Source: Bispira polyomma (Eukaryota). From it: 64,000 nt of DNA. The stretch covers positions 67,890,001-67,954,000 of the forward strand of contig OZ287754.1 of NCBI GenBank assembly GCA_965649765.1, written 5' to 3'. The position numbers and the translations under genes are program-made. How positions within the stretch are numbered: the first letter of the stretch is position 1; every line of letters starts with the position of its first letter. The notes under the pieces were generated by a model. It was not told the origin of the DNA. It searched no databases and saw only the letters and a program-made list of their open reading frames with translations. This document shows positions 1 to 64,000 of this stretch, piece after piece.

Positions 1-1690
1 ACATGGTTATTGCACTTCAAGCACATAGAAGGTCAGTTACCTCATTGGTTGGAGGAGTTAAATCAATTCAGTATGACCGTGATCCATCGACCAGGGGTAA
101 ATATTGCAGCGGAGCACATAAACAGTGGTCCAGATTCTGTGAGGATGTTGATGATGTAGTGCCTTTAACAGTCAAGTCTATAACAGCAAAGGTATCGTTG
201 AAAGATCTGTTCCTTGTTCCTATCTGATTGTTCTCTGGGAACGATCAGTTGGTTCCGGGAAAGAGTTAGAACAGAAGGAGTTATTTTTATGCAGTCTTGA
301 AGGTAATCATTTTTATGTCTGTAGAAAGCAGTTGGTGTACCAGGACGGATTGTTGTTTTACAGGTGGAGAGAAGAATTTGGAGACAGACTGTTATTAATG
401 GTTCCAGAAAAACTGAAACAGGAAGTTATTTCTTACAATCATGATTTACCATTTACTGGACATATGGGGGTGACGAAAACCACAATTAGGGTTAAGCAAT
501 CATTTATGTCGTATGGGATCACCAAGGATATTGAAATATATGTGAAATCTTGTCCAGTATATAACAAGAACAAAAGTCTAACATAGAGGCCAAAGCAGCT
601 TTAGGATGGTACCATGCTGGATTTCCATTGGACAGGGTACATCTGGATATTTTAGGACCATTTACTGAGTGCAAATGGTAATCAGTATGTTTTAATGTTA
701 GTGGATCAGTTATCCAAGTGGCTTGAGTGTTATCCTTTGCCGAATCAAACAGCTGAGAGTGTTGCAAAATGTGTTGTTGATGGTATTATCTCAAGATTCG
801 GGTGTCCAGGGGAGGAATTTTGACAGGAAATTATTTACTTCTGTCTGTGAACTACTGCAAATATCTAAAACTAGAACTACTCTATATCATCCTTGCTCTA
901 ATGGTCAGGTAAAGAGATATAATTGGACGCTACTGCAATTGATTTGGTATTTTCTGCAGGATGGTCATCAGTCATGGGATCAGTATTTACAGCAATAAGC
1001 TGGGGCAATCCGGCCTACTGTGAATCGACAGACAGGGTTTACACCGAAACTAATGATGCTTGGTCGTGAAGTTCTGGCGCCCGTTGATTTAATGCTGGGA
1101 GAATTTGACAGGCTACAGGAGTCAACTCCAGCTGAATATGTGCATAAATTACAAACTATTCTGCAAAAAGTGCATATGTTGGCTAGGCAAAAGTTGAAAT
1201 TAACTCAGGAAAGACAGAAACGGGATTATGACTTGCGTTTGAAGGTGAACACTTACGAACCAGGTGATGTGGTTTATCAGTTGGACTCAGCTAAAAAGAT
1301 TGAACAAATTAGTAAGCTACAACAGATTTGGAAGGGACCATTCCTCGGTGTTATCTCCAATCTTATTCAGGGTGGTCAATCCTAAGAAAACCTTTGTAAT
1401 ACACCATGACAGGTTAAAACCTTGTCGGGATAGGGTCATACCTCTGTGGTTAAGCCGAAAAAGAAGCAAACTGCTAGAAAATGGAAATCCTGATACAGAA
1501 TCCGGTGAGGATATGAATAATCTAAATATTGATTGGCTGTACTCAAATGAAACTCACAGTGATACTGGGCACAATTCACAACTACTGGAGAATAGTGAAC
1601 CGTCTGTACCTCTTACCTGAGAAACAACTAATTCGGAAGTAACAACCTCGCCCGTGCTACCACCTCCTGCATCTGAAGATTTATCTTGAG
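1..1690 (+). mobile_element. Gypsy (Ty3) LTR retrotransposon pol remnant: integrase zinc-binding, core and GPY/F regions, with frameshifts and stops
   Basis: ORF fragments contain HDLPFTGHMGVTKT...YVKSCPVY (integrase H2C2), an RVHLDILGPF-type core start, TTLYHPCSNGQVKRYN, TGFTPKLMMLGRE, QERQKRDYD, KLQQIWKGPF and IHHDRLKP. Confidence 0.9.
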
Positions 1691-1862
1691 CTACTAGGAC
1701 AGGAAGGGAGACAAGTAGACCAAATTATCTGTCTTAGTTTACTACTTAAGATAGCTAAAGTTGGTTTGTTATCTTGCATGAACAGTCAAGGTTTGTTTAC
1801 GGAACTTACTAACTTTGGAGCCTGTCCCTATGAATAGTCAATAATGTTTTTTATTTCTTTAG

Positions 1863-4543
1863 ATGCAGAGACATTGTAGCTATCAACGTGAAAAATCCAG
1901 AGGTGGTAGTCATCCGGGGAGTCGTCCTCAGGATTCCTCACCTGAAAGCCAAGAGGTTTCTACTGACAGACAGGATGCAAGGAGTCGCCATTCGGATTCC
2001 TTGTATCAAAGTCAGATAAGGTATAGCCAGGGTGAGAGGAGTCCCCATTCTGTTTCCTACTCCAGACATGATTCAGATTCTTCATGCCGGAATCAGACAT
2101 GTTATAGCCAAAATGAGATGCATCGCTATTCTGATTCCTACTCCAGACGTGATTCGGGTTGTCATGCCGAAGTCACGCAGAATATAGTTAGGAAAAGAGG
2201 AGTCGATATCATGATTCCTATCCTCGTCATACATACAGAGAAGAGAGTCCTCATCGTGATTCTTCTCGCATTAACAAGGGTTTTGATCTTTCAAGCCAGA
2301 GGGAAACAACGAGGGAAGAGGACCAGAAAATAACTGATTTGCTTGTGCAGCTATGTTACTGGGTGAGGCCGGAGATTATTCAGGTGAGTGTACAACATCC
2401 CAGAAACTGCAGAAGGCCATTTGACAAGACATGGTGTGACAAGACATGGCTTCATCTTGCATCGAGGCAACATTATCTGTTTTAGTGCGCCCTAGCAGGT
2501 CAAGTGCAACCGAATCAGTGGCTAGTAAACCAAGTGCGACCATGCCAGTGGCTTCAGTGCGCCCTAGCAGGTCAAGTGCAGCCGCATCAGTTGTTCCAAA
2601 ACCAAGTGCGGCCACGTCAGTTACCTTAGATCATTCCAGCAAACAAAGTACAGTCACGTCAGTTGCCCAAGGTGTTTCTAAGTGAAGTGCACACCCTGCG
2701 GAGATATCCTCTGCAGAGGGTATGAGTCATAGTGTTTTGACACTCCGAGTATTGGACAGTCGACCTGTGGAGCGATCCACTACAGCTTTTACCCAGGAGG
2801 TGAGTGTACCATCAGGATCGGACAACCGTGGTAAGCGAAGGTCACCGGAACCTAGGTACTCTGGTGCACAGCAAAAAAAAGATCAGACAACAGCAACCTT
2901 CATCTGCAAATCAACCTTTTTCTGCAAAACCCTCAAAAAATGCCTGTTACATGGACAATTGTTATGTGAGAACAACACACCTTAAAAGGCATATGGTGGG
3001 GCAACATCTTCCAGCTTGTTGTGCCTTGCAGAGTGAAATGCCTTTGAATGATAGGATGAAACAGTTTAAGGAAGTCCTCATGAACATCCGTGGGATAGTT
3101 GGCTGTGGGAATTTAAATGAGTAGTTGGATCTGGTTCCTGAAAGGGACTGGTATCCAGCCAGTGAATTTTATACACTGACTGAGGGGGATAAAATATTGA
3201 TAAACAATTTTCATATGTGGTTTACTGGACATCCCTTAACTACGGCGTCACGGACCAATCCTCCCAATCATGTGTCATCATTGGTTCAGTGGAGAGCTTT
3301 GAGTCATCTAATTAACTGTGTCAGTGAAGAAAGAGTACAGTGGTCTCGACCAAATTTTTTTGGTGCAGGTAGACGCTGCGAATGTTTAGTCCGATGTGGA
3401 GGTGGTGCTTGTTGAGGATGAGGTTAGACTATCATCCACTCCTGCTATTAGACCACCCTCTGAGCCAGAATGAATGGATACAGGTGAACCAAGCAGGGGG
3501 GCGCTCTCAGGGGTAGAGGGAACATCACCTGTGAGGCAGCTGCCCAGAGCAGAAGAGACCTTGTATGCAGCCGTTGGCATTCAAGGGAAGAAGTCGAGGG
3601 GAAATCACCTGTATTTGTTGTGCCAACGGTGTCTTACGCAAGCAAGGTGACAGCCAAGGGAACTGCAGGAAGTGTGAAGGTGGTGGTTAAGGCCAAAGTA
3701 AGAAAGGCAAGACCAAGGAACATTTTGGTGCCTTATACCAAGGAGGAGAGGAGAGAGAGGGAGAAACATCAAAGGTTGAACATGATTAAAAAGAATGTAT
3801 GTGGCAGGGGGTTGATATGTGGAGAGGGGGCCCTGGTAGTATATCCTCAGAGGGATTCCCATTTCCACATGGACAGACTGCGTGAGAAGGCGAATCAAAA
3901 AATGTTTAGTAGAATACTGGAGGATGGCCCTATGCTTTCTGTTGCGGTGTGACTTAAGGTGGGCGTTTGTAATTTCTGTGATCAGGTTCCCTCCAAGGAT
4001 GATTTGGATTCTCTGAAAGAGGAAAAGGTTCTTTATTTTACTTTCGGATTGCACCCTAAGCAGGCTCATCAGGTTCTAGTCAAGGAAATGGACTGCATGA
4101 AAAGGTTGATCTCTAAAGAGGGCTGTTACCGTGAAATTGGTGAGATCGATATTGACCTGGGTGGCTACCACCGCGAGTATTTAAAGCAGCAGTGTGATGT
4201 GTTGGTTGACTTTCTACATTTTTACGTTGCAAAGCTGCTTTGGGCGAAGGTGTTGGTTATTCAGTGTCGCGATGCTAGCTACTGCACTGAAGCCAGTAAC
4301 CATTGCCTGAAGGTTATACAGGTCGAGCTGCCGCAGTTTAACATGCAGTCTTACCGGATCCACAGGCATTGCTACAATGGGGGGATGGAGGAAAAGGAGG
4401 AATGGTTAAGACGGTTTTAGAGGGTGATGTTTGAGTTCACGGCAATACTTCTCCGTGATACTAGACATAATGAGCTTGAGGAAGTAGTCCGAACATTACT
4501 ACTCTACCGGATTCTTCTAGAGATTGATTCTCCGCATCTTTAG
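1863..4543 (+). pseudogene. Degraded extra ORF after the integrase: R/S-rich low-complexity region, C2H2-like finger, C-terminal TatD domain
   Basis: Polypyrimidine tract plus AG (tttttatttctttag) ends at 1862. ORFs 2804, 3125, 3620 and 3959 share one frame. Contains CYMDNC...HLKRHMVGQH and PPNHVSSLVQWR. Confidence 0.7.
3851..4543 (+). pseudogene. tatD: TatD-family metal-dependent nuclease domain (in-frame stops, C-terminal helices missing)
   Basis: Collinear TatD motifs: RDSHFHMD, YFTFGLHPKQA, IGEIDID, LVIQCRDA, IHRHCYNG and, reading through the TAG at 4418-4420, MFEFTA...RILLEIDSPHL. Confidence 0.85.
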
Positions 4544-4557
4544 GTGCCTATGTTTCC

Positions 4558-4730
4558 TATAACTCACAAATAATTGTTGATGCAAATGCATACTATTATT
4601 GTTTTATTTAACATACAAATAATTGTCGATGCAAATGCATAATAGTATTGTTTTCTTTAACTTGCAAATAATTGTTGATGCAGATGCATAATCTTAATGT
4701 TTTCTTTAACTGTATAAATATTAGTTGATT
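4558..4730. repeat. ~49-bp tandem repeat, about 3.5 copies
   Basis: Repeated caaataattgttgatgcaaatgcata...gttttctttaac. Confidence 0.75.
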
Positions 4731-4920
4731 AAACATAAGTATTCTTTGGCTATAAAATTATCCCAGTATTTCAAAGTATTTACAGCAATGTGTGGTGGGC
4801 AGGAAACTAATGGGTAACCTCAAATTTATATTTACGTGCTTTATAATTTGTTGCCGCTTGCTAGTTATATTTATCCCCTTTTTGGTTCAAATTGTGATGT
4901 AACATTACAATACAGCACAT

Positions 4921-5140
4921 AATTTAACTGCATTATTAAATTTCATACTCTGTACTATACTATATTCTAAATTATAAATAAATCAAATCCTAAAATTAAT
5001 TCTCTTTAATTTAATTACATTATGAAATTCTATACTCTTCTAAATTAAAAATAAATCAAATCCTAAATTAATTCTCTTTAATTTAATTGCATTATTAAAT
5101 TCCATACGTTTACTAAATTATATATAAATCAAATCATTAA
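4921..5140. repeat. ~75-bp AT-rich tandem repeat, about 3 copies
   Basis: Repeated aatttaa(c/t)tgcattattaaatt...ataaatcaaatcctaaa. Confidence 0.7.
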
Positions 5141-6426
5141 TAAATTATGTTGGATGTAAGTACATTAAAATATCCTATACTTTGCCAAAATGCAAATTAA
5201 ATCATAACCAAATTTATATTTTGTTGGCTATGTCATATCCTCAGTAAATATGTTTGCACTGGCTTGCTGTGTTTTTCTGCCACTTGTATGTTCTTTGTTT
5301 ATATAATTTCATTTAATGTTATGTTTTTCCTGGGTTAATTTTCGTTTGCTGTGCTATTTCTCTTCTTCAATGTCAAGTATGGGTATTAATTTCTATATAT
5401 TGTTCCAATTATAAACTATAAAACTTGAACTGCTTAAAATCTCCTTTCTCTTAATATTAAGTCAATTAATGATTGGTGTTTGCTTTTATATACATATATG
5501 TGTGGCTTTTCTCTTTAATATTGCACCCCACATCTATTATGTCCGTTTTAATATAAACATTTCTTATTAATATATACTTGTTTAAAATGTCATTTGTTGT
5601 GTTTCCATTCTTGTGTTTTCCACTCTATTAAAATAACTTTTATCAACTCCTGACCTGGGCTTGCCAGTAAAATCAGAAGGTTTAAGATCCGAGGGTGACC
5701 TTGACCACGACCTTGAAGGCAAATGACCTTGACCTTGGTTCACAAACCCTTTTGAGTTGGTTGACAGCGTGTCTGTCCGTAAAACATGCCTTCTCCGATA
5801 AGACGGTGACTGCATTCCTCCAAGAATTAGTTGTAAGGTAAAATTATATAGGTGTCCTAACAAAGTAATCCTTGAACCTAGGCTGCAATATCTCACTTGC
5901 TCATGACTCCGTCTCTTCAGTGTGCTCAATTTACACTACTAGATTGAGAAAACTTAAGGCTAGATTATCCAGTTAGAATATTCCAGTAACAGCTTTTGGT
6001 CGGTAGCTGGGTTTCAACCACAGGAAATCGGGCAAGGTGAATTGGTTGGTCAGTGGGTAACCGGCCAGTGTTGTCTCAGACAGTGGGTGGTAGGGGACTC
6101 CAGAGTACCAATATGAGTTCTGGTTAGGTGGGATAGTTTCAACTCTTGGGTTATGGTCTTGTCGACCTTATCGACATGGTGCAGTAGATGGTAGGCACAT
6201 GGATTTACAGGTGATATCAATAAGGTCTCTTTTCCAGATAACTTTTGGAAAACTAGAGAAAGAACCAAAATGGAGGAGAAGCATAAAAGTTCCATACACT
6301 CCAATCAGGGAGAGAAAAAGCATACGTTGCAATACTTGAGGGATACAAAGAGTTCAAGCTGATAATTTAGTCTTGATGCAAACAAGTCCTATATTAGGAA
6401 AGAAATGGAGTTTGTGCAAGACATCA

Positions 6427-8040
6427 TTAAAACAGTGGGGCAGAGATTTCATTCAGTATTACAGTTAAATACCCCACTGAGACTGTCAGTTTGTGTATTA
6501 GCAGCACCAGACAAGTGTTTTTGTCTATTGTCCAGGCCCATATTTCTCTAGAGATTTTATTACATTCAACTGATTTACACCCACTAAATATGTTAACATA
6601 AGCCACTGCACAAGTATTATCTGACAACACATGGATGTGTACATTTATGTAAGCAGAACACAAAGCTCTGAGAGTAAACAAAATGGATTTTAATTCAAGA
6701 CTGTTTATATGCAAGAGTTTTTCCTTGGCAGACCAAATTCCATTTGCTTTTTCTCCCCATGGCTGTAATAAATCCCCCATCCTGTGTTTGAAGCATGACA
6801 AGTGGCAGTAACAGTAGTAGGTCATGATTAATACAGCATGAAGAGTATACACCTCTGTCCATCCACTATTGTAAGTCTTGCTGTGACTCTCGGGAAACAC
6901 ACAAACTTTAATGCAGAATTTCTGTCAAATTCAAAACTTCTATAATGGAGCTGGGAAAACCAGGCAAAGGCACTTATAAACAGCCCAATTATCTTACTCA
7001 CAAACTGGATGCTAGGTCTTGGAATATTAAGCAGTTTCCAACACATGGTAAATATATTATGTACTTTCTCAGGCGTTAGTTTGATAGTCATAAAAAGAGA
7101 GTTCAATAAAAAAAAACTAGGAAGCATATTTCCTGAACTGGTATGAGAAGCGATTTTTTTTTTTTTATGTATTATAAAACCTAATTTGTGAAATAATATA
7201 CATGTAGTATTACGGACACTAAAGCAAGTGCAGTGGCAATTACCAGTTGCTTTCAAGTTATAACAGGAAAAAATAAAATGTTTCACTTAGCAAATTTATT
7301 TAACAATTAAAATTAAGATCCATTTAGCGTTCACTAACACACAATGTCTATATCCAGAGAGCTGTCCACTCCAAAATGCAAACAATATCCAATATGCAGC
7401 AAATCCACTCTCTGGTAAATCCACAGCTTTATATCTAGTTCACTCCAATGAGTTCACCACAAAGGTATATAATAACCGGTTTATATCCACTTGACACCGT
7501 AATAAAGTGTTTCACAGTATAGCAGGCTGTACAGCACACCAACTCAACAAACTCTGCCCTGTGGCCAGGTGTTCAACCCCTTATACCCTGGAGTTATAGA
7601 AGTTTCTAGAAAGTAGGTAAACAACAGTGACTGGAAGGTTCTAGAAAGAATTGTAAACAAATCAATACATTTCAAAGAAAAGCACTACACAAAGCTAAAG
7701 TTCCAGAAGCTTAGGGGGTCCTCCCCAAATCTATGAATAGATCACTCTAGCAAAGTGCAAGAAATATCAGCTGTAGACCAGTTCTGCATTGACATATAAC
7801 AATGTCCTTATATGTAACAGTGGCAACTATGTTAGCCTGACACTGTTCATAAGTAAGGCCATTAAGCCAACTGTCATCGATATAAACCACCAATTTATGT
7901 CCTTGTAACCTTAAGTGAGCACAGGGAGGCTTTAGGATTTTGCTAAACATCCGGGACAACAGGCTAGCTAGGAAAACAGTGAATTTGTAAAAACATCCCC
8001 AAAATTCCAGATTGATGTTCATCAGAATTACAATCAAACT
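6427..8040 (-). mobile_element. DIRS-type (tyrosine-recombinase retrotransposon) RT/RNase H remnant, split by an insertion
   Basis: FSKILKP...LRLQGHKLVVYIDDSWL (RT), LFHKLGFIIH, and HINSLELKSI...VLSDNTCAVAYVN (DIRS RNase H). Confidence 0.8.
7203..7812 (-). mobile_element. ~0.6-kb insertion in the DIRS RT, possibly a solo LTR
   Basis: Separates QANIVATV from LFHKLGF, which are normally adjacent. On the minus strand it has a gggtataagg TATA-like motif, aataaa and a terminal ...ctaca. No clean TSD found. Confidence 0.35.
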
Positions 8041-11000
8041 TCAACTTACAAGTAGGCCTCGTGTAATTATAACTTTTATCACCTAGCAGTGAAGAGGTTG
8101 GAGATTTAGTAGTCAAGCATCCCCATCATATATCAACAATACATTCTAGACTGTGGAGAAGTGTTGATACCACGGTAAATGCATACAGATAAAAATAGTA
8201 AATTGATACAATACTCAACCCAGAAGTATCACACAGAGCTCTGCTAGTAATAACCCTTTCAATGCCTATGTATACTATGCTTTTGACCATTGAAACTAGT
8301 TGTAAGAGTAATGCAATACATCACAGTGTACAATAATCTGTCTTCACTGTTTCCTCTGAAATATAATATATGTGAGAAAGTGAAGCAGTTCTGCCAATGT
8401 ATAAAGACCATACATTGCACCCATTTATACGGCAGTTATCTCAAAGCATAGAGTTATCTCAAAAAGACTTCCAAAAGGAAAACATCGAGAGCTTGACACA
8501 CCACCTACAGCAAGCACTCAAGCCAAAGAACCAAAATCATCTGAAATGACCGCTCAACGTAAAAGTGGCAGGGAACGCCGCCAATTTAGTCCATATGAAC
8601 ATATACCTTAGGCAATATTTTCAAAATTACGCAAAAAGCACAAATGACCCAGACTTATGGTCACTAATTGTGTTGTTGTTGGGCAGTCTACCTTAACAAC
8701 CAGTTTCTGTACATGTTAACAATTATAATGCATGATGAGGTATAAAAGTGACAGTATCTCATAAACACTAAATGACCTATTTTTTAAAGTGACTAAATGT
8801 GGTGCTAATGATAGTTCTCTTATCACACTATAATCAATGGCTGTAATTAATAACACCCAGCATTTAAAAGACTTCTAAAAGGATTTAAAACAAGCTCAGC
8901 AAGGACTTGTTGCAATGTCAGTACAGACAAAGCACAAAAGCAAAGTGACGCACATGTTCAAACTTGAAACAACACTGACCCCACACTCTGTGAGCTCCCG
9001 GTCCAAAACACACCAGACCAGAATTCTACACCAGCACTAACTGGCAACATTAATGATCCCACACTCAGGGAGCCTCGGGTTCAAGTCCCATCTGAACAGA
9101 CTTCCAGACCAGTAAACACCTACGTCACTGACTGGATGAGTGATATAACTTCCCCAAACCAACTCTTGATTAAACACCAAAGGGAGGACACTTATTCAAC
9201 TACTTAACCAACGTTTCACTGCCTCAAAATGACAAACTGGCAAAAAGGGACTAGTAGCCGGAACACTTAGCATTGTGGCCCAGGACAACAACACCAGCAC
9301 TTCCCTGGCTGCCCATTTCTCTCCCTATACCCCAAAATTAGTCAGGCAATACAACAACAGTTTACATACCCAAAAGTATGTTTTGTTGCAACTAGTATAA
9401 TGTCTGTCATGTAGACCAAATATGTGCCCCTATAAAAATAGACCCTGAAGACTTCCCTCAATTTAAAATCGAGCTTGGAGTGGAACTTGCAACCCCCAAT
9501 CCAGAATCAACTTCAAAGACAGTAGTATAAACTGTATATAGATATATGTGATTTCTCCAGCAGTAATTTACCAAACAACTAATACAAAGAGTTATTAACT
9601 GTAGGAGACTGAAGAGAAATTTACACCTCACTATCAGCATTTGAGATGGTATTACAGGCTTCATAATTACGGCCACTGGAGCCATATCAATAGCAATGGC
9701 CACACCAAATGATACCAACCTAAATCAAACATAATATAATGAACATAGAAAAATTATAAGCAAGGACAAACTCTTGTAGTCACAGAATTATGGCAACAAC
9801 ATAAAGATATTAACGGGAAAAACGACCTCACCACACAATCAGTAAATGTTAGTTTGCTTTGGTACTAAACAGGCACAGGAGAAAAAAACACAGTTCTACT
9901 ATAACACACAGACTGGAGATATCACACAACTAACATCTGTTGGCAACTTCTCTAAAAAGGGGATGTTTATGTGTGTTATAAACTAAACACAAGCACAAAG
10001 ACATTTTGCAGCCAGATCTGAACCAACCATTTGGATCAATAAATGTCTCAGTCATCATGTTGAGCCCCAGTTAGTGTGACACTTTTCAATCACTCCTCTG
10101 TCATTCCCTTTCACACATACTACACTTCAGTTCAAGGTGTCATATAACTTTAGTGGTTAGTGTGTAAAAATATAGAGCTTTAGAATAATGTAACAGATTA
10201 CTTCAAAGAAAGCACAGAATAAATGGTGTATATCTTAATAACAGCACAAAACAGTAATAAACCCTTGTAAAAGGCTGCACATACTTTGTTGGTGTATATC
10301 GCTACTAGAGTGTTTTGTTTATTAAGTTAGTATTGTGTATGAATTGGTTGAAATTCAGTAATTTATGTATGCAGAAAATCACATATTGATAAAATGTTAT
10401 TGTGCAAATGTTAAGACAACAGAAAGGTATATATTATATTTCAAGTTTACTTTAAGTATATAACAAACCTGTATTTGATTTAGCATACTTGTATTGACAT
10501 TGTTAATCTGCTAACAATTTTGTGCAAGTACATTAAAAATAATAAACAAGGTTACATTGTAAATGTAAATATAAACAACAGAGAGCTTCATGTTCAGCCC
10601 TGTTATTGGTGTTGAAATTAATGTACAGGCTGAATGTGAATTTGAATTTGAATTTTTGTACCCTGAATTGACCCCAATAACTTGCATGGTGAACTTGTTT
10701 TTAGAAATGCTAAACATACACAAAAAATATATTACCTTGTCCCACAGGTCTTTTGAGGAAAGTAGTTAATCCTTTCATCCTATTTGCAACAATTATTAGT
10801 ATCACAAAAAAAATAGTGGGCAATTGTGAAATATTACACATGTAAATCCAAGCACACCTTGTCTCAGGTACTTGTTTTACAAGTATATACACACCAAACA
10901 GCTGGTACTCTACTTCCATCAGTCTGTGTAATCACAGCTTGCAGTATCCCCTGAGGCACTTTACCAAATGTTTGTGTTCTATCTTATATATAGAGAGAGA

Positions 11001-12238
11001 GATTCTATGTGTGTGTGTTTATCTAGCACAAGCCTGGTGTATTAATTTTGTAACCAGGTTAAACATTTTTAAATCTCTTTTACTTGGCTTAATACACAAG
11101 GTTAACAATCGGTGTATACCCACATGTATTTGAGGTTTGAGTGTTATTATTGTTAGCTACAGCCCACATACATCCAATGATGTAATTAAAGTCAATTGAT
11201 CATTGTGGAATTTGTTCAATGTTTATGTTTTACTACTGCATGTACTTACAAATACAAGCATCCTCTGTTTATGTGGGTGTGCTGGTGTGCTGCTTTAGTC
11301 TTTACTGGTACACGTTGATGTAGTTATACAGTCATTTCCTCTCTTCGTTACATTTCTGTTTTTGTGCTGATGCTGCCATGTTGTGTGTAAAAAGATCCTA
11401 TGTCATCAGGAGTTCCTAATGTAGAAAATAACCTTAATTATATTTAAAGATTTGCTTGTATAAAGTTATATGCAATAATATTATGTAATTTGTAAGATAA
11501 AACAATAATTATGTGAAAGCATGTGGAGTTAACAGCAGTATATATGCATGTAATTTTATGTAAATCAAATTTCATTTTGTCTATGAATAAAATTTGTTAT
11601 TTCAGTATCATGTAATAGCTTGTATTTGTTTTAGTATAATATCCAGATTAATAGTGTTTTGTGTATACAAATCTTTCAACTAAATATTTTCAAGTGTGAT
11701 TCAGGAATTGTATTTTAACAATGTCGCATTCCTTGTGTATTATCTTTTTTCAAAGATATATGTATACCTTTAATTGAAGGAAGTTTTATTTTTAATTTTT
11801 AGTTAAACCTTAGTTAATTTAGTTATTTTCAGTTTGAAATTAGCCACGGATAAGTGTGGCAGGAAAAAATTTCATTTGCTGTTTTGTTTGTGATACTTTA
11901 CATTTTATACAAACTGTTTTATTTTATGTCATATATAAGACAATTCACAAGAACGTTATTAGGATTTCAGTGTTTTATTGAAATGGATGGAACTTTTGTC
12001 ACACACAGTGTTTATAGTTCACAGCTACTCTCTGACAACCTCAGGCTTGGTTTAGCCCTCAGGCTGGTGATTAAGGGACGGTCTAACTTATGTGTTATTC
12101 TTGCTCATTAGTTAAATTGTAAGCCAAATTAAAAACCAAGAACTGGTGTGGCCAGAAAGTAGCGCTGTGGGCTTGTGTTTATCTCGTTTCAGTGACTTAA
12201 TAGCAAAAACAATTGCAACATAAACTAAGAACTAATAA

Positions 12239-13337
12239 TGCCACAATCAAAAGCATTGTGTAAAAAATGTGGCAACAGACACATGCCACCGACGGGGAAA
12301 AATGTAATAGAGACATACATGTTGAGACAGATAGTGAGGTAACAATGGAAGAAACCCGTGTAGTGAAGGACACTTCAGTTAGTAAACACAGGGGTGAATC
12401 TCGAGGCAGAAAGAAGTCGGCGGCGGAAGCGAGCGGCGATGACCAGGACAGTATTCAGAGGCAGATCTTGTTGCAGCTACAGAAGGTGAACGCGAGATTA
12501 GATGCAGTGGAAGACAGGGTTGAGGAGTCCAGCGCGAGTCGTCACAAGGGAAAGGAAACAAGTAGAAAGTTAAGTAGAACTGTGTAAAATAAAAAGTCAA
12601 TTAAAAGATATAGTTCTGATTGTGAGTCCTCAGATGAGGAACAAGTATTGCCAAGTTTGTCAACATTGAGAAGCTCTGCTTCATTCCAGCGTGGGGTAGA
12701 CAGTAGACTAAGGAAACTAGAGCAAGACAGTCAAAACATAGGTACTGATAATGCAAATAAAATAAAGTCAAAAAGAGGGGGTCCAGTTGAGGTAATAGTG
12801 AAGAATAAAGTAGCTTGGCATCACGAGGCAATACTAGGGGGGGTCACTAGAAACAAAGTGACCTACGACCAATTGTCTTTATCTCAGTGGATACAAGGTT
12901 TTTGTAAAAATATCATAGAAGAGTCAGACATTGAGAAAAAAGAAAAAATGGTAATGTACATGGCTGACCTAATGGAAGATGCCACTGATTTCACATGGCA
13001 AGGTGCAAAGGCAGCTCATGCTGTCTTGCTTTGTGAAATGGAACAGGGTACACTTTCTTGGCATGACACCAGTAGAATTGATAGAATTCGCAGAGCCCAT
13101 GCTCAAAAACACACAAGTAGTGGCATAGGTAATGCAAAAAAATTTGAAAATGGCAGTAAAAAACCTTGGTTTTGTAAATTTTTTCAAAACGGAACGTGTC
13201 AACATTGTAAAGATCACAAAATTTGGGGAAAGTGGCACAGAGATATCTGTTCTCACTGTGTGATCACAGGGCGTATTTTGTCCCACCCTGAAAAAGACTG
13301 TCTGTTCGCCAAGAAAAATCAAACAAAAAACGAATAA
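12239..13337 (+). pseudogene. Ngaro ORF1 (gag-like) with N- and C-terminal Cys/His fingers, frameshifted
   Basis: Starts MPQSKALCKKCGNRH... at 12239. Contains YDQLSLSQWIQGF, LMEDATDFTW and CKFFQNGTC...H...CSHC...HPEKDC. Confidence 0.75.
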
Positions 13338-13709
13338 CTGGCTGTCCACAGAGTGTTGAACTGCAGGGCAGCTGTAAATATAAAGAGATGAATCAGACAA
13401 AAGCTAAAGAGTTTAAAAAAACAGGTGATGTTTTTAGTGTAGTTAAAAACCCAGTAGATACAACTATAGGGCGTACAAGTCCAATAATGGAATTTGACAG
13501 CATGAGTGCCAGGGTAGGACATTCTGTCAATTTTAGACAGACTAAAGATCTAACTAGTCTGAAAGGTTTTAAAATGTGTAAGACAACACGGGTTTGGGGC
13601 ACCAAAAAATATAGTGATAAATGTTTTACAACACAAACATAAAAAAGAGTGTGGTGGAAAGTCTAATGGTTCGCCCATTAGAAAACGTATTGTGTACATA
13701 CAGGGCTAG

Positions 13710-16700
13710 CACAGTAGTTTTAATTTGCACAAATCCAGCACTTTAGTTGTAGTGCTGTGTTTACTTCTCTTTGGCCCAGTAACAGAGAGGAGAGTGTTTA
13801 CTGTCTATCTCACACACACAACTCACTAGTGGGATTTTATCCAGAGAAAGGGGATGTTAATTACATACTTCTTTTAAATAATGCCCTTTTTCTCAGGATG
13901 TATTGTACTTATAAATAAACAAATTACATGTATTAAAAGCTTATTCTTTTCTGTATACAGTGGTTTAAATACTTTTACAGAAAAAAAGTATATATAGATT
14001 AAATTTACTGACATTCCATTCCCACCTAAGAAGTAACAAAAAAATGGGAAACTGAATTACTACAAATATTAATGTCAATATTTTAATAGATACGGGTTTT
14101 TTATTTTAAAAAAACTTATAACACCTTATTCTAGAAAGTCTACTCTTTCAATAGATATAAATAATATATGCTTTCCACTTTTTTTAAACAAGCAGTAGTC
14201 CACTGAATGTTGTCAAAATTGTTCAACCTGTTAGTTGAAAAAGGAAGCATGTATCCTGTGAGTCATACAGTTATTAATGGCTTTGTGGCAGTAGTTGTAC
14301 ATGTGTGTATGTTTCCTGTAATTCATACATGTTTACAGTTATTAATGTCTTTTTAGAACGTCACAGTTTCTACATACACCATGCGAGTAGTTGGCTCATG
14401 TGTATTCAAAAGTACCTTCTAATTTCACTTATACTGATCCTTTGATAATTTGTAAAATATAAAACTGAAAACATGTCTTTTGATTACCACAAACAGTGTT
14501 TATTAAATATGTGTAGAATATGTGGAAAAAGAGCACTGACTGATCAACAAATACGGAAAAAAACTCCACAAAGAGTTTGTCAAAATGTGAAAGATGAAAT
14601 ATATGTATTTTTTGGATTGGATATTTGTAGTGATAATGATATTTACCCTAAAACTATATGTTGTCCTTGTTATAACAAAATGAAGAAAGCCAAGGTATTG
14701 TCAGATGATTCAAATATGAACAAAGAAAGGCTTTTAGGAGAAAAAGAAAAGGCAAATAATGTGAATAAAATGTGGTCATCACATAAAAGATATAACTGTT
14801 TCGTATGTAATTCATACAATTCACAAAAGAAAAAAGGCAGACCTGTCTGCATTAAGAAGCAAGGCAGACCAAAAAATCCACAAAAACCAGATGAAAACAT
14901 TTTTAGCATACTTTTTGGGGAAGGAAATCATTCTGAAAAGATGGATATTGAAATCCAGAATATGTCATTATCTCAAAGTAAAACTTTCACATGCCAAATA
15001 TGCCAGAATATATACTCTGTGTGTTCTGTCATAACTATGTGTGATCATTACTTCTGTTCAGAATGCTTGTCAAGCTATTTTAAACACAAAGACAGTGAGG
15101 TTACCGAGTGTCCCACTTGTTATACCTTTATTCAGTGTGATGAAGTTAGAAAATCTGATGAAAGATTTAATGATCAAGTTAAAAATCTTGATGTGAAGTG
15201 TTTGAAATGTAACTATATTGGACCACTCTCAACATTGCCATTACACAATTGTGAGCTTCAAGGAAGTGTCCCCGACAGCTTTGAAACTAGTCTTTATGAT
15301 GTTGCACATAGAGATGAATATAGAAGTCAATCACACAGCACTCCAAAACATAACACTGATGAACAAAAAACTGAAATAGAAACACAGACCTCTCCAATTG
15401 AAGATATACATCAAACATCCATTTCTTTACATGAAACATCAATTTTACATACATTGCAAAGGTCAATCTCATCACCATTATCAAAAGAGGAAGAAAGAGT
15501 TCATACTCACCTAACAAAACGCAAATTAACATTTGCAAGAGACAAAACCACAATAGCTTGCAAAACTGGAGGCCAACCAATTCTGCTAAAAAGACTTGTA
15601 AAACCCAGAAAGTCATCTGATATGGCAAAATCACCATTAAAAAGAAGAAGGGCAAAACAGATTTCCAAATTTCGTGCTATTTTGGCTGGGCCAGGTATTA
15701 TTTCTCATCAAAAGCAACAAATGTCAGAGCTAAAACTTGTGTCTAAAAAATCTCGTGTAGACATATGTGCAGGTGCGGGAGTAAAACAAAAAAGTTTTCT
15801 TTCAAAAAGAGTTGCACTAGCCATGAAGACTTCACTACGATTATCCTGGGCACAACATTGAATGCAGACACGTGTTTTGTCTGAAACTCTTGGTGTTAAG
15901 TGTGAGAGTGAAAAAACATTAAGAGCTGAAACAAAATTTCTGCTTTCTGATCACCTATCCACCACGATGATCAAGGCCAAAGAAAAAGATGATGTAGCAT
16001 GCAAAAGCAAAGATGGTTTTAGAGAAGTACAGGTCCCTGTCGTGTACATAAAAGATTTGACAGACTTTGTAAAGGAGTTGTTGCACAACTATAAAAAGGC
16101 AAATATGTTGGTCTGGAAGGAAGAAATGCCTGAAAATGAAATCTGGGTAAAACTCGGTGGTGATCATGGTGGGAAATCATTTAAATTATGTCTTCAAGTT
16201 TGCAATTTAGAAAAGCCAAATGCAAAACAAAATACTATGGCGATTGCTTGTATGCCAGCCAAAGATCTGCATGAAAATCTTACAAAATTAACCGAAATAT
16301 ACAAGAATGAAATCCAGAAATTACAGAAAGGACATTGGAAGAGAAAGAAGATCAGGGTGTTTTTGTTTGGAGACTATGCATTTCTTTCTGCTATGTATGG
16401 ATTGTCGGGTATAAGGGGGACATATTTTTGTTTATGGTGCTCAGTCAAAACTGATGCCATGCAGACATCATTACACCACAGAGGTCATTCTGCAAAGAGA
16501 ACACTCTCCACACTTAAAATGGATCATGATAATTTCATCAAAAAGGGAAAAGGCCAAACAAAGCTGGCCTCCCAGTATCATAGTGTTATTCATGATCCAT
16601 TATGGGATATAAAGATAAGTCATGTGTGTCCACCTAATCTGCACATATTACTTGGAGTTGTCAAAAAGCATCATGATCTCCTTGAAAAGGATCTACATGA

Positions 16701-18523
16701 AGTAGATTTAGAAATTGTTACTGAAATACAACTGTCAAAGGCAAAGCTTGACAATTCAGTGTTTCATGTCTTTATTCAAAATGTACGGAACTGCCGCAAG
16801 CTTCAAAATGAACTTCGATACATCTCTCCCACACAAGGTGACAGCAGTAGTGAAAATGCTACACTGACCAAAACGGAAGCTGCAGAGTTGGACTCCAGAA
16901 TCAAGAATTTACAGCACAAACTGGAAAAACCAATTCCCACACTGAGTGTATTTAGTGGACCATTAGATGCTGAAGTACAGCAAGTTTTGAAGACAGCATA
17001 TTGTACAACAGGCTTATCACTCTCGCAGCTTTGTTGGCAACCATTGCTCCAAATACATTAAACAAGGTGTACAAGATGACATATGTGCAAGCTTACAAGA
17101 AAAAGTGTGTGAACTGTCCAGAAATATTGAGCTCAATGAAAATGGTGCAAGCATAGCAATGAAATTTCAAAAACTGAATACTTTGTTTTCTGTTGTGCAT
17201 GATGAAATTGGCCATATGAGGTCAGTTACTCAAAATTATCTTGAGAAAGTAAGTGATGCCATTCAGAAATACATGTCATTTTACAGAGAACATTTTCCAA
17301 ACTGTGTGATAACCAAGATGCATTTTTTAGAAGACCACATTGTTCAATGGATGCATAAATATAAATTTGGTATGGCTCTTCATGGAGAACAAGGCGGAGA
17401 ATCCATACATCGGGAATTCAATAAACTTGAGCATACCATGTCCCATGTTCCCAATTTGGAAAAAAGACTGCTGTATGTTATGCAGGAACATCACACAATA
17501 TACCATCCTCTTGTTCAGCAAAAAGTTGTTAAACCTAAATTCAAAAAACACAAACTATAGGTCGATAGCCTTGCCTTTGTGTATCAATGAATGAAATTAA
17601 AGTTAATTGGCATTTTACACTAATTTTAAGTGGATCAGTGATAATATAATGTAGATCAGTCTAAAATATGTTATTACATAGATTTATCAATAACAGAAAG
17701 AACTGTGCTGCAAGAAAATGTGTTAGTGGAAACTGTATATATTTTTCTTCATAACATTCCTGTCTCCTTCAAGTTTCAGAGTTTATTTATAAAAAAGTAT
17801 TCATTTAAAATATAAAATATATTGACAATCTAACTGTCTCAGTAATGAAGACTGTAACAGAAAACACAACACCTATTCCTTCACTGGTAGAGTTTTGTTT
17901 ATACAGAGGCATAAGGATATATGTTTACACTCAGCCTTCTGTGATATAAAGCCTTCTGTACTTCACATATGCCCGTGTTCAGGATACTTTGAGCCAACAC
18001 TGATGTTAAATGTGAGTACTTTGTATTGCCATTTTTTTCTAATTAAAAAAAATGGAAAGTATTTTTCAGGTATATTATTTGAATCAGGAAAGGTAGTACA
18101 TTATAAAGATATAATTTTTAAGAAAATAAAAAACCCGATTCATACTGAAATTGTTTGATATAAATGAGTTGTTTTAAACAGAAGTTCATTTCATTCAGCA
18201 GTTTATTGTAGTAAGTACATGGAATGGAATGTGCTAGTTTTACACAAGAGAACAATTATTATATTCTTTAAATGTTACATAAATGAAAAGTTAACATTTC
18301 AAGCTTTTAATAGAGGTTATTTTTTTTCTAAAAGTGTGGATAAAAGTAAAGTAAATATAACAATCAATTAAAGAGATGCACTCTTTGTACAAAGAACTTC
18401 CCACTTAAAATGAGTTGTGTGTGTTTCACTGGGTTTTGGGGAGAGGGAGTGTTTACACTGAAAACCTGCTAACTGCTGTGTTACAGTAGAGTCAACTAAA
18501 CATACACTAACAAAACTACTGTG
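13710..18523 (+). mobile_element. Chapaev / N-RAG-TP-like DNA transposon (4814 bp) with a RAG1-like transposase
   Basis: 12-bp TIR CACAGTAGTTTT (13710-13721) and AAAACTACTGTG (18512-18523). About 470 bp of collinear subterminal inverted blocks. GGCT follows the right end and also lies 2 bp before the left end (imperfect 4-bp TSD). Interrupts Ngaro ORF2. Confidence 0.85.
14473..17560 (+). pseudogene. RAG1-related (Chapaev-type) transposase of about 1030 aa: Chapa zinc domain, AT-hooks, C3HC4 RING, zinc finger, DDE core; one stop and one frameshift
   Basis: HKQCLLNMCRICG...ICCPC...WSSH...CFVC; GRP twice; CQIC...CDHYFCSEC...CPTC; CLKC...HNC; KTGGQP; KLGGDHGG; FLFGDYAFL; FCLWC; LHILLG; QAYHSRSFVGNHC (after a frameshift near 16995); KMHFLEDH; HGEQGGESIH. 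In-frame TGA at 15859-15861. Confidence 0.9.
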
Positions 18524-20110
18524 GGCTGTTAAATGTGACGTGACTGCTAGGTCTTATGCCAGTGTAATAAAAAACAGACTTAGGGAAGTCAAAACACGAC
18601 AACTTAGCAAGACCGTTAGTAGTACACAATGTGTCAAACTTATTGATGTGACAACTTGTAATGAACTAAACAAAGCTGGGGTGAAAGAGCAGCAGCTCAC
18701 ACCTTCCACCAAAAAGTTAGACAAAAGACAGAGGGGAAATTTTCCTCCCCACAGAAATCGACAACGGGTCAGAAATGACTCACATGATAACTCAAAGCAT
18801 GAAACCAAACTGTTATATAATATAAATGGCATGGATGACAAGTTTATCAACTCCATACTTTTTCATGGCCCTGGGACAAACATATCCAAACAGACGGGGG
18901 GGGCGATTGTAAAAGCTTTAATAAATTTTAAGAACAAACAGAGTTTCAATTTGGTTTTGTTCCTTTGAGTGACCCCATGACTTCTGACCAAACAAACAGA
19001 CAGTGTAGTATTGCATGTCCACTCAAGAGACATAATGAGGTCAAAAAAAAATGGGAGGCCCAATTTTATGGGTGCGAGAATACCAGTGGTTTAAACATAA
19101 GTCAGTGGAAAAAAATGTTAAATTTGGCAAGGTATCTACATTGACACGTGCCTACCCTTTTGGAGTCGTCATAGCAGTCAGTTTTTTTAACGGGTCAGTG
19201 ACGCAGTGCGTTACGTTATGCGTCAGCATGGCTTCAGTGTTATAAACTACATAGATGATTTTTTAGGGTACGGCACACCTACAGTCGCAAAACGTTCATT
19301 CGAATGTCTATATGACGTCATGGAAAAGTTAGGTCTTACAATAAGCCAGAAAAAGTTGGTAGCTCCCAGCACACAAGCAGTGTGCCTGGGTATACTTGTT
19401 GATACTGTCTAGGGCACGGTGGCAATACCGGAAGAAAAACTACAGGAAATCAAAACCACAGTAAAGCAGTGGAAAACAAAAAAATTATTGTACAAAAAGG
19501 CAGTTACAGTCCTTATTAGGACAATTACTATATATTCACAAATGTGTCAAACCGGCAAGATACTTCCTCAATAGAATGTTGGAGCTATTACGAAGTATAG
19601 CAAATCCAAACAGAGTCGAGTTGACAGAAAGTTTCAAACAAAACTTAAGGTGGTTTGACAAATTTCTGCCAAAATACAATGGTATATCCATGTATGGCTA
19701 CAAGAGGACCAATCACACATTGGAACTGGATGCCTGCTTGTATGGTTTGGGAGGTAGATGGAGGCAATTGGTATATCACCTCACCATCACATTAATTTTA
19801 AAAATTTGGGTATTGTTTACCTTGAAATGGTCAATATTTTAGTCGCTTTGAGATTATACAAAAATTATTGGCAGGGAACAAAAGTACTAATTAAGTGTGA
19901 CAACCATTCTTGTCAGCATGTGTCAGAAATGTGTGGTATATGGCAGCCACAGCGGATATTGATTGACAATTTGTGCCTGTCCTAGGTAAAGATAATACGA
20001 TAGCGGCTATGCTATCCAGATGGAAAATTGTATGGAGTTGAATTCACTGGTACACAATCTCATATGGCTACAGACTTCGATAGAACTAACAGAAGTAGAC
20101 AACAGATTGT
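18524..20110 (+). pseudogene. Ngaro reverse transcriptase/RNase H remnant (N-terminal part at ~13320-13709, before the insertion)
   Basis: YIDTCLPF near 19137, INYIDDFLG, LGILVDT, LELDACLYGLGG, LEMVNILVAL, IKCDN. Confidence 0.85.
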
Positions 20111-20170
20111 AAATAAAATAACACCATAATAACTAAGCATGTAGTTTTAGTTACGTAAAAATACTATGCT

Positions 20171-21122
20171 TTGTTTTGTGGGCACAGAAGCACTTTGGGC
20201 TCTGCAGTCAGGAGCAAATCACAGGCTCCACACAGCTTTCAGACAAGATCCAGTTATCAAGGTTTATTCAGAACATTTGTTGCATTCTGCTTATGTACAG
20301 GGCTAGCATTAGGAGCCCTAGAAGTGAAAAATGTTATGTCTTTTCTTGAATATTTGGTAATAAACAAGATATTTGTGCAAATGATAGCCAATTACGTATC
20401 TGCATTAAAAGCAATGTGTGTAATATATGAGTTGCTCTTTCATTTTTTTGACCACCCAAAAATCAAATACTTTATAAAGTCTCTAAAATTAAACAGAAAA
20501 CATGCTGTGGTTAAAAGAAACGTATTGGACATTGATACACTACAACAGTTAATAAGGCATTGTGCTTATATAAGTAATTGTTTAAAGCCATTTTTTTGAC
20601 AGATTGTTTTGGGTTCTTCAGGCTGTCCAATCTGGCTCCGCATTCAGTCAAAGAATTTGACGCATCACATCATTTCACTGGCGGTGATGTATTTTTCGAA
20701 AAAGACACGATAAAACTATTACTAAAATGGTTCAAGACCTTGCAGCACAGAGATAACCTTCAAATAATTACCCTCCCCAAACTTAAAGCTTTGTTAATTT
20801 GCCCGTATGAGGCATTGAAATAATTATTCAGATTGTATAAGCCAGGAAAGAATGACCCTTTGTTTCAACAACTACTGGTCGTCAGGTAATCACTGATTCT
20901 AGAGTAAAGAAGAATTTGGCAAAATTAAATGAAAAATTGGGATATCCACCAAATTTGTTCACTTTTCATGCATTCCGGCGTTCAGGTGCCTCTCTGGCGT
21001 ATCAGGCGCAGGTGCCTATACAGCAAATAAAGGAGCATGGCACCTGCAAGTCGGACTGTGTGTATACATATATACAATCAAACACAAATACTACAGAAGT
21101 GGCTACTACCAGACTTTGTTAA
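20171..21122 (+). pseudogene. Tyrosine recombinase of the Ngaro element, frameshifted
   Basis: FGFFRLSNL (catalytic R), ICPYEAL, FTFHAFRRSGAS (HxxR), IKEHGTCKSDCVYTYI (catalytic Y region). Confidence 0.9.
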
Positions 21123-22671
21123 ATCCTGCATAATGTTTCTACTCATACTAGTTGGGTTTGAGGTTTTCTGTATATAGTAACACATCTGAAATTAAAACAA
21201 TTGTGAAAGTTGAGATCAACTGGGTCTTAAAATATTGGTATCTTAAAGTCATAATAACCCCTTTAAGTGGAAACTTTAACTCAAAACAATTTAAGAATTT
21301 TACACGTGACCTCAACTTAAAGTCTTAAAACATTGTAACCTTTTTATAGTTGTATTAAAATTTGTACTTGAAATGTATATAGATAGTAGTTTAGACTATA
21401 TATTTTACACTTTTACATATACATTTTATATAATAAAAGTGTTTACCCTCATGGATTTGTTGTCTTTGACTTGGGAGTGTGGGGGACAGTCGGGGGCAGT
21501 GTTAAGGCATTGCCCTTGTCAGTCCTTCACGACCTTAAATTCATGAGGGTACCAGTCTGTTGGTAACACAGGTAAAAAAGTTAAGTCATCAATAAACAAC
21601 CCCCATGTTGTTATGTGGAAATTTAGGTAAATTAATTTGATTGGTCAAGAACAGTAAGCAAAGAGACTTATTAGTAAACATACGTCAGCTTGAAATTAGC
21701 CACGGATAAGTGTGGCAGGAAAAAAATTGTTCCCACCCACCCTATTCCCTTAGAGTAAGCTAGTGTCTTATAAGTCAGTCCAAGAAATGACGTGTAACAA
21801 TTGAGGTGTGCAGTGTAATCCTATGCTTAACAAAAGACACTATCGGTGAAGCTCGATGGGCAAGTTATCCTGCCATGAAGCGCATCTAATTGTGATTCAA
21901 GGTCGTAAATAGGGAATTTTCTTAGACTCTAGATAGTGGTATGACTGTTACAGTACTACTGGTTAATACGTTTTGGCATAACACAATATATTGTCCTTGT
22001 TAATTTTAGTTTTAAATCATGTTGAGGTTTCCTGTATATAGTAACACATGTGAAATTAAAACAATTGTGAAAGTTGAGGTCAACTGGGTCTTAAAATATT
22101 CATATCTTAAAGTCAAAATAACCCCTTTGCGGGTTAGGGTAATCTTAAACTGGTTCAGTTTCACTTCACCCTGGTGACTCATCAAGTTAGGGTCACCTTA
22201 CAATTTGGTTTAGGTGTACTCTTAAGTTAAGAGCACCATTAACTAAAACAAGTTTAAGTTGAAACCTAAACTCAAAATACTTAAGTTTGAAAAAATTGTA
22301 AATTTAAGATTTTCAAACGTGACCTTAACTTAAAGTCTTAAAACATAGTAACCTTTTTGTAGTTGTATTAAAATTTGTACTTGAAATGTATATAGTAGTT
22401 TAGACTATATATTTTACACTTTTACAAATACATTTTATAAAATAAAAGTATATACCCTCATGGATTTGCTATCTTTGACTTGGGAGTGTGGGGGACTGAC
22501 AGTCTTACAGACCAATCACACCTTTCTTTTGTTAAGTGAAAATAAAAACACCAGATAACCACACTGTGTGTGTATCAGTATAACATGGGAACATTACAAC
22601 AACATCACATAAACAAGGGAACAACTACACCAAGTTTTGGCCGGGTTTTGGCTTCATTCATTAACCCAAAA

Positions 22672-22857
22672 TGTACCCAAGGTCCCTGTTTTAAAATTTT
22701 TATAGCCTTTGTGTGGGGTTTTGCATGCCCTATGTACATATATATTGTTGCAGTTATCTAAATTCTAGAAATCATAACCCTACATTTTATAACCCTTGTC
22801 TTTATATATTTTTCCCCCCTTCTAAATCTAAATAACCTTTCTCGGTGGTTTTGTCTG

Positions 22858-22927
<70 letters not shown>

Positions 22928-24238
22928 ATGTCTCATTCATCCGAATTCTTAAAATTATAATCTCTAGAACAAATCTAAAATTTAACCTCTCTTTATGGCA
23001 ATATTCTGGTTCTGGCTTTATTTGTAAACCTAAAGTTATTAAATGTTCATAGTTAAAATGTCAAATAGCCTTTCCTGGCACTCTCTTACTTTTATTAGGT
23101 TTTCAAATTACCATATATGTAATCGTGCACCTTAATTAAATAGCCTCTCTTTTTTAATTGCTTGTAAAATTTATACACCTATATTTAACGTGCGCCTACT
23201 TTTGCTGCTCTTACTTTTGTGCTGTGTTTCTTGAATTGCTTGTCTAAATTAATGTGCTATTGTATTATGTTATATGTTGTGGTATGCCGTTGGGCTGTCC
23301 TGTTTGCTTGGTTTATTTTGAGTTGTTGTGTTTCATATTGAATTGTGTGGCATCTATTCTGTGTTAAAGTTGTTTGGAATCTTCGATATCAATTTATTAA
23401 ATGTTTTCTTAGTATCTAAAGTTAGCCTTCCGTAGCTCAAAATCTTTAGTAAATATAAGTTTATTTATAAATAATTTATTTAGTTTATTTAAAACAGCTT
23501 TTATTGATTTAATGATCTAAGCTTTGACCAAGACTTGAAATGAGTTAAACTAAATGTGACCTTGATATTCTAGCCAAATGACTTGGACCAGGGTACAAAC
23601 CAGTCAATGTGATCTAACTTTTATAGCATTATTTCTGTGCTACCATATTTTAATGCACATGGGACAGAGAATATATTCTAGTAAATTTCTTTTAGCCATT
23701 GGATTATAGGGTAGTACATCCTTGGTTGATTCACAGCGTGTGAAAATCATTTCTGTAAATTTCATATAGCTATTGGATGTGCAGGCTTGTACATCCTTGG
23801 TTGACAGTGTGTCCATCTGCAACATGCCTTCTCTGCAAACTAAGTAGCCCTCAGTTGACAGTATATACTACCTGGAAACATCACTGTAAGAAAGTAGCAC
23901 CTAGATCACAGTATGCCATCTTGCTCATGTCCCCCACTCTATAGAGCAAGGTCATACTACCAGGGCTAGAGGTTTGAATTTACCAAGTAAGTTTAAAAAT
24001 ATTAGGTAAAGTAAAGTAAAGGGTTAGTGAAATTAGATATTGAGAGTACTCCGGTTGTTCACTTGGAGCCAGTGGAGTCAGGGTGGTGATAGAATACCAA
24101 TACTTTTGGGCATGGACTTGTCGGAATAATTTGTGGAAAGGGGACACACCTAGTTGGGGTTTAGATGGATTTGTTGGCCTAACTAACAAGGTGGCAGCGT
24201 AATTGGTTCCTGAGATGGATTTGTTGGCCTAACTAACA
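22672..24238 (+). mobile_element. LTR-like block (5' border uncertain) ending in CA before a PBS
   Basis: Ends ...ctaactaaCA, directly followed by TGGTGGCAGCG. Homologous to the 5690-6219 region. Confidence 0.55.
22859..22923. repeat. (TA)n microsatellite
   Basis: About 32 TA units. Confidence 0.95.
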
Positions 24239-24249
24239 TGGTGGCAGCG
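24239..24249 (+). promoter_or_regulatory. Primer-binding site complementary to the tRNA-Leu 3' end
   Basis: TGGTGGCAGCG is the reverse complement of CGCTGCCACCA. A degenerate duplicate lies 50 bp upstream (24189-24199). Confidence 0.65.
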
Positions 24250-26884
24250 AAAAAAGGTTAAGGTTATTTGGTTTCTTTGGGTTAAATATGGGTAGGTTAG
24301 TAGCTAAAGGGGCTAAAAATATGGGATATTCCTGTTCCCTCACTTACATCTTTGGGTGTGGTAAGAGTTAAGTTCTACAATGTTTTCTAAATTCACTGAA
24401 AACATTATTCCTAACAGATTAAATTCAGTTGTCCCCCCTATCAATCCTTTACCTTCAGGTAGTAATTTTTTTGAATGGTTCTTCTTACCTATCTAGATTA
24501 GTTTTGTTTTATCCGTGTTTACATTCAAGCTGCATACTAAACTCAAAAAAGTAAATTAAATTTAAATTAAGACACCACACTTTACAACTGAGGCTATGAT
24601 AGTCATATTAAAAGTTGTATTTTCTTTGTAACAACCAAATACTTTTAAAAGTATACTAAATAATAAGTTAAGAGGGCTTTATGCCAAGTTATGAAATTAA
24701 GTTATGATTGTATATAAAGGAACGCCATGTGTCCCATGTCAATGGCAATGAATTTTTGTTACCGGCCTTTGCTGGCTGAAACAGCTCAAACAAATGTAAA
24801 TTTTTGGATATTTAAACATTGTATGTATAACTGATAAACAATATACACATAATATAATCAATTATGTTTTACTCTTTACAGGAAAACGACCTATCGATTG
24901 ACACACAATTTTGATCTTACATGACGGCGTTAAGTACTGGAAGAAGATTCGGGTAATATCCATGCCTTTCAAATACACCAGATGATGTTGGAATTCGCCT
25001 TTCAAGGAATGAAACTATATGAAGACTGGATGATCAAGGATGAACGCTGGTGATAATCTGAAATATTCGTGAAAGCTTCGGAAGGTTTTTTTTGGCTAAT
25101 TTGACAATAGCAACAAAGTTGACTCGGCAGAAGACAATTTTGTGGAACTTATAAAGGAAAAAAAGTTGCATCTTCAATTACAGGTGGGATTATAACAAAT
25201 AAATTACCAGCATCCTGCCTCTCCCACCAGCAGATTACTCTCCTTTTAAAGTGTAAGTTTATAATGTTCTTTACCCCCAGAGGTTGTAATCTTGACACCA
25301 AATACTCTCCACTGTTTTCTTAACCTTGGCTCGGCAATGATCTTTTTCTTACAAAACATTTCTTGTCAGGTTATTAAATATGGAAGATATTTAAATAATA
25401 AAAAAAAAATGATAAGAAATGACAGTAAGAGTGATGAAGTTTCAGATGATTAACATTTACAAAATTTGAAGTTTGAAGTAAGGAGTAGTTACATTGACGG
25501 ACAAATAGCTGATGATACCAACCGCTGTTACGATGTATCATCGATACTGGTAATGTAAGGATCAAATTTTCAGATGATTACAAGCCTTGACAAATGTTAT
25601 AGTTAATAACTAATTTTAAATTGTTGTTATTATGGTACCTTAAGAATGAAATCTTTTACATATTTAAAAATGGTTTCATTTTATTTCAATTTTGTATAGT
25701 ACATGCAAAGAAAAATGATTACCAAAAATATACAATAAATTTTAAAAAATGAATATAATTTATTTAAATTTTTATACAATATTTCAGAGAAAACCATGAT
25801 CATAGAAAGAAAAACAGAAGAAAAATAAATAAAAAAGGAATAATGGTCAAAATTTTCATATTGCATGAGTTTGCTAGTAAAAATATTACTACATGCTTGA
25901 AGTTCTGCCGTGACAGTATATTACATCTGTGCTTGCACTTTACACCTACAGTGAAGGAATAAATAACTCGGATAATAAACTTCTATTGAATTTCACATGT
26001 TTTCAAAAAAACTTTTTTAAAAAGATCCGAGTGAACAACCCTCATTTTGAATTTTGAAAACAGTGACATTTTGGAAATGAACGGTAAAAATAATATAATT
26101 ATTTATTGAAATTAGTATATGTCATAATTGCTTTAATTACCGCAGAAGTGGAAATGTTCACTATGAAATAATCAGACCGTTTTAGCTTGTGAGTTGGGAT
26201 AGAGAAAATTATTTCTAGTAAAAATTTTTAATTCTGTTGATATTTAAACAGAAAAATCGGTAGTAATGAATTCAAGCAAAATTTCTAAATACTGAAAATT
26301 GGTGACATTTTCTTCTGCCATGAATTTTTACTTATGGAATACTAAATATTTAGTAATAAGCATCAACACCTTTAAATAGATCGACTTCATACTTTGCTAC
26401 AGTTTCAGATTGTTCAACAAATATATAAATGTCCTTTGGCACAGGATAATTCCCAAGAGTCCATCAATAATATAAATAACAGAATTTGAACAAGCCATTA
26501 TTTTATGCGGTGTACCTGGGACCAAAGACAAACAAGGATGTGTTGGATTGTTTTAACTGGTGCCTTTTATTTACCTTATATTGATTGACTACTCCTGGAT
26601 GACATTATAATATATATTTGCCCTCTTTGTATACTGTATTCTGTATTCTGTATACTGTATTTTGTAGTCTGTATACTCTTCCAAGAGGATCCATCTTGAT
26701 GGTGGTCCTCCATTTATATTTTATAAAGTTAATATTTATTGTACACTTCCGAGCTGGCATTTAATATATTCATAATTTATGTATTCTCAAATCTTAATTA
26801 TAAAAGTTGAGGTTCCATCTGTGGTGTAGAAATTATCATTTTTCTGGTACCTAAAATTTTATACATTCTGTATGCATATATTTT

Positions 26885-26917
<33 letters not shown>

Positions 26918-27174
26918 AAGTTCTTTTCTTAAAATAACTTTATTAACGTAGTTTTGATCATATGTTTGTAAATGTTAAAACAATTTAATTGTTTGGTACG
27001 TATGGATTTATTCTTTGCAAACAATGTATATCTAATGGATTGGGATATTTCAAATTTACCTTGAATACAAATGAGGCAACATATTAACAGCTTTGTAAAA
27101 GTTTTTTTTGTTCATGTTCACATATTTGATGTGCAATATTAGAATGATTATACACAGCATGAAACATTGAAATT

Positions 27175-30100
27175 ATGGATCAACTCGTGAAAACTGTATC
27201 GGTTGGCTCTGTAAAAGATTTACGTCAATATTTCAAAAAAGTAGGACTCAAAGGCTTACGTGACATAATGTGTGAAAAATATGGGAGAGAAAAGGGTAGC
27301 ATCCTTCATACAGTGATCAGCACACATTTAAAGCAAAAAGCTACCGTGGTCATAGAAAAACTTAAATTATTACTCGAAAAGGGAACCAACCTTGAACAAA
27401 GATATATGTATGGCAATAATGCACTGATGCATTCTGTCAAACTTGGCAGGCATAATGTAGCCAAATATATGTTGGAAATGAGCAATGTACCAATGTTAAT
27501 GGGAAACAACGATTACTGAATGAATTTGCTTCATATTGTTTCCCTCCATGGGTAGTGGTATGCACTTGGCCTGGTTTTGCAGAAAGTGGGTCACAAAAGA
27601 TTAGGAGTGTTGATGCAGCAGCAAACAACCAGGCCATTCATGAGGTATGCACCATCTATTGGGAAGTCCCTGACTATCAATGCCTGGACACCACTACATC
27701 TCGCTGCCGTTTTCTGTCATTTGGACTGTACCAAGTGGTTGGTGAAGCATGGCGCTGATACTAAAGCATTGGATGGTGAAAGGGTAGCACCTGCAGAAAT
27801 GCTACAAGTACTTGAATTCACTCAGAAGTCAGCACCCATTGCTAAGCAGTGCCATGGCTATATTGTTGCCCAAACAAAAGTTGGTTGTGAGGGATCTTTT
27901 TATTTTAACCTTTATAGTAAATAAATTGTCTAACATATCTCACTTCTATTCACACATAAAAATATGTTATAACATACAGATAAATCAATGCTAAACTAAT
28001 AGACTTAAAACAACAACATGGACTTGGACCATAATTTACATTTTACAAACACATGTAATTGATGTAACGTTCCACTCTTTAGATCGTATGATTAAATATA
28101 ATTCCGATTGAACTTCAATGCATGAAATTAATAAATTAATACCATGCGTTCAACTAGGATATTGAAAGTGGTATTTTACTAATGCAATCACCAAAAGCTA
28201 AATAGGCAGTTTAAATTCCCCATAAAAACAGGGATATATAGAAATTCAAACCCCATAAATGTATTATTTGTATTCTAGTGTCAGTTAGAAACACTATATT
28301 AGACGCAAGTCCTGGTCCTAAGGATACTACAGGGGAAAGTGAGGCACAGCCCTTGAATAAAAACCTGCTCCACAGCGGAAAATCACCACATGCCAAGTTT
28401 AAAGTTATCGTTGATTTAGACGAGTATTTGGCAAACCTTGGAATGCGATTCGAGGATGCCGTAAAGAAATTGATAGAGAAGGATGTTTCCAATGTATCTG
28501 AGTCTCCTACAGGTAATATATACCTTAACGACTTTTTAATGTTTCCATGTTCCTAATTTAGCATAAGGTTTAAACATAGTTTAATATTTTATTGAAATTC
28601 CAATTATTATGCCCAAGCTTTCACAATCTACTCCCAGACGTGAAACAGTGGTCAATAGGGCATACATATAACCCTGCCTTCTGGTGATAACATGGTCCGT
28701 GTTGTAGACTTGACAAGTATTTCACCTTAGAGGAAGCATTATCATCAGTTTGTCGCAATGCATAAACGTATTTAATGATAGTGTAATATTTATTGTTAAG
28801 ACAAAAGTAAAATGGTTTTGTCTTTGTATACTTCATACACTTCTATTTACCCCAAGCTACATTCAGTTAAACGTTTGAATGTATTTGCATTTATTTATTC
28901 TTTACACACAAAGGTATACAAAAAGTATATACAGTAAATGCTCGAAGAGAAGAGAAATAAAAATACTTACCACTCTCGCATCCAAGATTTGTCCAGGTTT
29001 AAGTAATTCATCATTGATTGACAACTGTCATCTTTATAATACTTGAGGTATCTCAGCTTTGCCAAAATTTTGCTAGTTTACTGACACTATGTGGACTGTG
29101 CACAATGTCATAAAATATATTTGGTTGCGACTGTTATAGATATACTTGGGGAATATTAATATCGACCATGTCTGGTACAAGGCGCTATACCCATCATCAT
29201 ATATACTTTATCACTTTGACTATTTGAAATCAAATTGATTTTATATTAGTGAATATTTACAACAACTGAACAGTCACCTGTTGAACAAAATCTAAAATGT
29301 ACACAGACCGGACCTAAAACAGAACCACCAGCTATAACTACATCAAGAGACAATGTCCGTGAACTACAGGACAGTGATTTGAAATCTATTAGAAAACTCA
29401 TGGATGACTATCTCAATGAACATAATGTTGACTTCAAAGATATACTCGATGAGATCAAAGCACGATGAGTTATATTTATGATTTGTTGTTTTGGTAAATA
29501 ACACACATTTCAATTCCTTGTTCCGTTCCCTGGCTATTTATTACACAACCTTCCAATCGAGCCACAACATTTTTTCTCTTTTTTTTTAAAAAAATATTTC
29601 TAGCTATTTTCCCAGATCTGTTTTTGTGACGTTTTATTTTCTGGGTTCCCAATCATCTTTGTGTTCTAAATTTTGTCCCATGTTAACAGATGGCCCAGAT
29701 ATTTCTATCTTCTTCCTTTTATTTCGGTTTTGTTTTTACGATCATATAATATTACACAACTATTTTTCACAAAACACTTATAAAAAAGGGTACGTTAATA
29801 ATAGTTGCAATATGAATGAAACAGTTATATTAGTGTCTCTATAACATACTTATCATTACATAATACAATCAAGTTGATTAATGATTTGATTAAGTCAAAA
29901 GGGTGCGTACACTTTATGATGGAGTGTCAATTATGACATCCATATTTTGTACCACTAATAGCAGCAAAATACACTCCCAAAAGATCAAATTAGAGATACC
30001 AAATATTGCAGGGTTGTAGCGATAGTGTTACACCAGTAACGCATTCTCTATCGTGTACATAACACTTCATCTACCTACACAGTAAATTGGGCTTAGATAT

Positions 30101-33042
30101 GATTCATGGCTATCAGTACAGAGTTTAACACATTGTAAACCAATTGAAATACAGATAGGCAGGACATATCGAATCCTACATCATTGGCTGATAGGTGAAA
30201 CTGTGTATTGAAGTGGTATCTATGATAATCTGTATGTCATCGCAGTAGATGGGCATACTTAGGACTGCATTTAATAATATATATATATAACAACACTGAT
30301 GAAAGGTGGATGAAAAAGTCAAGTACCTGCTGCAAGACTTATTTATTGATCTAATAGAGCGGTACTTGGTATAAGACTTATTTATTGATCTAATAGAGCA
30401 GTACTTGGTATAATACTTTTTTGTTGATCTAATAGAGCAGTACTTGGTATAATACGTATTTATTGATGTAATAGAGCAGTACTTGGTATAGTACTTATTT
30501 ATTGATTTAATAGAGCAGTACTTGGTACAAGACTTATTTATTGATCTAATAGAGCAGTACTTGGTATAATACTTATTTATTGATCTAATAGAGCAGTACT
30601 TGGTACAAGACTTATTTATTGATGTAATAGAGCAGTACTTGGTACAATACTTATTTATTGATCTAATAGAGCAGTACTTGGTACAAGATTTATTTATTGA
30701 TCTAATAGAGCAGTACTTGGTACAAGACTTATTTATTGATGTAATAGAGCAGTACTTGGTACAATACTTATTTATTGATCTAATAGAGCAGTACTTGGTA
30801 CAAGATTTATTTATTGATCTAATAGAGCAGTGCTTGGTACAAGACTTTTTTATTGATGTAATAGAGCAGTACTTGGTATAGTACTTATTTATTGATCTAA
30901 TAGAGCAGTACTTGGTACAAGACTTATTTATTGATCTAATAAAGCAATACTTGGTATAATACTTATTTATTGATCTAATAGAGCAGTACTTGGTACAATA
31001 CTTATTTCTTGATCTAATAGAGCAGTACTTAGTACAAGATTTATTTATTGATATAATAGAGCAGTACTTGGTACAATACTTATTTATTGATCTAATAGAG
31101 CAGTACTTGGTACAAGATTTATTTATTGATGTGATAGAGCAGTACCTGGTATAAGACTTATTTATTGATGTATTACAGCAGTACCTGCTACAAGACTTAT
31201 TTAATGATCTATTAGAGCAGTACCTGGTACAAGACTTATTTATTGATCTAATAGAGCAGTACATAGTACAAGACTTATTTATTGATGTAATAGAGCAGTA
31301 CTTGGTACAATACTTATTTATTGATGTAATAAAACAGTACCTGGTACAAGACTTATTTATTGATCTATTAGAGCAGTACCTGCTACACGACTTATTAATT
31401 GATCTATTAGAGCAGTACCTGCTACAAGACTTATTTATTGTTCTATTACAGCAGTACCTGCTACAAGATTTATTTATTGATCTAACAGAGCAGTACCTGC
31501 TTCAAGACTTATTTATTGATCTATTAGAGCAGTACTTGGTATAAGACTTATTTATTGATCTATTAGAGCAGTACCTGCTACAAGACTTATTTATTGATTA
31601 ATTAAAGCAGTACTTGGTATAAGACTTATTTATTGATCTATTAGAGCAGTACCTGGTGTAAGACTTATTTATTGATATGATGGGACTTGACATTTGTTTT
31701 TTCAGATTTGTTATAGCAGTAAACTCGGATTTAGACACAGATGACTTAGATGGCTACTCCAGCTCTTCCTTTGAGTCCTATAATACTGATGACTTTGAAG
31801 ACAATTCGTCAGATGAAGAGGCCATGGCTTCTGCACCAAAAGCACGGAAAAGCTGCATTATAAAGGATAATAACTCCGATGATGAAGATCTGTCAGTGCC
31901 AGAGGAAGTTTTAGCTGCAACACTGGAGGACTTTAGCCTGCCGGTATTGAATTTTTGTCCACATAAAAATACCACAAAAGAAATGGTAATTAGACCAGAC
32001 AGAAAAAAAACTGTGTCAGGTAATAATTTCATGGGTGTTTCTGTGTTCTCTGAAGGTTACCCCAAAGTTGAATCGAAGAATTAGTAGTACACGTATATGA
32101 CTGAATTCAAAAGATGATAAAATCACTATTATGGGCTTCACTTTTGGCTAGGATTTTTCATATATTCCATGTGGTAGAGTGTGTGCCTTGATTTTGCAAT
32201 AGGTCGTTAGTTCGAACCCCAGTTTTGACAATATTCATTGAATTGTTTTCCCATAGAGTGAACCAGGTACTCTTTAATTTGCATATGTAGTTCTTTGAAA
32301 GTAAATCCTGAAAGGTCAGGTATCGGTTATATAAGCAAGTAACATCTATATAAAAAGGTGGAAATCAAAGCAGGTTTTCTGAATTCTAAACAATCAGCCT
32401 CCAGCAAGAATACTGCAAACTTTCCCAAAATTCGAACCTACAACAGAAAAAATAGGGAGCAAATGTGTTTCCACTACACCAGCGTGGTCCTTGCTGATGT
32501 TTAAACCAGGGAGACCCAGTTAGTAAAGTGCCAGATTCTAGACAGATGTGATATGTTCATTTAGGTTGAGCTCAATAATATATAACACTATTATTTTGAT
32601 CTGATTGAATATGAAATGAACAACTGTGAATACCTTACATAATCATGTAAAAAATATATTAATTTAATTTCACATAAACACCAACACTTAAAATGTCCTA
32701 AATTTTAAAATATTTGAAAATATGTAATTATATAGAAGCCACTTGAAGTGTTTTGTAATAATGAAACCCTTATATGTTAGATGCAAATACTATTATTCAA
32801 TATTTTAAACAGTCTACCCTACTGATGCCACTATCCGTGATATAGCTATGAGGATCACTTTGCAAAAATTAACCATATTTGCAAGAAGTTTGGGCTTTGA
32901 TGCAAGCCATCCATGTTGTGCAGAGCCACGGAGAGATACTTGTGACCAAGCCAAGGCGTTACTGATGAACTGGAGGGAAAAACAGGTTCAAAATAGAGTT
33001 GAAGTGTCTCAAATTAGGACCCAGTTAAATGACATTTTTTAA
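27175..33042 (+). pseudogene. Multi-exon ankyrin-repeat + Death-domain gene, pseudogenised (exons ~27175-27883, 28279-28512, ~29250-29464, 31720-32019, 32813-~33005)
   Basis: Ankyrin motifs SILHTVI, GNNALMHSV, (G)MNLLHIVS, WTPLHLAAVFCHLDCTKWLVKHGAD. In-frame TGA at 27517 and TAG near 27553. Phase-1 AG/GT junctions. Acidic exon. Last exon TDATIRDIA...FARSLGF...DQAKALLMNWREK is Death-fold-like. Confidence 0.7.
30322..31676. repeat. 39-bp tandem minisatellite, about 35 copies, intronic
   Basis: Consensus tatttattgatctaatagagcagtacttggtacaagact, head-to-tail with no spacers. Confidence 0.95.
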
Positions 33043-33123
33043 AGTTAAACATTGAAGTTTTACTTCACGATTAATTATACAGGGTCATTTTTCAACCAAA
33101 ATTTTTTAGTATTTTAAAACTGA

Positions 33124-35358
33124 AAGGGCTGTCCCACTATCAAGAAACGCTGACAATGCGGATGGGGGCAATCATTGCATTTTCCCCCAATTCTAAAAAA
33201 AAGGCGGGAAATTTTATGTCACTTCATTATAATCGTAATGGCTAACAATTGTAACGATAGGTTAGGAGCCGATAGATTGGGGAAAATCGGGGATTTTAAT
33301 AGTACAAACTAAATATAAATAACCACTTGACAAAGATAGATCGTTACAACTGCTTATGATCATAAAGATGGGTCATTGTCTGCAATCTGGAAATTATGGA
33401 ACCTTGAGATTCGTCTCTAAAACCATATATATATAGGGGCAAAGCACACAAATCCAGACAGTTTTTATTGAGGAGTCGATGGTGGTGGTGGTTCATAATG
33501 TTAAAGCAGGGGTGGTTGGGGTAGTGTTGTCTGTTGATAGACGTATGTATCCCCAAAGCCTGCAGGAGTCCTAATGTTCTGGTAGCTGGTGTCTGGTGTG
33601 TCTAAATCGTCTGGAAAATGTAGAAGCTGCCGAGGTATTCAGGATGTCACTGTCCACTGACAGTGGGTTAATTGACATTGGGTTATAGACTAGTTGCACC
33701 AGTGCAACTAGTCCCACTAGTCGAGCTGCCTCCAGATATCACTTGCTGGTTCTAAAGTTCACTGGTGCTGGGCAACGATGGTAATGTTTGTGCTGTTTGT
33801 GTTGTAATCGCATTTGGGCTGGGCTGTTGTTGTTGTGGTGGTGGCTGTTGATAAATGTAGTGTCCCTGCTGTGGTGGTTGAGGAATGTAAGCTAGAGGTT
33901 TTATCTGGTATTGAGGGAGAGCCTGCTGTTGTGGCTGAAAAGCTGCTGTTGGAGCTGTTTGAGCTGCCGCCCTTTCCTGGAATGTTGTTAGGACTCCCTC
34001 TTGAACATCCTGGCAGTTTCTCCGTATCAATGCTCAACCAGTTCATATAAGCTCCTGGTGCTCCCTCATCTTTGGGTTTCTTGGCCTTTTCCAGGATCCT
34101 TGTTACAGTCTGTACCATCCTCCCAATGGAATTGGCTAACTCAATGCTGAACTGTCTCTCCTGTCTGTCCTGGATAAGGGTAGAGGATCCAAAAAATGTT
34201 GAAAATTTGACGTTGGACGACTCCATCTCACCCTGGTCTGTGTCGGAGTGGCACAACACACCTGGAAATTTATGAGGGGCAGCTCCCTGAGATGCTGATG
34301 CAATAGGCTTGAAGCCAGCAGACTTGTTGAGCTGACGTTTGATATGCGGCTTTAGTCGAAGTTGGTCTTGACACTGAGCTTGCCGAAGATAGTCCTCTGT
34401 GATTTGAACCACTTCATCACTTTTGTGTAATCCAATTCCCTTGTTGAGCAATACGACTCCCAATGCATATTCTTCCTCTGAGTGTCTTTATACAGTGGAT
34501 CGCGCTTATTTTAGAGCCACTGATGGTCCTTCAGGAAGTCCACCACAGCCTCCTCCTGCTCATCAGTTAACAACACAGTCTTCATCTTCCCCTTCCTCTG
34601 TTTGCGACTACAGCCTGCACCTCACTGTCCGGGGTATTCTGCATATGCTGGGTCTAGGCTAGTTCAACTGTTTATGGGGGTGTCACTGTCTATCAATAAC
34701 TGTTGTGTTTCTGCTAAAGACCCCTCATCATCTGTATCTCTCCCTTCAAACTCCCTCTCCTCCTGCTGTACTGGCTGTATCCTCCTTTTCTTGGTAACTC
34801 CCCTTTTTCCTGGCATAGTTGCAATTTTTATTTAACTAGTCTTACTGCCTCTTTATAACAAAAATATAAGCCTGTTGTAATCATATATTATAAACATTTT
34901 ATACAATTCGCTCCCACCCGATTTGCCCCTGAGTGATGGCTTTCATTTTGAAGTTATCTTTACCATTGGGGCGTTTTTAAAGACCTATCCTTAACATTTG
35001 ACAGGATAAGTAGTGAGAAGTGGAAGATAACTCGTAATGCTCCCGACCAATCAGGATGGATGAAATGATCAATCTTTTTAAAATGGCAAAATTTACTCCT
35101 GATTTAGTTGTCGATCGGAAAGAATGGTTATTGTTAGGTAACTTATTAGCAGCTTACGAGTGACCCCGATTGAACCTGCCCTATTGGTCCAAGGTTTTCT
35201 CACATGTTAGTTATTTGGCACAAGTGGCTGCAAGTGTCCTGAATGACCGCAATAATTCGGGAGAACTCCCTGAGTGTCCTAATTATTGTCCCAATTATCT
35301 CCCAATTGTATAATCGGGACGTTCGGGATCTATTATCAGAATAGTGGGACATTCCCTT
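33124..35358 (-). mobile_element. PIF/Harbinger non-autonomous element carrying only a decayed MADF (Myb/SANT-like) gene (ATG at 34816)
   Basis: TIR AAGGGC-TGTCCCACTAT / ATAGTGGGACATTCCCTT, flanked by TGA and TAA. Minus strand translates to LTDEQEEAVVDFLKDHQWL*NKRDPLYKD...WES...KWFKSQRTIFGKL, followed by a Q/P-rich tail. Confidence 0.75.
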
Positions 35359-36849
35359 TAAGTATTTGCTTCCTAATGTGCACATGTTAAACATTTCATG
35401 TGACAATTTTTTGTTGTTTTGAAATGACCATATAGAGTAAACTTCATATGGCCTGTCACCCTTTTACAGAACATGTGCAAAGACATAATTATTATGACAT
35501 ATATGACTTGTAAGTAACCTAGAATATCATATCCACGTATTTTCTATTTGCTATTCAACCCTCAATATATTTAGAGAAAATGATTGCATTAGGCATCTTG
35601 TATAATAGTTTGCTATGCTATAATAAGAAGCATTGAAGTTCACCATTTAACAAAAATTGTATTCGTCAGAGAAAGGAGAAAACGCCAACTCCATTAAAGA
35701 TATATATTTTGTAAAGATATATATACAGATATATATAAGTGCCTCGTATAGTTAGATTTGTGAAAAACATAATATAACATCTCCATTAAAGTTATAGGTA
35801 TATATATATAATATTTGTCACTTTTATAATTAGTTTGTTTTCCCTCTGGCAATGTTTGCCAAGATAACACAAGAAACCATTGCAAAACAAAAACTGCTTT
35901 ATTTTAATAGAAAATTTGTGTTCACTTAGGTCAAGTATTTACACAGCCCACCCAAACTTGAAAGTACATACACCATTTTCAACAAAGGCAGATAATTGTT
36001 TACATACATGAAAAACATAAAATAATTAATAAAGTAATTGTGTTCAAATATTGCCCAATAAATTCATTGTATGTGTTTTGCTTAAAGTGTGTGTATTACA
36101 TGTGTGCTGAATTATTATTATTTACTTCCTAATTATAATAATAAGCAATATGTATATGATGTACAATGGTGCATATGATGATAAAGGATTTTAACTAATG
36201 ATAAGTCTAAGTCTTAACTGTCTATTTGGAATATTAATGCTGCACTTGTTGAAGGCATTAATGTACAACCCTCCACTAATCCAGTATTTTGTGAAGTCTC
36301 AGTGGGGTCCGTTCCTAAAATATATTGTGAACAAAACTGTTACAATTTGGTTGTATAATGCATGTTTGCTGCAGCTCAAAGGCCCATTTAAACACCCCCG
36401 CCCCCTGATGAATGCACCTATGTGAAGTAACTTTAAAACTATCAGCCAAAACAAAAGCCCAAATTTGTCAAGCTGATATGTTCAACCATTACTGTATTGA
36501 CACTGACCCACCAAATAACAGAGATATGGGTCAGAGGAAGTTATAGCCAAAACATTGGAGGATTTCAAAATGGCGGTATTGCATTTTGGTCTAAGGCAAA
36601 ATACCAAAGAAGAGATGGTAATTTGACCGCATATAAGGAGAACTATGGACTGTAATAATTTCACAAATATTAAGATACAGCAGAATGGCAATATTAATGA
36701 TACAGAAAGAGAGAGAGAATTTTTTTTATTTTAGTGCCATCTGCACTCCAATATATATATACATTTTTAACATGACATAACTATGGCAGCCAGCCCAGCA
36801 TACACTTTTTTACGTATGTTACAATTACTGTCATAAGATATAAATAATG

Positions 36850-38300
36850 TATATACCATATACAGTAGTTATACATATCAATAAAAACAAATATTACATA
36901 AAGTATAAAACATGTAGTACATAGGTATATCGTATAAACTGTAGTCCAAGACTATTTAAACATTAGAGATTTACGTTTATTATATATAGTTACCAAATAG
37001 TTACAAAAATGGGTTATATTTTCTTTTTGCATTAGCAATTTTAACTTTTCTGGGTAACTTAAAACATCCAAATCAGGGTATTTCCTTTTAACATAGTTTA
37101 TGAATTTACTCCGCTCATCATAAAAAGCTACACAGTTTAAAGAGAAGTGACTTTCATCCTCTATATGTTCATTGCAGAGTTTGTATATTCTTTGTTCAAG
37201 TTGAACTTGATTCCAACGGCCAATTTCAATTTGTAGAGGTAGTACTATTGCCCTATGTTTTCTGTTTTTGATTCTATAAACATAAGGTTCCAATTTTGCA
37301 TTTTCTTTATATGTACAATATGTCCTTAGTTTAGGACTATTTATGACATTGTTTGTCCATAAATCTTTTTCTGTGTAGCTTATTTGAGATGTACACCAAT
37401 TTATATCAACAGGCAAATGGTTTCTGAATGGGGACTGCAGGTTTAGCTTTTCAAATATTTCTTAACTTCATTACTTCAGGAGAACTGGTTTTTAAAATTA
37501 AAATCCCACTAAAAGACGTTATACAATAGTCTTGATGTGTCTAACTTGCACAATTTATTCCAGAATTTAAAAATTTATAGTTTTCTCCGACACTTACTTG
37601 TCAACCAATCTAGATCACCAATTAATGCAACAGTTGGTGTAAATTTTGGGGCCCCCAGAAAAAGTCTCATTGCTTTGTTTTGGACGGATTCAATTTTAGG
37701 CACATCTTTGTATTCCCATACTCCTGAGCCATGGTCCAGAATTGGAGCAACACACATGTCAAATATTTTTTTGTAACTATTGTAACCTAATCCATTTAAA
37801 CAGTTAAATTTATTTATATATATAATACTACCAAGAGCCCTATTTCCAGAATCTGCTAAAACTAGAGCCATTTTGCCAATGTCTGCAAATTCATTAAAAA
37901 TCCTTCGTAAGTATTTGTATTCTGAAACTGTATCAAGGGCATTACTTCCAAGTTTAAAACTAAATTTTGTTTGATTTTGTGATTGTTTTCTAAAATGTAC
38001 TACTTGTGATTATTTACGATTAAACCTTTTTTGCCATTTTTTACCCCATTGGTCTATTACGTCAAGCATCTTTTGTAAATCTCCTTCAGACTCTGCAAGA
38101 ATTTCAATATCATCTGCGTAGAGAAGCACTGAGAGACTTTTGTTATTGTCTAATGGTATTCCCAGACCTAGGTTATATATTTCATTAACGATATCATTTA
38201 TAAAAATTTTAAAAAGAGTTGGAGATAAAGTATCACCTTGGCGTACTCCTAGTTTGCTGGAAAATGTCTTTGTTAAACTACCATTTATATTAATACATGT
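36850..38300 (-). mobile_element. 5'-truncated CR1-group LINE RT remnant
   Basis: Minus strand GVRQGDTLSPTLFKIFIND, LLYADDI, YKYL, IESVQNKAMR, LQIEIGRW...EDESHFSLNC. Confidence 0.85.
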
Positions 38301-38329
38301 AAATGACAGATTCCAAAAGGTGATAAAAT

Positions 38330-40680
38330 AACTACCATTTGGCTAATATTTGCCTATATGTTATGTGTGCCAGAAAGGGCCGTGTGATCTACAAGTCTTG
38401 GTTTGAATCCTCAGTTTTGAAATTATTTATCACATAATTTGTTTACCATGGAGTGTCCAGATATTCTCTAATTTGCATATGTCTTTATTTCAAGCAAATA
38501 TCTGAAAAGACTTGGTATTAGCAATTTAAACGACTAATATCGGCATAAAAAGAAGCACATCAATCTTGGTAATACTATGTAGATGCAAAATGGCACATGA
38601 CATCCCAGCATCATTGGTAATAAACAGCCAATATCTTAGATAGTAAATATATAATGTTTAGATTTAGTTTAGGCTTGTGTCATGTCAGAATGGGCAGATC
38701 ACTGGTGGAAAATAATTCAGAGCAGGCTACTTCGATTTTTATGCTCTGACAAATACTGGCCTTCAACAAGTATACTGCAAACTTTCCCAGGGTCAAGATT
38801 CAAAGTTGGTGTGGCAGAGGTGGGGGAAAAATGTGTTAATACTGCACCATCCAAAACCCCGGTTGATGTCTAAACTAACCAATAATGTCTAGTTTGTTAA
38901 GGTTAAGATTGTGGTCAGATGTGCCAATAACATGTGATGTGTTTGAGTTGATTGGGTTTAATTTCAATAACATGGTGCTATTCCGTTGAAATGAACCACT
39001 AATTCTTGAAGAATGGTAAAATTCTGCGTATACCATGCTCTGGAGTGTGTTATTCCTATTCTAACATGACAAAATAATAAACAAGATAAAACTTGCCTTA
39101 ATTTTTAAAAAATAACTATATATTTTGGTAATAAACGTAAATAAACAAAGGATGTTCCATCTTAATTATGTTTGCAGTGTAACTGATGGAACAGCCATGG
39201 GTATACGCAGAATTTTACCGAGGCTCTCAGCTAATCAGAATCGCAGACACAGCCGTGTCATGTTAGAATTATTTTGTTTGTCATACACTGCGGCATTACC
39301 TAAGTTGTCCAAAGTTTATAAAAATTTTGAAATTATTTGATTATACATAAGTATTTTGAACCCAGGAAACATACTATTATTACATATTTTAAACATATAC
39401 CCTATGATGCCATTATCTGTAGTATAGCTATGAGAGTCTCTTTGTAAAAATGGTAATGTTTGCCAGAAACTTGTGCTTTCATGCAAGCCATGTATAGCAA
39501 AGGAGAGACACTGCAGACCAAGCGGTTATTGACCTAACAGAGGGAAAAACAGCTTCAAAATAGAGTTGAAGTATCTCAAAAAATACTCGCTTAAATGATT
39601 TATTACAAACATTTTACCTTTACTTGAAGATTAATTATGCTTGTTCTGTGTCTTAGCAGAGTTTTTATAAGTTTATTAAAGCTGTTGTACCTGCTTCCTT
39701 TTGTGCACATGTTTAATATTCTATATGATAAATTACGTCATATATTATTTTGGTTGTTTCGAAATTGTCATACAGAATAATCCACAATTAACCCAATGAG
39801 TCACAGTTTACCAGAACATACCAAATTACTATCATTACTAATATATAACCTCATATTTACTTAATTCATGATTCACTGTTCAAGCCTCAAGATTAAAGCA
39901 AAAGGAATATTATACTTTGCTGTGCTATAAGGAAGAAATTTAAAAGTGTGTTATTTCAATAACTGAGCACTTAAAAGTATTCATATTTGTGGAGAAAGAA
40001 AAAACACCCTCTCTTATAAAAGATCTCTTTCCTTTTGTTTTATCTCTAGCAATGTTTGCCAGGATAAACCAAACAAAACACTGAAGAACAAAAAATAGCT
40101 TAATTTTATTAGAAAACATGTGCTCATTTTGATCAAGTAGTTACACAGCCAACACAAATGTATAACTACTCGAAAGTATATCTAACTTTTAAACTAAACC
40201 ATAGAATTGTTTATGCAGATAAAATAACACCATAGAATAATAAAGTTTGAGTTGTGAGTTTTATATTTAGTTTATTTTCTCTCCCGCGAGGTTTGCCAGG
40301 ATAACAGAAGCAAAATACTGCAGGACAAAAACAACTTCATTTTATTGGAGCAGTTGTCCTCATTTTGGTTAAGTATTTGCTCGGCCAACAAAAAAAGTAA
40401 AATCTGCATGAAACCCTATCAACTCTTGAAGTAAAAATGCACAATTCTTTATATAGAATAATTAGTGACATAATATCGTAATGTGTGCTAAATGGAATAA
40501 GTAATACTATTTAAATATTGCCCTTTTTATATTCGTTATGTGTTTTGCTTGAATTTGTGGGTATTATTACATGTCTGCTGAATTATTGTTTTGTTTTTTT
40601 TTGGTCTCGTTTTAATATAATAGCAAACAATATACATATGACGTACAATGTTGCTGTACTTGTTGAAGCTAATAATTTAC
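38330..40680 (+). pseudogene. Decayed tandem duplicate of the 3' part of the ANK-DD locus (Death-domain exon copy at ~39395-39640)
   Basis: 38330-38950 resembles 32140-32570. 39395-39640 resembles 32813-33080 (tatagctatgag, atgcaagccat, agggaaaaacag, aaaatagagttgaagt). 39960-40680 resembles 35640-36260. Confidence 0.75.
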
Positions 40681-41329
40681 AACATATAACCAAAAACTAA
40701 CATATTAACCACTAACCATTAATCATTTATCACTTTCCCAAAAGGGAGAGTGGACAAACCTGTATTATTTTGGCAAGAGTAAATGTTGTAATTTTTAGTC
40801 ATAATCAATCAATCGCCTAATCTCTCTATACTAGTAGATTCTAAGGATCACAACCGAAGATAAACTAATGACCAAAATTATAGTGGGAAGCTTTGCCAAA
40901 CAAATCAGTTTTAGTCTGCTCTTGAAACTTGTCAGAGTTGTAGATGCGATATGTATACCATATGTCATTTCACATGTGTCAGTTAATTCTACTTTATTCT
41001 ACCTGATTGATATTGTTGCAAATGTATTCATATTTAAGTATATTCTGAAAGTGAACAGTTGATTAATACGTCGGAGGACCAAGGCTGGGTTTTAATTTGT
41101 GAATTCAGATGAGTCCTTATGAAGTATGGCATCCGAATCTAAAGCTACACTTACCACTTACAACATGTATAGAAAACTCACAGACAACCATCTATCTCCA
41201 CCACACCTCAGCCCAGCCAAAATTGATTGAATGGAACAACCGTTTTAGGCGTATTTGTAAATATGACAAACATTATAACTCCATAATTAAATGTTCAAAT
41301 ATATAAATATTTTTGGTGAGTGTAATCTT

Positions 41330-41510
41330 ACAATGGTTTATACAAAGTGTAAACTATTAGGAATAAATAATGGAAGAATTGTTAAAAAATGTATCGGTTT
41401 TCTCTGTAAAAAAAATTGCATAAATATTTCCAAAAAGTAGGTCTTGAAGGTTCATGCCACACCTTATGACGGCAGCATCCTTCATACACTGATCAATACA
41501 CCTTAAAGCC
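41330..41510 (+). pseudogene. Remnant of the first ankyrin exon of a further paralog
   Basis: atggaagaattgttaaaaaatgtatcggtt...aaaagtagg...gcatccttcatacactgatca matches 27175-27330. Confidence 0.7.
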
Positions 41511-42420
41511 AAAATCAGACATGGCTGAACAATCCACCAGCAAATTGGTTTTAACCACAGGGTTAGCTAAGTTTAACAGTAATAAATGTGCTTTAAATGA
41601 AGTAGAAAATGAGTTGCAGTAATCAATACTCTACTTAATACCAGTGAATTTGCAACTGCATTTTCCAGAATTTGGTGCCGACGATTCCTCCAAAAGCCAC
41701 AGATGTTACAGTAGCAGGATCAACAGATGTTTGAAACATGTTTTTTGAAGGAGAAATCGGCATTGTCGGCACGAAGAGGGCTGTTACCAAGGAAAGTTTC
41801 TGTAGAGAACTATAGAACATTTTTCCTCTGATGTTGGGAGCGAATAAGTTTTAATTCTGTTTGGTCTGGGTTCAATTATAATTCACGGATTCAATTCAGG
41901 ACCTGGGAACAATTTTGGGGTGAAGGAGCACTAGATTTGTCTATCGTCAAGAACTCTGTGTTACATCGAAGGGAGATCAAAAGGAGATGATTTGACTCCA
42001 CTGATCCTTATGATTTGTTTACAGCATTCTAGATAAGATTCAATCCATTGAAGATTCATGGAGTATCTTGTGATCAATTGTGTTGAACAAAGTTAATAAG
42101 GGTGAGGGCAACTACAACTATTTTATCCAAGACCATGTTGATGTCACTGCTAATTTTCAGTGGTGCCGTCTTAGTTGAATGTAATTTTCTGTAGGCTGAT
42201 TGGTGTGAGTTTCCCATATGGCTGATGGACAAGTGTTCATTTATTTGAAGTGCAACGGCTTACTAGCTTATTACAGACGAAACTCAAATTTGATACTGGT
42301 CTGTAATTTTTAAGGTTATTTCTGTTTTTTGGTGAAATCAAACTTGGTGAGTATTACTGTGAAACCAGAGGGACCAGGAGTCTGATTTGTAGAAATCAGA
42401 AGTGATTATTATCTCACGTA
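41510..42420 (-). mobile_element. L2-type LINE RT remnant
   Basis: Minus strand LNPDQTE and FSFKKHVSNIC*SCY...AVANSLVLSR.DYCNS-like motifs. Confidence 0.55.
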
Positions 42421-42845
42421 AACGAGTATTTAAAACATGTCATTATTATATAAATAGATATTTTTCTTTTAATTAATTACAAAAATAATATATATTATAC
42501 ACATAACTAGAAATATGAAATTGATATCATGAAATTTTCATAAAATTTAACATAATTTGTTCATAAATAGTACTCAAAAACCATTGAGCGATATTTGGCC
42601 TGACAGTTTTACTGATACATATATTAATCATATCATATCTATATGTTTAGGAATAATATAAATATAACACCCATCAGTTAAGCTGGATCGATTGCTTCCA
42701 ACCAATCCATGAAAGCATTACATATTTCCAACATGGCAGAGCCCTTTCCAGAATGAAATCTATATCAGGCTAAAAACAAGTGTTTAAAACATTGTCATAG
42801 TTCTTCAAAAAATGATATAATTGTTCCATTTCTTGGTGGATGACT

Positions 42846-45800
42846 TCAGGTTTTCATTGGCAGAGGGGTCACTATCATAACTGATGGACTCATTTCCCTT
42901 TCATACAAATTGTGATCAAGCGCCACTTTCCTGTTTGTGTTGCCCTTGTTGTTTGTCTGTTAATGGCACAAAACAGAAACCTTAGGTCATCAACTGTTAT
43001 TTTTTAAAGACACAACTTAATCTCTGGTAAAACTGCTAAAGTGAAGTCAACTATCATACATTTACTACGAATTAAATACATCAAAAGCGTAGATTTTCTA
43101 TTTATTTCACAATATTTTGTTGTTTTTTTACCAATTGTTTTACAGATAACATAACAAGTTAATTTCAGGTCAATTTTCACAATATGGCTTACTAACCAAA
43201 CTACGCCATGCATGAATGTCTGTATTGTCGTGGTCACACTGAGCTTCGCGTTACATTTTAATTTTCCTAAACCGGAGAAAAAAAGGAAATAAACAAAGTG
43301 AAAACGTAGCAAAAAATCAACGTATGGGCCGTTTTGTACACTTTAAGTACACATCTGTACACGCATTTAACACATTGTAATAGCCATTTCAATAATTGTT
43401 GCCCACGTTTTAAAATATATTAGCCACGTTTCTAAACCTGTTTCATTCTCCTTGTTTCAAATATTATTTGGATGTGTAGTTCATTTTACTGCTGTCCTTT
43501 GAGTCATATATGCATTAAATATGTGTCATACATTTCCCGCGACGCACCAGCTATTTTCGGAAAATGGCCGAAAACGTAACAAATTTCGAGCAGTTTAAAA
43601 TATTTTACATTTTTGAAAAAACGGGACATTAAGGAACCATCTTACTCATGCATGCTTACGTTTACTTAAGTACACTATGTTCTGCCTACGTTTTACCTTA
43701 CCTCAGCCATTTTTTGTGCGTAATCGAAGCATAAGCCCAGTGTGACCACGGCATATAGGTCAAGAATATACTAAGATTGATTAATCTCAGATGTCTTTAA
43801 CTAAAATAACTGTCATTTTTATTATTGATATTGTTTTATTGATCCTAAGTGTCTTCTAAAGTGCAACGACCCAATCTGTTAACCAATTTTGAAGTCCATA
43901 AACATAGCAACTACTAAAGTTGTTAATTTAATAACTACCAATTCAGAACTAGTAAAATGAAGTACCTTTTTGCAGACACAGAGTACAATAATCAAAGTGA
44001 TCACTGCAGCAACAACCACCAAACAGATGATGATTATGAGCACAGTAATAGATATGCCTGAAATGTACACAAATATACAGAGTAGGATAAGTTGTATCTT
44101 AGATGTGTAAATGGGCTATTAAATTATGTCTGTGACAAACATATGTGAATAACATAATTAAACACATTAAATCTACAATAATGACAAACTGAGGGGTGAA
44201 GAAAGGATGCTGAAATAGTAAGTAGTAAAGAGTAGTGTATAATAAGGATATATATAACGAAAGAAGATAAACCGCACAACATAAACATGGTAGGGTGAGC
44301 AATCTGTATTTTATCTTCTTAGGTCATATACTTTTTTAAATACACACCAAAAGGGCGTTCCACTAGGTCAAAATATAATGCACAAATTTGAAAAGTCAAG
44401 AAATTCTGCACAGTATAAACAATAAGTAGTTGTTACCAGAAAGAATCAGCTCGGAAATCACATTTAGAAATAAGAAAAATCGAGTTCCATGTCTTAGAAA
44501 GCTGTTTAATGTTGATATGTTGTATCAGCCACACTTTTTATCAGTTTCTGTCTGAAATATTATAACTAATGAAAAATTTACAATTTCCTGTAACTACTAA
44601 ATGTTCATTACACATTTATTGTCGTCAGGTGATACAGTACACTTTATTTCTCAGTCCGTATCAACAACCACAACGTAATAATTATGTCACAGTCGATAGT
44701 AAAGATAAATCCAACTGTACAAAATTTTGTAGAAGAATTGGTATAGCGCCAAATTGATACAGTATCCTACAAGGCAGTGGTTGTCCAAATGCTTCGTCAG
44801 AGGACAGAAATGGGTCATGACCAGAAGGACATCCATAGAGAAGATTAGCTAAGGTGGTGGATCAGCCAGTCGGAACAAATGTGTCTTGAGTTTGCTCCTA
44901 AATTAATGACTATATGTTTGGAATCTAATGGAGGACACAGATATCCAGTTACTACACATGACATTACTAGGATGAATAAGGGAGCAGAGGTAGGGAGCTT
45001 GACCGGAATTTAAAACACCTAATCGTTTGCATTAACTTCGATTTTTGTTTAAATTTACAGCTAGCAATATCTCACTCACTTGATGATAAACTGGTGATGG
45101 TCTATTTATTTTATTGATGATAATGACATGCAATATACTAACAAAAATAATATGCAATACAGGGAAATAAGAATTGTCCAACCCCAATGCACCAATGGGC
45201 TTATAATTCAGCTTACCCAAGGGCGGAAAATTTAGAAAATCTACATCCACTGACACAAAGAATAGACGGAATCCTATGTCAGTGATGCTCTCATCAGTGC
45301 TAAAGATCACCAACATCTTGGCTCCAGTAGACGTGACCTCTGTACCATTTTGTGAGCCACAGTAAGTAAACATCAAGTTTTCAGCACGCTCTGAGTAACA
45401 AAGAGTATGATGTCATCAGTGCTTATACACAGAGTACATATAAGTAACTTAACAATTCATATAAAGAAGGGTAGACACAGTGTAAAAATTCATACAAACA
45501 TGATATAAACATTAGGATAAACAGTATAAACATTAAGTAAACATTCAAACATTCAGATAAACATGATGTAATAATATGAACTTATTTTCCCAAAAACATG
45601 GTCAAATAATCATTTTGTTTTAGCATAATTACCAATAAATAATACAAAGTGATGTATACCATAAAACCATCCATATAGTTCTAGTAAGACATGAAATATG
45701 GTCCATGAGAACATTGTTGTGTTATCCTCCTATAGAGTTCCTAATGTTAAGACAAAATTGAATTCAAATTTTTAGAAGCTCCTCACCTTTGTCTCCGTCG

Positions 45801-48800
45801 TACACCTTCAGCCAGTCAGCAGTACAAACCCCGGACACAGGAGCTTGTAGCTGGAAGAAGTCAAAGGTCAGTTGTACCTTACCACCCAGTTCTGACCTAA
45901 GCAGCCAGCAGTCATGGTAGTTACTGGAGAACAGAGTAATAAAAACCTTGTACCCTGAGCTAAAACTGTATTCATAAAAGGTCATACAATCTGACATATA
46001 GAAACTGTTTATGTGTAGTTTGCTTCTTTAAACAAAAGTGTATGAACCACCACATGTATGCTGATGCCATTGTATTAATTAGACCCTGTGTGAAGGGTCT
46101 GTAGAGGCTTATTGAGTGCTGAGAAAATGTAGACATCTTGTTTACTGAAACAAAAACAGTTCAAAGGACAGTAAAATCTAGTTAAATAAAAACATGAGAC
46201 CTACCTTTCTCAAATGTTATTATAAATATAAGACCATTATTTTTAGATAATACATATACATATCTTGAACATTATGTAAATAAAGTTTCACCAGAAGTTC
46301 AACACAGCATGTATTGATAAATACAGGCTAATAAACCATCATTTCAAACATTTTGCCAATCAGATGAAATTATTTTAATTCATACATACATTTAAAAGCT
46401 CCACATTCTACATAGATGGTATCATTATCGTGTTTAAGAAATGTAAAAGTGTACATTATCTTATTATCTAAAACTGCTTTTTGCAGTTGATCTGACATGT
46501 TTGTTCAAAATGGGACGCATTTCTTGAAAGAAGTTCTATGTCTCAACAGTTATCACCTTTTTATGAGATAAAAATGTTTGGAAAATGTTTTATAATAATC
46601 CTACATGACAAGTATATATAGTTTAATTATAAAGTTTGGAAATACTATGTGAATTGTTTTCATAGAAACAATTAAATCTTCTTCACATACAGTCCTGAAA
46701 ATATTATTTTTTTGTTCTTTATGTGTTTCTACTTCTTATACTTGTATGGAATAAAGATATAATCAAAAGGTAAATAAACTTATCGATAAGCTTCCACCAG
46801 GCTCAAATACAATATCAATATGAATTGTCCAGTTCTTTGATAATGTAGAGTTTAAAAAAGATTTTGTGACGAAACTATAGGAAAACTATCATGTAATTTT
46901 GTACTCAGAAGTTCGTCTGCTTACAAATGTTCTTCTTTCTTGTTTTGTACATATCAATCCACAAAATGGTACATTTTCCCTTATTAGTATAAAAGCATAT
47001 AATTGTTTGTTAATATTACGTCAATTTTTCATGTTTTGCAAAGGTAAGCCACCCTGTGAGGTGCAGTTAATTTTAAAATTCACAATACTTTATAAAGATT
47101 TCTCTTTATAACAAATTGCTATTTGTAATACAGTTCCCTACTACAGTCCCTACTGTACTTGAATGTATCATTAAAGTGCCACCTATACTTTTCAGTATAA
47201 AAATCTTACTATTAAAAAGTGCGGATGTAAATTAATTATCTCAAATGTGCTTTAGTGAAGCAACTTTTAAAGAAACCATATGAAGTGCTGGTTTCTAATG
47301 TGTAAAATGATCTGAATGCTTTAAGAGACGTTTGCCATTCACTATTCACTACATGCCACACACATACTTGTTATAATGACTCCAAGGATTGTTCCATCTC
47401 TCTGTCCCAATGGACGTGATTTGATCAATGTAGTCATAGCCTGCCACTCTCTCTTCACACTGACTTGTCTGGCCTTCACACACAAAACAAAGATATCTTG
47501 AACAAATTCTTAAACAGACATGTCAACAATAGTTTCTCATATGATGCTCCAGAGCTGTGAAATGATCTTCCTCATGACATTATTCATGCTTGCTCATCAC
47601 TTACTTGTTTTAGACAGAAGCTCAAAACCTACCTATTTAGCAAAGCTTTTCCACCTTAGCCCACTTTACCATTTCTGGCGTCAGGACCCCTGTACTGCCA
47701 GTGGCTCTATGAATTTATGAAAATGATTTCCCTGTCTCATGCGCCTTAGAATTAACAAACACAGAGATTGAGCACTATAAAAGTAGGATTAGAAAGATGC
47801 CCATGATTCTATCCGTAATGTTGTAATATCAGATGCTTTGAGATTTAACTCTGTCAATATTTGACAAACCATGATAACAAAACATAGGTCCATAGTGTGT
47901 AAACAAATACAGACATTTCTGCCAACACAGCTTAGTGGAGTTAAGTCACATTACTCCTGTTTTTAAAACCCTCCACTGGCTGCCTATTGAGTATAGAGCA
48001 ATATTCAAAACTGATACCTTAGTTTATAAATATCTCAATTCAGGTCACCCTCGGTATTTCAGTCCTTACTTGGCTCCCTATACATATCAATGCAAAACAA
48101 GGCGTAGTAGGCCTGAAGAGCTGTGGAATGATCTGTCTCATGATACTCGCACTGCCTCCACACTTGCCTGTTTTTGGAAAAAGATCAAAGCCTACCTTTT
48201 TATCAAGGCTTTTCCACCTTAGCCTCCTTTGCCACTTCCGGCGTTTCTAAACTCCCGACCCATGTACGTCCAATGGCTATATGAAATTTTCAAAATGATT
48301 TTCTGTCTCATGCTCCTTAGAATCTGCTAGCACAGAGATGAGTGCTATAAAAGTTAGATTACATTATATTAGTACTTCGGATGGCCACCTAGAAAGGTTA
48401 TCTCAGACAGGACCCTTTCACTAAAAACCCTGGGGACATGGATATAATGTTTAAATTTTTGGGATAAGGTAATTACTCAAATGTAAAGAGCTTTTTTACA
48501 TGTAGAGAAAGAAAATCTAAAATTGGCAACTGCATCTGAAATGTTATGTTTTTGGTAGAATTGTAGGCAATATTTGCCGAAATTTCGCCAGTTTGTACCG
48601 ATTTCGATCAAAGTTTAGGGGTTGCGAATTTTAAATTCCTTACTCTAATTATAATTCTTTAGATCCCTGTAATTGTTATCAATTATGGTATTTATTATAT
48701 ATTTTCTCTTATGTTCTCCAATATTCCTTTAATTGATATTTATATATTGCCCGCTTATTCAATGAATAAATTTCAGTTTCTTAATAACTTCAGATATAAC

Positions 48801-48992
48801 AATGTCATTATTTTATAGATAATGACCTAGCCTTCGTATGAATAAGACTTGTTTTCACTATGTGTTTTCAAAGAGAAGATTAAATGCTGTGTTTATTATA
48901 TCTATATAACATGTGAATAAATACCGAGTTTACTTACTTGGTTTTACAAACACTATCGCCACAAGCACAAATACTGAACAATATGTATCCAT
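42846..48992 (-). CDS. Single-CUB-domain type I membrane protein, 224 aa; exons 48992-48938, 47473-47368, 45923-45787, 45390-45217, 44057-43966, 42956-42846
   Basis: All junctions are GT-AG and phase-consistent (55+106+137+174+92+111 = 675 nt). Signal peptide MDTYCSVFVLVAIVFVKP; CUB motifs HYNNNYHDCW, VQLTFDFFQL, CTADWLKVYDG, YCG, FSTDESITDIGF; TM ISITVLIIIICLVVVAAVITLIIVLCVC; short cytoplasmic tail. Confidence 0.8.
43226..43753. mobile_element. Harbinger-type MITE in the last intron of the CUB gene
   Basis: TIR TG(T/C)CGTGGTCACACTG(A/G)GCTT at both ends. 3-bp TSD TAT at 43223-43225 and 43754-43756. Confidence 0.75.
47520..48360 (+). mobile_element. Two adjacent L2 LINE 3'-end fragments
   Basis: HITPVFKTLHWLPIEYR...LWNDL...IKAYLF. 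Paired tails tttccaccttagcc...tgtctcatgc(g/t)ccttagaa...ctataaaagt occur twice. Confidence 0.8.
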
Positions 48993-50357
48993 TTTAACCG
49001 TTCAAACTTCCACCTGTACTTTTCAGTCAGTTAGTTGTCCCTGTTGTGACATTCTGAAATCTACCTTATAGTGTACCTTACTTGTCACTGAGCCAAAAAC
49101 TATAGGATCCATAAAATTAAATGTATATACCCATTTATGACTTACAAGTATGATATTATGTACGATTTATGTGTGCAATATAATGTTTATAGAGTGTATC
49201 CAAGTATACAGAAGACTTATGTGTGTGAAGGGCACACATACACAACCAAATAAATAACAGATCAATGGTTCTTCATATTGGAATCTTTCCAATACATCAC
49301 ACACATACACACAGAGAGAGGTAAACACAATAATATGTATATTTTAGGGATACTATGTACACATCAAAATGCAGTTTGGTTTAAACTCTCTCATAATATG
49401 GACTGTATCATTTAAAAGTACTATAATAAGTTATAAAGTTGTATATCTATCAATGATAGGGTAGTTATTGAAACTATCAATCGCTAATATTAAGCCAGTA
49501 TATGCTATAACGTATATATTATACATCAACTAAGTATTCATTACACAAGGAAGTGGCTACTCATTCACAGATGAGTAGTCGGTATTTTCAAACTTATATT
49601 CCAAGTCAAACCATAATCAGATGGGTATAAACTCAAATTGGTATTCTCGAACGTACACTCCACTATTATGTGTTTCTGTGTGTGAAGGTAAAGTCATAAG
49701 GAAAGCACCCAGCATCTCTTTACTGATTTACTACTCCACTTTGGACAATATTTGTATGGATAATAGTAGAATTTAGCACTAAATTGATATAGCATCGTCT
49801 AAGGCACTGCATGGTTGTATCACATTCTACTGTTCAGCTCTAGATTAAAAGGTTTTTGAGGCCAGGTTTTAGGGTGTCTGTTATAAATATAGTATTTAGA
49901 TTAGACACATGATTAATCTATCTTCATTATTGGAAGGGATACATTTAAACAAAGAGCCCCTTCAGTATCTGGTATAATATATGATGTGTAATACCCGAAA
50001 ATAGTGTAAATACCTCAGATATGCATAAACACACAGTCTTGTTCCAACCATATTTTTTTTTTTATTTCATATCTTGTGTCTTGGCGAGTGAAAACCATGT
50101 TGTTAATTAATGTGGAAAACTGACTATAAATTGAAATAAATCTGCTATAATAAGATTGATCATATATCTGTTGTAACATTCCCTTTGATATTGTTTGTCA
50201 AGTCGATTTCAGTAATATTCTCAGAAAAGTTCCTACCGACCACAAACAGTATTGATATTGTTAACATTCAAAATATTCAATATCTGCTTATCATGATAGA
50301 TAATATGCTTAACTTGAATGTCAATGTAAATACTTGTACATTTCCAAAAGATGGTAT

Positions 50358-50580
50358 CGCTTCACAATCACTGGTCTCTCACCTCTGGGCGGCGTGAGTT
50401 CGAATCCCGTCGATGCCTATGTGGGAAAGGTGGTAGTTCTTTACTGTTCACCGCTGGTTTCAGTGCAGAACCTTGACCGACTGTATGCAGTGATTCCTCC
50501 AGCGTTTCCAACTACCCATCCCAATATAACCTACTAAAAGGTACTAGAGTGGACATTAAATATCCAAATTCAAATTCAAA
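50358..50580 (+). mobile_element. 5'-truncated tRNA-derived SINE
   Basis: Near-identical to 51069-51292. (CAAATT)n tail. TSD tccaaaagatggtat at 50343-50357 and 50581-50595. Confidence 0.85.
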
Positions 50581-51035
50581 TCCAAAAGATGGTATCGATA
50601 CTATGTTAGCATTTGTTTTACACCCCTACTGTGTAAGTTTCTTCTTCTTTGTCTTCATTTCCTTTATTTTTGTTTTATTGCAAAAAGTGTTTATCATGTA
50701 CACTAGAAATAAATTACCTCAGACACACCATAGTAAAAACTATTGCTGCGGAAACAAAATTACACCTAGTATATGAGTTTCACAAAGCTACCTCATTATT
50801 GAACACATACACATACATTATTACCTCCTACTGTTAATGGTGTCACCTTAACTTAAGGTTGTTCACCCTTGACTCTTAATATTTAAGTTGACCCTAACCC
50901 TGAAGTGGGACTTAGACTACTAGATGTTAATGTCACCACCTTACCATTAAGGTCACCTTAAGTTAAGGCTGCTTACTTAGTCCTATATGCATATCTATGT
51001 TAACCTTAATCCTTAATGAGGCCCTCAACTAGCTA

Positions 51036-51292
51036 GGGGCCGTGGTGGCCTAGTGGTTAGCAAGCATTGCGCTTCACAATCACTGGTCTCTCACCTCTGG
51101 GCGGCGTGAGTTCGAATCCCATCGATGCCTATGTGGGAAAGGTGGTAGTTCCGTACTGTGGGCCGCTGGATACAGTGCAGAACCTTGACCAACTGTATGC
51201 AGTGTTTCTTCCAGCGTTTCCAACTACCGATCCCAATATAACCTACTAAAAGGTACTAGAGTGGACGTTAAATATGCAAATTCAAATTCAAA
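51036..51292 (+). mobile_element. Full-length tRNA-derived SINE
   Basis: GGGGCCG start, A box TGGCCTAGTGG, B box GTTCGAATCC, (CAAATT)n tail. TSD ccc(t/a)caacta(g/t)ct. Confidence 0.85.
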
Positions 51293-51749
51293 CCCACAAC
51301 TATCTTATATTAAATGTTGGTACTACTACATCTAGTATATTTTCACACTAGTTGTATATGATGTATATATAAGTATATGACTAAAAGCCAAATATAAATG
51401 TACAAAGGTATATCCAGTGTGTGTGTGACTGTATAACTTGCTGGTTGATATTCTGTTTGAATTATCCTTGTCATATTATTATTATGTGAGCCATTTTTAA
51501 GCACATATTTTCGTTGTAACAAATTCTTAGACACCAAAAAAAATCCACAACCAGATCCAAAAACTATTGGTAATTGAAAAAAGTAAGTCGTCATCAAGAC
51601 GTCCACTGAGAACAGGTAAGAGTCTTTGGAGGGAATGCAACATTGAACAGATAGTGTCTTTAAACTAGGTCGAGAGGAATACAGGGACATGTAAACTGTG
51701 CATGTTTGTTTTTTCGACTGCCGGCATTTCATCATTCCGCACATGAAAA

Positions 51750-52092
51750 TTGCAGATAATCACACTGATATGTAGTGACTTTTTTGGCCAAAAATCCTTT
51801 ATTTCGTCCTGCAACGCCTATAATCTGGCTATAAAGACCACAATATCACTGTAGGCTTGAAAGCAAATAAATTTTGGCTGTGTTTCGACATTCCGAAAAA
51901 CACAGATAATTACCCTGATATATAGAGTATTTTTTCCAAAAATTTCTTCATTTTCATCTAAAACGCCCATATTCTGGCAATAAGTTCAAAAAAGCTCCAC
52001 ACGCGTGAACGCAGTTAATCACATTGATATAAAAAGACTATTTTTTGCAAAAATTCCTTCATTTTGGTCTTAAACATCTGTATTCTGGCTAT
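51750..52092. repeat. Three diverged copies of a ~80-bp core, spaced 110-150 bp apart
   Basis: cag(a/t)taat.ac..tgatat...aaaa(a/t)t.ctt.attt...tctggc near 51752, 51903 and 52012. Confidence 0.65.
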
Positions 52093-52100
52093 TTAAAGGA

Positions 52101-52432
52101 TAACGCATGACAAAGCATGCTATACGGTAATTTTTAGCACGATTGGAGGTGTAGTAACACAAAGGTGAAGCCTCAGTGTTTCTAAGCTCCAATCGTGCTA
52201 AAAATTACTGTATAGCATGCTTTGGAATGCGTTAACCCTATTCTAACATGACAAATTTAAATTATTAGCAGATTCCAGTTGTTTTTATTTTAAAATTATG
52301 TTATTAAAGGAACTATATTCATTTGGGTACTGCAGACGAAATTAGACTACTTCTGTTCGTGCATATATGGTTATTTTTAACATAGAGTTCAGCCAATCAG
52401 AATTGCGGACACAGCCGTGTTATGTTAGAATA
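52101..52432. mobile_element. Palindromic non-autonomous DNA element; partial sister copy at 39057-39269
   Basis: 48-bp inverted arms at 52101-52148 and 52187-52234. A second inverted pair tattctaacatgac / gttatgttagaata, with an agccaatcagaat motif. Confidence 0.65.
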
Positions 52433-54268
52433 AGGCTTTAGTAACGTAAACACAAAAAACGATCACCGATAACCACGTTATGTGTGCTTGAGCTTCTCAC
52501 AAACTGCACAACTTTTTCTTTGTGGCCTTAAACTCGATTTATGGATAACACATTTTCATGATTAGAAATAATAAAGAAAGACATATATTTCAATGATATA
52601 CTAATTCATATATTTTACATATTATTTTAATAGATTTTTTGAGAGCCACAATGAATATAGCAGTGTGTAAAATTGTAACTAAAATGGGTAATATTTTCAA
52701 AGTACATGCTTCACAAACGTGACACAATTCACATACCAAAATGGGATCAATACTGAAGTATTGTGCATGACCAGAAAAAGGAAAACATCAGCATTATTTT
52801 GAATGAATCAGTTTTTCAATAAAAGCCCAAAAATGGGACAATTTCAGAAAAACATTAAAGTTACACTCTTCTAAACAGAAAGATGTTTTGTATTCTTTGT
52901 TTTTATAAAATAAGAGAACATATTAAATAGTATGTAAATCATTAAAACAATATACACATTCTCTAAAGTGAGGTAGAATATATAATATCATCATATATGC
53001 TGGATCAATAACCGTATTATGTCACAATAGAAAGGACTCTCTTCGAGATTTGTTTACAAATATGACATTCTACATAGATTTTCAAATTGTGTGATGTCAC
53101 AAAACAAGGATCGTTATATGGGTGTTTGTTTTTTTTTTATAGTTTTGTATCATAGTGTTAACCTTTTAAATTGTCTGGAACACATAAAAATGGTTAAAAA
53201 CCTTACCAAAGTGTATTTTTAAAGTCCTCATAGTTGTTATACAGACTAGAAATGGCTATCATAAAAATAGTATGCTTTTTCCCCGGCCTGTTCATGTGTT
53301 AAAAGCATGACATTTGCATTAAATTTAATAATGAACTCACTAAGCCAGTGCAAATATTAAAACAGAGGTATTGTGTGCGACCGCGAAGCAGCATTGCATA
53401 CAATTCTGCAAGAGATCACTGGCTGGTGGTTCTGTGGCCCATTGAATGTTGGATTCCCCTTTTTACTTAGGTCCTGGTAACACTTTTGGGCCTTACCTAT
53501 GCCAGCGATGCCTAATGACCTTGAATTCATAGTGCAGTAGGTGTTATTTGGGGTAGGTGTACTCTGGTAGATTCACAACTCACTTGGCAAGCCTGTGAGC
53601 CTACTATCTCAGAGGCCTCTATTCCCTCTAAGATCCCTCTTTAAAATGTTCTAGCCTCTCTTTCTAATATACCGGAATGAAGTGCATGTCAGAAAATCTT
53701 TTGCTACAAACTGCTTGGTGATCTATTTGACAAAAGCTATAAAGAATAATAAACTTGGTTATAGCAATGGATTTGAATTTTTGATGAAAAAAAAAGAAAA
53801 GTAACCAACAAGCAGGTGTAAGCAAAGGTGTAACTCTTATAAAGTATGGCAAGCATTGCGTCAGTAAATGTCAGTAATTTACAATATAATAACAGCCTAT
53901 ATAACATATAGTACAAGGTTCAAGAGGCGATATATTTCTCCCGAACGGCAACTCACCCGGTCTAGATAAAATAACAGCAGAACCTTTGAACTATACTCAA
54001 ACAATAGAGTTCAGTTTGTTCAACATGATATTTATAGCATTATTTATACATGAATATCTTCCTGAAAATATGATAAAAGGTGTTTTGGTACCAATAGTGA
54101 ATAGCAAATCTGGGAACCACACTTCTAAGAATATAATTACAGACCTATAGACCTCAGTTAGCTCAAAGATACAGAAAACTAGAACCTTAAAAAGGACACA
54201 TGACTATTTCAATATATCCCCAAACTATTTTCGTTTTACTAAAGGCCACTCTACATATATATATATAT

Positions 54269-57200
54269 TAGTGGTCGGAATGTTTGAATGATATAAAACA
54301 CACAGTCGGCACCAAATAATTAAAATACTAACACTACTTACTTTTATTTCATTGTGTATCAACTTCAGTATCCAAAAGTATAGCACAAACAGTACTTCTA
54401 TAACCTTATGATAATTACCATAAAAGGCAAGTCATGTGACACATTTTGCAGGTACACAATAAAGGTAGTTGCAGTAAAAATACTAGCCTATTTTCAAGTC
54501 TCCTATGTATCCCTAACTCTGACCAATAGAAACAAGCAAATTTCTTTTCAAACAGTTTCATTTCCCACATATGATATATAAATAAACAAATTATTGTGAG
54601 AAATAATTGAAAACACTTGTCTTATTGTATTTTGAAGCCATATTGCCAGTTTCACTTGCTCACACCTAACTAATAATTCTAGTCCATTGTTTTTGTATTT
54701 TGATTCCATCTTTGCAGCTCACTTGGTCAAACTAAAAACTAAAAATTAATTACCTTATCAAACTCACTTTTGAACTTAAACTTCTTTAAGCACTTTAATA
54801 ATTTAAATGGATTACAACTAGTTTGTCCACTGTTTCTGGTTTTAATATGGCCCTTTTTTTACTGACCACATTCCCACAAGTACTAAACACCCTCTCTGAT
54901 GGGGTAGATATCGTAAGAATACACAACATTTTTCTGGCTAGGTTCGACAACATTGGATAAAAAACAGAATTATGTTTCCACCACAACAGTGGGATGAATG
55001 TCTTATCTGTTAACATATCTTTGGGGATTTGGGAGTGAAAGTACCTGTCCAACTCGTTGGTGGCATTTCCCAGTTCAGAAACTTCGACATCTTCAATGCC
55101 ACAGCAGATAATATCATCCAAATCAAATGCGCTAACTTTGGCCTTTTTAGCTGAAGGTGGGCTATCACCAGAACTAGCCTCAGAAGGTTCAGATTTAACT
55201 GAAACAATAGGCGGCTGTTCTTGTGTTGCAGCCTCGGGATGTTCTTGTAATATACTAGCAACAAAAGGAGTAGTGGCTTGTGAAATTTCTGATATTGTAT
55301 CAATTACCATTTGAAACTTGCACTGGCCATAGATGGCTTGTCTCTCACCAAGGCTACAAAATGACAGGTGTCTAAATCTTGGATCTAGACAAGAGGCCAG
55401 GAATAAAAACTCTTTTAATTTTGGTTGCTGGTATCTGTTTTTATGATTGTTATGCATGGCTAGTTTTACCAGTTTTTCGAAAGGGCTATCAGAAGGATGG
55501 TTTGCAGGATGCTTATGCAGCAATTGATGTAGGAAATTATTTAAATGGTAGCATAAGAGTCAACACTGAGTTTAACCGTTTCAATTTTTCAAAGGCTTTA
55601 GAAGTTCAGCAAGCTCTTCTAGGAGAGATATCTTATTTGTCTCTAAACTGAAACATTTGACTTTTTGTGGGTCATGCATTAGTACAGCATTCATTGCCAA
55701 CTGCTGTACTAGCAAGCGAATTACCATGTCAAATATTGAGTTCCACCTTGTTTCACAGTCTTGAAGTAGCTTATTTTGGGGTAATTGTAGAAGCTTTTGC
55801 TTCTCATTCAACAAATTTGAACTCTGTGAGGAATAATGGAAATGGGAAACAAGGCGCTTTGCACTCGCTACCACCTTAGAAGCTTACGGAACTTCAAAAG
55901 CCTTTCTTGCACACAAATTTAAAGTTTGGGAAATACATGCTATAACAAGTCTATCCATCTTATCTCAAGCATTTTTAATATATTTTGCATTATCTGCATT
56001 GCCAACTACATGTTTCCCAGCAAAAAAACATTCTTCAAAAGCTTGTTCAAGACCAGCAGCCAAGTTCTCTGAAGTGTGGGGACTGGGGCATATGTTGTGT
56101 TTGTAGGACCTTAGAGATAAGATCCCAGTTGTCGTTGAGGCAGTGGATGGTAACTAAAGAAAATGAAGTAAAATTCTGGTCAAGATTGTTGTCTTTAAGA
56201 TCATTAAGTTTTTGTCATTCTGTACAACTTCTGGTTGTGGGGAAAGTAGGCAGTAAACCACGAGATTTGTTGAAGGCCAGTGGTTTGCAGTAGTTTGCAC
56301 TTTGCAGTGCAGGAGATTTTTGCCTACTACCCTTCATTAGTTTATAGTTTCCTCCACCACCTGTCATGGACTTGTGCAATATGTGAAAAAGGCTTCAAAA
56401 GCCATATAAAACACAAATAAAGTGAAATATTCACATTCATGCTATTCAATTTTTATTAAAACATGATATACTGATAAGTTTAGGTGCCTTGACCTTAGAA
56501 AAGACTTGTGGAATAATTATACTGCTCATCGTTTTAGAACATGGCATGCTGTATCTTGGGTGTAATAAATCCACGAAGCATGGAAATATGGGATACTGAC
56601 AGTGGACAGAGGCACAAGATCTTTCACAATCCATTTTGTGAGTTGTTTTGTAATATCCTTGCTTTCCTTACTAAAATAAAAGGCTTGACTTCAAGCTTAC
56701 CGCAAGCAGACTGAATGGAAGCCTGTTTTACAGAACTACTTGCTCTATGCATAATATCAGAGTGATAACTATTGAGATGAGTCATCATGTTGCTTGTATT
56801 CCAACCTTTGTAAGGGATGGTAACATGGCAAATTTTACAAACAGTTTCATTTCTCTTGATTTTGCCATCAATCTTGTAGAATCCAAAATGCTTCCAAACT
56901 TTACTTGCATTAGATCTTTTCCCAGATTCATTATCCACTATTACTTTCTCTGTTTCCATTATATTTTCAGCCATTTTTTACTCAAATAATAATTCAAACT
57001 GATTAAAAATATTTAAACATTAAGCTAAGAATGCATATCCTTGGCCACAGAATGACATTATCTGAAGTTTTATTCACGTCATAAAAAACCGGGGCCGACT
57101 TGGAGAGGCTAGTATTTTTTGCTTACTGTTTCTTTATCGGCGACCATATTGGATATCACTTCAGTTAATAAAAGTTGGTAAAACAAATTGTAAATGTGTT

Positions 57201-57401
57201 GTTTTGAAGTGATATTTAGTGGTTTACTTTATTTTATTTTGGTAAGTATATAGTTTTATATGAATTATGTGAATTAAACATCTGAAATTTACAGAAGTGT
57301 GTTATTTTCGGAATCCGGTTATGAGAGTTAAACTCCGAATATACATATATGAGAGCATTTTGGTCAGGGTTTTGGATACCGGTATGCTGTTCACTACACT
57401 A
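54269..57401 (-). mobile_element. hAT (Ac/ZBED-like) DNA transposon, decayed; transposase ~56974-54795
   Basis: BED finger SKVWKHF...CKIC...TSNMMTHLNSYH, DCETRWNSIFDM, LDPRF, and the hATC motif PLLWWK...SERVFS. TAGTG termini with an 8-bp TSD atatata(t/g). Confidence 0.88.
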
Positions 57402-58233
57402 ATATATAGATATTTTGTTAAATGAAGTATTAAATTATTAGAAACATAATTTCACCGCATTTGTATGTTTAATTTTTAGCTTATATGCATACTATAGCAG
57501 GTGTAAACTGGTTATTTAGTGACATTCTTACCATATTTTGTACCTACACACAATGTTAAGCTTCAATACTATGATACAAAGTCATTCAAAGAGTCACATC
57601 TTTTCATGTAGATTGTCATATTAGTAAACAAATCTCAAAGAGAAGGCTTTCTATTGTGACATAATCATTTTAACGGTCCAGCATGTATGAATACAATAGG
57701 TACACAATTTCCCTTTAGGAAATATATTATTTTTAATGATTTATTTTTTAAATTTATTTTTGTATTTCATAAAATTATGAAAATAATTCAATCTTCATTT
57801 TGCAATGTATTAACTTAATTCTTTTGTAAAATTAATAGAGTTTATTGAATTTTATTGAAAAAATAAATCACACAAAATAGTGCAAAAGTCATTATTTATC
57901 TGGTTGTGCACAATACTGTAGTATAGATTCCATCTCTGTGTGTGCTTTGTGTCAGGTTTAGGAGGGTGTACTTGGACAAATATTAATATATTTGTTACAA
58001 TTTTGCGCATTATTATATGCAATAGTAGTTGTTGATAAACTATTTTATGAAACTTAAATTCATAAAATTTAACTTGAATTGCTATTTACTTCCTCTTTTA
58101 TTTCTTTCACTCATCATAAGATAAAAATGCTGATCTAAAAAATGACTTTGAGGCCTTCTTAACAAAATTGTCTATGTGTCAAGATGGTATATAGGAGCTC
58201 CGTCACGGAGCTCTGTCATGGAGTTAAAATTGC

Positions 58234-58413
58234 CTAAAATAGTCTAGATCTTGGGAGGGAGCTCTAAAATGGCCTAGATCTTGGGAGGGAGCTCTAAAAT
58301 CGCCCAAATCTTGGGAGGTAGTTTGCAAATCGCCTAAATCTTAGTAGGAAGCTTTAAAATCGCCTAGATCTTGGGAGGTAGCTCAAAAATTGGCTCTATC
58401 TTAGGAGTTAGCC
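58234..58413. repeat. 30-bp tandem repeat, 6 copies
   Basis: Unit ctaaaatcgcctagatcttgggagggagct. Confidence 0.85.
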
Positions 58414-60115
58414 TGAAAAACATCTATATTAAATAAAATAAACTCTTTAATTTATTATCATATTTTATTCTTTATTCAGGGTAATTATACATAATACAAT
58501 ATACATTAATGCAAGTTACACCAATACATAAATCTTTTACTATCCATTAGATGTCATACAGATAAAAATTTTAATTATCTTAACAGTTTAAGTATAATAA
58601 CATGTATCACAAACCCATTGTTTATTTACAACTTCATCATGATTATACCCTACATACTTTTTTTTGCGAGATTTCTAAATCCTCTGTCGTTATCGCTTAC
58701 ATGTGCTTTTATTTATCCCGACATGGACATGCGCACTCGAAATGCTGAATAGGCTTATTATAGAAGATTTCTCCGTCACGGAGGCGATCGCCTCCGAGTT
58801 TTAGTATGTACTTTTTTACGAGGTTTAGAAACCACCCGTTTACCCTGGATAATTGACTTCCGGATTAAATGTAAACAAACAAGTTGAAACTTGCAGACGT
58901 TCTGCTGAGTAAGCTACAATTACTGGGTTTGTACTACAAACTTTGTAGTGATATAAATATGACATTTACTAACGATATCAGAAACTGTGTGAACATTGTG
59001 CCAGGACTGTATCGATGGTATTTCTAAATGCAAGACATCTCGTCAATGTGTGATTTGGTATACGCCGGTGTATCGTTGTGTTACGTAGTATCGACGGTCA
59101 TCCATTTCCGACGGTGGCGTAAGAATACATTATAGTTCAAACCACATGCTTTATTTTGTAAATAAAAATAACATGATGGTAAATACTAGCCTCAATTTCA
59201 ATGTTGGGATGTCCATTTCGTTTTACCGTTTTAGTATCATAAGTTTTCAAAACTGATTAAAATAAATGTATTTTATTCTATGGTCCTAAAATTTAATTTC
59301 GCCATATAAAGCCGTATTGCGGAAAAATTTCATAACTCATGAACTACTGTAGATAAAAATTTTGTTAACATATAGTAAGAAAGCTTGTTTTATTGTGGTT
59401 ATTGTCCTTTTTGTTACATCAAAATCCGTTAAGAAATGGTTGAGATATTTAACTCTAAAGATGGTAGCCATTTTTATATTTAGTAATCTTTACTTTCTAA
59501 CTGTCGCAGAGTGCGCCATCGAGTGAGTACTTAGTAAACTAGAGAACATGTGCTCATATAAGGCATATATTTCATTGCTGGAAAAATATATATGTACATT
59601 TAAGATATTTCTTCAAACAAATATGTTGATTATTTTATTATTACTTATTTTGTAAAACGGAAATGAGGTTACTTAACATTACATCCCTTATTAATATTTA
59701 GAAGTTGTGTTGCTGTGCTGAGTAACAAATTTGCGTAGGCAATTTCATTTCAATTAAAAACTATGTTTGTGTCTCATTTTAATTTATAAATGGTTGTAAC
59801 TCGTAGAAATATCAATAAAAAGAACAGTGCATACTTAATTTTTGGAAAGTTAGCACAAAAACCTTTGTTTAATAAATTTAAGCATCACCATCGATAACCT
59901 GTGACTGTTTTTATTTTCAGAGAGGAAATACACTATTCAATAAAATGAGTTTAAAATATGTTTATTAATAGAAATAATCCACGATTTTTACGTTAAAATT
60001 AGGAAAACAATACTTCTTTTAATCTGGTACTATATTTAGATACTGATGTCGGATGAATATTAATAAAATGCGGTAAATGGCCTTACACCGTCGGAAACCG
60101 GTAACTCAAGAATAC

Positions 60116-60623
60116 TTTTGGGGCATTAATGACAGAGTTTCATAACAGTAGGGGTGGGATGGTGCAAAGAAAATGCTTAAAGTGCTCGTTCTTGGAAACC
60201 CGCCTCGAATTCGGATACTCGCGAGGTTTTATATTTACCATATATAAACACCAGAAACAAATATGGCTGTTTCCCTGTACTACCTCTGGTTATAATTCGG
60301 CCGCCTGTTGTAAATCGGCCATCACATTTTAAATGGTAATTATTAACAATCTAGGTACAAAATTAACCATTTTGGGGCATTAATGACAGAGTTTCATAAC
60401 AGTAGGGGTGGGATGGTGCAAAGAAAATGCTTAAAGTGCTCGTTCTTGGAAACCCGACTCGAATTCGGATACTCGCGAGGTTTTATATTTACCATATATA
60501 AACACCAGAAACAAATATGGCTGTTTCCCTGTACTACCTCTGGTTATAATTCGGCCGCCTGTTGTAAATCGGCCATCACATTTTAAATGGTAATTATTAA
60601 CAATCTAGGTACAAAATTAACCA
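60116..60623. repeat. 254-bp near-perfect tandem duplication
   Basis: 60116-60369 matches 60370-60623 with one visible substitution. Identical ORFs at 60129 and 60383. Confidence 0.92.
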
Positions 60624-60771
60624 TAGGATTCAAATAAAACAATTACAATAGTAATATTCAAGGAAGGACAGTAATGTTAGGTCAATAAATTTAAATAATT
60701 AGAAGTTATGTCACATTAATTGTAGGATGGCCGATTCATGACAGGCGGCCGAGTTATGACCACAGGCAGTA
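60532..60771. mobile_element. MITE with ~45-bp TIRs, Tc1/mariner-pogo-like
   Basis: tactacctctggttataattcggccgcctgttgtaaatcggccatc is inverted relative to gatggccgattcatgacaggcggccgagttatgaccacaggcagta. TA at both ends. Confidence 0.6.
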
Positions 60772-60859
60772 GCGATGTTTTTGTGAAAAAAACGTCTGAT
60801 ATTTAATACATATATAGGATTATCAATGAAATAGAATCAATGAAAACATCTGTGGGTTA

Positions 60860-63679
60860 AAAACTAGAAATACATTAGGTTTAAATGATAGTATGGCCTT
60901 AAATGAATATAACACTAGGAAATTAGAACTGGAAACTAAACTTAATGCCTTTTATAAAGAGAAGGCTAAAGGTTATTGTATAAGGTCAAGAGCTCAGTGG
61001 ATACAAGAAGGAGAGGTAAATAGTAGATACTTTTTGAGTCTTGAAAAACAAAAACAAAGTAATAATGTCATAAGAAGAATCAAATGTGGGGATATATATT
61101 ATGAAACAGTGAAATTTTAAATGAAACAGTAAAATTTTATAACAATCTATACAGACATACACAAATTCCCAAAGAAAATATTGAAACCTATTTTAAAAAA
61201 CATAAACCAGAGAATATACTGAATAACAGTGAGACTGCTTTATGTGATGAAAATATATCTGAAGAAGAAGTATCAGTGGTTGTTAAAAAGCTAAAGCAGA
61301 ACAAATCACCTGGCTTAGATGGCCTGACTTCTGAATTCTATCAATTGTTTTGGAATAAACTTCAACCATTATATATGAACATGCTAGAAGAATCTTTTAA
61401 GAAGGGTATTCTACCCAGCAGTATCAGAAAAGCTGTCATATCGTTAATATTTAAGAAAGGTGATCAAACACTGTTAAAGAACTATAGGCCGATAAGCCTA
61501 ACAAACTGTGATTACAAAATATTAACCTTCATATTATCACAGCGTATGCAAACGGTAATATCAAAACTAATATCAAGTGATCAATGTGGATATATTAAAA
61601 AACGATATATTGGTCTAAATGCTAGAATAATAAATGATACAATAGAATACTATGATAATAATAACTTACCTGGTTCAGTAATATGTCTAGATTTTGAAAA
61701 GACTTTTCACTCCTTAGATTGGAATTTCATGATATCAGCTTTAGAAAACTTTGGTTTTGGAAAAAATTTTACTCGCTGGATTCAAATTCTTTACACAAAT
61801 CCATCTTTCTGCATTAAAAACAATGGGTGGATATCAAAAGAATCTTACATGAAAAGGGGAATAAGACAAGGATGTGCAGTGTCAGCACTGCTGTTTATTA
61901 TTTCTGTAGAATTCATGTCAATACAAATTAAACAGTGTCAAAATATAAATGGCATCAAACTTTTTGATAAAGAGTGCAGAATTTTACAATATGCTGATGA
62001 CACTACACTCACATTGCTTGACTGTGAGTCAATTTCATATTCACTCACAGAAATACAGCATTTTTCTAAGTTATCTGGTCTGACAATAAATGTCAATAAA
62101 TCTGAAGGCCTATGGCTCGGAAATCTTAAAGATAGCCCTGAGACATTCCCAAGGAATAAAATTTAGTGATGGCCCAATAAAATACCTAGGGATATATATT
62201 GGTAAAAACAACAAAGTGTGTGAAGAACTAAACTGGAATAAAAAGATAAATGAAATTGAAATATTATTGTCTAAATGGAACACTCAACAGTTAACATTAT
62301 TGGGCAAGTCTGTTGTAATAGATAGCTTAATTATTCCAAAATTGGTGTACTGCATGACTATATTGCATGTACCGGATTCTGTTGTTAAAAAAATTGATAA
62401 AATGATATATTCTTTCCTCTTTGGAAAAGTATATAAAATTAGAAAGGGTTCTGTTATAGGTCGTGTTGAAAATGGCGGGCTTAATGTCATAGATATTGGA
62501 ACAAAAATATCATCTTTGAAAACCTCATGGATACCAAAACTACTCCATGACAATAGCAAATTAACAGAAATTCTTAAAATGTATTTACATCCAATGAAAA
62601 TCGATGTTAATCTTCTATTGAAAATGAATTGCCGGAAAATAGAAAGCTCTGATATTCTTCAGAGGCTTCCTCACTTTTACCAAGACATCATTATCTCTTT
62701 TAACACATGTAGGTCAATAAAGCATATTGCTAATCTAAATAATGCAGAGGTTTTCTCACAAATCATATGGGGAAATGAATATTTCAAAATGAACAATAAA
62801 ACTTTGTATTATGACAATTGGATACAAAGTGGTTTCTTGTTTGTGAAAGACTTGTTTGATAATAATGGGAGTTGGCTTAATGAAACTGAAATATTAAAAA
62901 AGCTTGACAGAAAAAATAATTGGATAATTGAATTTGCTATAATCAAAACAACTCTTAGTAAACAAGTTAAAAAGTATGATAGTAGTGTATGTAAATATAT
63001 TCAACAACCAATGCTACAAAATACAGATTTCTTTGCTCTTGGCAAAATTATGAAGACAAACTGCATTGATTCTAAAAGTGTCTATCAAGTTCTAATCAAT
63101 AAAAAGTTCAACCGTCCTTACACTGAGAAAATGTGGCAAAAGGTGTTAGATATTTCATTAAATAGACACGACTGGGAGAAAATATACATTTACAACATCA
63201 AAGAGACAAAATATAGAAAATTTGCAGAATTTAAATATAAGATCTTGCTTAGTATATTACCTTGTGGCAAATATGTAAATAAATGGAATAAAAATGTACC
63301 ACTATATTGTGCTTATTGTAATGAAACTGAAAGTGTTATGCACATGTTATTCCACTGTAAAAGGGTACAGGACATTTGGATATCCATTCAAGAATGCTTA
63401 AAGCTTAATGTTACATTGAAACATATCATACTGGGATTAAACTGTGAATATTATCCAAATACTAACAAACATCTATGTATCATTATAGTATGTTATTCTA
63501 TTTATGCTGTATGGTGTAGATGTTCCTTCGATAAAATCAGTTTTAAAACTGTGAACTTAAAAAATAGTATAAAACAACAACTTATTTATTACTCAGAAGT
63601 TTATGAAAATATATTATCTATGACGCAAAAATCCCATTTGAACCAACTAATCAAAAATATAATCCTGCATTTAGATTGA
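60860..63679 (+). mobile_element. Tx1/L1-clade LINE ORF2 (RT + C-terminal zinc finger), 5'-truncated, frameshifts near 61110 and 62150
   Basis: IRSRAQWIQEGE, KSPGLDGLTSEFY, NYRPISLTNCDYKIL, GIRQGC, QYADD, KYLGI, GGL, CAYC...HMLFHC. No endonuclease domain seen. Confidence 0.92.
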
Positions 63680-64000
63680 GTTTTTTACCCTATTCTATTT
63701 ACTTAATAACTATATGATTGCACACATAAGTAGAAAAAATGATATATTTCAAAGTTAACTATTATTATTATATTGTAAATTTACATCCTATATAAATTGG
63801 TATGCAGCTTATGTATTATAAATATCACTAACTAATATTTGTAAATATATATATATATATTATTGTATGTTCAATGTTTTTGTCTCATGCACCTGTAAAT
63901 ATTTTTGATAGGATTTTAACATAAAATGTAGGTTATTTGACAAAATCTTAAATATTATTTGCTGTAACCAGGCCGAAATGTGCCAACGTTAATATTTTAT

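Follow-up and report, generated by a model that had tools for sequence, protein, structure and literature searches.

A decayed Ty3/Gypsy retrotransposon copy that probably carried a TATDN2-related nuclease gene in the env position

Gene organization at the locus

The window (the whole 64,000-nucleotide stretch of DNA analyzed) consists of AT-rich eukaryotic DNA, is crowded with mobile-element remnants and forms a mosaic of nested elements. It begins within a pol gene on the plus strand. The first ~150 bases (positions 1–154) encode what, by motif resemblance, is probably the end of a Gypsy-type RNase H region and the pol linker; the 52-residue piece translated from this segment has no match in Pfam. 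The following region (positions 155–1425, plus strand) contains a decayed Ty3/Gypsy integrase, which was assigned from Pfam matches and reading frames and consists of a zinc-binding domain, a core and a C-terminal domain. The Pfam families Integrase_H2C2 (positions 155–583; E = 2.7e-15), rve (positions 656–820; E = 2.7e-5, under the Pfam cut-off) and Integrase_p58_C (positions 1249–1617; E = 2.2e-5) match in the collinear order of zinc-binding domain, DDE core and C-terminal domain that characterizes a retroviral-type integrase. The core is split over several frames, and its catalytic region is damaged. These matches bear out the initial annotation in placing a Gypsy integrase upstream of a TatD gene on the same strand. 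The integrase is followed by a low-complexity stretch (positions 1426–1737, plus strand) that ends in a stop codon at positions 1735–1737 and is presumably the pol tail, given its resemblance to the pattern of Gypsy pol C-termini. The element extends 5′ beyond the window, and of the PR-RT-RH-IN order, the putative RNase H tail and IN are found inside. A Ginger-type DNA transposon is disfavored as the source of the integrase because an RNase H tail-like sequence precedes it.

Downstream of the integrase on the plus strand, a second coding region (ORF2) spans positions 1863–4543, equivalent to 893 codons. ORF2 is interrupted by several stops and frame changes, and its longest open piece encodes 156 residues. 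Two intact relatives, P0152 (1017 residues) and P0153 (960 residues), align to it in order from positions 2222/2303 to 4549 with 25–42% identity along the alignment. The alignment from the ATG at position 1863 onward is weak (E = 0.11), and a linker at positions 3360–3700 is unalignable. Given this in-order alignment, the pieces outside the linker appear to have once formed a single protein of ~960–1017 residues. An intronless ORF of ~890 codons had been proposed for this region; its length, its collinearity and the lack of an intron-sized gap hold, but its reading frame is broken. The present copy of ORF2 cannot produce its protein.

The broken N-terminal part of ORF2 (positions 1863–2926, plus strand) aligns to P0152 and P0153 and consists of Arg/Ser-rich repeats, a helical patch and a Ser/Thr/Ala-rich linker. 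The small conserved helical patch (positions ~2300–2430) is modeled in P0153 as a small helical domain and is present in three of the 169 relatives fetched. The first piece of ORF2 gave no significant match in a profile comparison with its close relatives. The N-terminal part is followed by an unnamed domain, designated HWR here (positions 2927–3352, plus strand), that was recognized by its profile, starts with a Cys/Cys/His/His pattern resembling a zinc site, continues into a helical bundle and contains one internal stop. A linker with frame changes (positions 3353–3850, plus strand), in which the P0152 alignment resumes at position 3704, runs into the nuclease domain.

The C-terminal part of ORF2 (positions 3851–4549, plus strand) encodes a class II (HxH) TatD nuclease domain that is identified as TATDN2-related by Pfam, motifs, the P0152 and P0153 alignment and a phylogenetic tree. 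The Pfam family TatD_DNase (PF01026) matches at positions 3953–4417 (E = 2.6e-11). A profile of relatives scores 184 bits on the TatD segment and at most 6.1 bits on 500 codon shuffles, so by sequence comparison the match is far above chance. P0001 as a single query has no sequence match in the PDB, whereas the profile does. All TatD motifs quoted in the initial annotation are found in a single frame, but the motif set is incomplete. The residue equivalent to Escherichia coli TatD H127, a His in 77 of 77 relatives, is replaced in the window copy, and the match covers profile positions 4–235 of 272. A search of all frames of the window did not recover the missing C-terminal ~45 residues. The internal stops, the lost ligand His and the missing end make the window TatD domain a pseudogene.

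The expected end of the TatD gene is occupied by an AT-rich stretch (positions 4551–5640; 25% GC) with 49-bp and 73-bp tandem repeats. The repeats begin at position 4551, immediately after the last aligned nuclease position. This stretch is an insertion or replacement at the end of the gene, and the locus has thus been rearranged at least once. The stretch is followed by a GC-richer block (positions 5641–6219, plus strand; 45% GC) that is at most a candidate 3′ LTR. The LTR-like block previously proposed to follow the TatD gene is thus not confirmed as an LTR. The block has no second copy in the window and no credible terminal inverted repeat, and no 12-mer with at least 11 purines, as expected of a polypurine tract, lies ahead of a TG in positions 4545–6100. 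It abuts a minus-strand remnant with frames extending to ~6200, which we take to be DIRS-like from its motifs, and this border could be an insertion boundary. Rfam has no match anywhere in the window.

The HWR-TatD protein family and its descent

Relatives of the encoded protein were collected from 1.84 billion representative sequences. At E ≤ 0.001, the family search matched 671 proteins, the top 150 of which were used, and a profile search among long proteins yielded 21 matches, 19 of them new. In total, 169 relatives were fetched. An HWR domain lies upstream of the TatD domain in 86 of the 169, and many of the others are fragments or host-type genes. Members of this HWR-TatD family share a layout of a disordered N-terminus, a helical HWR domain with predicted zinc binding and a C-terminal TatD domain. 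The named hosts are the bivalves Dreissena polymorpha and Ruditapes philippinarum and the sea urchins Strongylocentrotus purpuratus and Lytechinus pictus. These named relatives suggest that the window comes from a marine invertebrate, perhaps a mollusc. In the full P0153 model, the small helical patch, the HWR domain and the TatD barrel are separated by disordered stretches.

The HWR domain is conserved in Cys, His and His columns near its start and in a Trp-Arg pair near its end, and its name is derived from the His and Trp-Arg columns. The initial annotation had not noticed this domain. The HWR region of the window scores 63.8 bits on a profile that was made without the window sequence. A structural model of the domain (pLDDT 91) revealed no clear match in the PDB (best Z-score of 3.5 with a root-mean-square deviation of 4.1 over 83 aligned residues) and no match among viral structures at E ≤ 0.001, and Pfam contains no match to the domain at E ≤ 1. 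The absence of a clear structural match to a predicted model is no proof of a new fold. The look-alikes of the domain in a structure atlas are unnamed clusters, one of which is mostly cnidarian among its four members with a record.

The TatD domain of the family combines a conserved active site with a divergent sequence. The equivalents of E. coli E91, H127, H152, E201 and D203 are retained in 76, 77, 77, 77 and 77, respectively, of the 77 complete TatD domains of HWR proteins; the HxH motif was the selection pattern for these domains and hence was not counted as independent evidence. The median identity is 29% within the HWR family, in comparison with 50% among 13 host-type domains. The barrel in the model of P0153, a relative of the window protein, matches YcfH, TatD and TATDN3 with E values of 1e-13 to 4e-12, which confirms the TIM-barrel fold in this model. 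At 90% identity, the clusters of 12 HWR proteins contain 1–115 members (median of 6), and those of nine host-type proteins contain 1–13 members (median of 1). Larger clusters are expected for mobile genes, but isoforms and multiple assemblies also inflate these counts. Two of the 169 relatives (P0091 and P0136) carry an N-terminal NADAR domain.

The relationship of the family to host nucleases was analyzed using a tree of 75 hand-picked rows (LG+G4) that comprise 46 family, 15 host-type and 14 prokaryotic sequences. The family rows include the window and one short member that lacks HWR; five of the host-type rows carry an organism name, one of these is named TATDN2, and the others are labeled by similarity. 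In this tree, which has long branches, the HWR family and host TATDN2 are joined with support values of 100/100, and the bacterial class II TatD proteins lie outside. A single clade (100/97) contains 45 of the 46 family rows, and the window groups with P0152 and P0153 (99/90). The host rows again come together (93) in an unrooted 99-row mixture-model tree. In the 75-row tree, the HWR protein P0095 is placed with host genes (98/92). The tree suggested by the initial annotation thus places the family as sister to animal TATDN2, with bacterial TatD outside; its sampling covers neither TATDN1, TATDN3 nor non-animal TATDN2. By these sequence relationships, the nuclease is specifically TATDN2-related.

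A prokaryotic origin was also considered. Across 51 prokaryotic TatD loci in a GTDB scan, the HWR domain was found in none, and 19 phage records exhibit <60% identity with a match confined to the TatD part. Neither set points to a bacterium or a phage as the direct donor. According to PMC10085689, TATDN2 occurs in most eukaryotes, and this distribution favors capture from a host. The family probably arose long ago, when a TATDN2-type gene was captured and fused to a new zinc-binding domain, and has been spread by such elements. The bolder reverse, that animal TATDN2 itself was domesticated from the HWR-TatD lineage, is improbable; it is hinted at by the grouping of P0095 with host genes, and the presence of TATDN2 in most eukaryotes favors the opposite direction.

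Association of the nuclease gene with the Gypsy element

ORF2 begins at most 440 nucleotides after the last recognizable integrase sequence and ~125 nucleotides from the probable pol stop. Directly ahead of its first ATG lies a splice-acceptor-like site (positions 1845–1862, plus strand) in which 14 of 16 positions are pyrimidines and which ends in YAG. This site was noticed post hoc, and 26 of the window's 3536 YAG sites, counting both strands, reach its strength. The third ORFs of LTR elements are typically spliced (PMC5408684). The GC skew is 0.16 in pol and 0.15 in ORF2, and the CpG observed/expected ratio is 0.43 and 0.49, respectively, in comparison with 0.17–0.29 in three other elements of the window. 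The similar decay of the integrase and ORF2 noted at the outset is therefore confirmed in strand, GC skew and CpG depletion, and the neighboring elements differ.

Support from other loci was sought among the relatives. RT, RNase H or integrase Pfam domains are present in none of the 169 relatives fetched, and blastx of the window pol against them returned no pol match. Searches for gene context or fusions gave one match among proteins of near length, none among 695 longer candidates screened with a single protein and, with a profile (841–2400 residues; 8000 candidates scored), the 21 matches described above, none of which has pol domains. The integrase and the HWR-TatD gene were thus observed in tandem at one locus, the window. 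The encoded protein also does not resemble the membrane-anchored fusion glycoprotein of errantivirus-like elements, as a strongly hydrophobic 19-residue window occurs in just 7 of the 86 HWR relatives.

Two other origins of the gene were weighed against an element-borne gene. Derivation from host TATDN2, whether by retroposition or as a decaying paralogue, would explain why the nearest named relative has the same long disordered N-terminus and C-terminal TatD domain. However, the window TatD domain is 25–29% identical to the 13 host-type TATDN2 domains and 41–42% identical to P0152 and P0153, the HWR domain is found in none of nine host-type proteins, and the AU test rejects a tree in which the window is constrained to join five TATDN2 rows of mollusc type (p-AU = 0.0004), with the reservation that mollusc may not be the phylum of the host. 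The tree and this rejection argue against both a retrocopy and a bacterial import as the origin of the window TatD domain, and the processed host copy that the initial annotation had named among its refuting alternatives is highly improbable. Alternatively, the HWR-TatD gene may belong to another mobile unit, or to a gene swapped among element types, that came to lie beside the integrase by chance. The single locus, the nested mosaic of the window and the lack of any pol fusion among the 169 relatives fit such a scenario, as does the occurrence of exonuclease ORFs in both LTR and Penelope-like elements of bdelloids (PMC5408684). It is nevertheless unlikely, as neither a terminal repeat nor another mobility gene was found between the integrase and ORF2, the acceptor-like site lies at the ATG, and strand, skew and CpG decay fit pol rather than the neighbors.

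An element-borne gene is accordingly the preferred reading. Under this reading, the window covers the 3′ half of a Ty3/Gypsy LTR element that is now dead, and the third gene of that element encoded a nuclease as cargo where env would be. The HWR-TatD gene is likely linked to the Gypsy element at this locus; for the family as a whole, confidence in the linkage is somewhat lower. The gene is likewise judged, with good confidence, to be part of the element and to have been expressed from a spliced subgenomic RNA through the acceptor at position 1862 as a separate soluble protein rather than an envelope. Taken jointly, the tandem arrangement, the status as element cargo and the old capture of a TATDN2-type gene form an explanation that we consider reasonably probable. 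The view of a captured nuclease as Gypsy cargo advanced in the initial annotation thus stands in its main part, in that the gene is no host retrocopy, belongs to a diverging family that retains its catalytic residues and occupies the env position, but the 3′ LTR is at most a candidate. The locus is probably a dead copy of an undescribed nuclease-carrying Gypsy lineage.

Proposed activity and relation to known systems

The third genes of LTR retrotransposons are usually taken for envelopes. To our knowledge, few enzyme cargos of these elements have been described, and function has been shown for none. An enzyme in the env slot is nevertheless of a known kind, as the Ty3/Gypsy elements Juno and Vesta of bdelloid rotifers encode a DEDDy exonuclease or a GDSL esterase as ORF3 (PMC5408684). 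In both cases, a non-envelope enzyme gene lies downstream of pol, and one of the bdelloid enzymes is a 3′-5′ exonuclease with intact catalytic residues. In contrast, HWR-TatD is a TIM-barrel TatD protein unrelated to DEDDy enzymes, has ~900–1000 residues in multiple domains, including the unnamed zinc domain, and spans at least molluscs and echinoderms, whereas the bdelloid ORF3s occur in recent branches of one group. The portions of PMC5408684 consulted describe no TatD fold, no HWR domain and no range across phyla. Env-carrying errantiviruses of the Ty3/Gypsy type similarly have a third ORF after the integrase (PMC13524379), and the window ORF stands behind a splice-acceptor-like site; they differ in the fusogen, as the P0153 model contains the predicted helical patch, HWR and TatD alone. 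No account of a TatD-carrying retrotransposon was found in the literature by title or abstract, and Repbase, Dfam or supplementary tables could still list such elements. The mention in PMC6962438 is confined to a figure legend; PMC6238403 and PMC13524379 do not match TatD in their full text, and their available sections describe no such element.

Animal TATDN2 is the closest characterized relative. As in the HWR-TatD family, its class II HxH TatD domain is C-terminal to a long disordered region and contains the same catalytic residues (PMC10711561, PMC12709183). Host TATDN2 differs in its conservation and its lack of HWR, and the HWR-TatD family is more divergent and often multi-member, with the window copy inside a retroelement. 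Human TATDN2 is reported as a 3′ RNA exo- and endonuclease that degrades the RNA of R-loops, requires E593 and E705, and depends on its disordered N-terminus for binding; its E593, E705 and D707 residues correspond to E. coli E91, E201 and D203 (PMC10711561). In the same report, it exhibits minimal activity on plain RNA:DNA duplexes and no appreciable DNase activity. Medaka TATDN2 protects primordial germ cells (PMC12709183). PMC10085689 describes TATDN1, TATDN3 and three E. coli paralogues as 3′ exonucleases and AP endonucleases, and QatD is a TatD protein co-opted in anti-phage defense that acts on DNA (PMC13434339). Bacterial class II TatD proteins (YcfH and YjjV) and QatD share the fold and the active site but are single-domain proteins, and they lie outside the clade of the family and TATDN2.

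These activities do not allow the substrate to be read from descent, since TATDN2 is minimally active on plain RNA:DNA duplexes and the other characterized TatD proteins act on DNA. RNA substrates gain weight over cDNA trimming from the relationship to TATDN2, an RNA and R-loop nuclease in humans. By this analogy, the single activity put forward, tentatively, as the most likely is that of a TATDN2-like metal-dependent 3′ RNase that removes RNA from substrates resembling R-loops or from structured RNA. Binding would come from the HWR domain together with the disordered basic N-terminus. The action of the nuclease would be in trans and probably nuclear, a location to which a basic cluster ahead of HWR in just 22 of 62 proteins lends weak support. 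The nuclease would clear the transcript of the element from its own DNA, and the element may thereby stay expressed and be harder for silencing or damage responses to detect.

An RNase that works on R-loops or structured RNA of the element itself is favored over two other activities, each of which we regard as unlikely. The cargo may instead be a DNA 3′-5′ exonuclease and AP endonuclease that prepares cDNA for integration by trimming or repairing its ends, as the initial annotation envisaged. The activities of TATDN1, TATDN3 and the three E. coli paralogues and the retention of identical active-site residues in the family speak for such an enzyme; the lack of appreciable DNase activity in TATDN2 and the separation of the gene from pol speak against it. 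Moreover, the integrase itself already processes cDNA ends. The nuclease may otherwise be a counter-defense or competition factor that degrades the nucleic acids of rival elements, or those that set off sensing or silencing by the host, instead of processing the element's own intermediates. Rapid divergence alongside a retained active site and the co-option of TatD against phage in QatD (PMC13434339) are consistent with this role. NADAR domains reverse ADP-ribosylation, so the P0091 and P0136 fusions also lean toward host conflict, but the fusion is found in only 2 of the 169 relatives, and the role partially overlaps with the RNase reading.

A wider view is possible, although short of probable, in which an old, widespread Gypsy lineage of marine invertebrates (molluscs, echinoderms and probably cnidarians) has retained, as a constant third gene dating from before protostomes and deuterostomes diverged, a TATDN2-sister nuclease fused to a domain whose fold is undescribed. 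The gene would manage RNA:DNA structures or evade germline silencing, doing for the element the job that the host gene does for the genome. If true, a TatD cargo with an active site conserved across phyla would provide a tractable case, given the intact natural proteins and the published TATDN2 assays, and HWR would be a new domain of ~135 residues for structural study. Such a cargo would link retrotransposon biology to the handling of R-loops in the germline, where TATDN2 is required (PMC12709183), and some "TATDN2-like" models in mollusc and sea urchin annotations may be transposon genes.

Internal repeats of ORF2 and domain variation among its relatives

The disordered part of ORF2, the broken gene that ends in the TatD nuclease domain, contains two in-frame tandem duplications, one of 81 bp (window 1990-2151) and one of 72 bp (window 2481-2624). 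Several of the 169 fetched TatD relatives carry additional domains. A NADAR domain lies N-terminal to the HWR domain (the Zn-binding helical domain upstream of TatD) and TatD in two relatives, P0091 and P0136, and an RRM is added in one, P0103. Zinc knuckles are attached to a TatD of the host TATDN2 clade in one relative, P0107. P0095 contains the HWR domain but is positioned with host TATDN2 in both trees, a placement that could be explained by another capture event, by exchange of the domain or by an artefact.

Other elements and possible host exons

The candidate LTR block downstream of ORF2 is adjoined by a minus-strand remnant (window about 6200-8040) that is presumably DIRS-like (RT/RNase H/methyltransferase) by its motifs; a Pfam search of this remnant gave no match. 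A hAT transposase dimerisation domain (54795-55559, minus strand; E 5.6e-19) and the nearly intact end of a LINE ORF2 (61105-63679, plus strand; RVT_1, E 7e-33, and zf-RVT) are also found. At 30168-31600 a 39-bp unit recurs about 36 times, in an array that keeps one minus-strand frame open for 441 codons. Fragments of an ankyrin domain (27556-27924, plus strand) and a CUB domain (45032-45412, minus strand) are possibly host exons.

A putative RAG1-like gene between putative DIRS-like pieces

Three near-contiguous plus-strand ORFs of 470, 399 and 189 amino acids (14449-17560), with a RING finger and DUF1280, appear from their motifs to resemble a RAG1-like/Transib-type transposase. A PDB sequence search with these ORFs returned no match, the gene has no clear terminal inverted repeats, and no RAG2-like ORF was recognised by eye. 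Plus-strand pieces of what is, again by motifs, presumably a second DIRS/tyrosine-recombinase-like element (12588-13337 and 18900-20600) flank the gene on both sides, which suggests a nested insertion.

Follow-up and report, generated by a model that had tools for sequence, protein, structure and literature searches.

A RING-bearing Chapaev transposon of Bispira polyomma with a transposase of predicted RAG1 fold and unequal ends that may echo the 12/23 rule

Background

The window analysed here (a stretch of 64,000 bp from the genome of Bispira polyomma) contains an element whose original prediction read as a near-intact RAG1-like transposon without RAG2. It raises the question of which transposon lineage carries this architecture and what its ends share with those recognized by RAG1. 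According to excerpts of a 2021 review (PMC8355894), certain Transib families are the only known case of 12/23 asymmetry apart from V(D)J recombination, and it is absent from the most closely studied ProtoRAG. Chapaev is a lineage that also keeps the N-terminal zinc domain (NZD), the RING and a region resembling the nonamer-binding domain (NBD) of RAG1 in one polypeptide. A conserved one-turn asymmetry in this third lineage, if true, would bear on the ancestry of the rule and on its need for RAG2; if the asymmetry were non-functional, the element would be no more than an ordinary fossil of a known kind of transposon. The function of the Chapa domain is without experimental validation according to a 2026 preprint on the NZD (bioRxiv 10.64898/2026.01.24.700457), and no study of Chapaev activity or structure was among the best literature matches listed.

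Boundaries and target-site duplications

The limits of the element, a copy of family F1 of the host genome, are exact: in copy alignments sister copies start and stop at the same bases, and empty host sites are continuous across the insertion (the three inspected of six retrieved all read ...CAGGGCTGTTAA). As predicted, the termini are of the CAC...GTG type, forming a perfect 12-bp inverted repeat, and bases 1-7 of the left repeat differ by one mismatch from the RSS heptamer CACAGTG (as quoted in PMC1131882).

11829..21728 (+): host element carrying the insertion
13704..13707 (+): left target-site duplication GGCT (compared with empty host sites)
13708-13709 (+): extra bases AG between the left GGCT and the left end, missing from empty sites
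13710..18523 (+): whole element, an F1 copy of a Chapaev DNA transposon, 4,814 bp (limits from aligned copies and empty host sites)
13710..13721 (+): left terminal inverted repeat CACAGTAGTTTT (alignment of both ends)
18512..18523 (-): right terminal inverted repeat CACAGTAGTTTT
18524..18527 (+): right target-site duplication GGCT (sequence comparison)

The decayed, multi-copy host element has gag-like, RT/RNase-H-like and tyrosine-recombinase-like frames (integrase matches below the Pfam cut-off), and we take it to be of DIRS type. Besides the window copy, all nine two-ended copies checked (three F1, six F2) carry 4-bp target-site duplications (TSDs) of variable sequence and none a 5-bp TSD, which agrees with the 4 bp expected for Chapaev as opposed to 5 bp for Transib/RAG. 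Since all nine are 4 bp, a reading of the window TSD as 5-bp GGCTG plus one inserted base was dropped. The two DNA read runs mapped come from one study, possibly the assembly's own source, and are therefore not independent support.

Transposase gene and its decay

The ORF predicted at about 1030 aa corresponds to a pseudogene without evident intron, collinear with an intact 1,032-aa ORF of sister family F2.

14473..17560 (+): transposase pseudogene, 1,029 codons (length by comparison with sister copies)
15859..15861 (+): premature TGA at a CpG site; 4/5 sister copies read CGA, L024 shares the TGA
16989..16993 (+): frameshift, 2 nt missing at about 16991 relative to 6/6 sister copies

Both lesions had been predicted, but to count only these two is an understatement, since 33 private missense changes (relative to the majority of five sister copies) accompany them. 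"Near-intact" applies in part. The window copy has 34 private non-synonymous changes (stop included), among them N704S at an invariant and Y722N at a nearly invariant column, and 3 private synonymous ones; in the F2 copy L086, private changes are 11 non-synonymous and 1 synonymous. Neither copy shows purifying selection. The element, a Chapaev DNA transposon with a single gene, is dead in this copy.

The search for intact copies was successful in F2, the copies of which are 0.8-2.8 % apart: L086 has one full-length intact ORF, lying 321 bp upstream of a C2H2 zinc-finger ORF. These young copies with one full ORF provide material for functional tests. Neither the intact F2 ORF nor the conserved end asymmetry described below was part of the original prediction. 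The full frame retained next to a zinc-finger ORF would be in line with domestication of the transposase gene, or of this intact copy, for the host; however, this is highly improbable considering the ratios of private changes in both copies and the retention of ends and TSDs in each of them.

No further Chapaev family was found in the host genome beyond the known places and small fragments when transposases of two distant clades served as queries, and no relatives were found in viral contigs. Host genome searches with Pfam PF12940 (RAG1) and PF03089 (RAG2) gave no match; since no control rang either, they are no proof of absence. The families of the host genome appear to be new.

N-terminal zinc domain and RING

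14473..14817 (+): Chapa / RAG1-NZD-like double zinc finger with type I ligands H6; C14, C17, C63, C66; H104, C109, C112
14923..15270 (+): C3HC4 RING and the zinc finger after it (residues ~151-266)

The type I Chapa pattern comprises one N-terminal His and a C-terminal His-Cys-Cys for the second zinc (bioRxiv 2026.01.24.700457). All three Chapa motifs of PMC1131882 were matched, the second with a spacing one residue shorter, and PF12560 occurs in 12-33 % of the members of the top ESM Atlas clusters. A profile of 15 RING-bearing members matched mouse RAG1 101-383 collinearly (E 2.5e-32) as well as the NZD structure 21WB (E 5.7e-13). Profiles were needed to reach RAG1, as a single-sequence search of solved structures with the window protein yielded generic RINGs only, RAG1 being absent. 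In fold searches with a 462-residue N-terminal model, the matches were filled by the RING and do not cover the NZD and NBD parts.

The RING (residues 174-216) is above the cut-off of Pfam PF00097 and has the C3HC4 fold with all eight ligands. Its model matches 1RMD with Z 12.2, which is a tie, LNX1/2 and TRAF6 lying within about 1. Thus, of the proposed N-terminal affinity to RAG1 beyond a generic RING, kinship of the Chapa/NZD part is supported by sequence profiles, whereas specific affinity of the modelled RING module appears marginal.

Where many RING ligases depend on an Arg, directly behind the final Cys, the RING has none: the position is His in 5/6 F1 copies and Tyr in the window copy, with variation across 19 relatives. 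A RING is present in 19 of 54 full-length relatives, corresponding to 8 changes (at least 5 forced) on a core tree composed of relatives of the transposase. RING distances follow core distances (Mantel 0.67, 0/5,000 permutations). The RING-zinc finger is an optional module passed on vertically; it probably serves in dimerisation or E2 binding, with putative ligase activity.

Catalytic core and RAG1 fold

15568..15795 (+): GGQP motif (366) and helices aligning with the RAG1 nonamer-binding domain (predicted; profile and structural alignments)
16162..16164 (+): catalytic D564 (GGDHG), D in 116/116 aligned relatives
16372..16374 (+): catalytic D634 (GDY), D in 126/127
17399..17401 (+): catalytic E977 (EQGGES), aligned to RAG1 E962, E in 104/108

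Further core motifs are C653/C656, LHILLG and H951/H956. The motif series listed in the original prediction (H6-x7-CRICG, RING, zinc finger, GGQP, D, D, CxxC, LH and E) was recovered completely except for HxxxH, which in fact is H-x4-H.

For structural comparison, a model was built of the core of sister copy L027, which is naturally open (pLDDT 95.7, pTM 0.88). Foldseek placed RAG1 first (E 4.6e-15), followed by BbeRAG1L (1.7e-9) and HzTransib (5.5e-8), the next unrelated structure being at 0.063. Z-scores (VIA) were 26.4 for the RAG1 core (rmsd 8.8, 517 aligned), 24.6 for BbeRAG1L (rmsd 4.5, 468 aligned), 16.9 for HzTransib and 10.7 for the P element. The structural alignment runs from residue ~380 against RAG1 395 onward (6cij) and includes the nonamer-binding region, in keeping with the proposed superposition on RAG1; identity to the RAG1 core is 14-16 %, and profile comparison of the core with RAG1 was not significant. 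The transposase is predicted to share the RAG1 fold from the N-terminal zinc finger through the catalytic core. Kinship to RAG1 is confirmed by the profile match to RAG1 101-383 together with the sister core model.

Assignment to Chapaev

Chapaev transposons are defined by CAC...GTG termini and by the motifs C(2)C, LH and H(4)H in a DDE transposase (PMC4079192). The element combines CAC...GTG inverted repeats, a TSD within 3-4 bp (here 4 bp), the DDE triad together with C(2)C/LH/H(4)H, and an N-terminal Chapa domain, and DUF1280 is above cut-off in the window and in 30/30 full-length relatives scanned, in agreement with the predicted Chapaev architecture. Chapaev3 (3-bp TWA duplication, ~560-aa transposase) is excluded by the variable 4-bp TSDs and the 1,029 aa. 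The same Chapa+RING+DDE layout was described in 2015 for several Chapaev families (PMC4411706, excerpts of text and Additional file 5), so the main point of the original prediction was already known and holds little novelty.

Of the marks of RAG1L/ProtoRAG, no RAG2L gene was found and core identity to RAG1 does not exceed 30 %; the 5-bp TSD common to RAG1L/ProtoRAG and Transib was absent as well. Origin from a RAG1L (ProtoRAG-type) or Transib element by loss of RAG2L would account for RAG1 as top structural match across the whole core, for ends starting with CACAGT and for the RAG1-like NZD-RING-ZnF order. However, it is very unlikely and already largely refuted: 5-bp TSDs occur in none of the nine copies, core identity is far from the >30 % of TransibSU/RAG1L (PMC4411706), PF12940 has no match in the window or the relatives scanned, and D2-E spacing is 343 versus 253 in RAG1 and 206-214 in Transib. 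Moreover, the non-coding flanks measure merely 763 and 963 bp, no further ORF above 129 aa was found in the element besides the transposase, and there is no space for a RAG2 gene within it. "RAG1-like transposon without RAG2" was therefore an overstatement; the evidence supports a RING-bearing Chapaev transposon, not a RAG-like one.

Subterminal motif and end asymmetry

13742..13748 (+): subterminal TTTAGTT of the left end, first base at 33 counted inward
18494..18500 (-): subterminal TTTAGTT of the right end, first base at 24 counted inward

TTTAGTT is the sole 7-mer common to all four F1/F2 ends (0/20,000 shuffles share one). It is exact in 6/7 F1 and 7/7 F2 left ends; at the right, it is found at 23 in 8/8 F2 ends and exactly at 24 in 5/10 F1 ends, the others having one substitution (two), more decay (one) or a shift by insertion (two). 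In F3, a third family of the host genome, it lies at 33/24 in L097 and at 32/25 in another insertion, which is duplicated. Both ends of L109 carry the motif (33/23), and L110 of a distant clade has another shared block with the same 10-bp offset; the ends of L109 and L110 showed no matching TSDs. Left offsets of 32-34 and right offsets of 23-25 thus recur among families whose transposases are 35-46 % identical and whose DNA can hardly be aligned. The difference is 9 (F1), 10 (F2, L109, L110) and 7 or 9 bp (F3), but never 11, the RSS value. A CAC heptamer and a second conserved block, with offsets about one helical turn apart, are common to F1, F2, L097, L109 and L110.

Among 28 metagenome loci on unrelated contigs, YTTAGTT is at left position 33 in three (null 0.03), at right 23/24 in three (null 0.22) and at the swapped positions in none. 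The motif had been relaxed from TTTAGTT after inspection of L104 and L109; the strict form gives two left (null 0.04) and one right (null 0.14, P 0.13). For most of the 28 loci no end motif was found. The left end of L103 is ambiguous (rival, nearly symmetric repeat pair inside), that of L126 is a candidate, L106 is without ends, and L105 has the motif but no CAC at the expected place. A loose genome-wide end-motif pattern was uninformative (1,706 matches versus 2,596 in the reversed control), and in a motif-blind end-pair search many chance pairs leave the longest blocks alone informative.

No A-rich nonamer like ACAAAAACC was present at the inner block, which reads YTTAGTT on the inward-read strand; being T-rich, as opposed to the A-rich RSS/Transib nonamers, the motif is not the nonamer by sequence. 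A nonamer-like ACAAATCCA located 12 bp past the left heptamer was discarded (6/9 matches, missing from the right end and F2). Panchin and Moroz reportedly described N-RAG-TP of Aplysia in 2008; their paper and the Repbase Reports lie outside the literature covered, in the excerpts of which no earlier description of Chapaev end asymmetry was found. The asymmetry is a new-looking feature.

Proposed mechanism

Probably, the element represents a single-gene Chapaev with 4-bp TSD and RAG1-fold transposase, pairing its left and right ends by a motif placed 9-10 bp deeper at the left. By analogy with RAG1/Transib, where such steps are established, a transposase dimer would act on the CAC ends, cutting them probably through a nick and a hairpin, and insert with a 4-bp stagger. 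The GGQP/NBD-like domain may bind YTTAGTT, the grip on the subterminal motif likely pairing left and right ends, and the one-turn offset would keep both motifs on the same helix face and favour left-right pairing.

The unequal ends may be an echo of the 12/23 rule under which antibody genes are assembled. Thus, one may tentatively, if with some doubt, speculate that Chapaevs follow a 12/23-like rule without RAG2, the NBD-homologous domain acting on a subterminal 9-mer ~13 and 23 bp from the heptamer, and that one-turn/two-turn pairing is ancestral to Chapaev, Transib and RAG1, the ancestor also having NZD and RING. The reading as 23-bp and 13-bp spacers is based on a 9-mer frame picked post hoc. 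If this speculation is true, the single-gene enzyme (intact F2 ORF) permits a direct test.

Alternatively, the ends could be unrelated to a pairing rule, the motif being a plain site for transposase or host factor with an offset fixed once in an ancestor and kept by local binding geometry. The differences from the RSS, in motif and in offset (7-10 bp, not 11), would fit, as would AA(G/A)ATGGCG blocks near the L103 and L110 ends, which we presume to be YY1-like. Unlike ends are also frequent in other superfamilies such as hAT and piggyBac (Hermes and piggyBat among the literature matches listed). Yet this is rather unlikely, given that left 33 (32-34) and right 23-25 are stable across such divergent families, that the offset outlasts a change of motif letters in L110, and that profile and fold place an NBD-like region in the enzyme. 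Pairing by the offset motif remains the preferred reading.

Comparison with known systems

The closest counterparts are Chapaev-1/2_BF, -1/2_NV and -4/6/7_HM with the same Chapa-RING-zinc finger-DDE core order (Kapitonov and Koonin 2015, PMC4411706, excerpt of Additional file 5). According to the same excerpts, RING-bearing Chapaevs also have CAC..GTG ends, 4-bp TSDs and a single ORF, and by eye their alignment has, as here, a basic KGRP..GRP stretch after the Chapa domain; the excerpts make no mention of the 33 versus 23-24 subterminal offset kept here. Three Aplysia Chapaevs listed there are without RING, unlike the window element. N-RAG-TP of Aplysia is a molluscan element with a RAG1-N-terminus-like protein (cited in excerpts of PMC8355894).

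The zinc-ligand pattern of type I Chapa and the RAG1 NZD (Hong et al., bioRxiv 10.64898/2026.01.24.700457; PDB 21WB) is common to the window protein. The insert that vertebrates carry behind the first Cys pair, ahead of the following helix, is missing from it, as a gap in the profile alignment shows. RAG1/RAG1L (ProtoRAG, PflRAGL-A) are alike in the order of domains, the predicted core fold with its nonamer-binding region, and heptamer-like ends, and the 10-bp spacer asymmetry of the PflRAGL-A ends resembles the offset here. In contrast to RAG1/RAG1L, the window element has no RAG2L, a 4-bp TSD, 14-16 % identity, a T-rich instead of A-rich inner motif, about 90 more residues from D2 to E, which form a long helical hairpin, and a disordered linker of roughly 55 residues following the zinc finger.

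Transib (HzTransib) is likewise a single-component system with a RAG1-fold transposase, but is without Chapa and RING, has 5-bp TSDs as a rule and the nonamer AAAAAAATC, the window element differing in each. Transib5 and Transib2_AG possess unequal heptamer-spacer-nonamer, 12/23-like ends (PMC1131882), as in part does the element described here.

Chapaev element and its host site

The window copy (family F1) is real, decayed and new among the RING-bearing Chapaev elements, and its assignment to Chapaev is almost certain. The original label of a RAG1-like transposon overstates the case, and the architecture was already known from RING-bearing Chapaev. The limits originally given for the element stand, since other copies begin and end at identical bases; both termini read CACAGTAGTTTT.

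Features of the window and of the F2 copy L086
3953-4417: fragment of a TatD-like DNase (GC-richer region)
11829-21728: host element, multi-copy and decayed, with gag-like, RT/RNase-H-like and (tyrosine-)recombinase-like frames
13710-18523: Chapaev element
14473-17560: transposase frame, 1,029 codons
30322-31676: tandem array, 39-bp unit, ~35 copies
54798-55559 (-): hAT transposase C-terminal fragment
60116-60624: tandem duplication, 254 bp, 99% identity
61105-63676: reverse transcriptase (RVT_1, E 7e-33) of a non-LTR retrotransposon, in two frames
L086 1870-6690 (G000:C6:81643369-81648189): F2 copy with unbroken 1,032-aa ORF

The host element, which we take to be of DIRS type, is bounded by a 44-bp direct repeat, and at least eight other host copies lack the Chapaev insertion. 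Empty host sites read ...CAGGGCTGTTAA (three printed of six fetched), indicating GGCT as the target duplication of the window element. Two extra bases (AG, 13708-13709), absent in the empty sites, separate this duplication from the left end. Close to each element end (13757-13802 and 18437-18457) lies a GAGAG..AGTGTTTAC stretch, the two being in direct, not inverted, orientation.

Families in the genome and decay of the transposase gene

Three Chapaev families (F1-F3) were found in the searched genome (1.04 Gb, 75 contigs), in which the window occupies G000:C7:67890001-67954000. F1 copies diverge by 1.7-4.2% from the window copy. Proteins of F2 (4.8 kb; copies 0.8-2.8% divergent from L086) share 42% identity with F1 over 857 aligned residues, and F3 is older. 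Target duplications are 4 bp long, as expected for Chapaev, in all nine two-ended F1/F2 copies other than that of the window, and in none 5 bp as in Transib/RAG. In F3, three of four duplicated bases agree (two independent insertions). One old F3 insertion is present with the same flank(s) at L101, L152, L153 and L154 and was therefore copied within a larger duplication or element.

The premature stop (CGA in 4 of 5 sister copies) and the frameshift (2 nt lost relative to 6/6 sister copies) of the window copy are genuine, but they are not its only lesions as originally read: 33 private missense changes besides the stop, versus 3 silent ones, indicate decay without selection. The missense excess beyond neutral likely reflects mutational bias. 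An intact ORF was found in none of the six F1 copies retaining most of the coding region (932 open codons remain in the F1 sister copy L027), but the sister family F2 provided one in L086, despite 11 private missense changes. A C2H2 zinc-finger frame of 800 codons follows 321 bp downstream of L086.

Protein domains and predicted structures

Pfam assigns a C3HC4 RING and DUF1280 to the window; the first 126 residues yield zf-AD below cut-off and a trace of RAG1_imp_bd, whose cut-off is passed by one relative. Type I and type II Chapa domains are defined in bioRxiv 2026.01.24.700457. A profile of 15 RING-bearing members matches mouse RAG1 101-383 (E 2.5e-32) and the NZD structure 21WB (E 5.7e-13). 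RAG1 constructs restricted to RING and zinc finger reach 54.6-61 bits, RNF125 being the best single-stretch non-RAG match (51). The N-terminal model of the window copy (pLDDT 85.9) superimposes on 1RMD with Z 12.2 (rmsd 4.1, 112 aligned), a score tied with LNX1/2 and ~1 over TRAF6.

With 847 clusters (50% identity) scoring below 1e-30, the transposase belongs to a large family, and D564, D634, E977, C653/C656, H724 and H951/H956 are near-invariant among relatives. By profile, the core falls below significance against RAG1, yet keeps register at D708 and E962. The kinship is settled by the predicted core of L027 (natural open frame, pLDDT 95.7) in the proposed superposition on RAG1: Z is 26.4 for the RAG1 core, 24.6 for BbeRAG1L, 16.9 for HzTransib and 10.7 for the P element, and Foldseek returns the same order (RAG1, BbeRAG1L, HzTransib). 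Since the RAG1 alignments start at chain residue 395-405, the nonamer-binding domain is included. Fold, residues and duplications suggest that transposition would proceed by cut-and-paste through a RAG1-fold DDE dimer.

Distribution of the RING module

Among the 54 relatives with both Chapa domain and core (rows without either were dropped), 19 carry the RING. RING distances track core distances, and gain or loss on the core tree amounts to 8 changes, at least 5 of them forced by supported branches; the relative closest to F2 is without the RING, by a clean loss of ~125 residues. On this unrooted core tree, built without RAG1 or Repbase rows, the pattern would fit an ancestral, repeatedly lost RING, as proposed by Kapitonov and Koonin (PMC4411706).

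Subterminal motif and end offset

TTTAGTT, read inward, starts at base 33 on the left in both F1 and F2; on the right its first base is 24 in F1, 23 in F2. It is the sole 7-mer common to the four F1/F2 ends; 0 of 20,000 shuffles gave a shared 7-mer. With the same script, F3 offsets are 33/24 in L097 and 32/25 in the second insertion (segmental duplicates).

In 28 mostly partial metagenome loci, YTTAGT lies 33 from a CAC in four left sides and 34 in one (three other matches scattered), and at 23 in three right sides (seven scattered singles). YTTAGTT, a relaxation chosen after seeing the data, occurs three times left and three times right (shuffled means 0.03 and 0.22; swapped positions 0 and 0), the strict TTTAGTT two times and once. 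Six loci combine a Chapa domain with 676 bp or more of upstream sequence; the motif sits at 33-34 in four of them, L110 has a variant and L106 none. L109 carries it at both ends (33/23), and the ends of L110, placed nearest to a distant RING-bearing clade, have GCGGACATTT in common, again with a 10-bp offset; matching TSDs were not found at the ends of either. The motif end of L103 is ambiguous and that of L126 putative. AA(G/A)ATGGCG blocks, presumably YY1-like, occur near both ends of L103 and L110, in L103 (145-190) within a nearly symmetric 46-bp inverted repeat.

Elements sharing the end offset have 35-46% protein identity and little alignable DNA. The offset is very probably a conserved feature, and this cross-family property merits follow-up. 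By analogy with RAG1, the GGQP/NBD-like region may bind the subterminal motif, and unlike ends might be preferred for pairing. That the offset works as a pairing rule of common origin with 12/23 is less likely than not.

No description of Chapaev end geometry was found in the accessible portions of PMC4079192, PMC1131882, PMC8355894, PMC12730594, PMC3014272, bioRxiv 100735, 2023.08.20.553239 and 2026.08.26.747230; Panchin and Moroz 2008 may contain one. In other systems, 12/23-like ends are described for five families of Transib (PMC1131882), and a 10-bp end asymmetry for PflRAGL-A (preprint 2023.08.20.553239). Spacers of 23 and 13-14 in the present elements depend on the 9-mer frame we chose, whereas the frame-free offset difference is 9-10 bp, compared to 11 in the RSS, whose exact heptamer CACAGTG starts the F3 ends.
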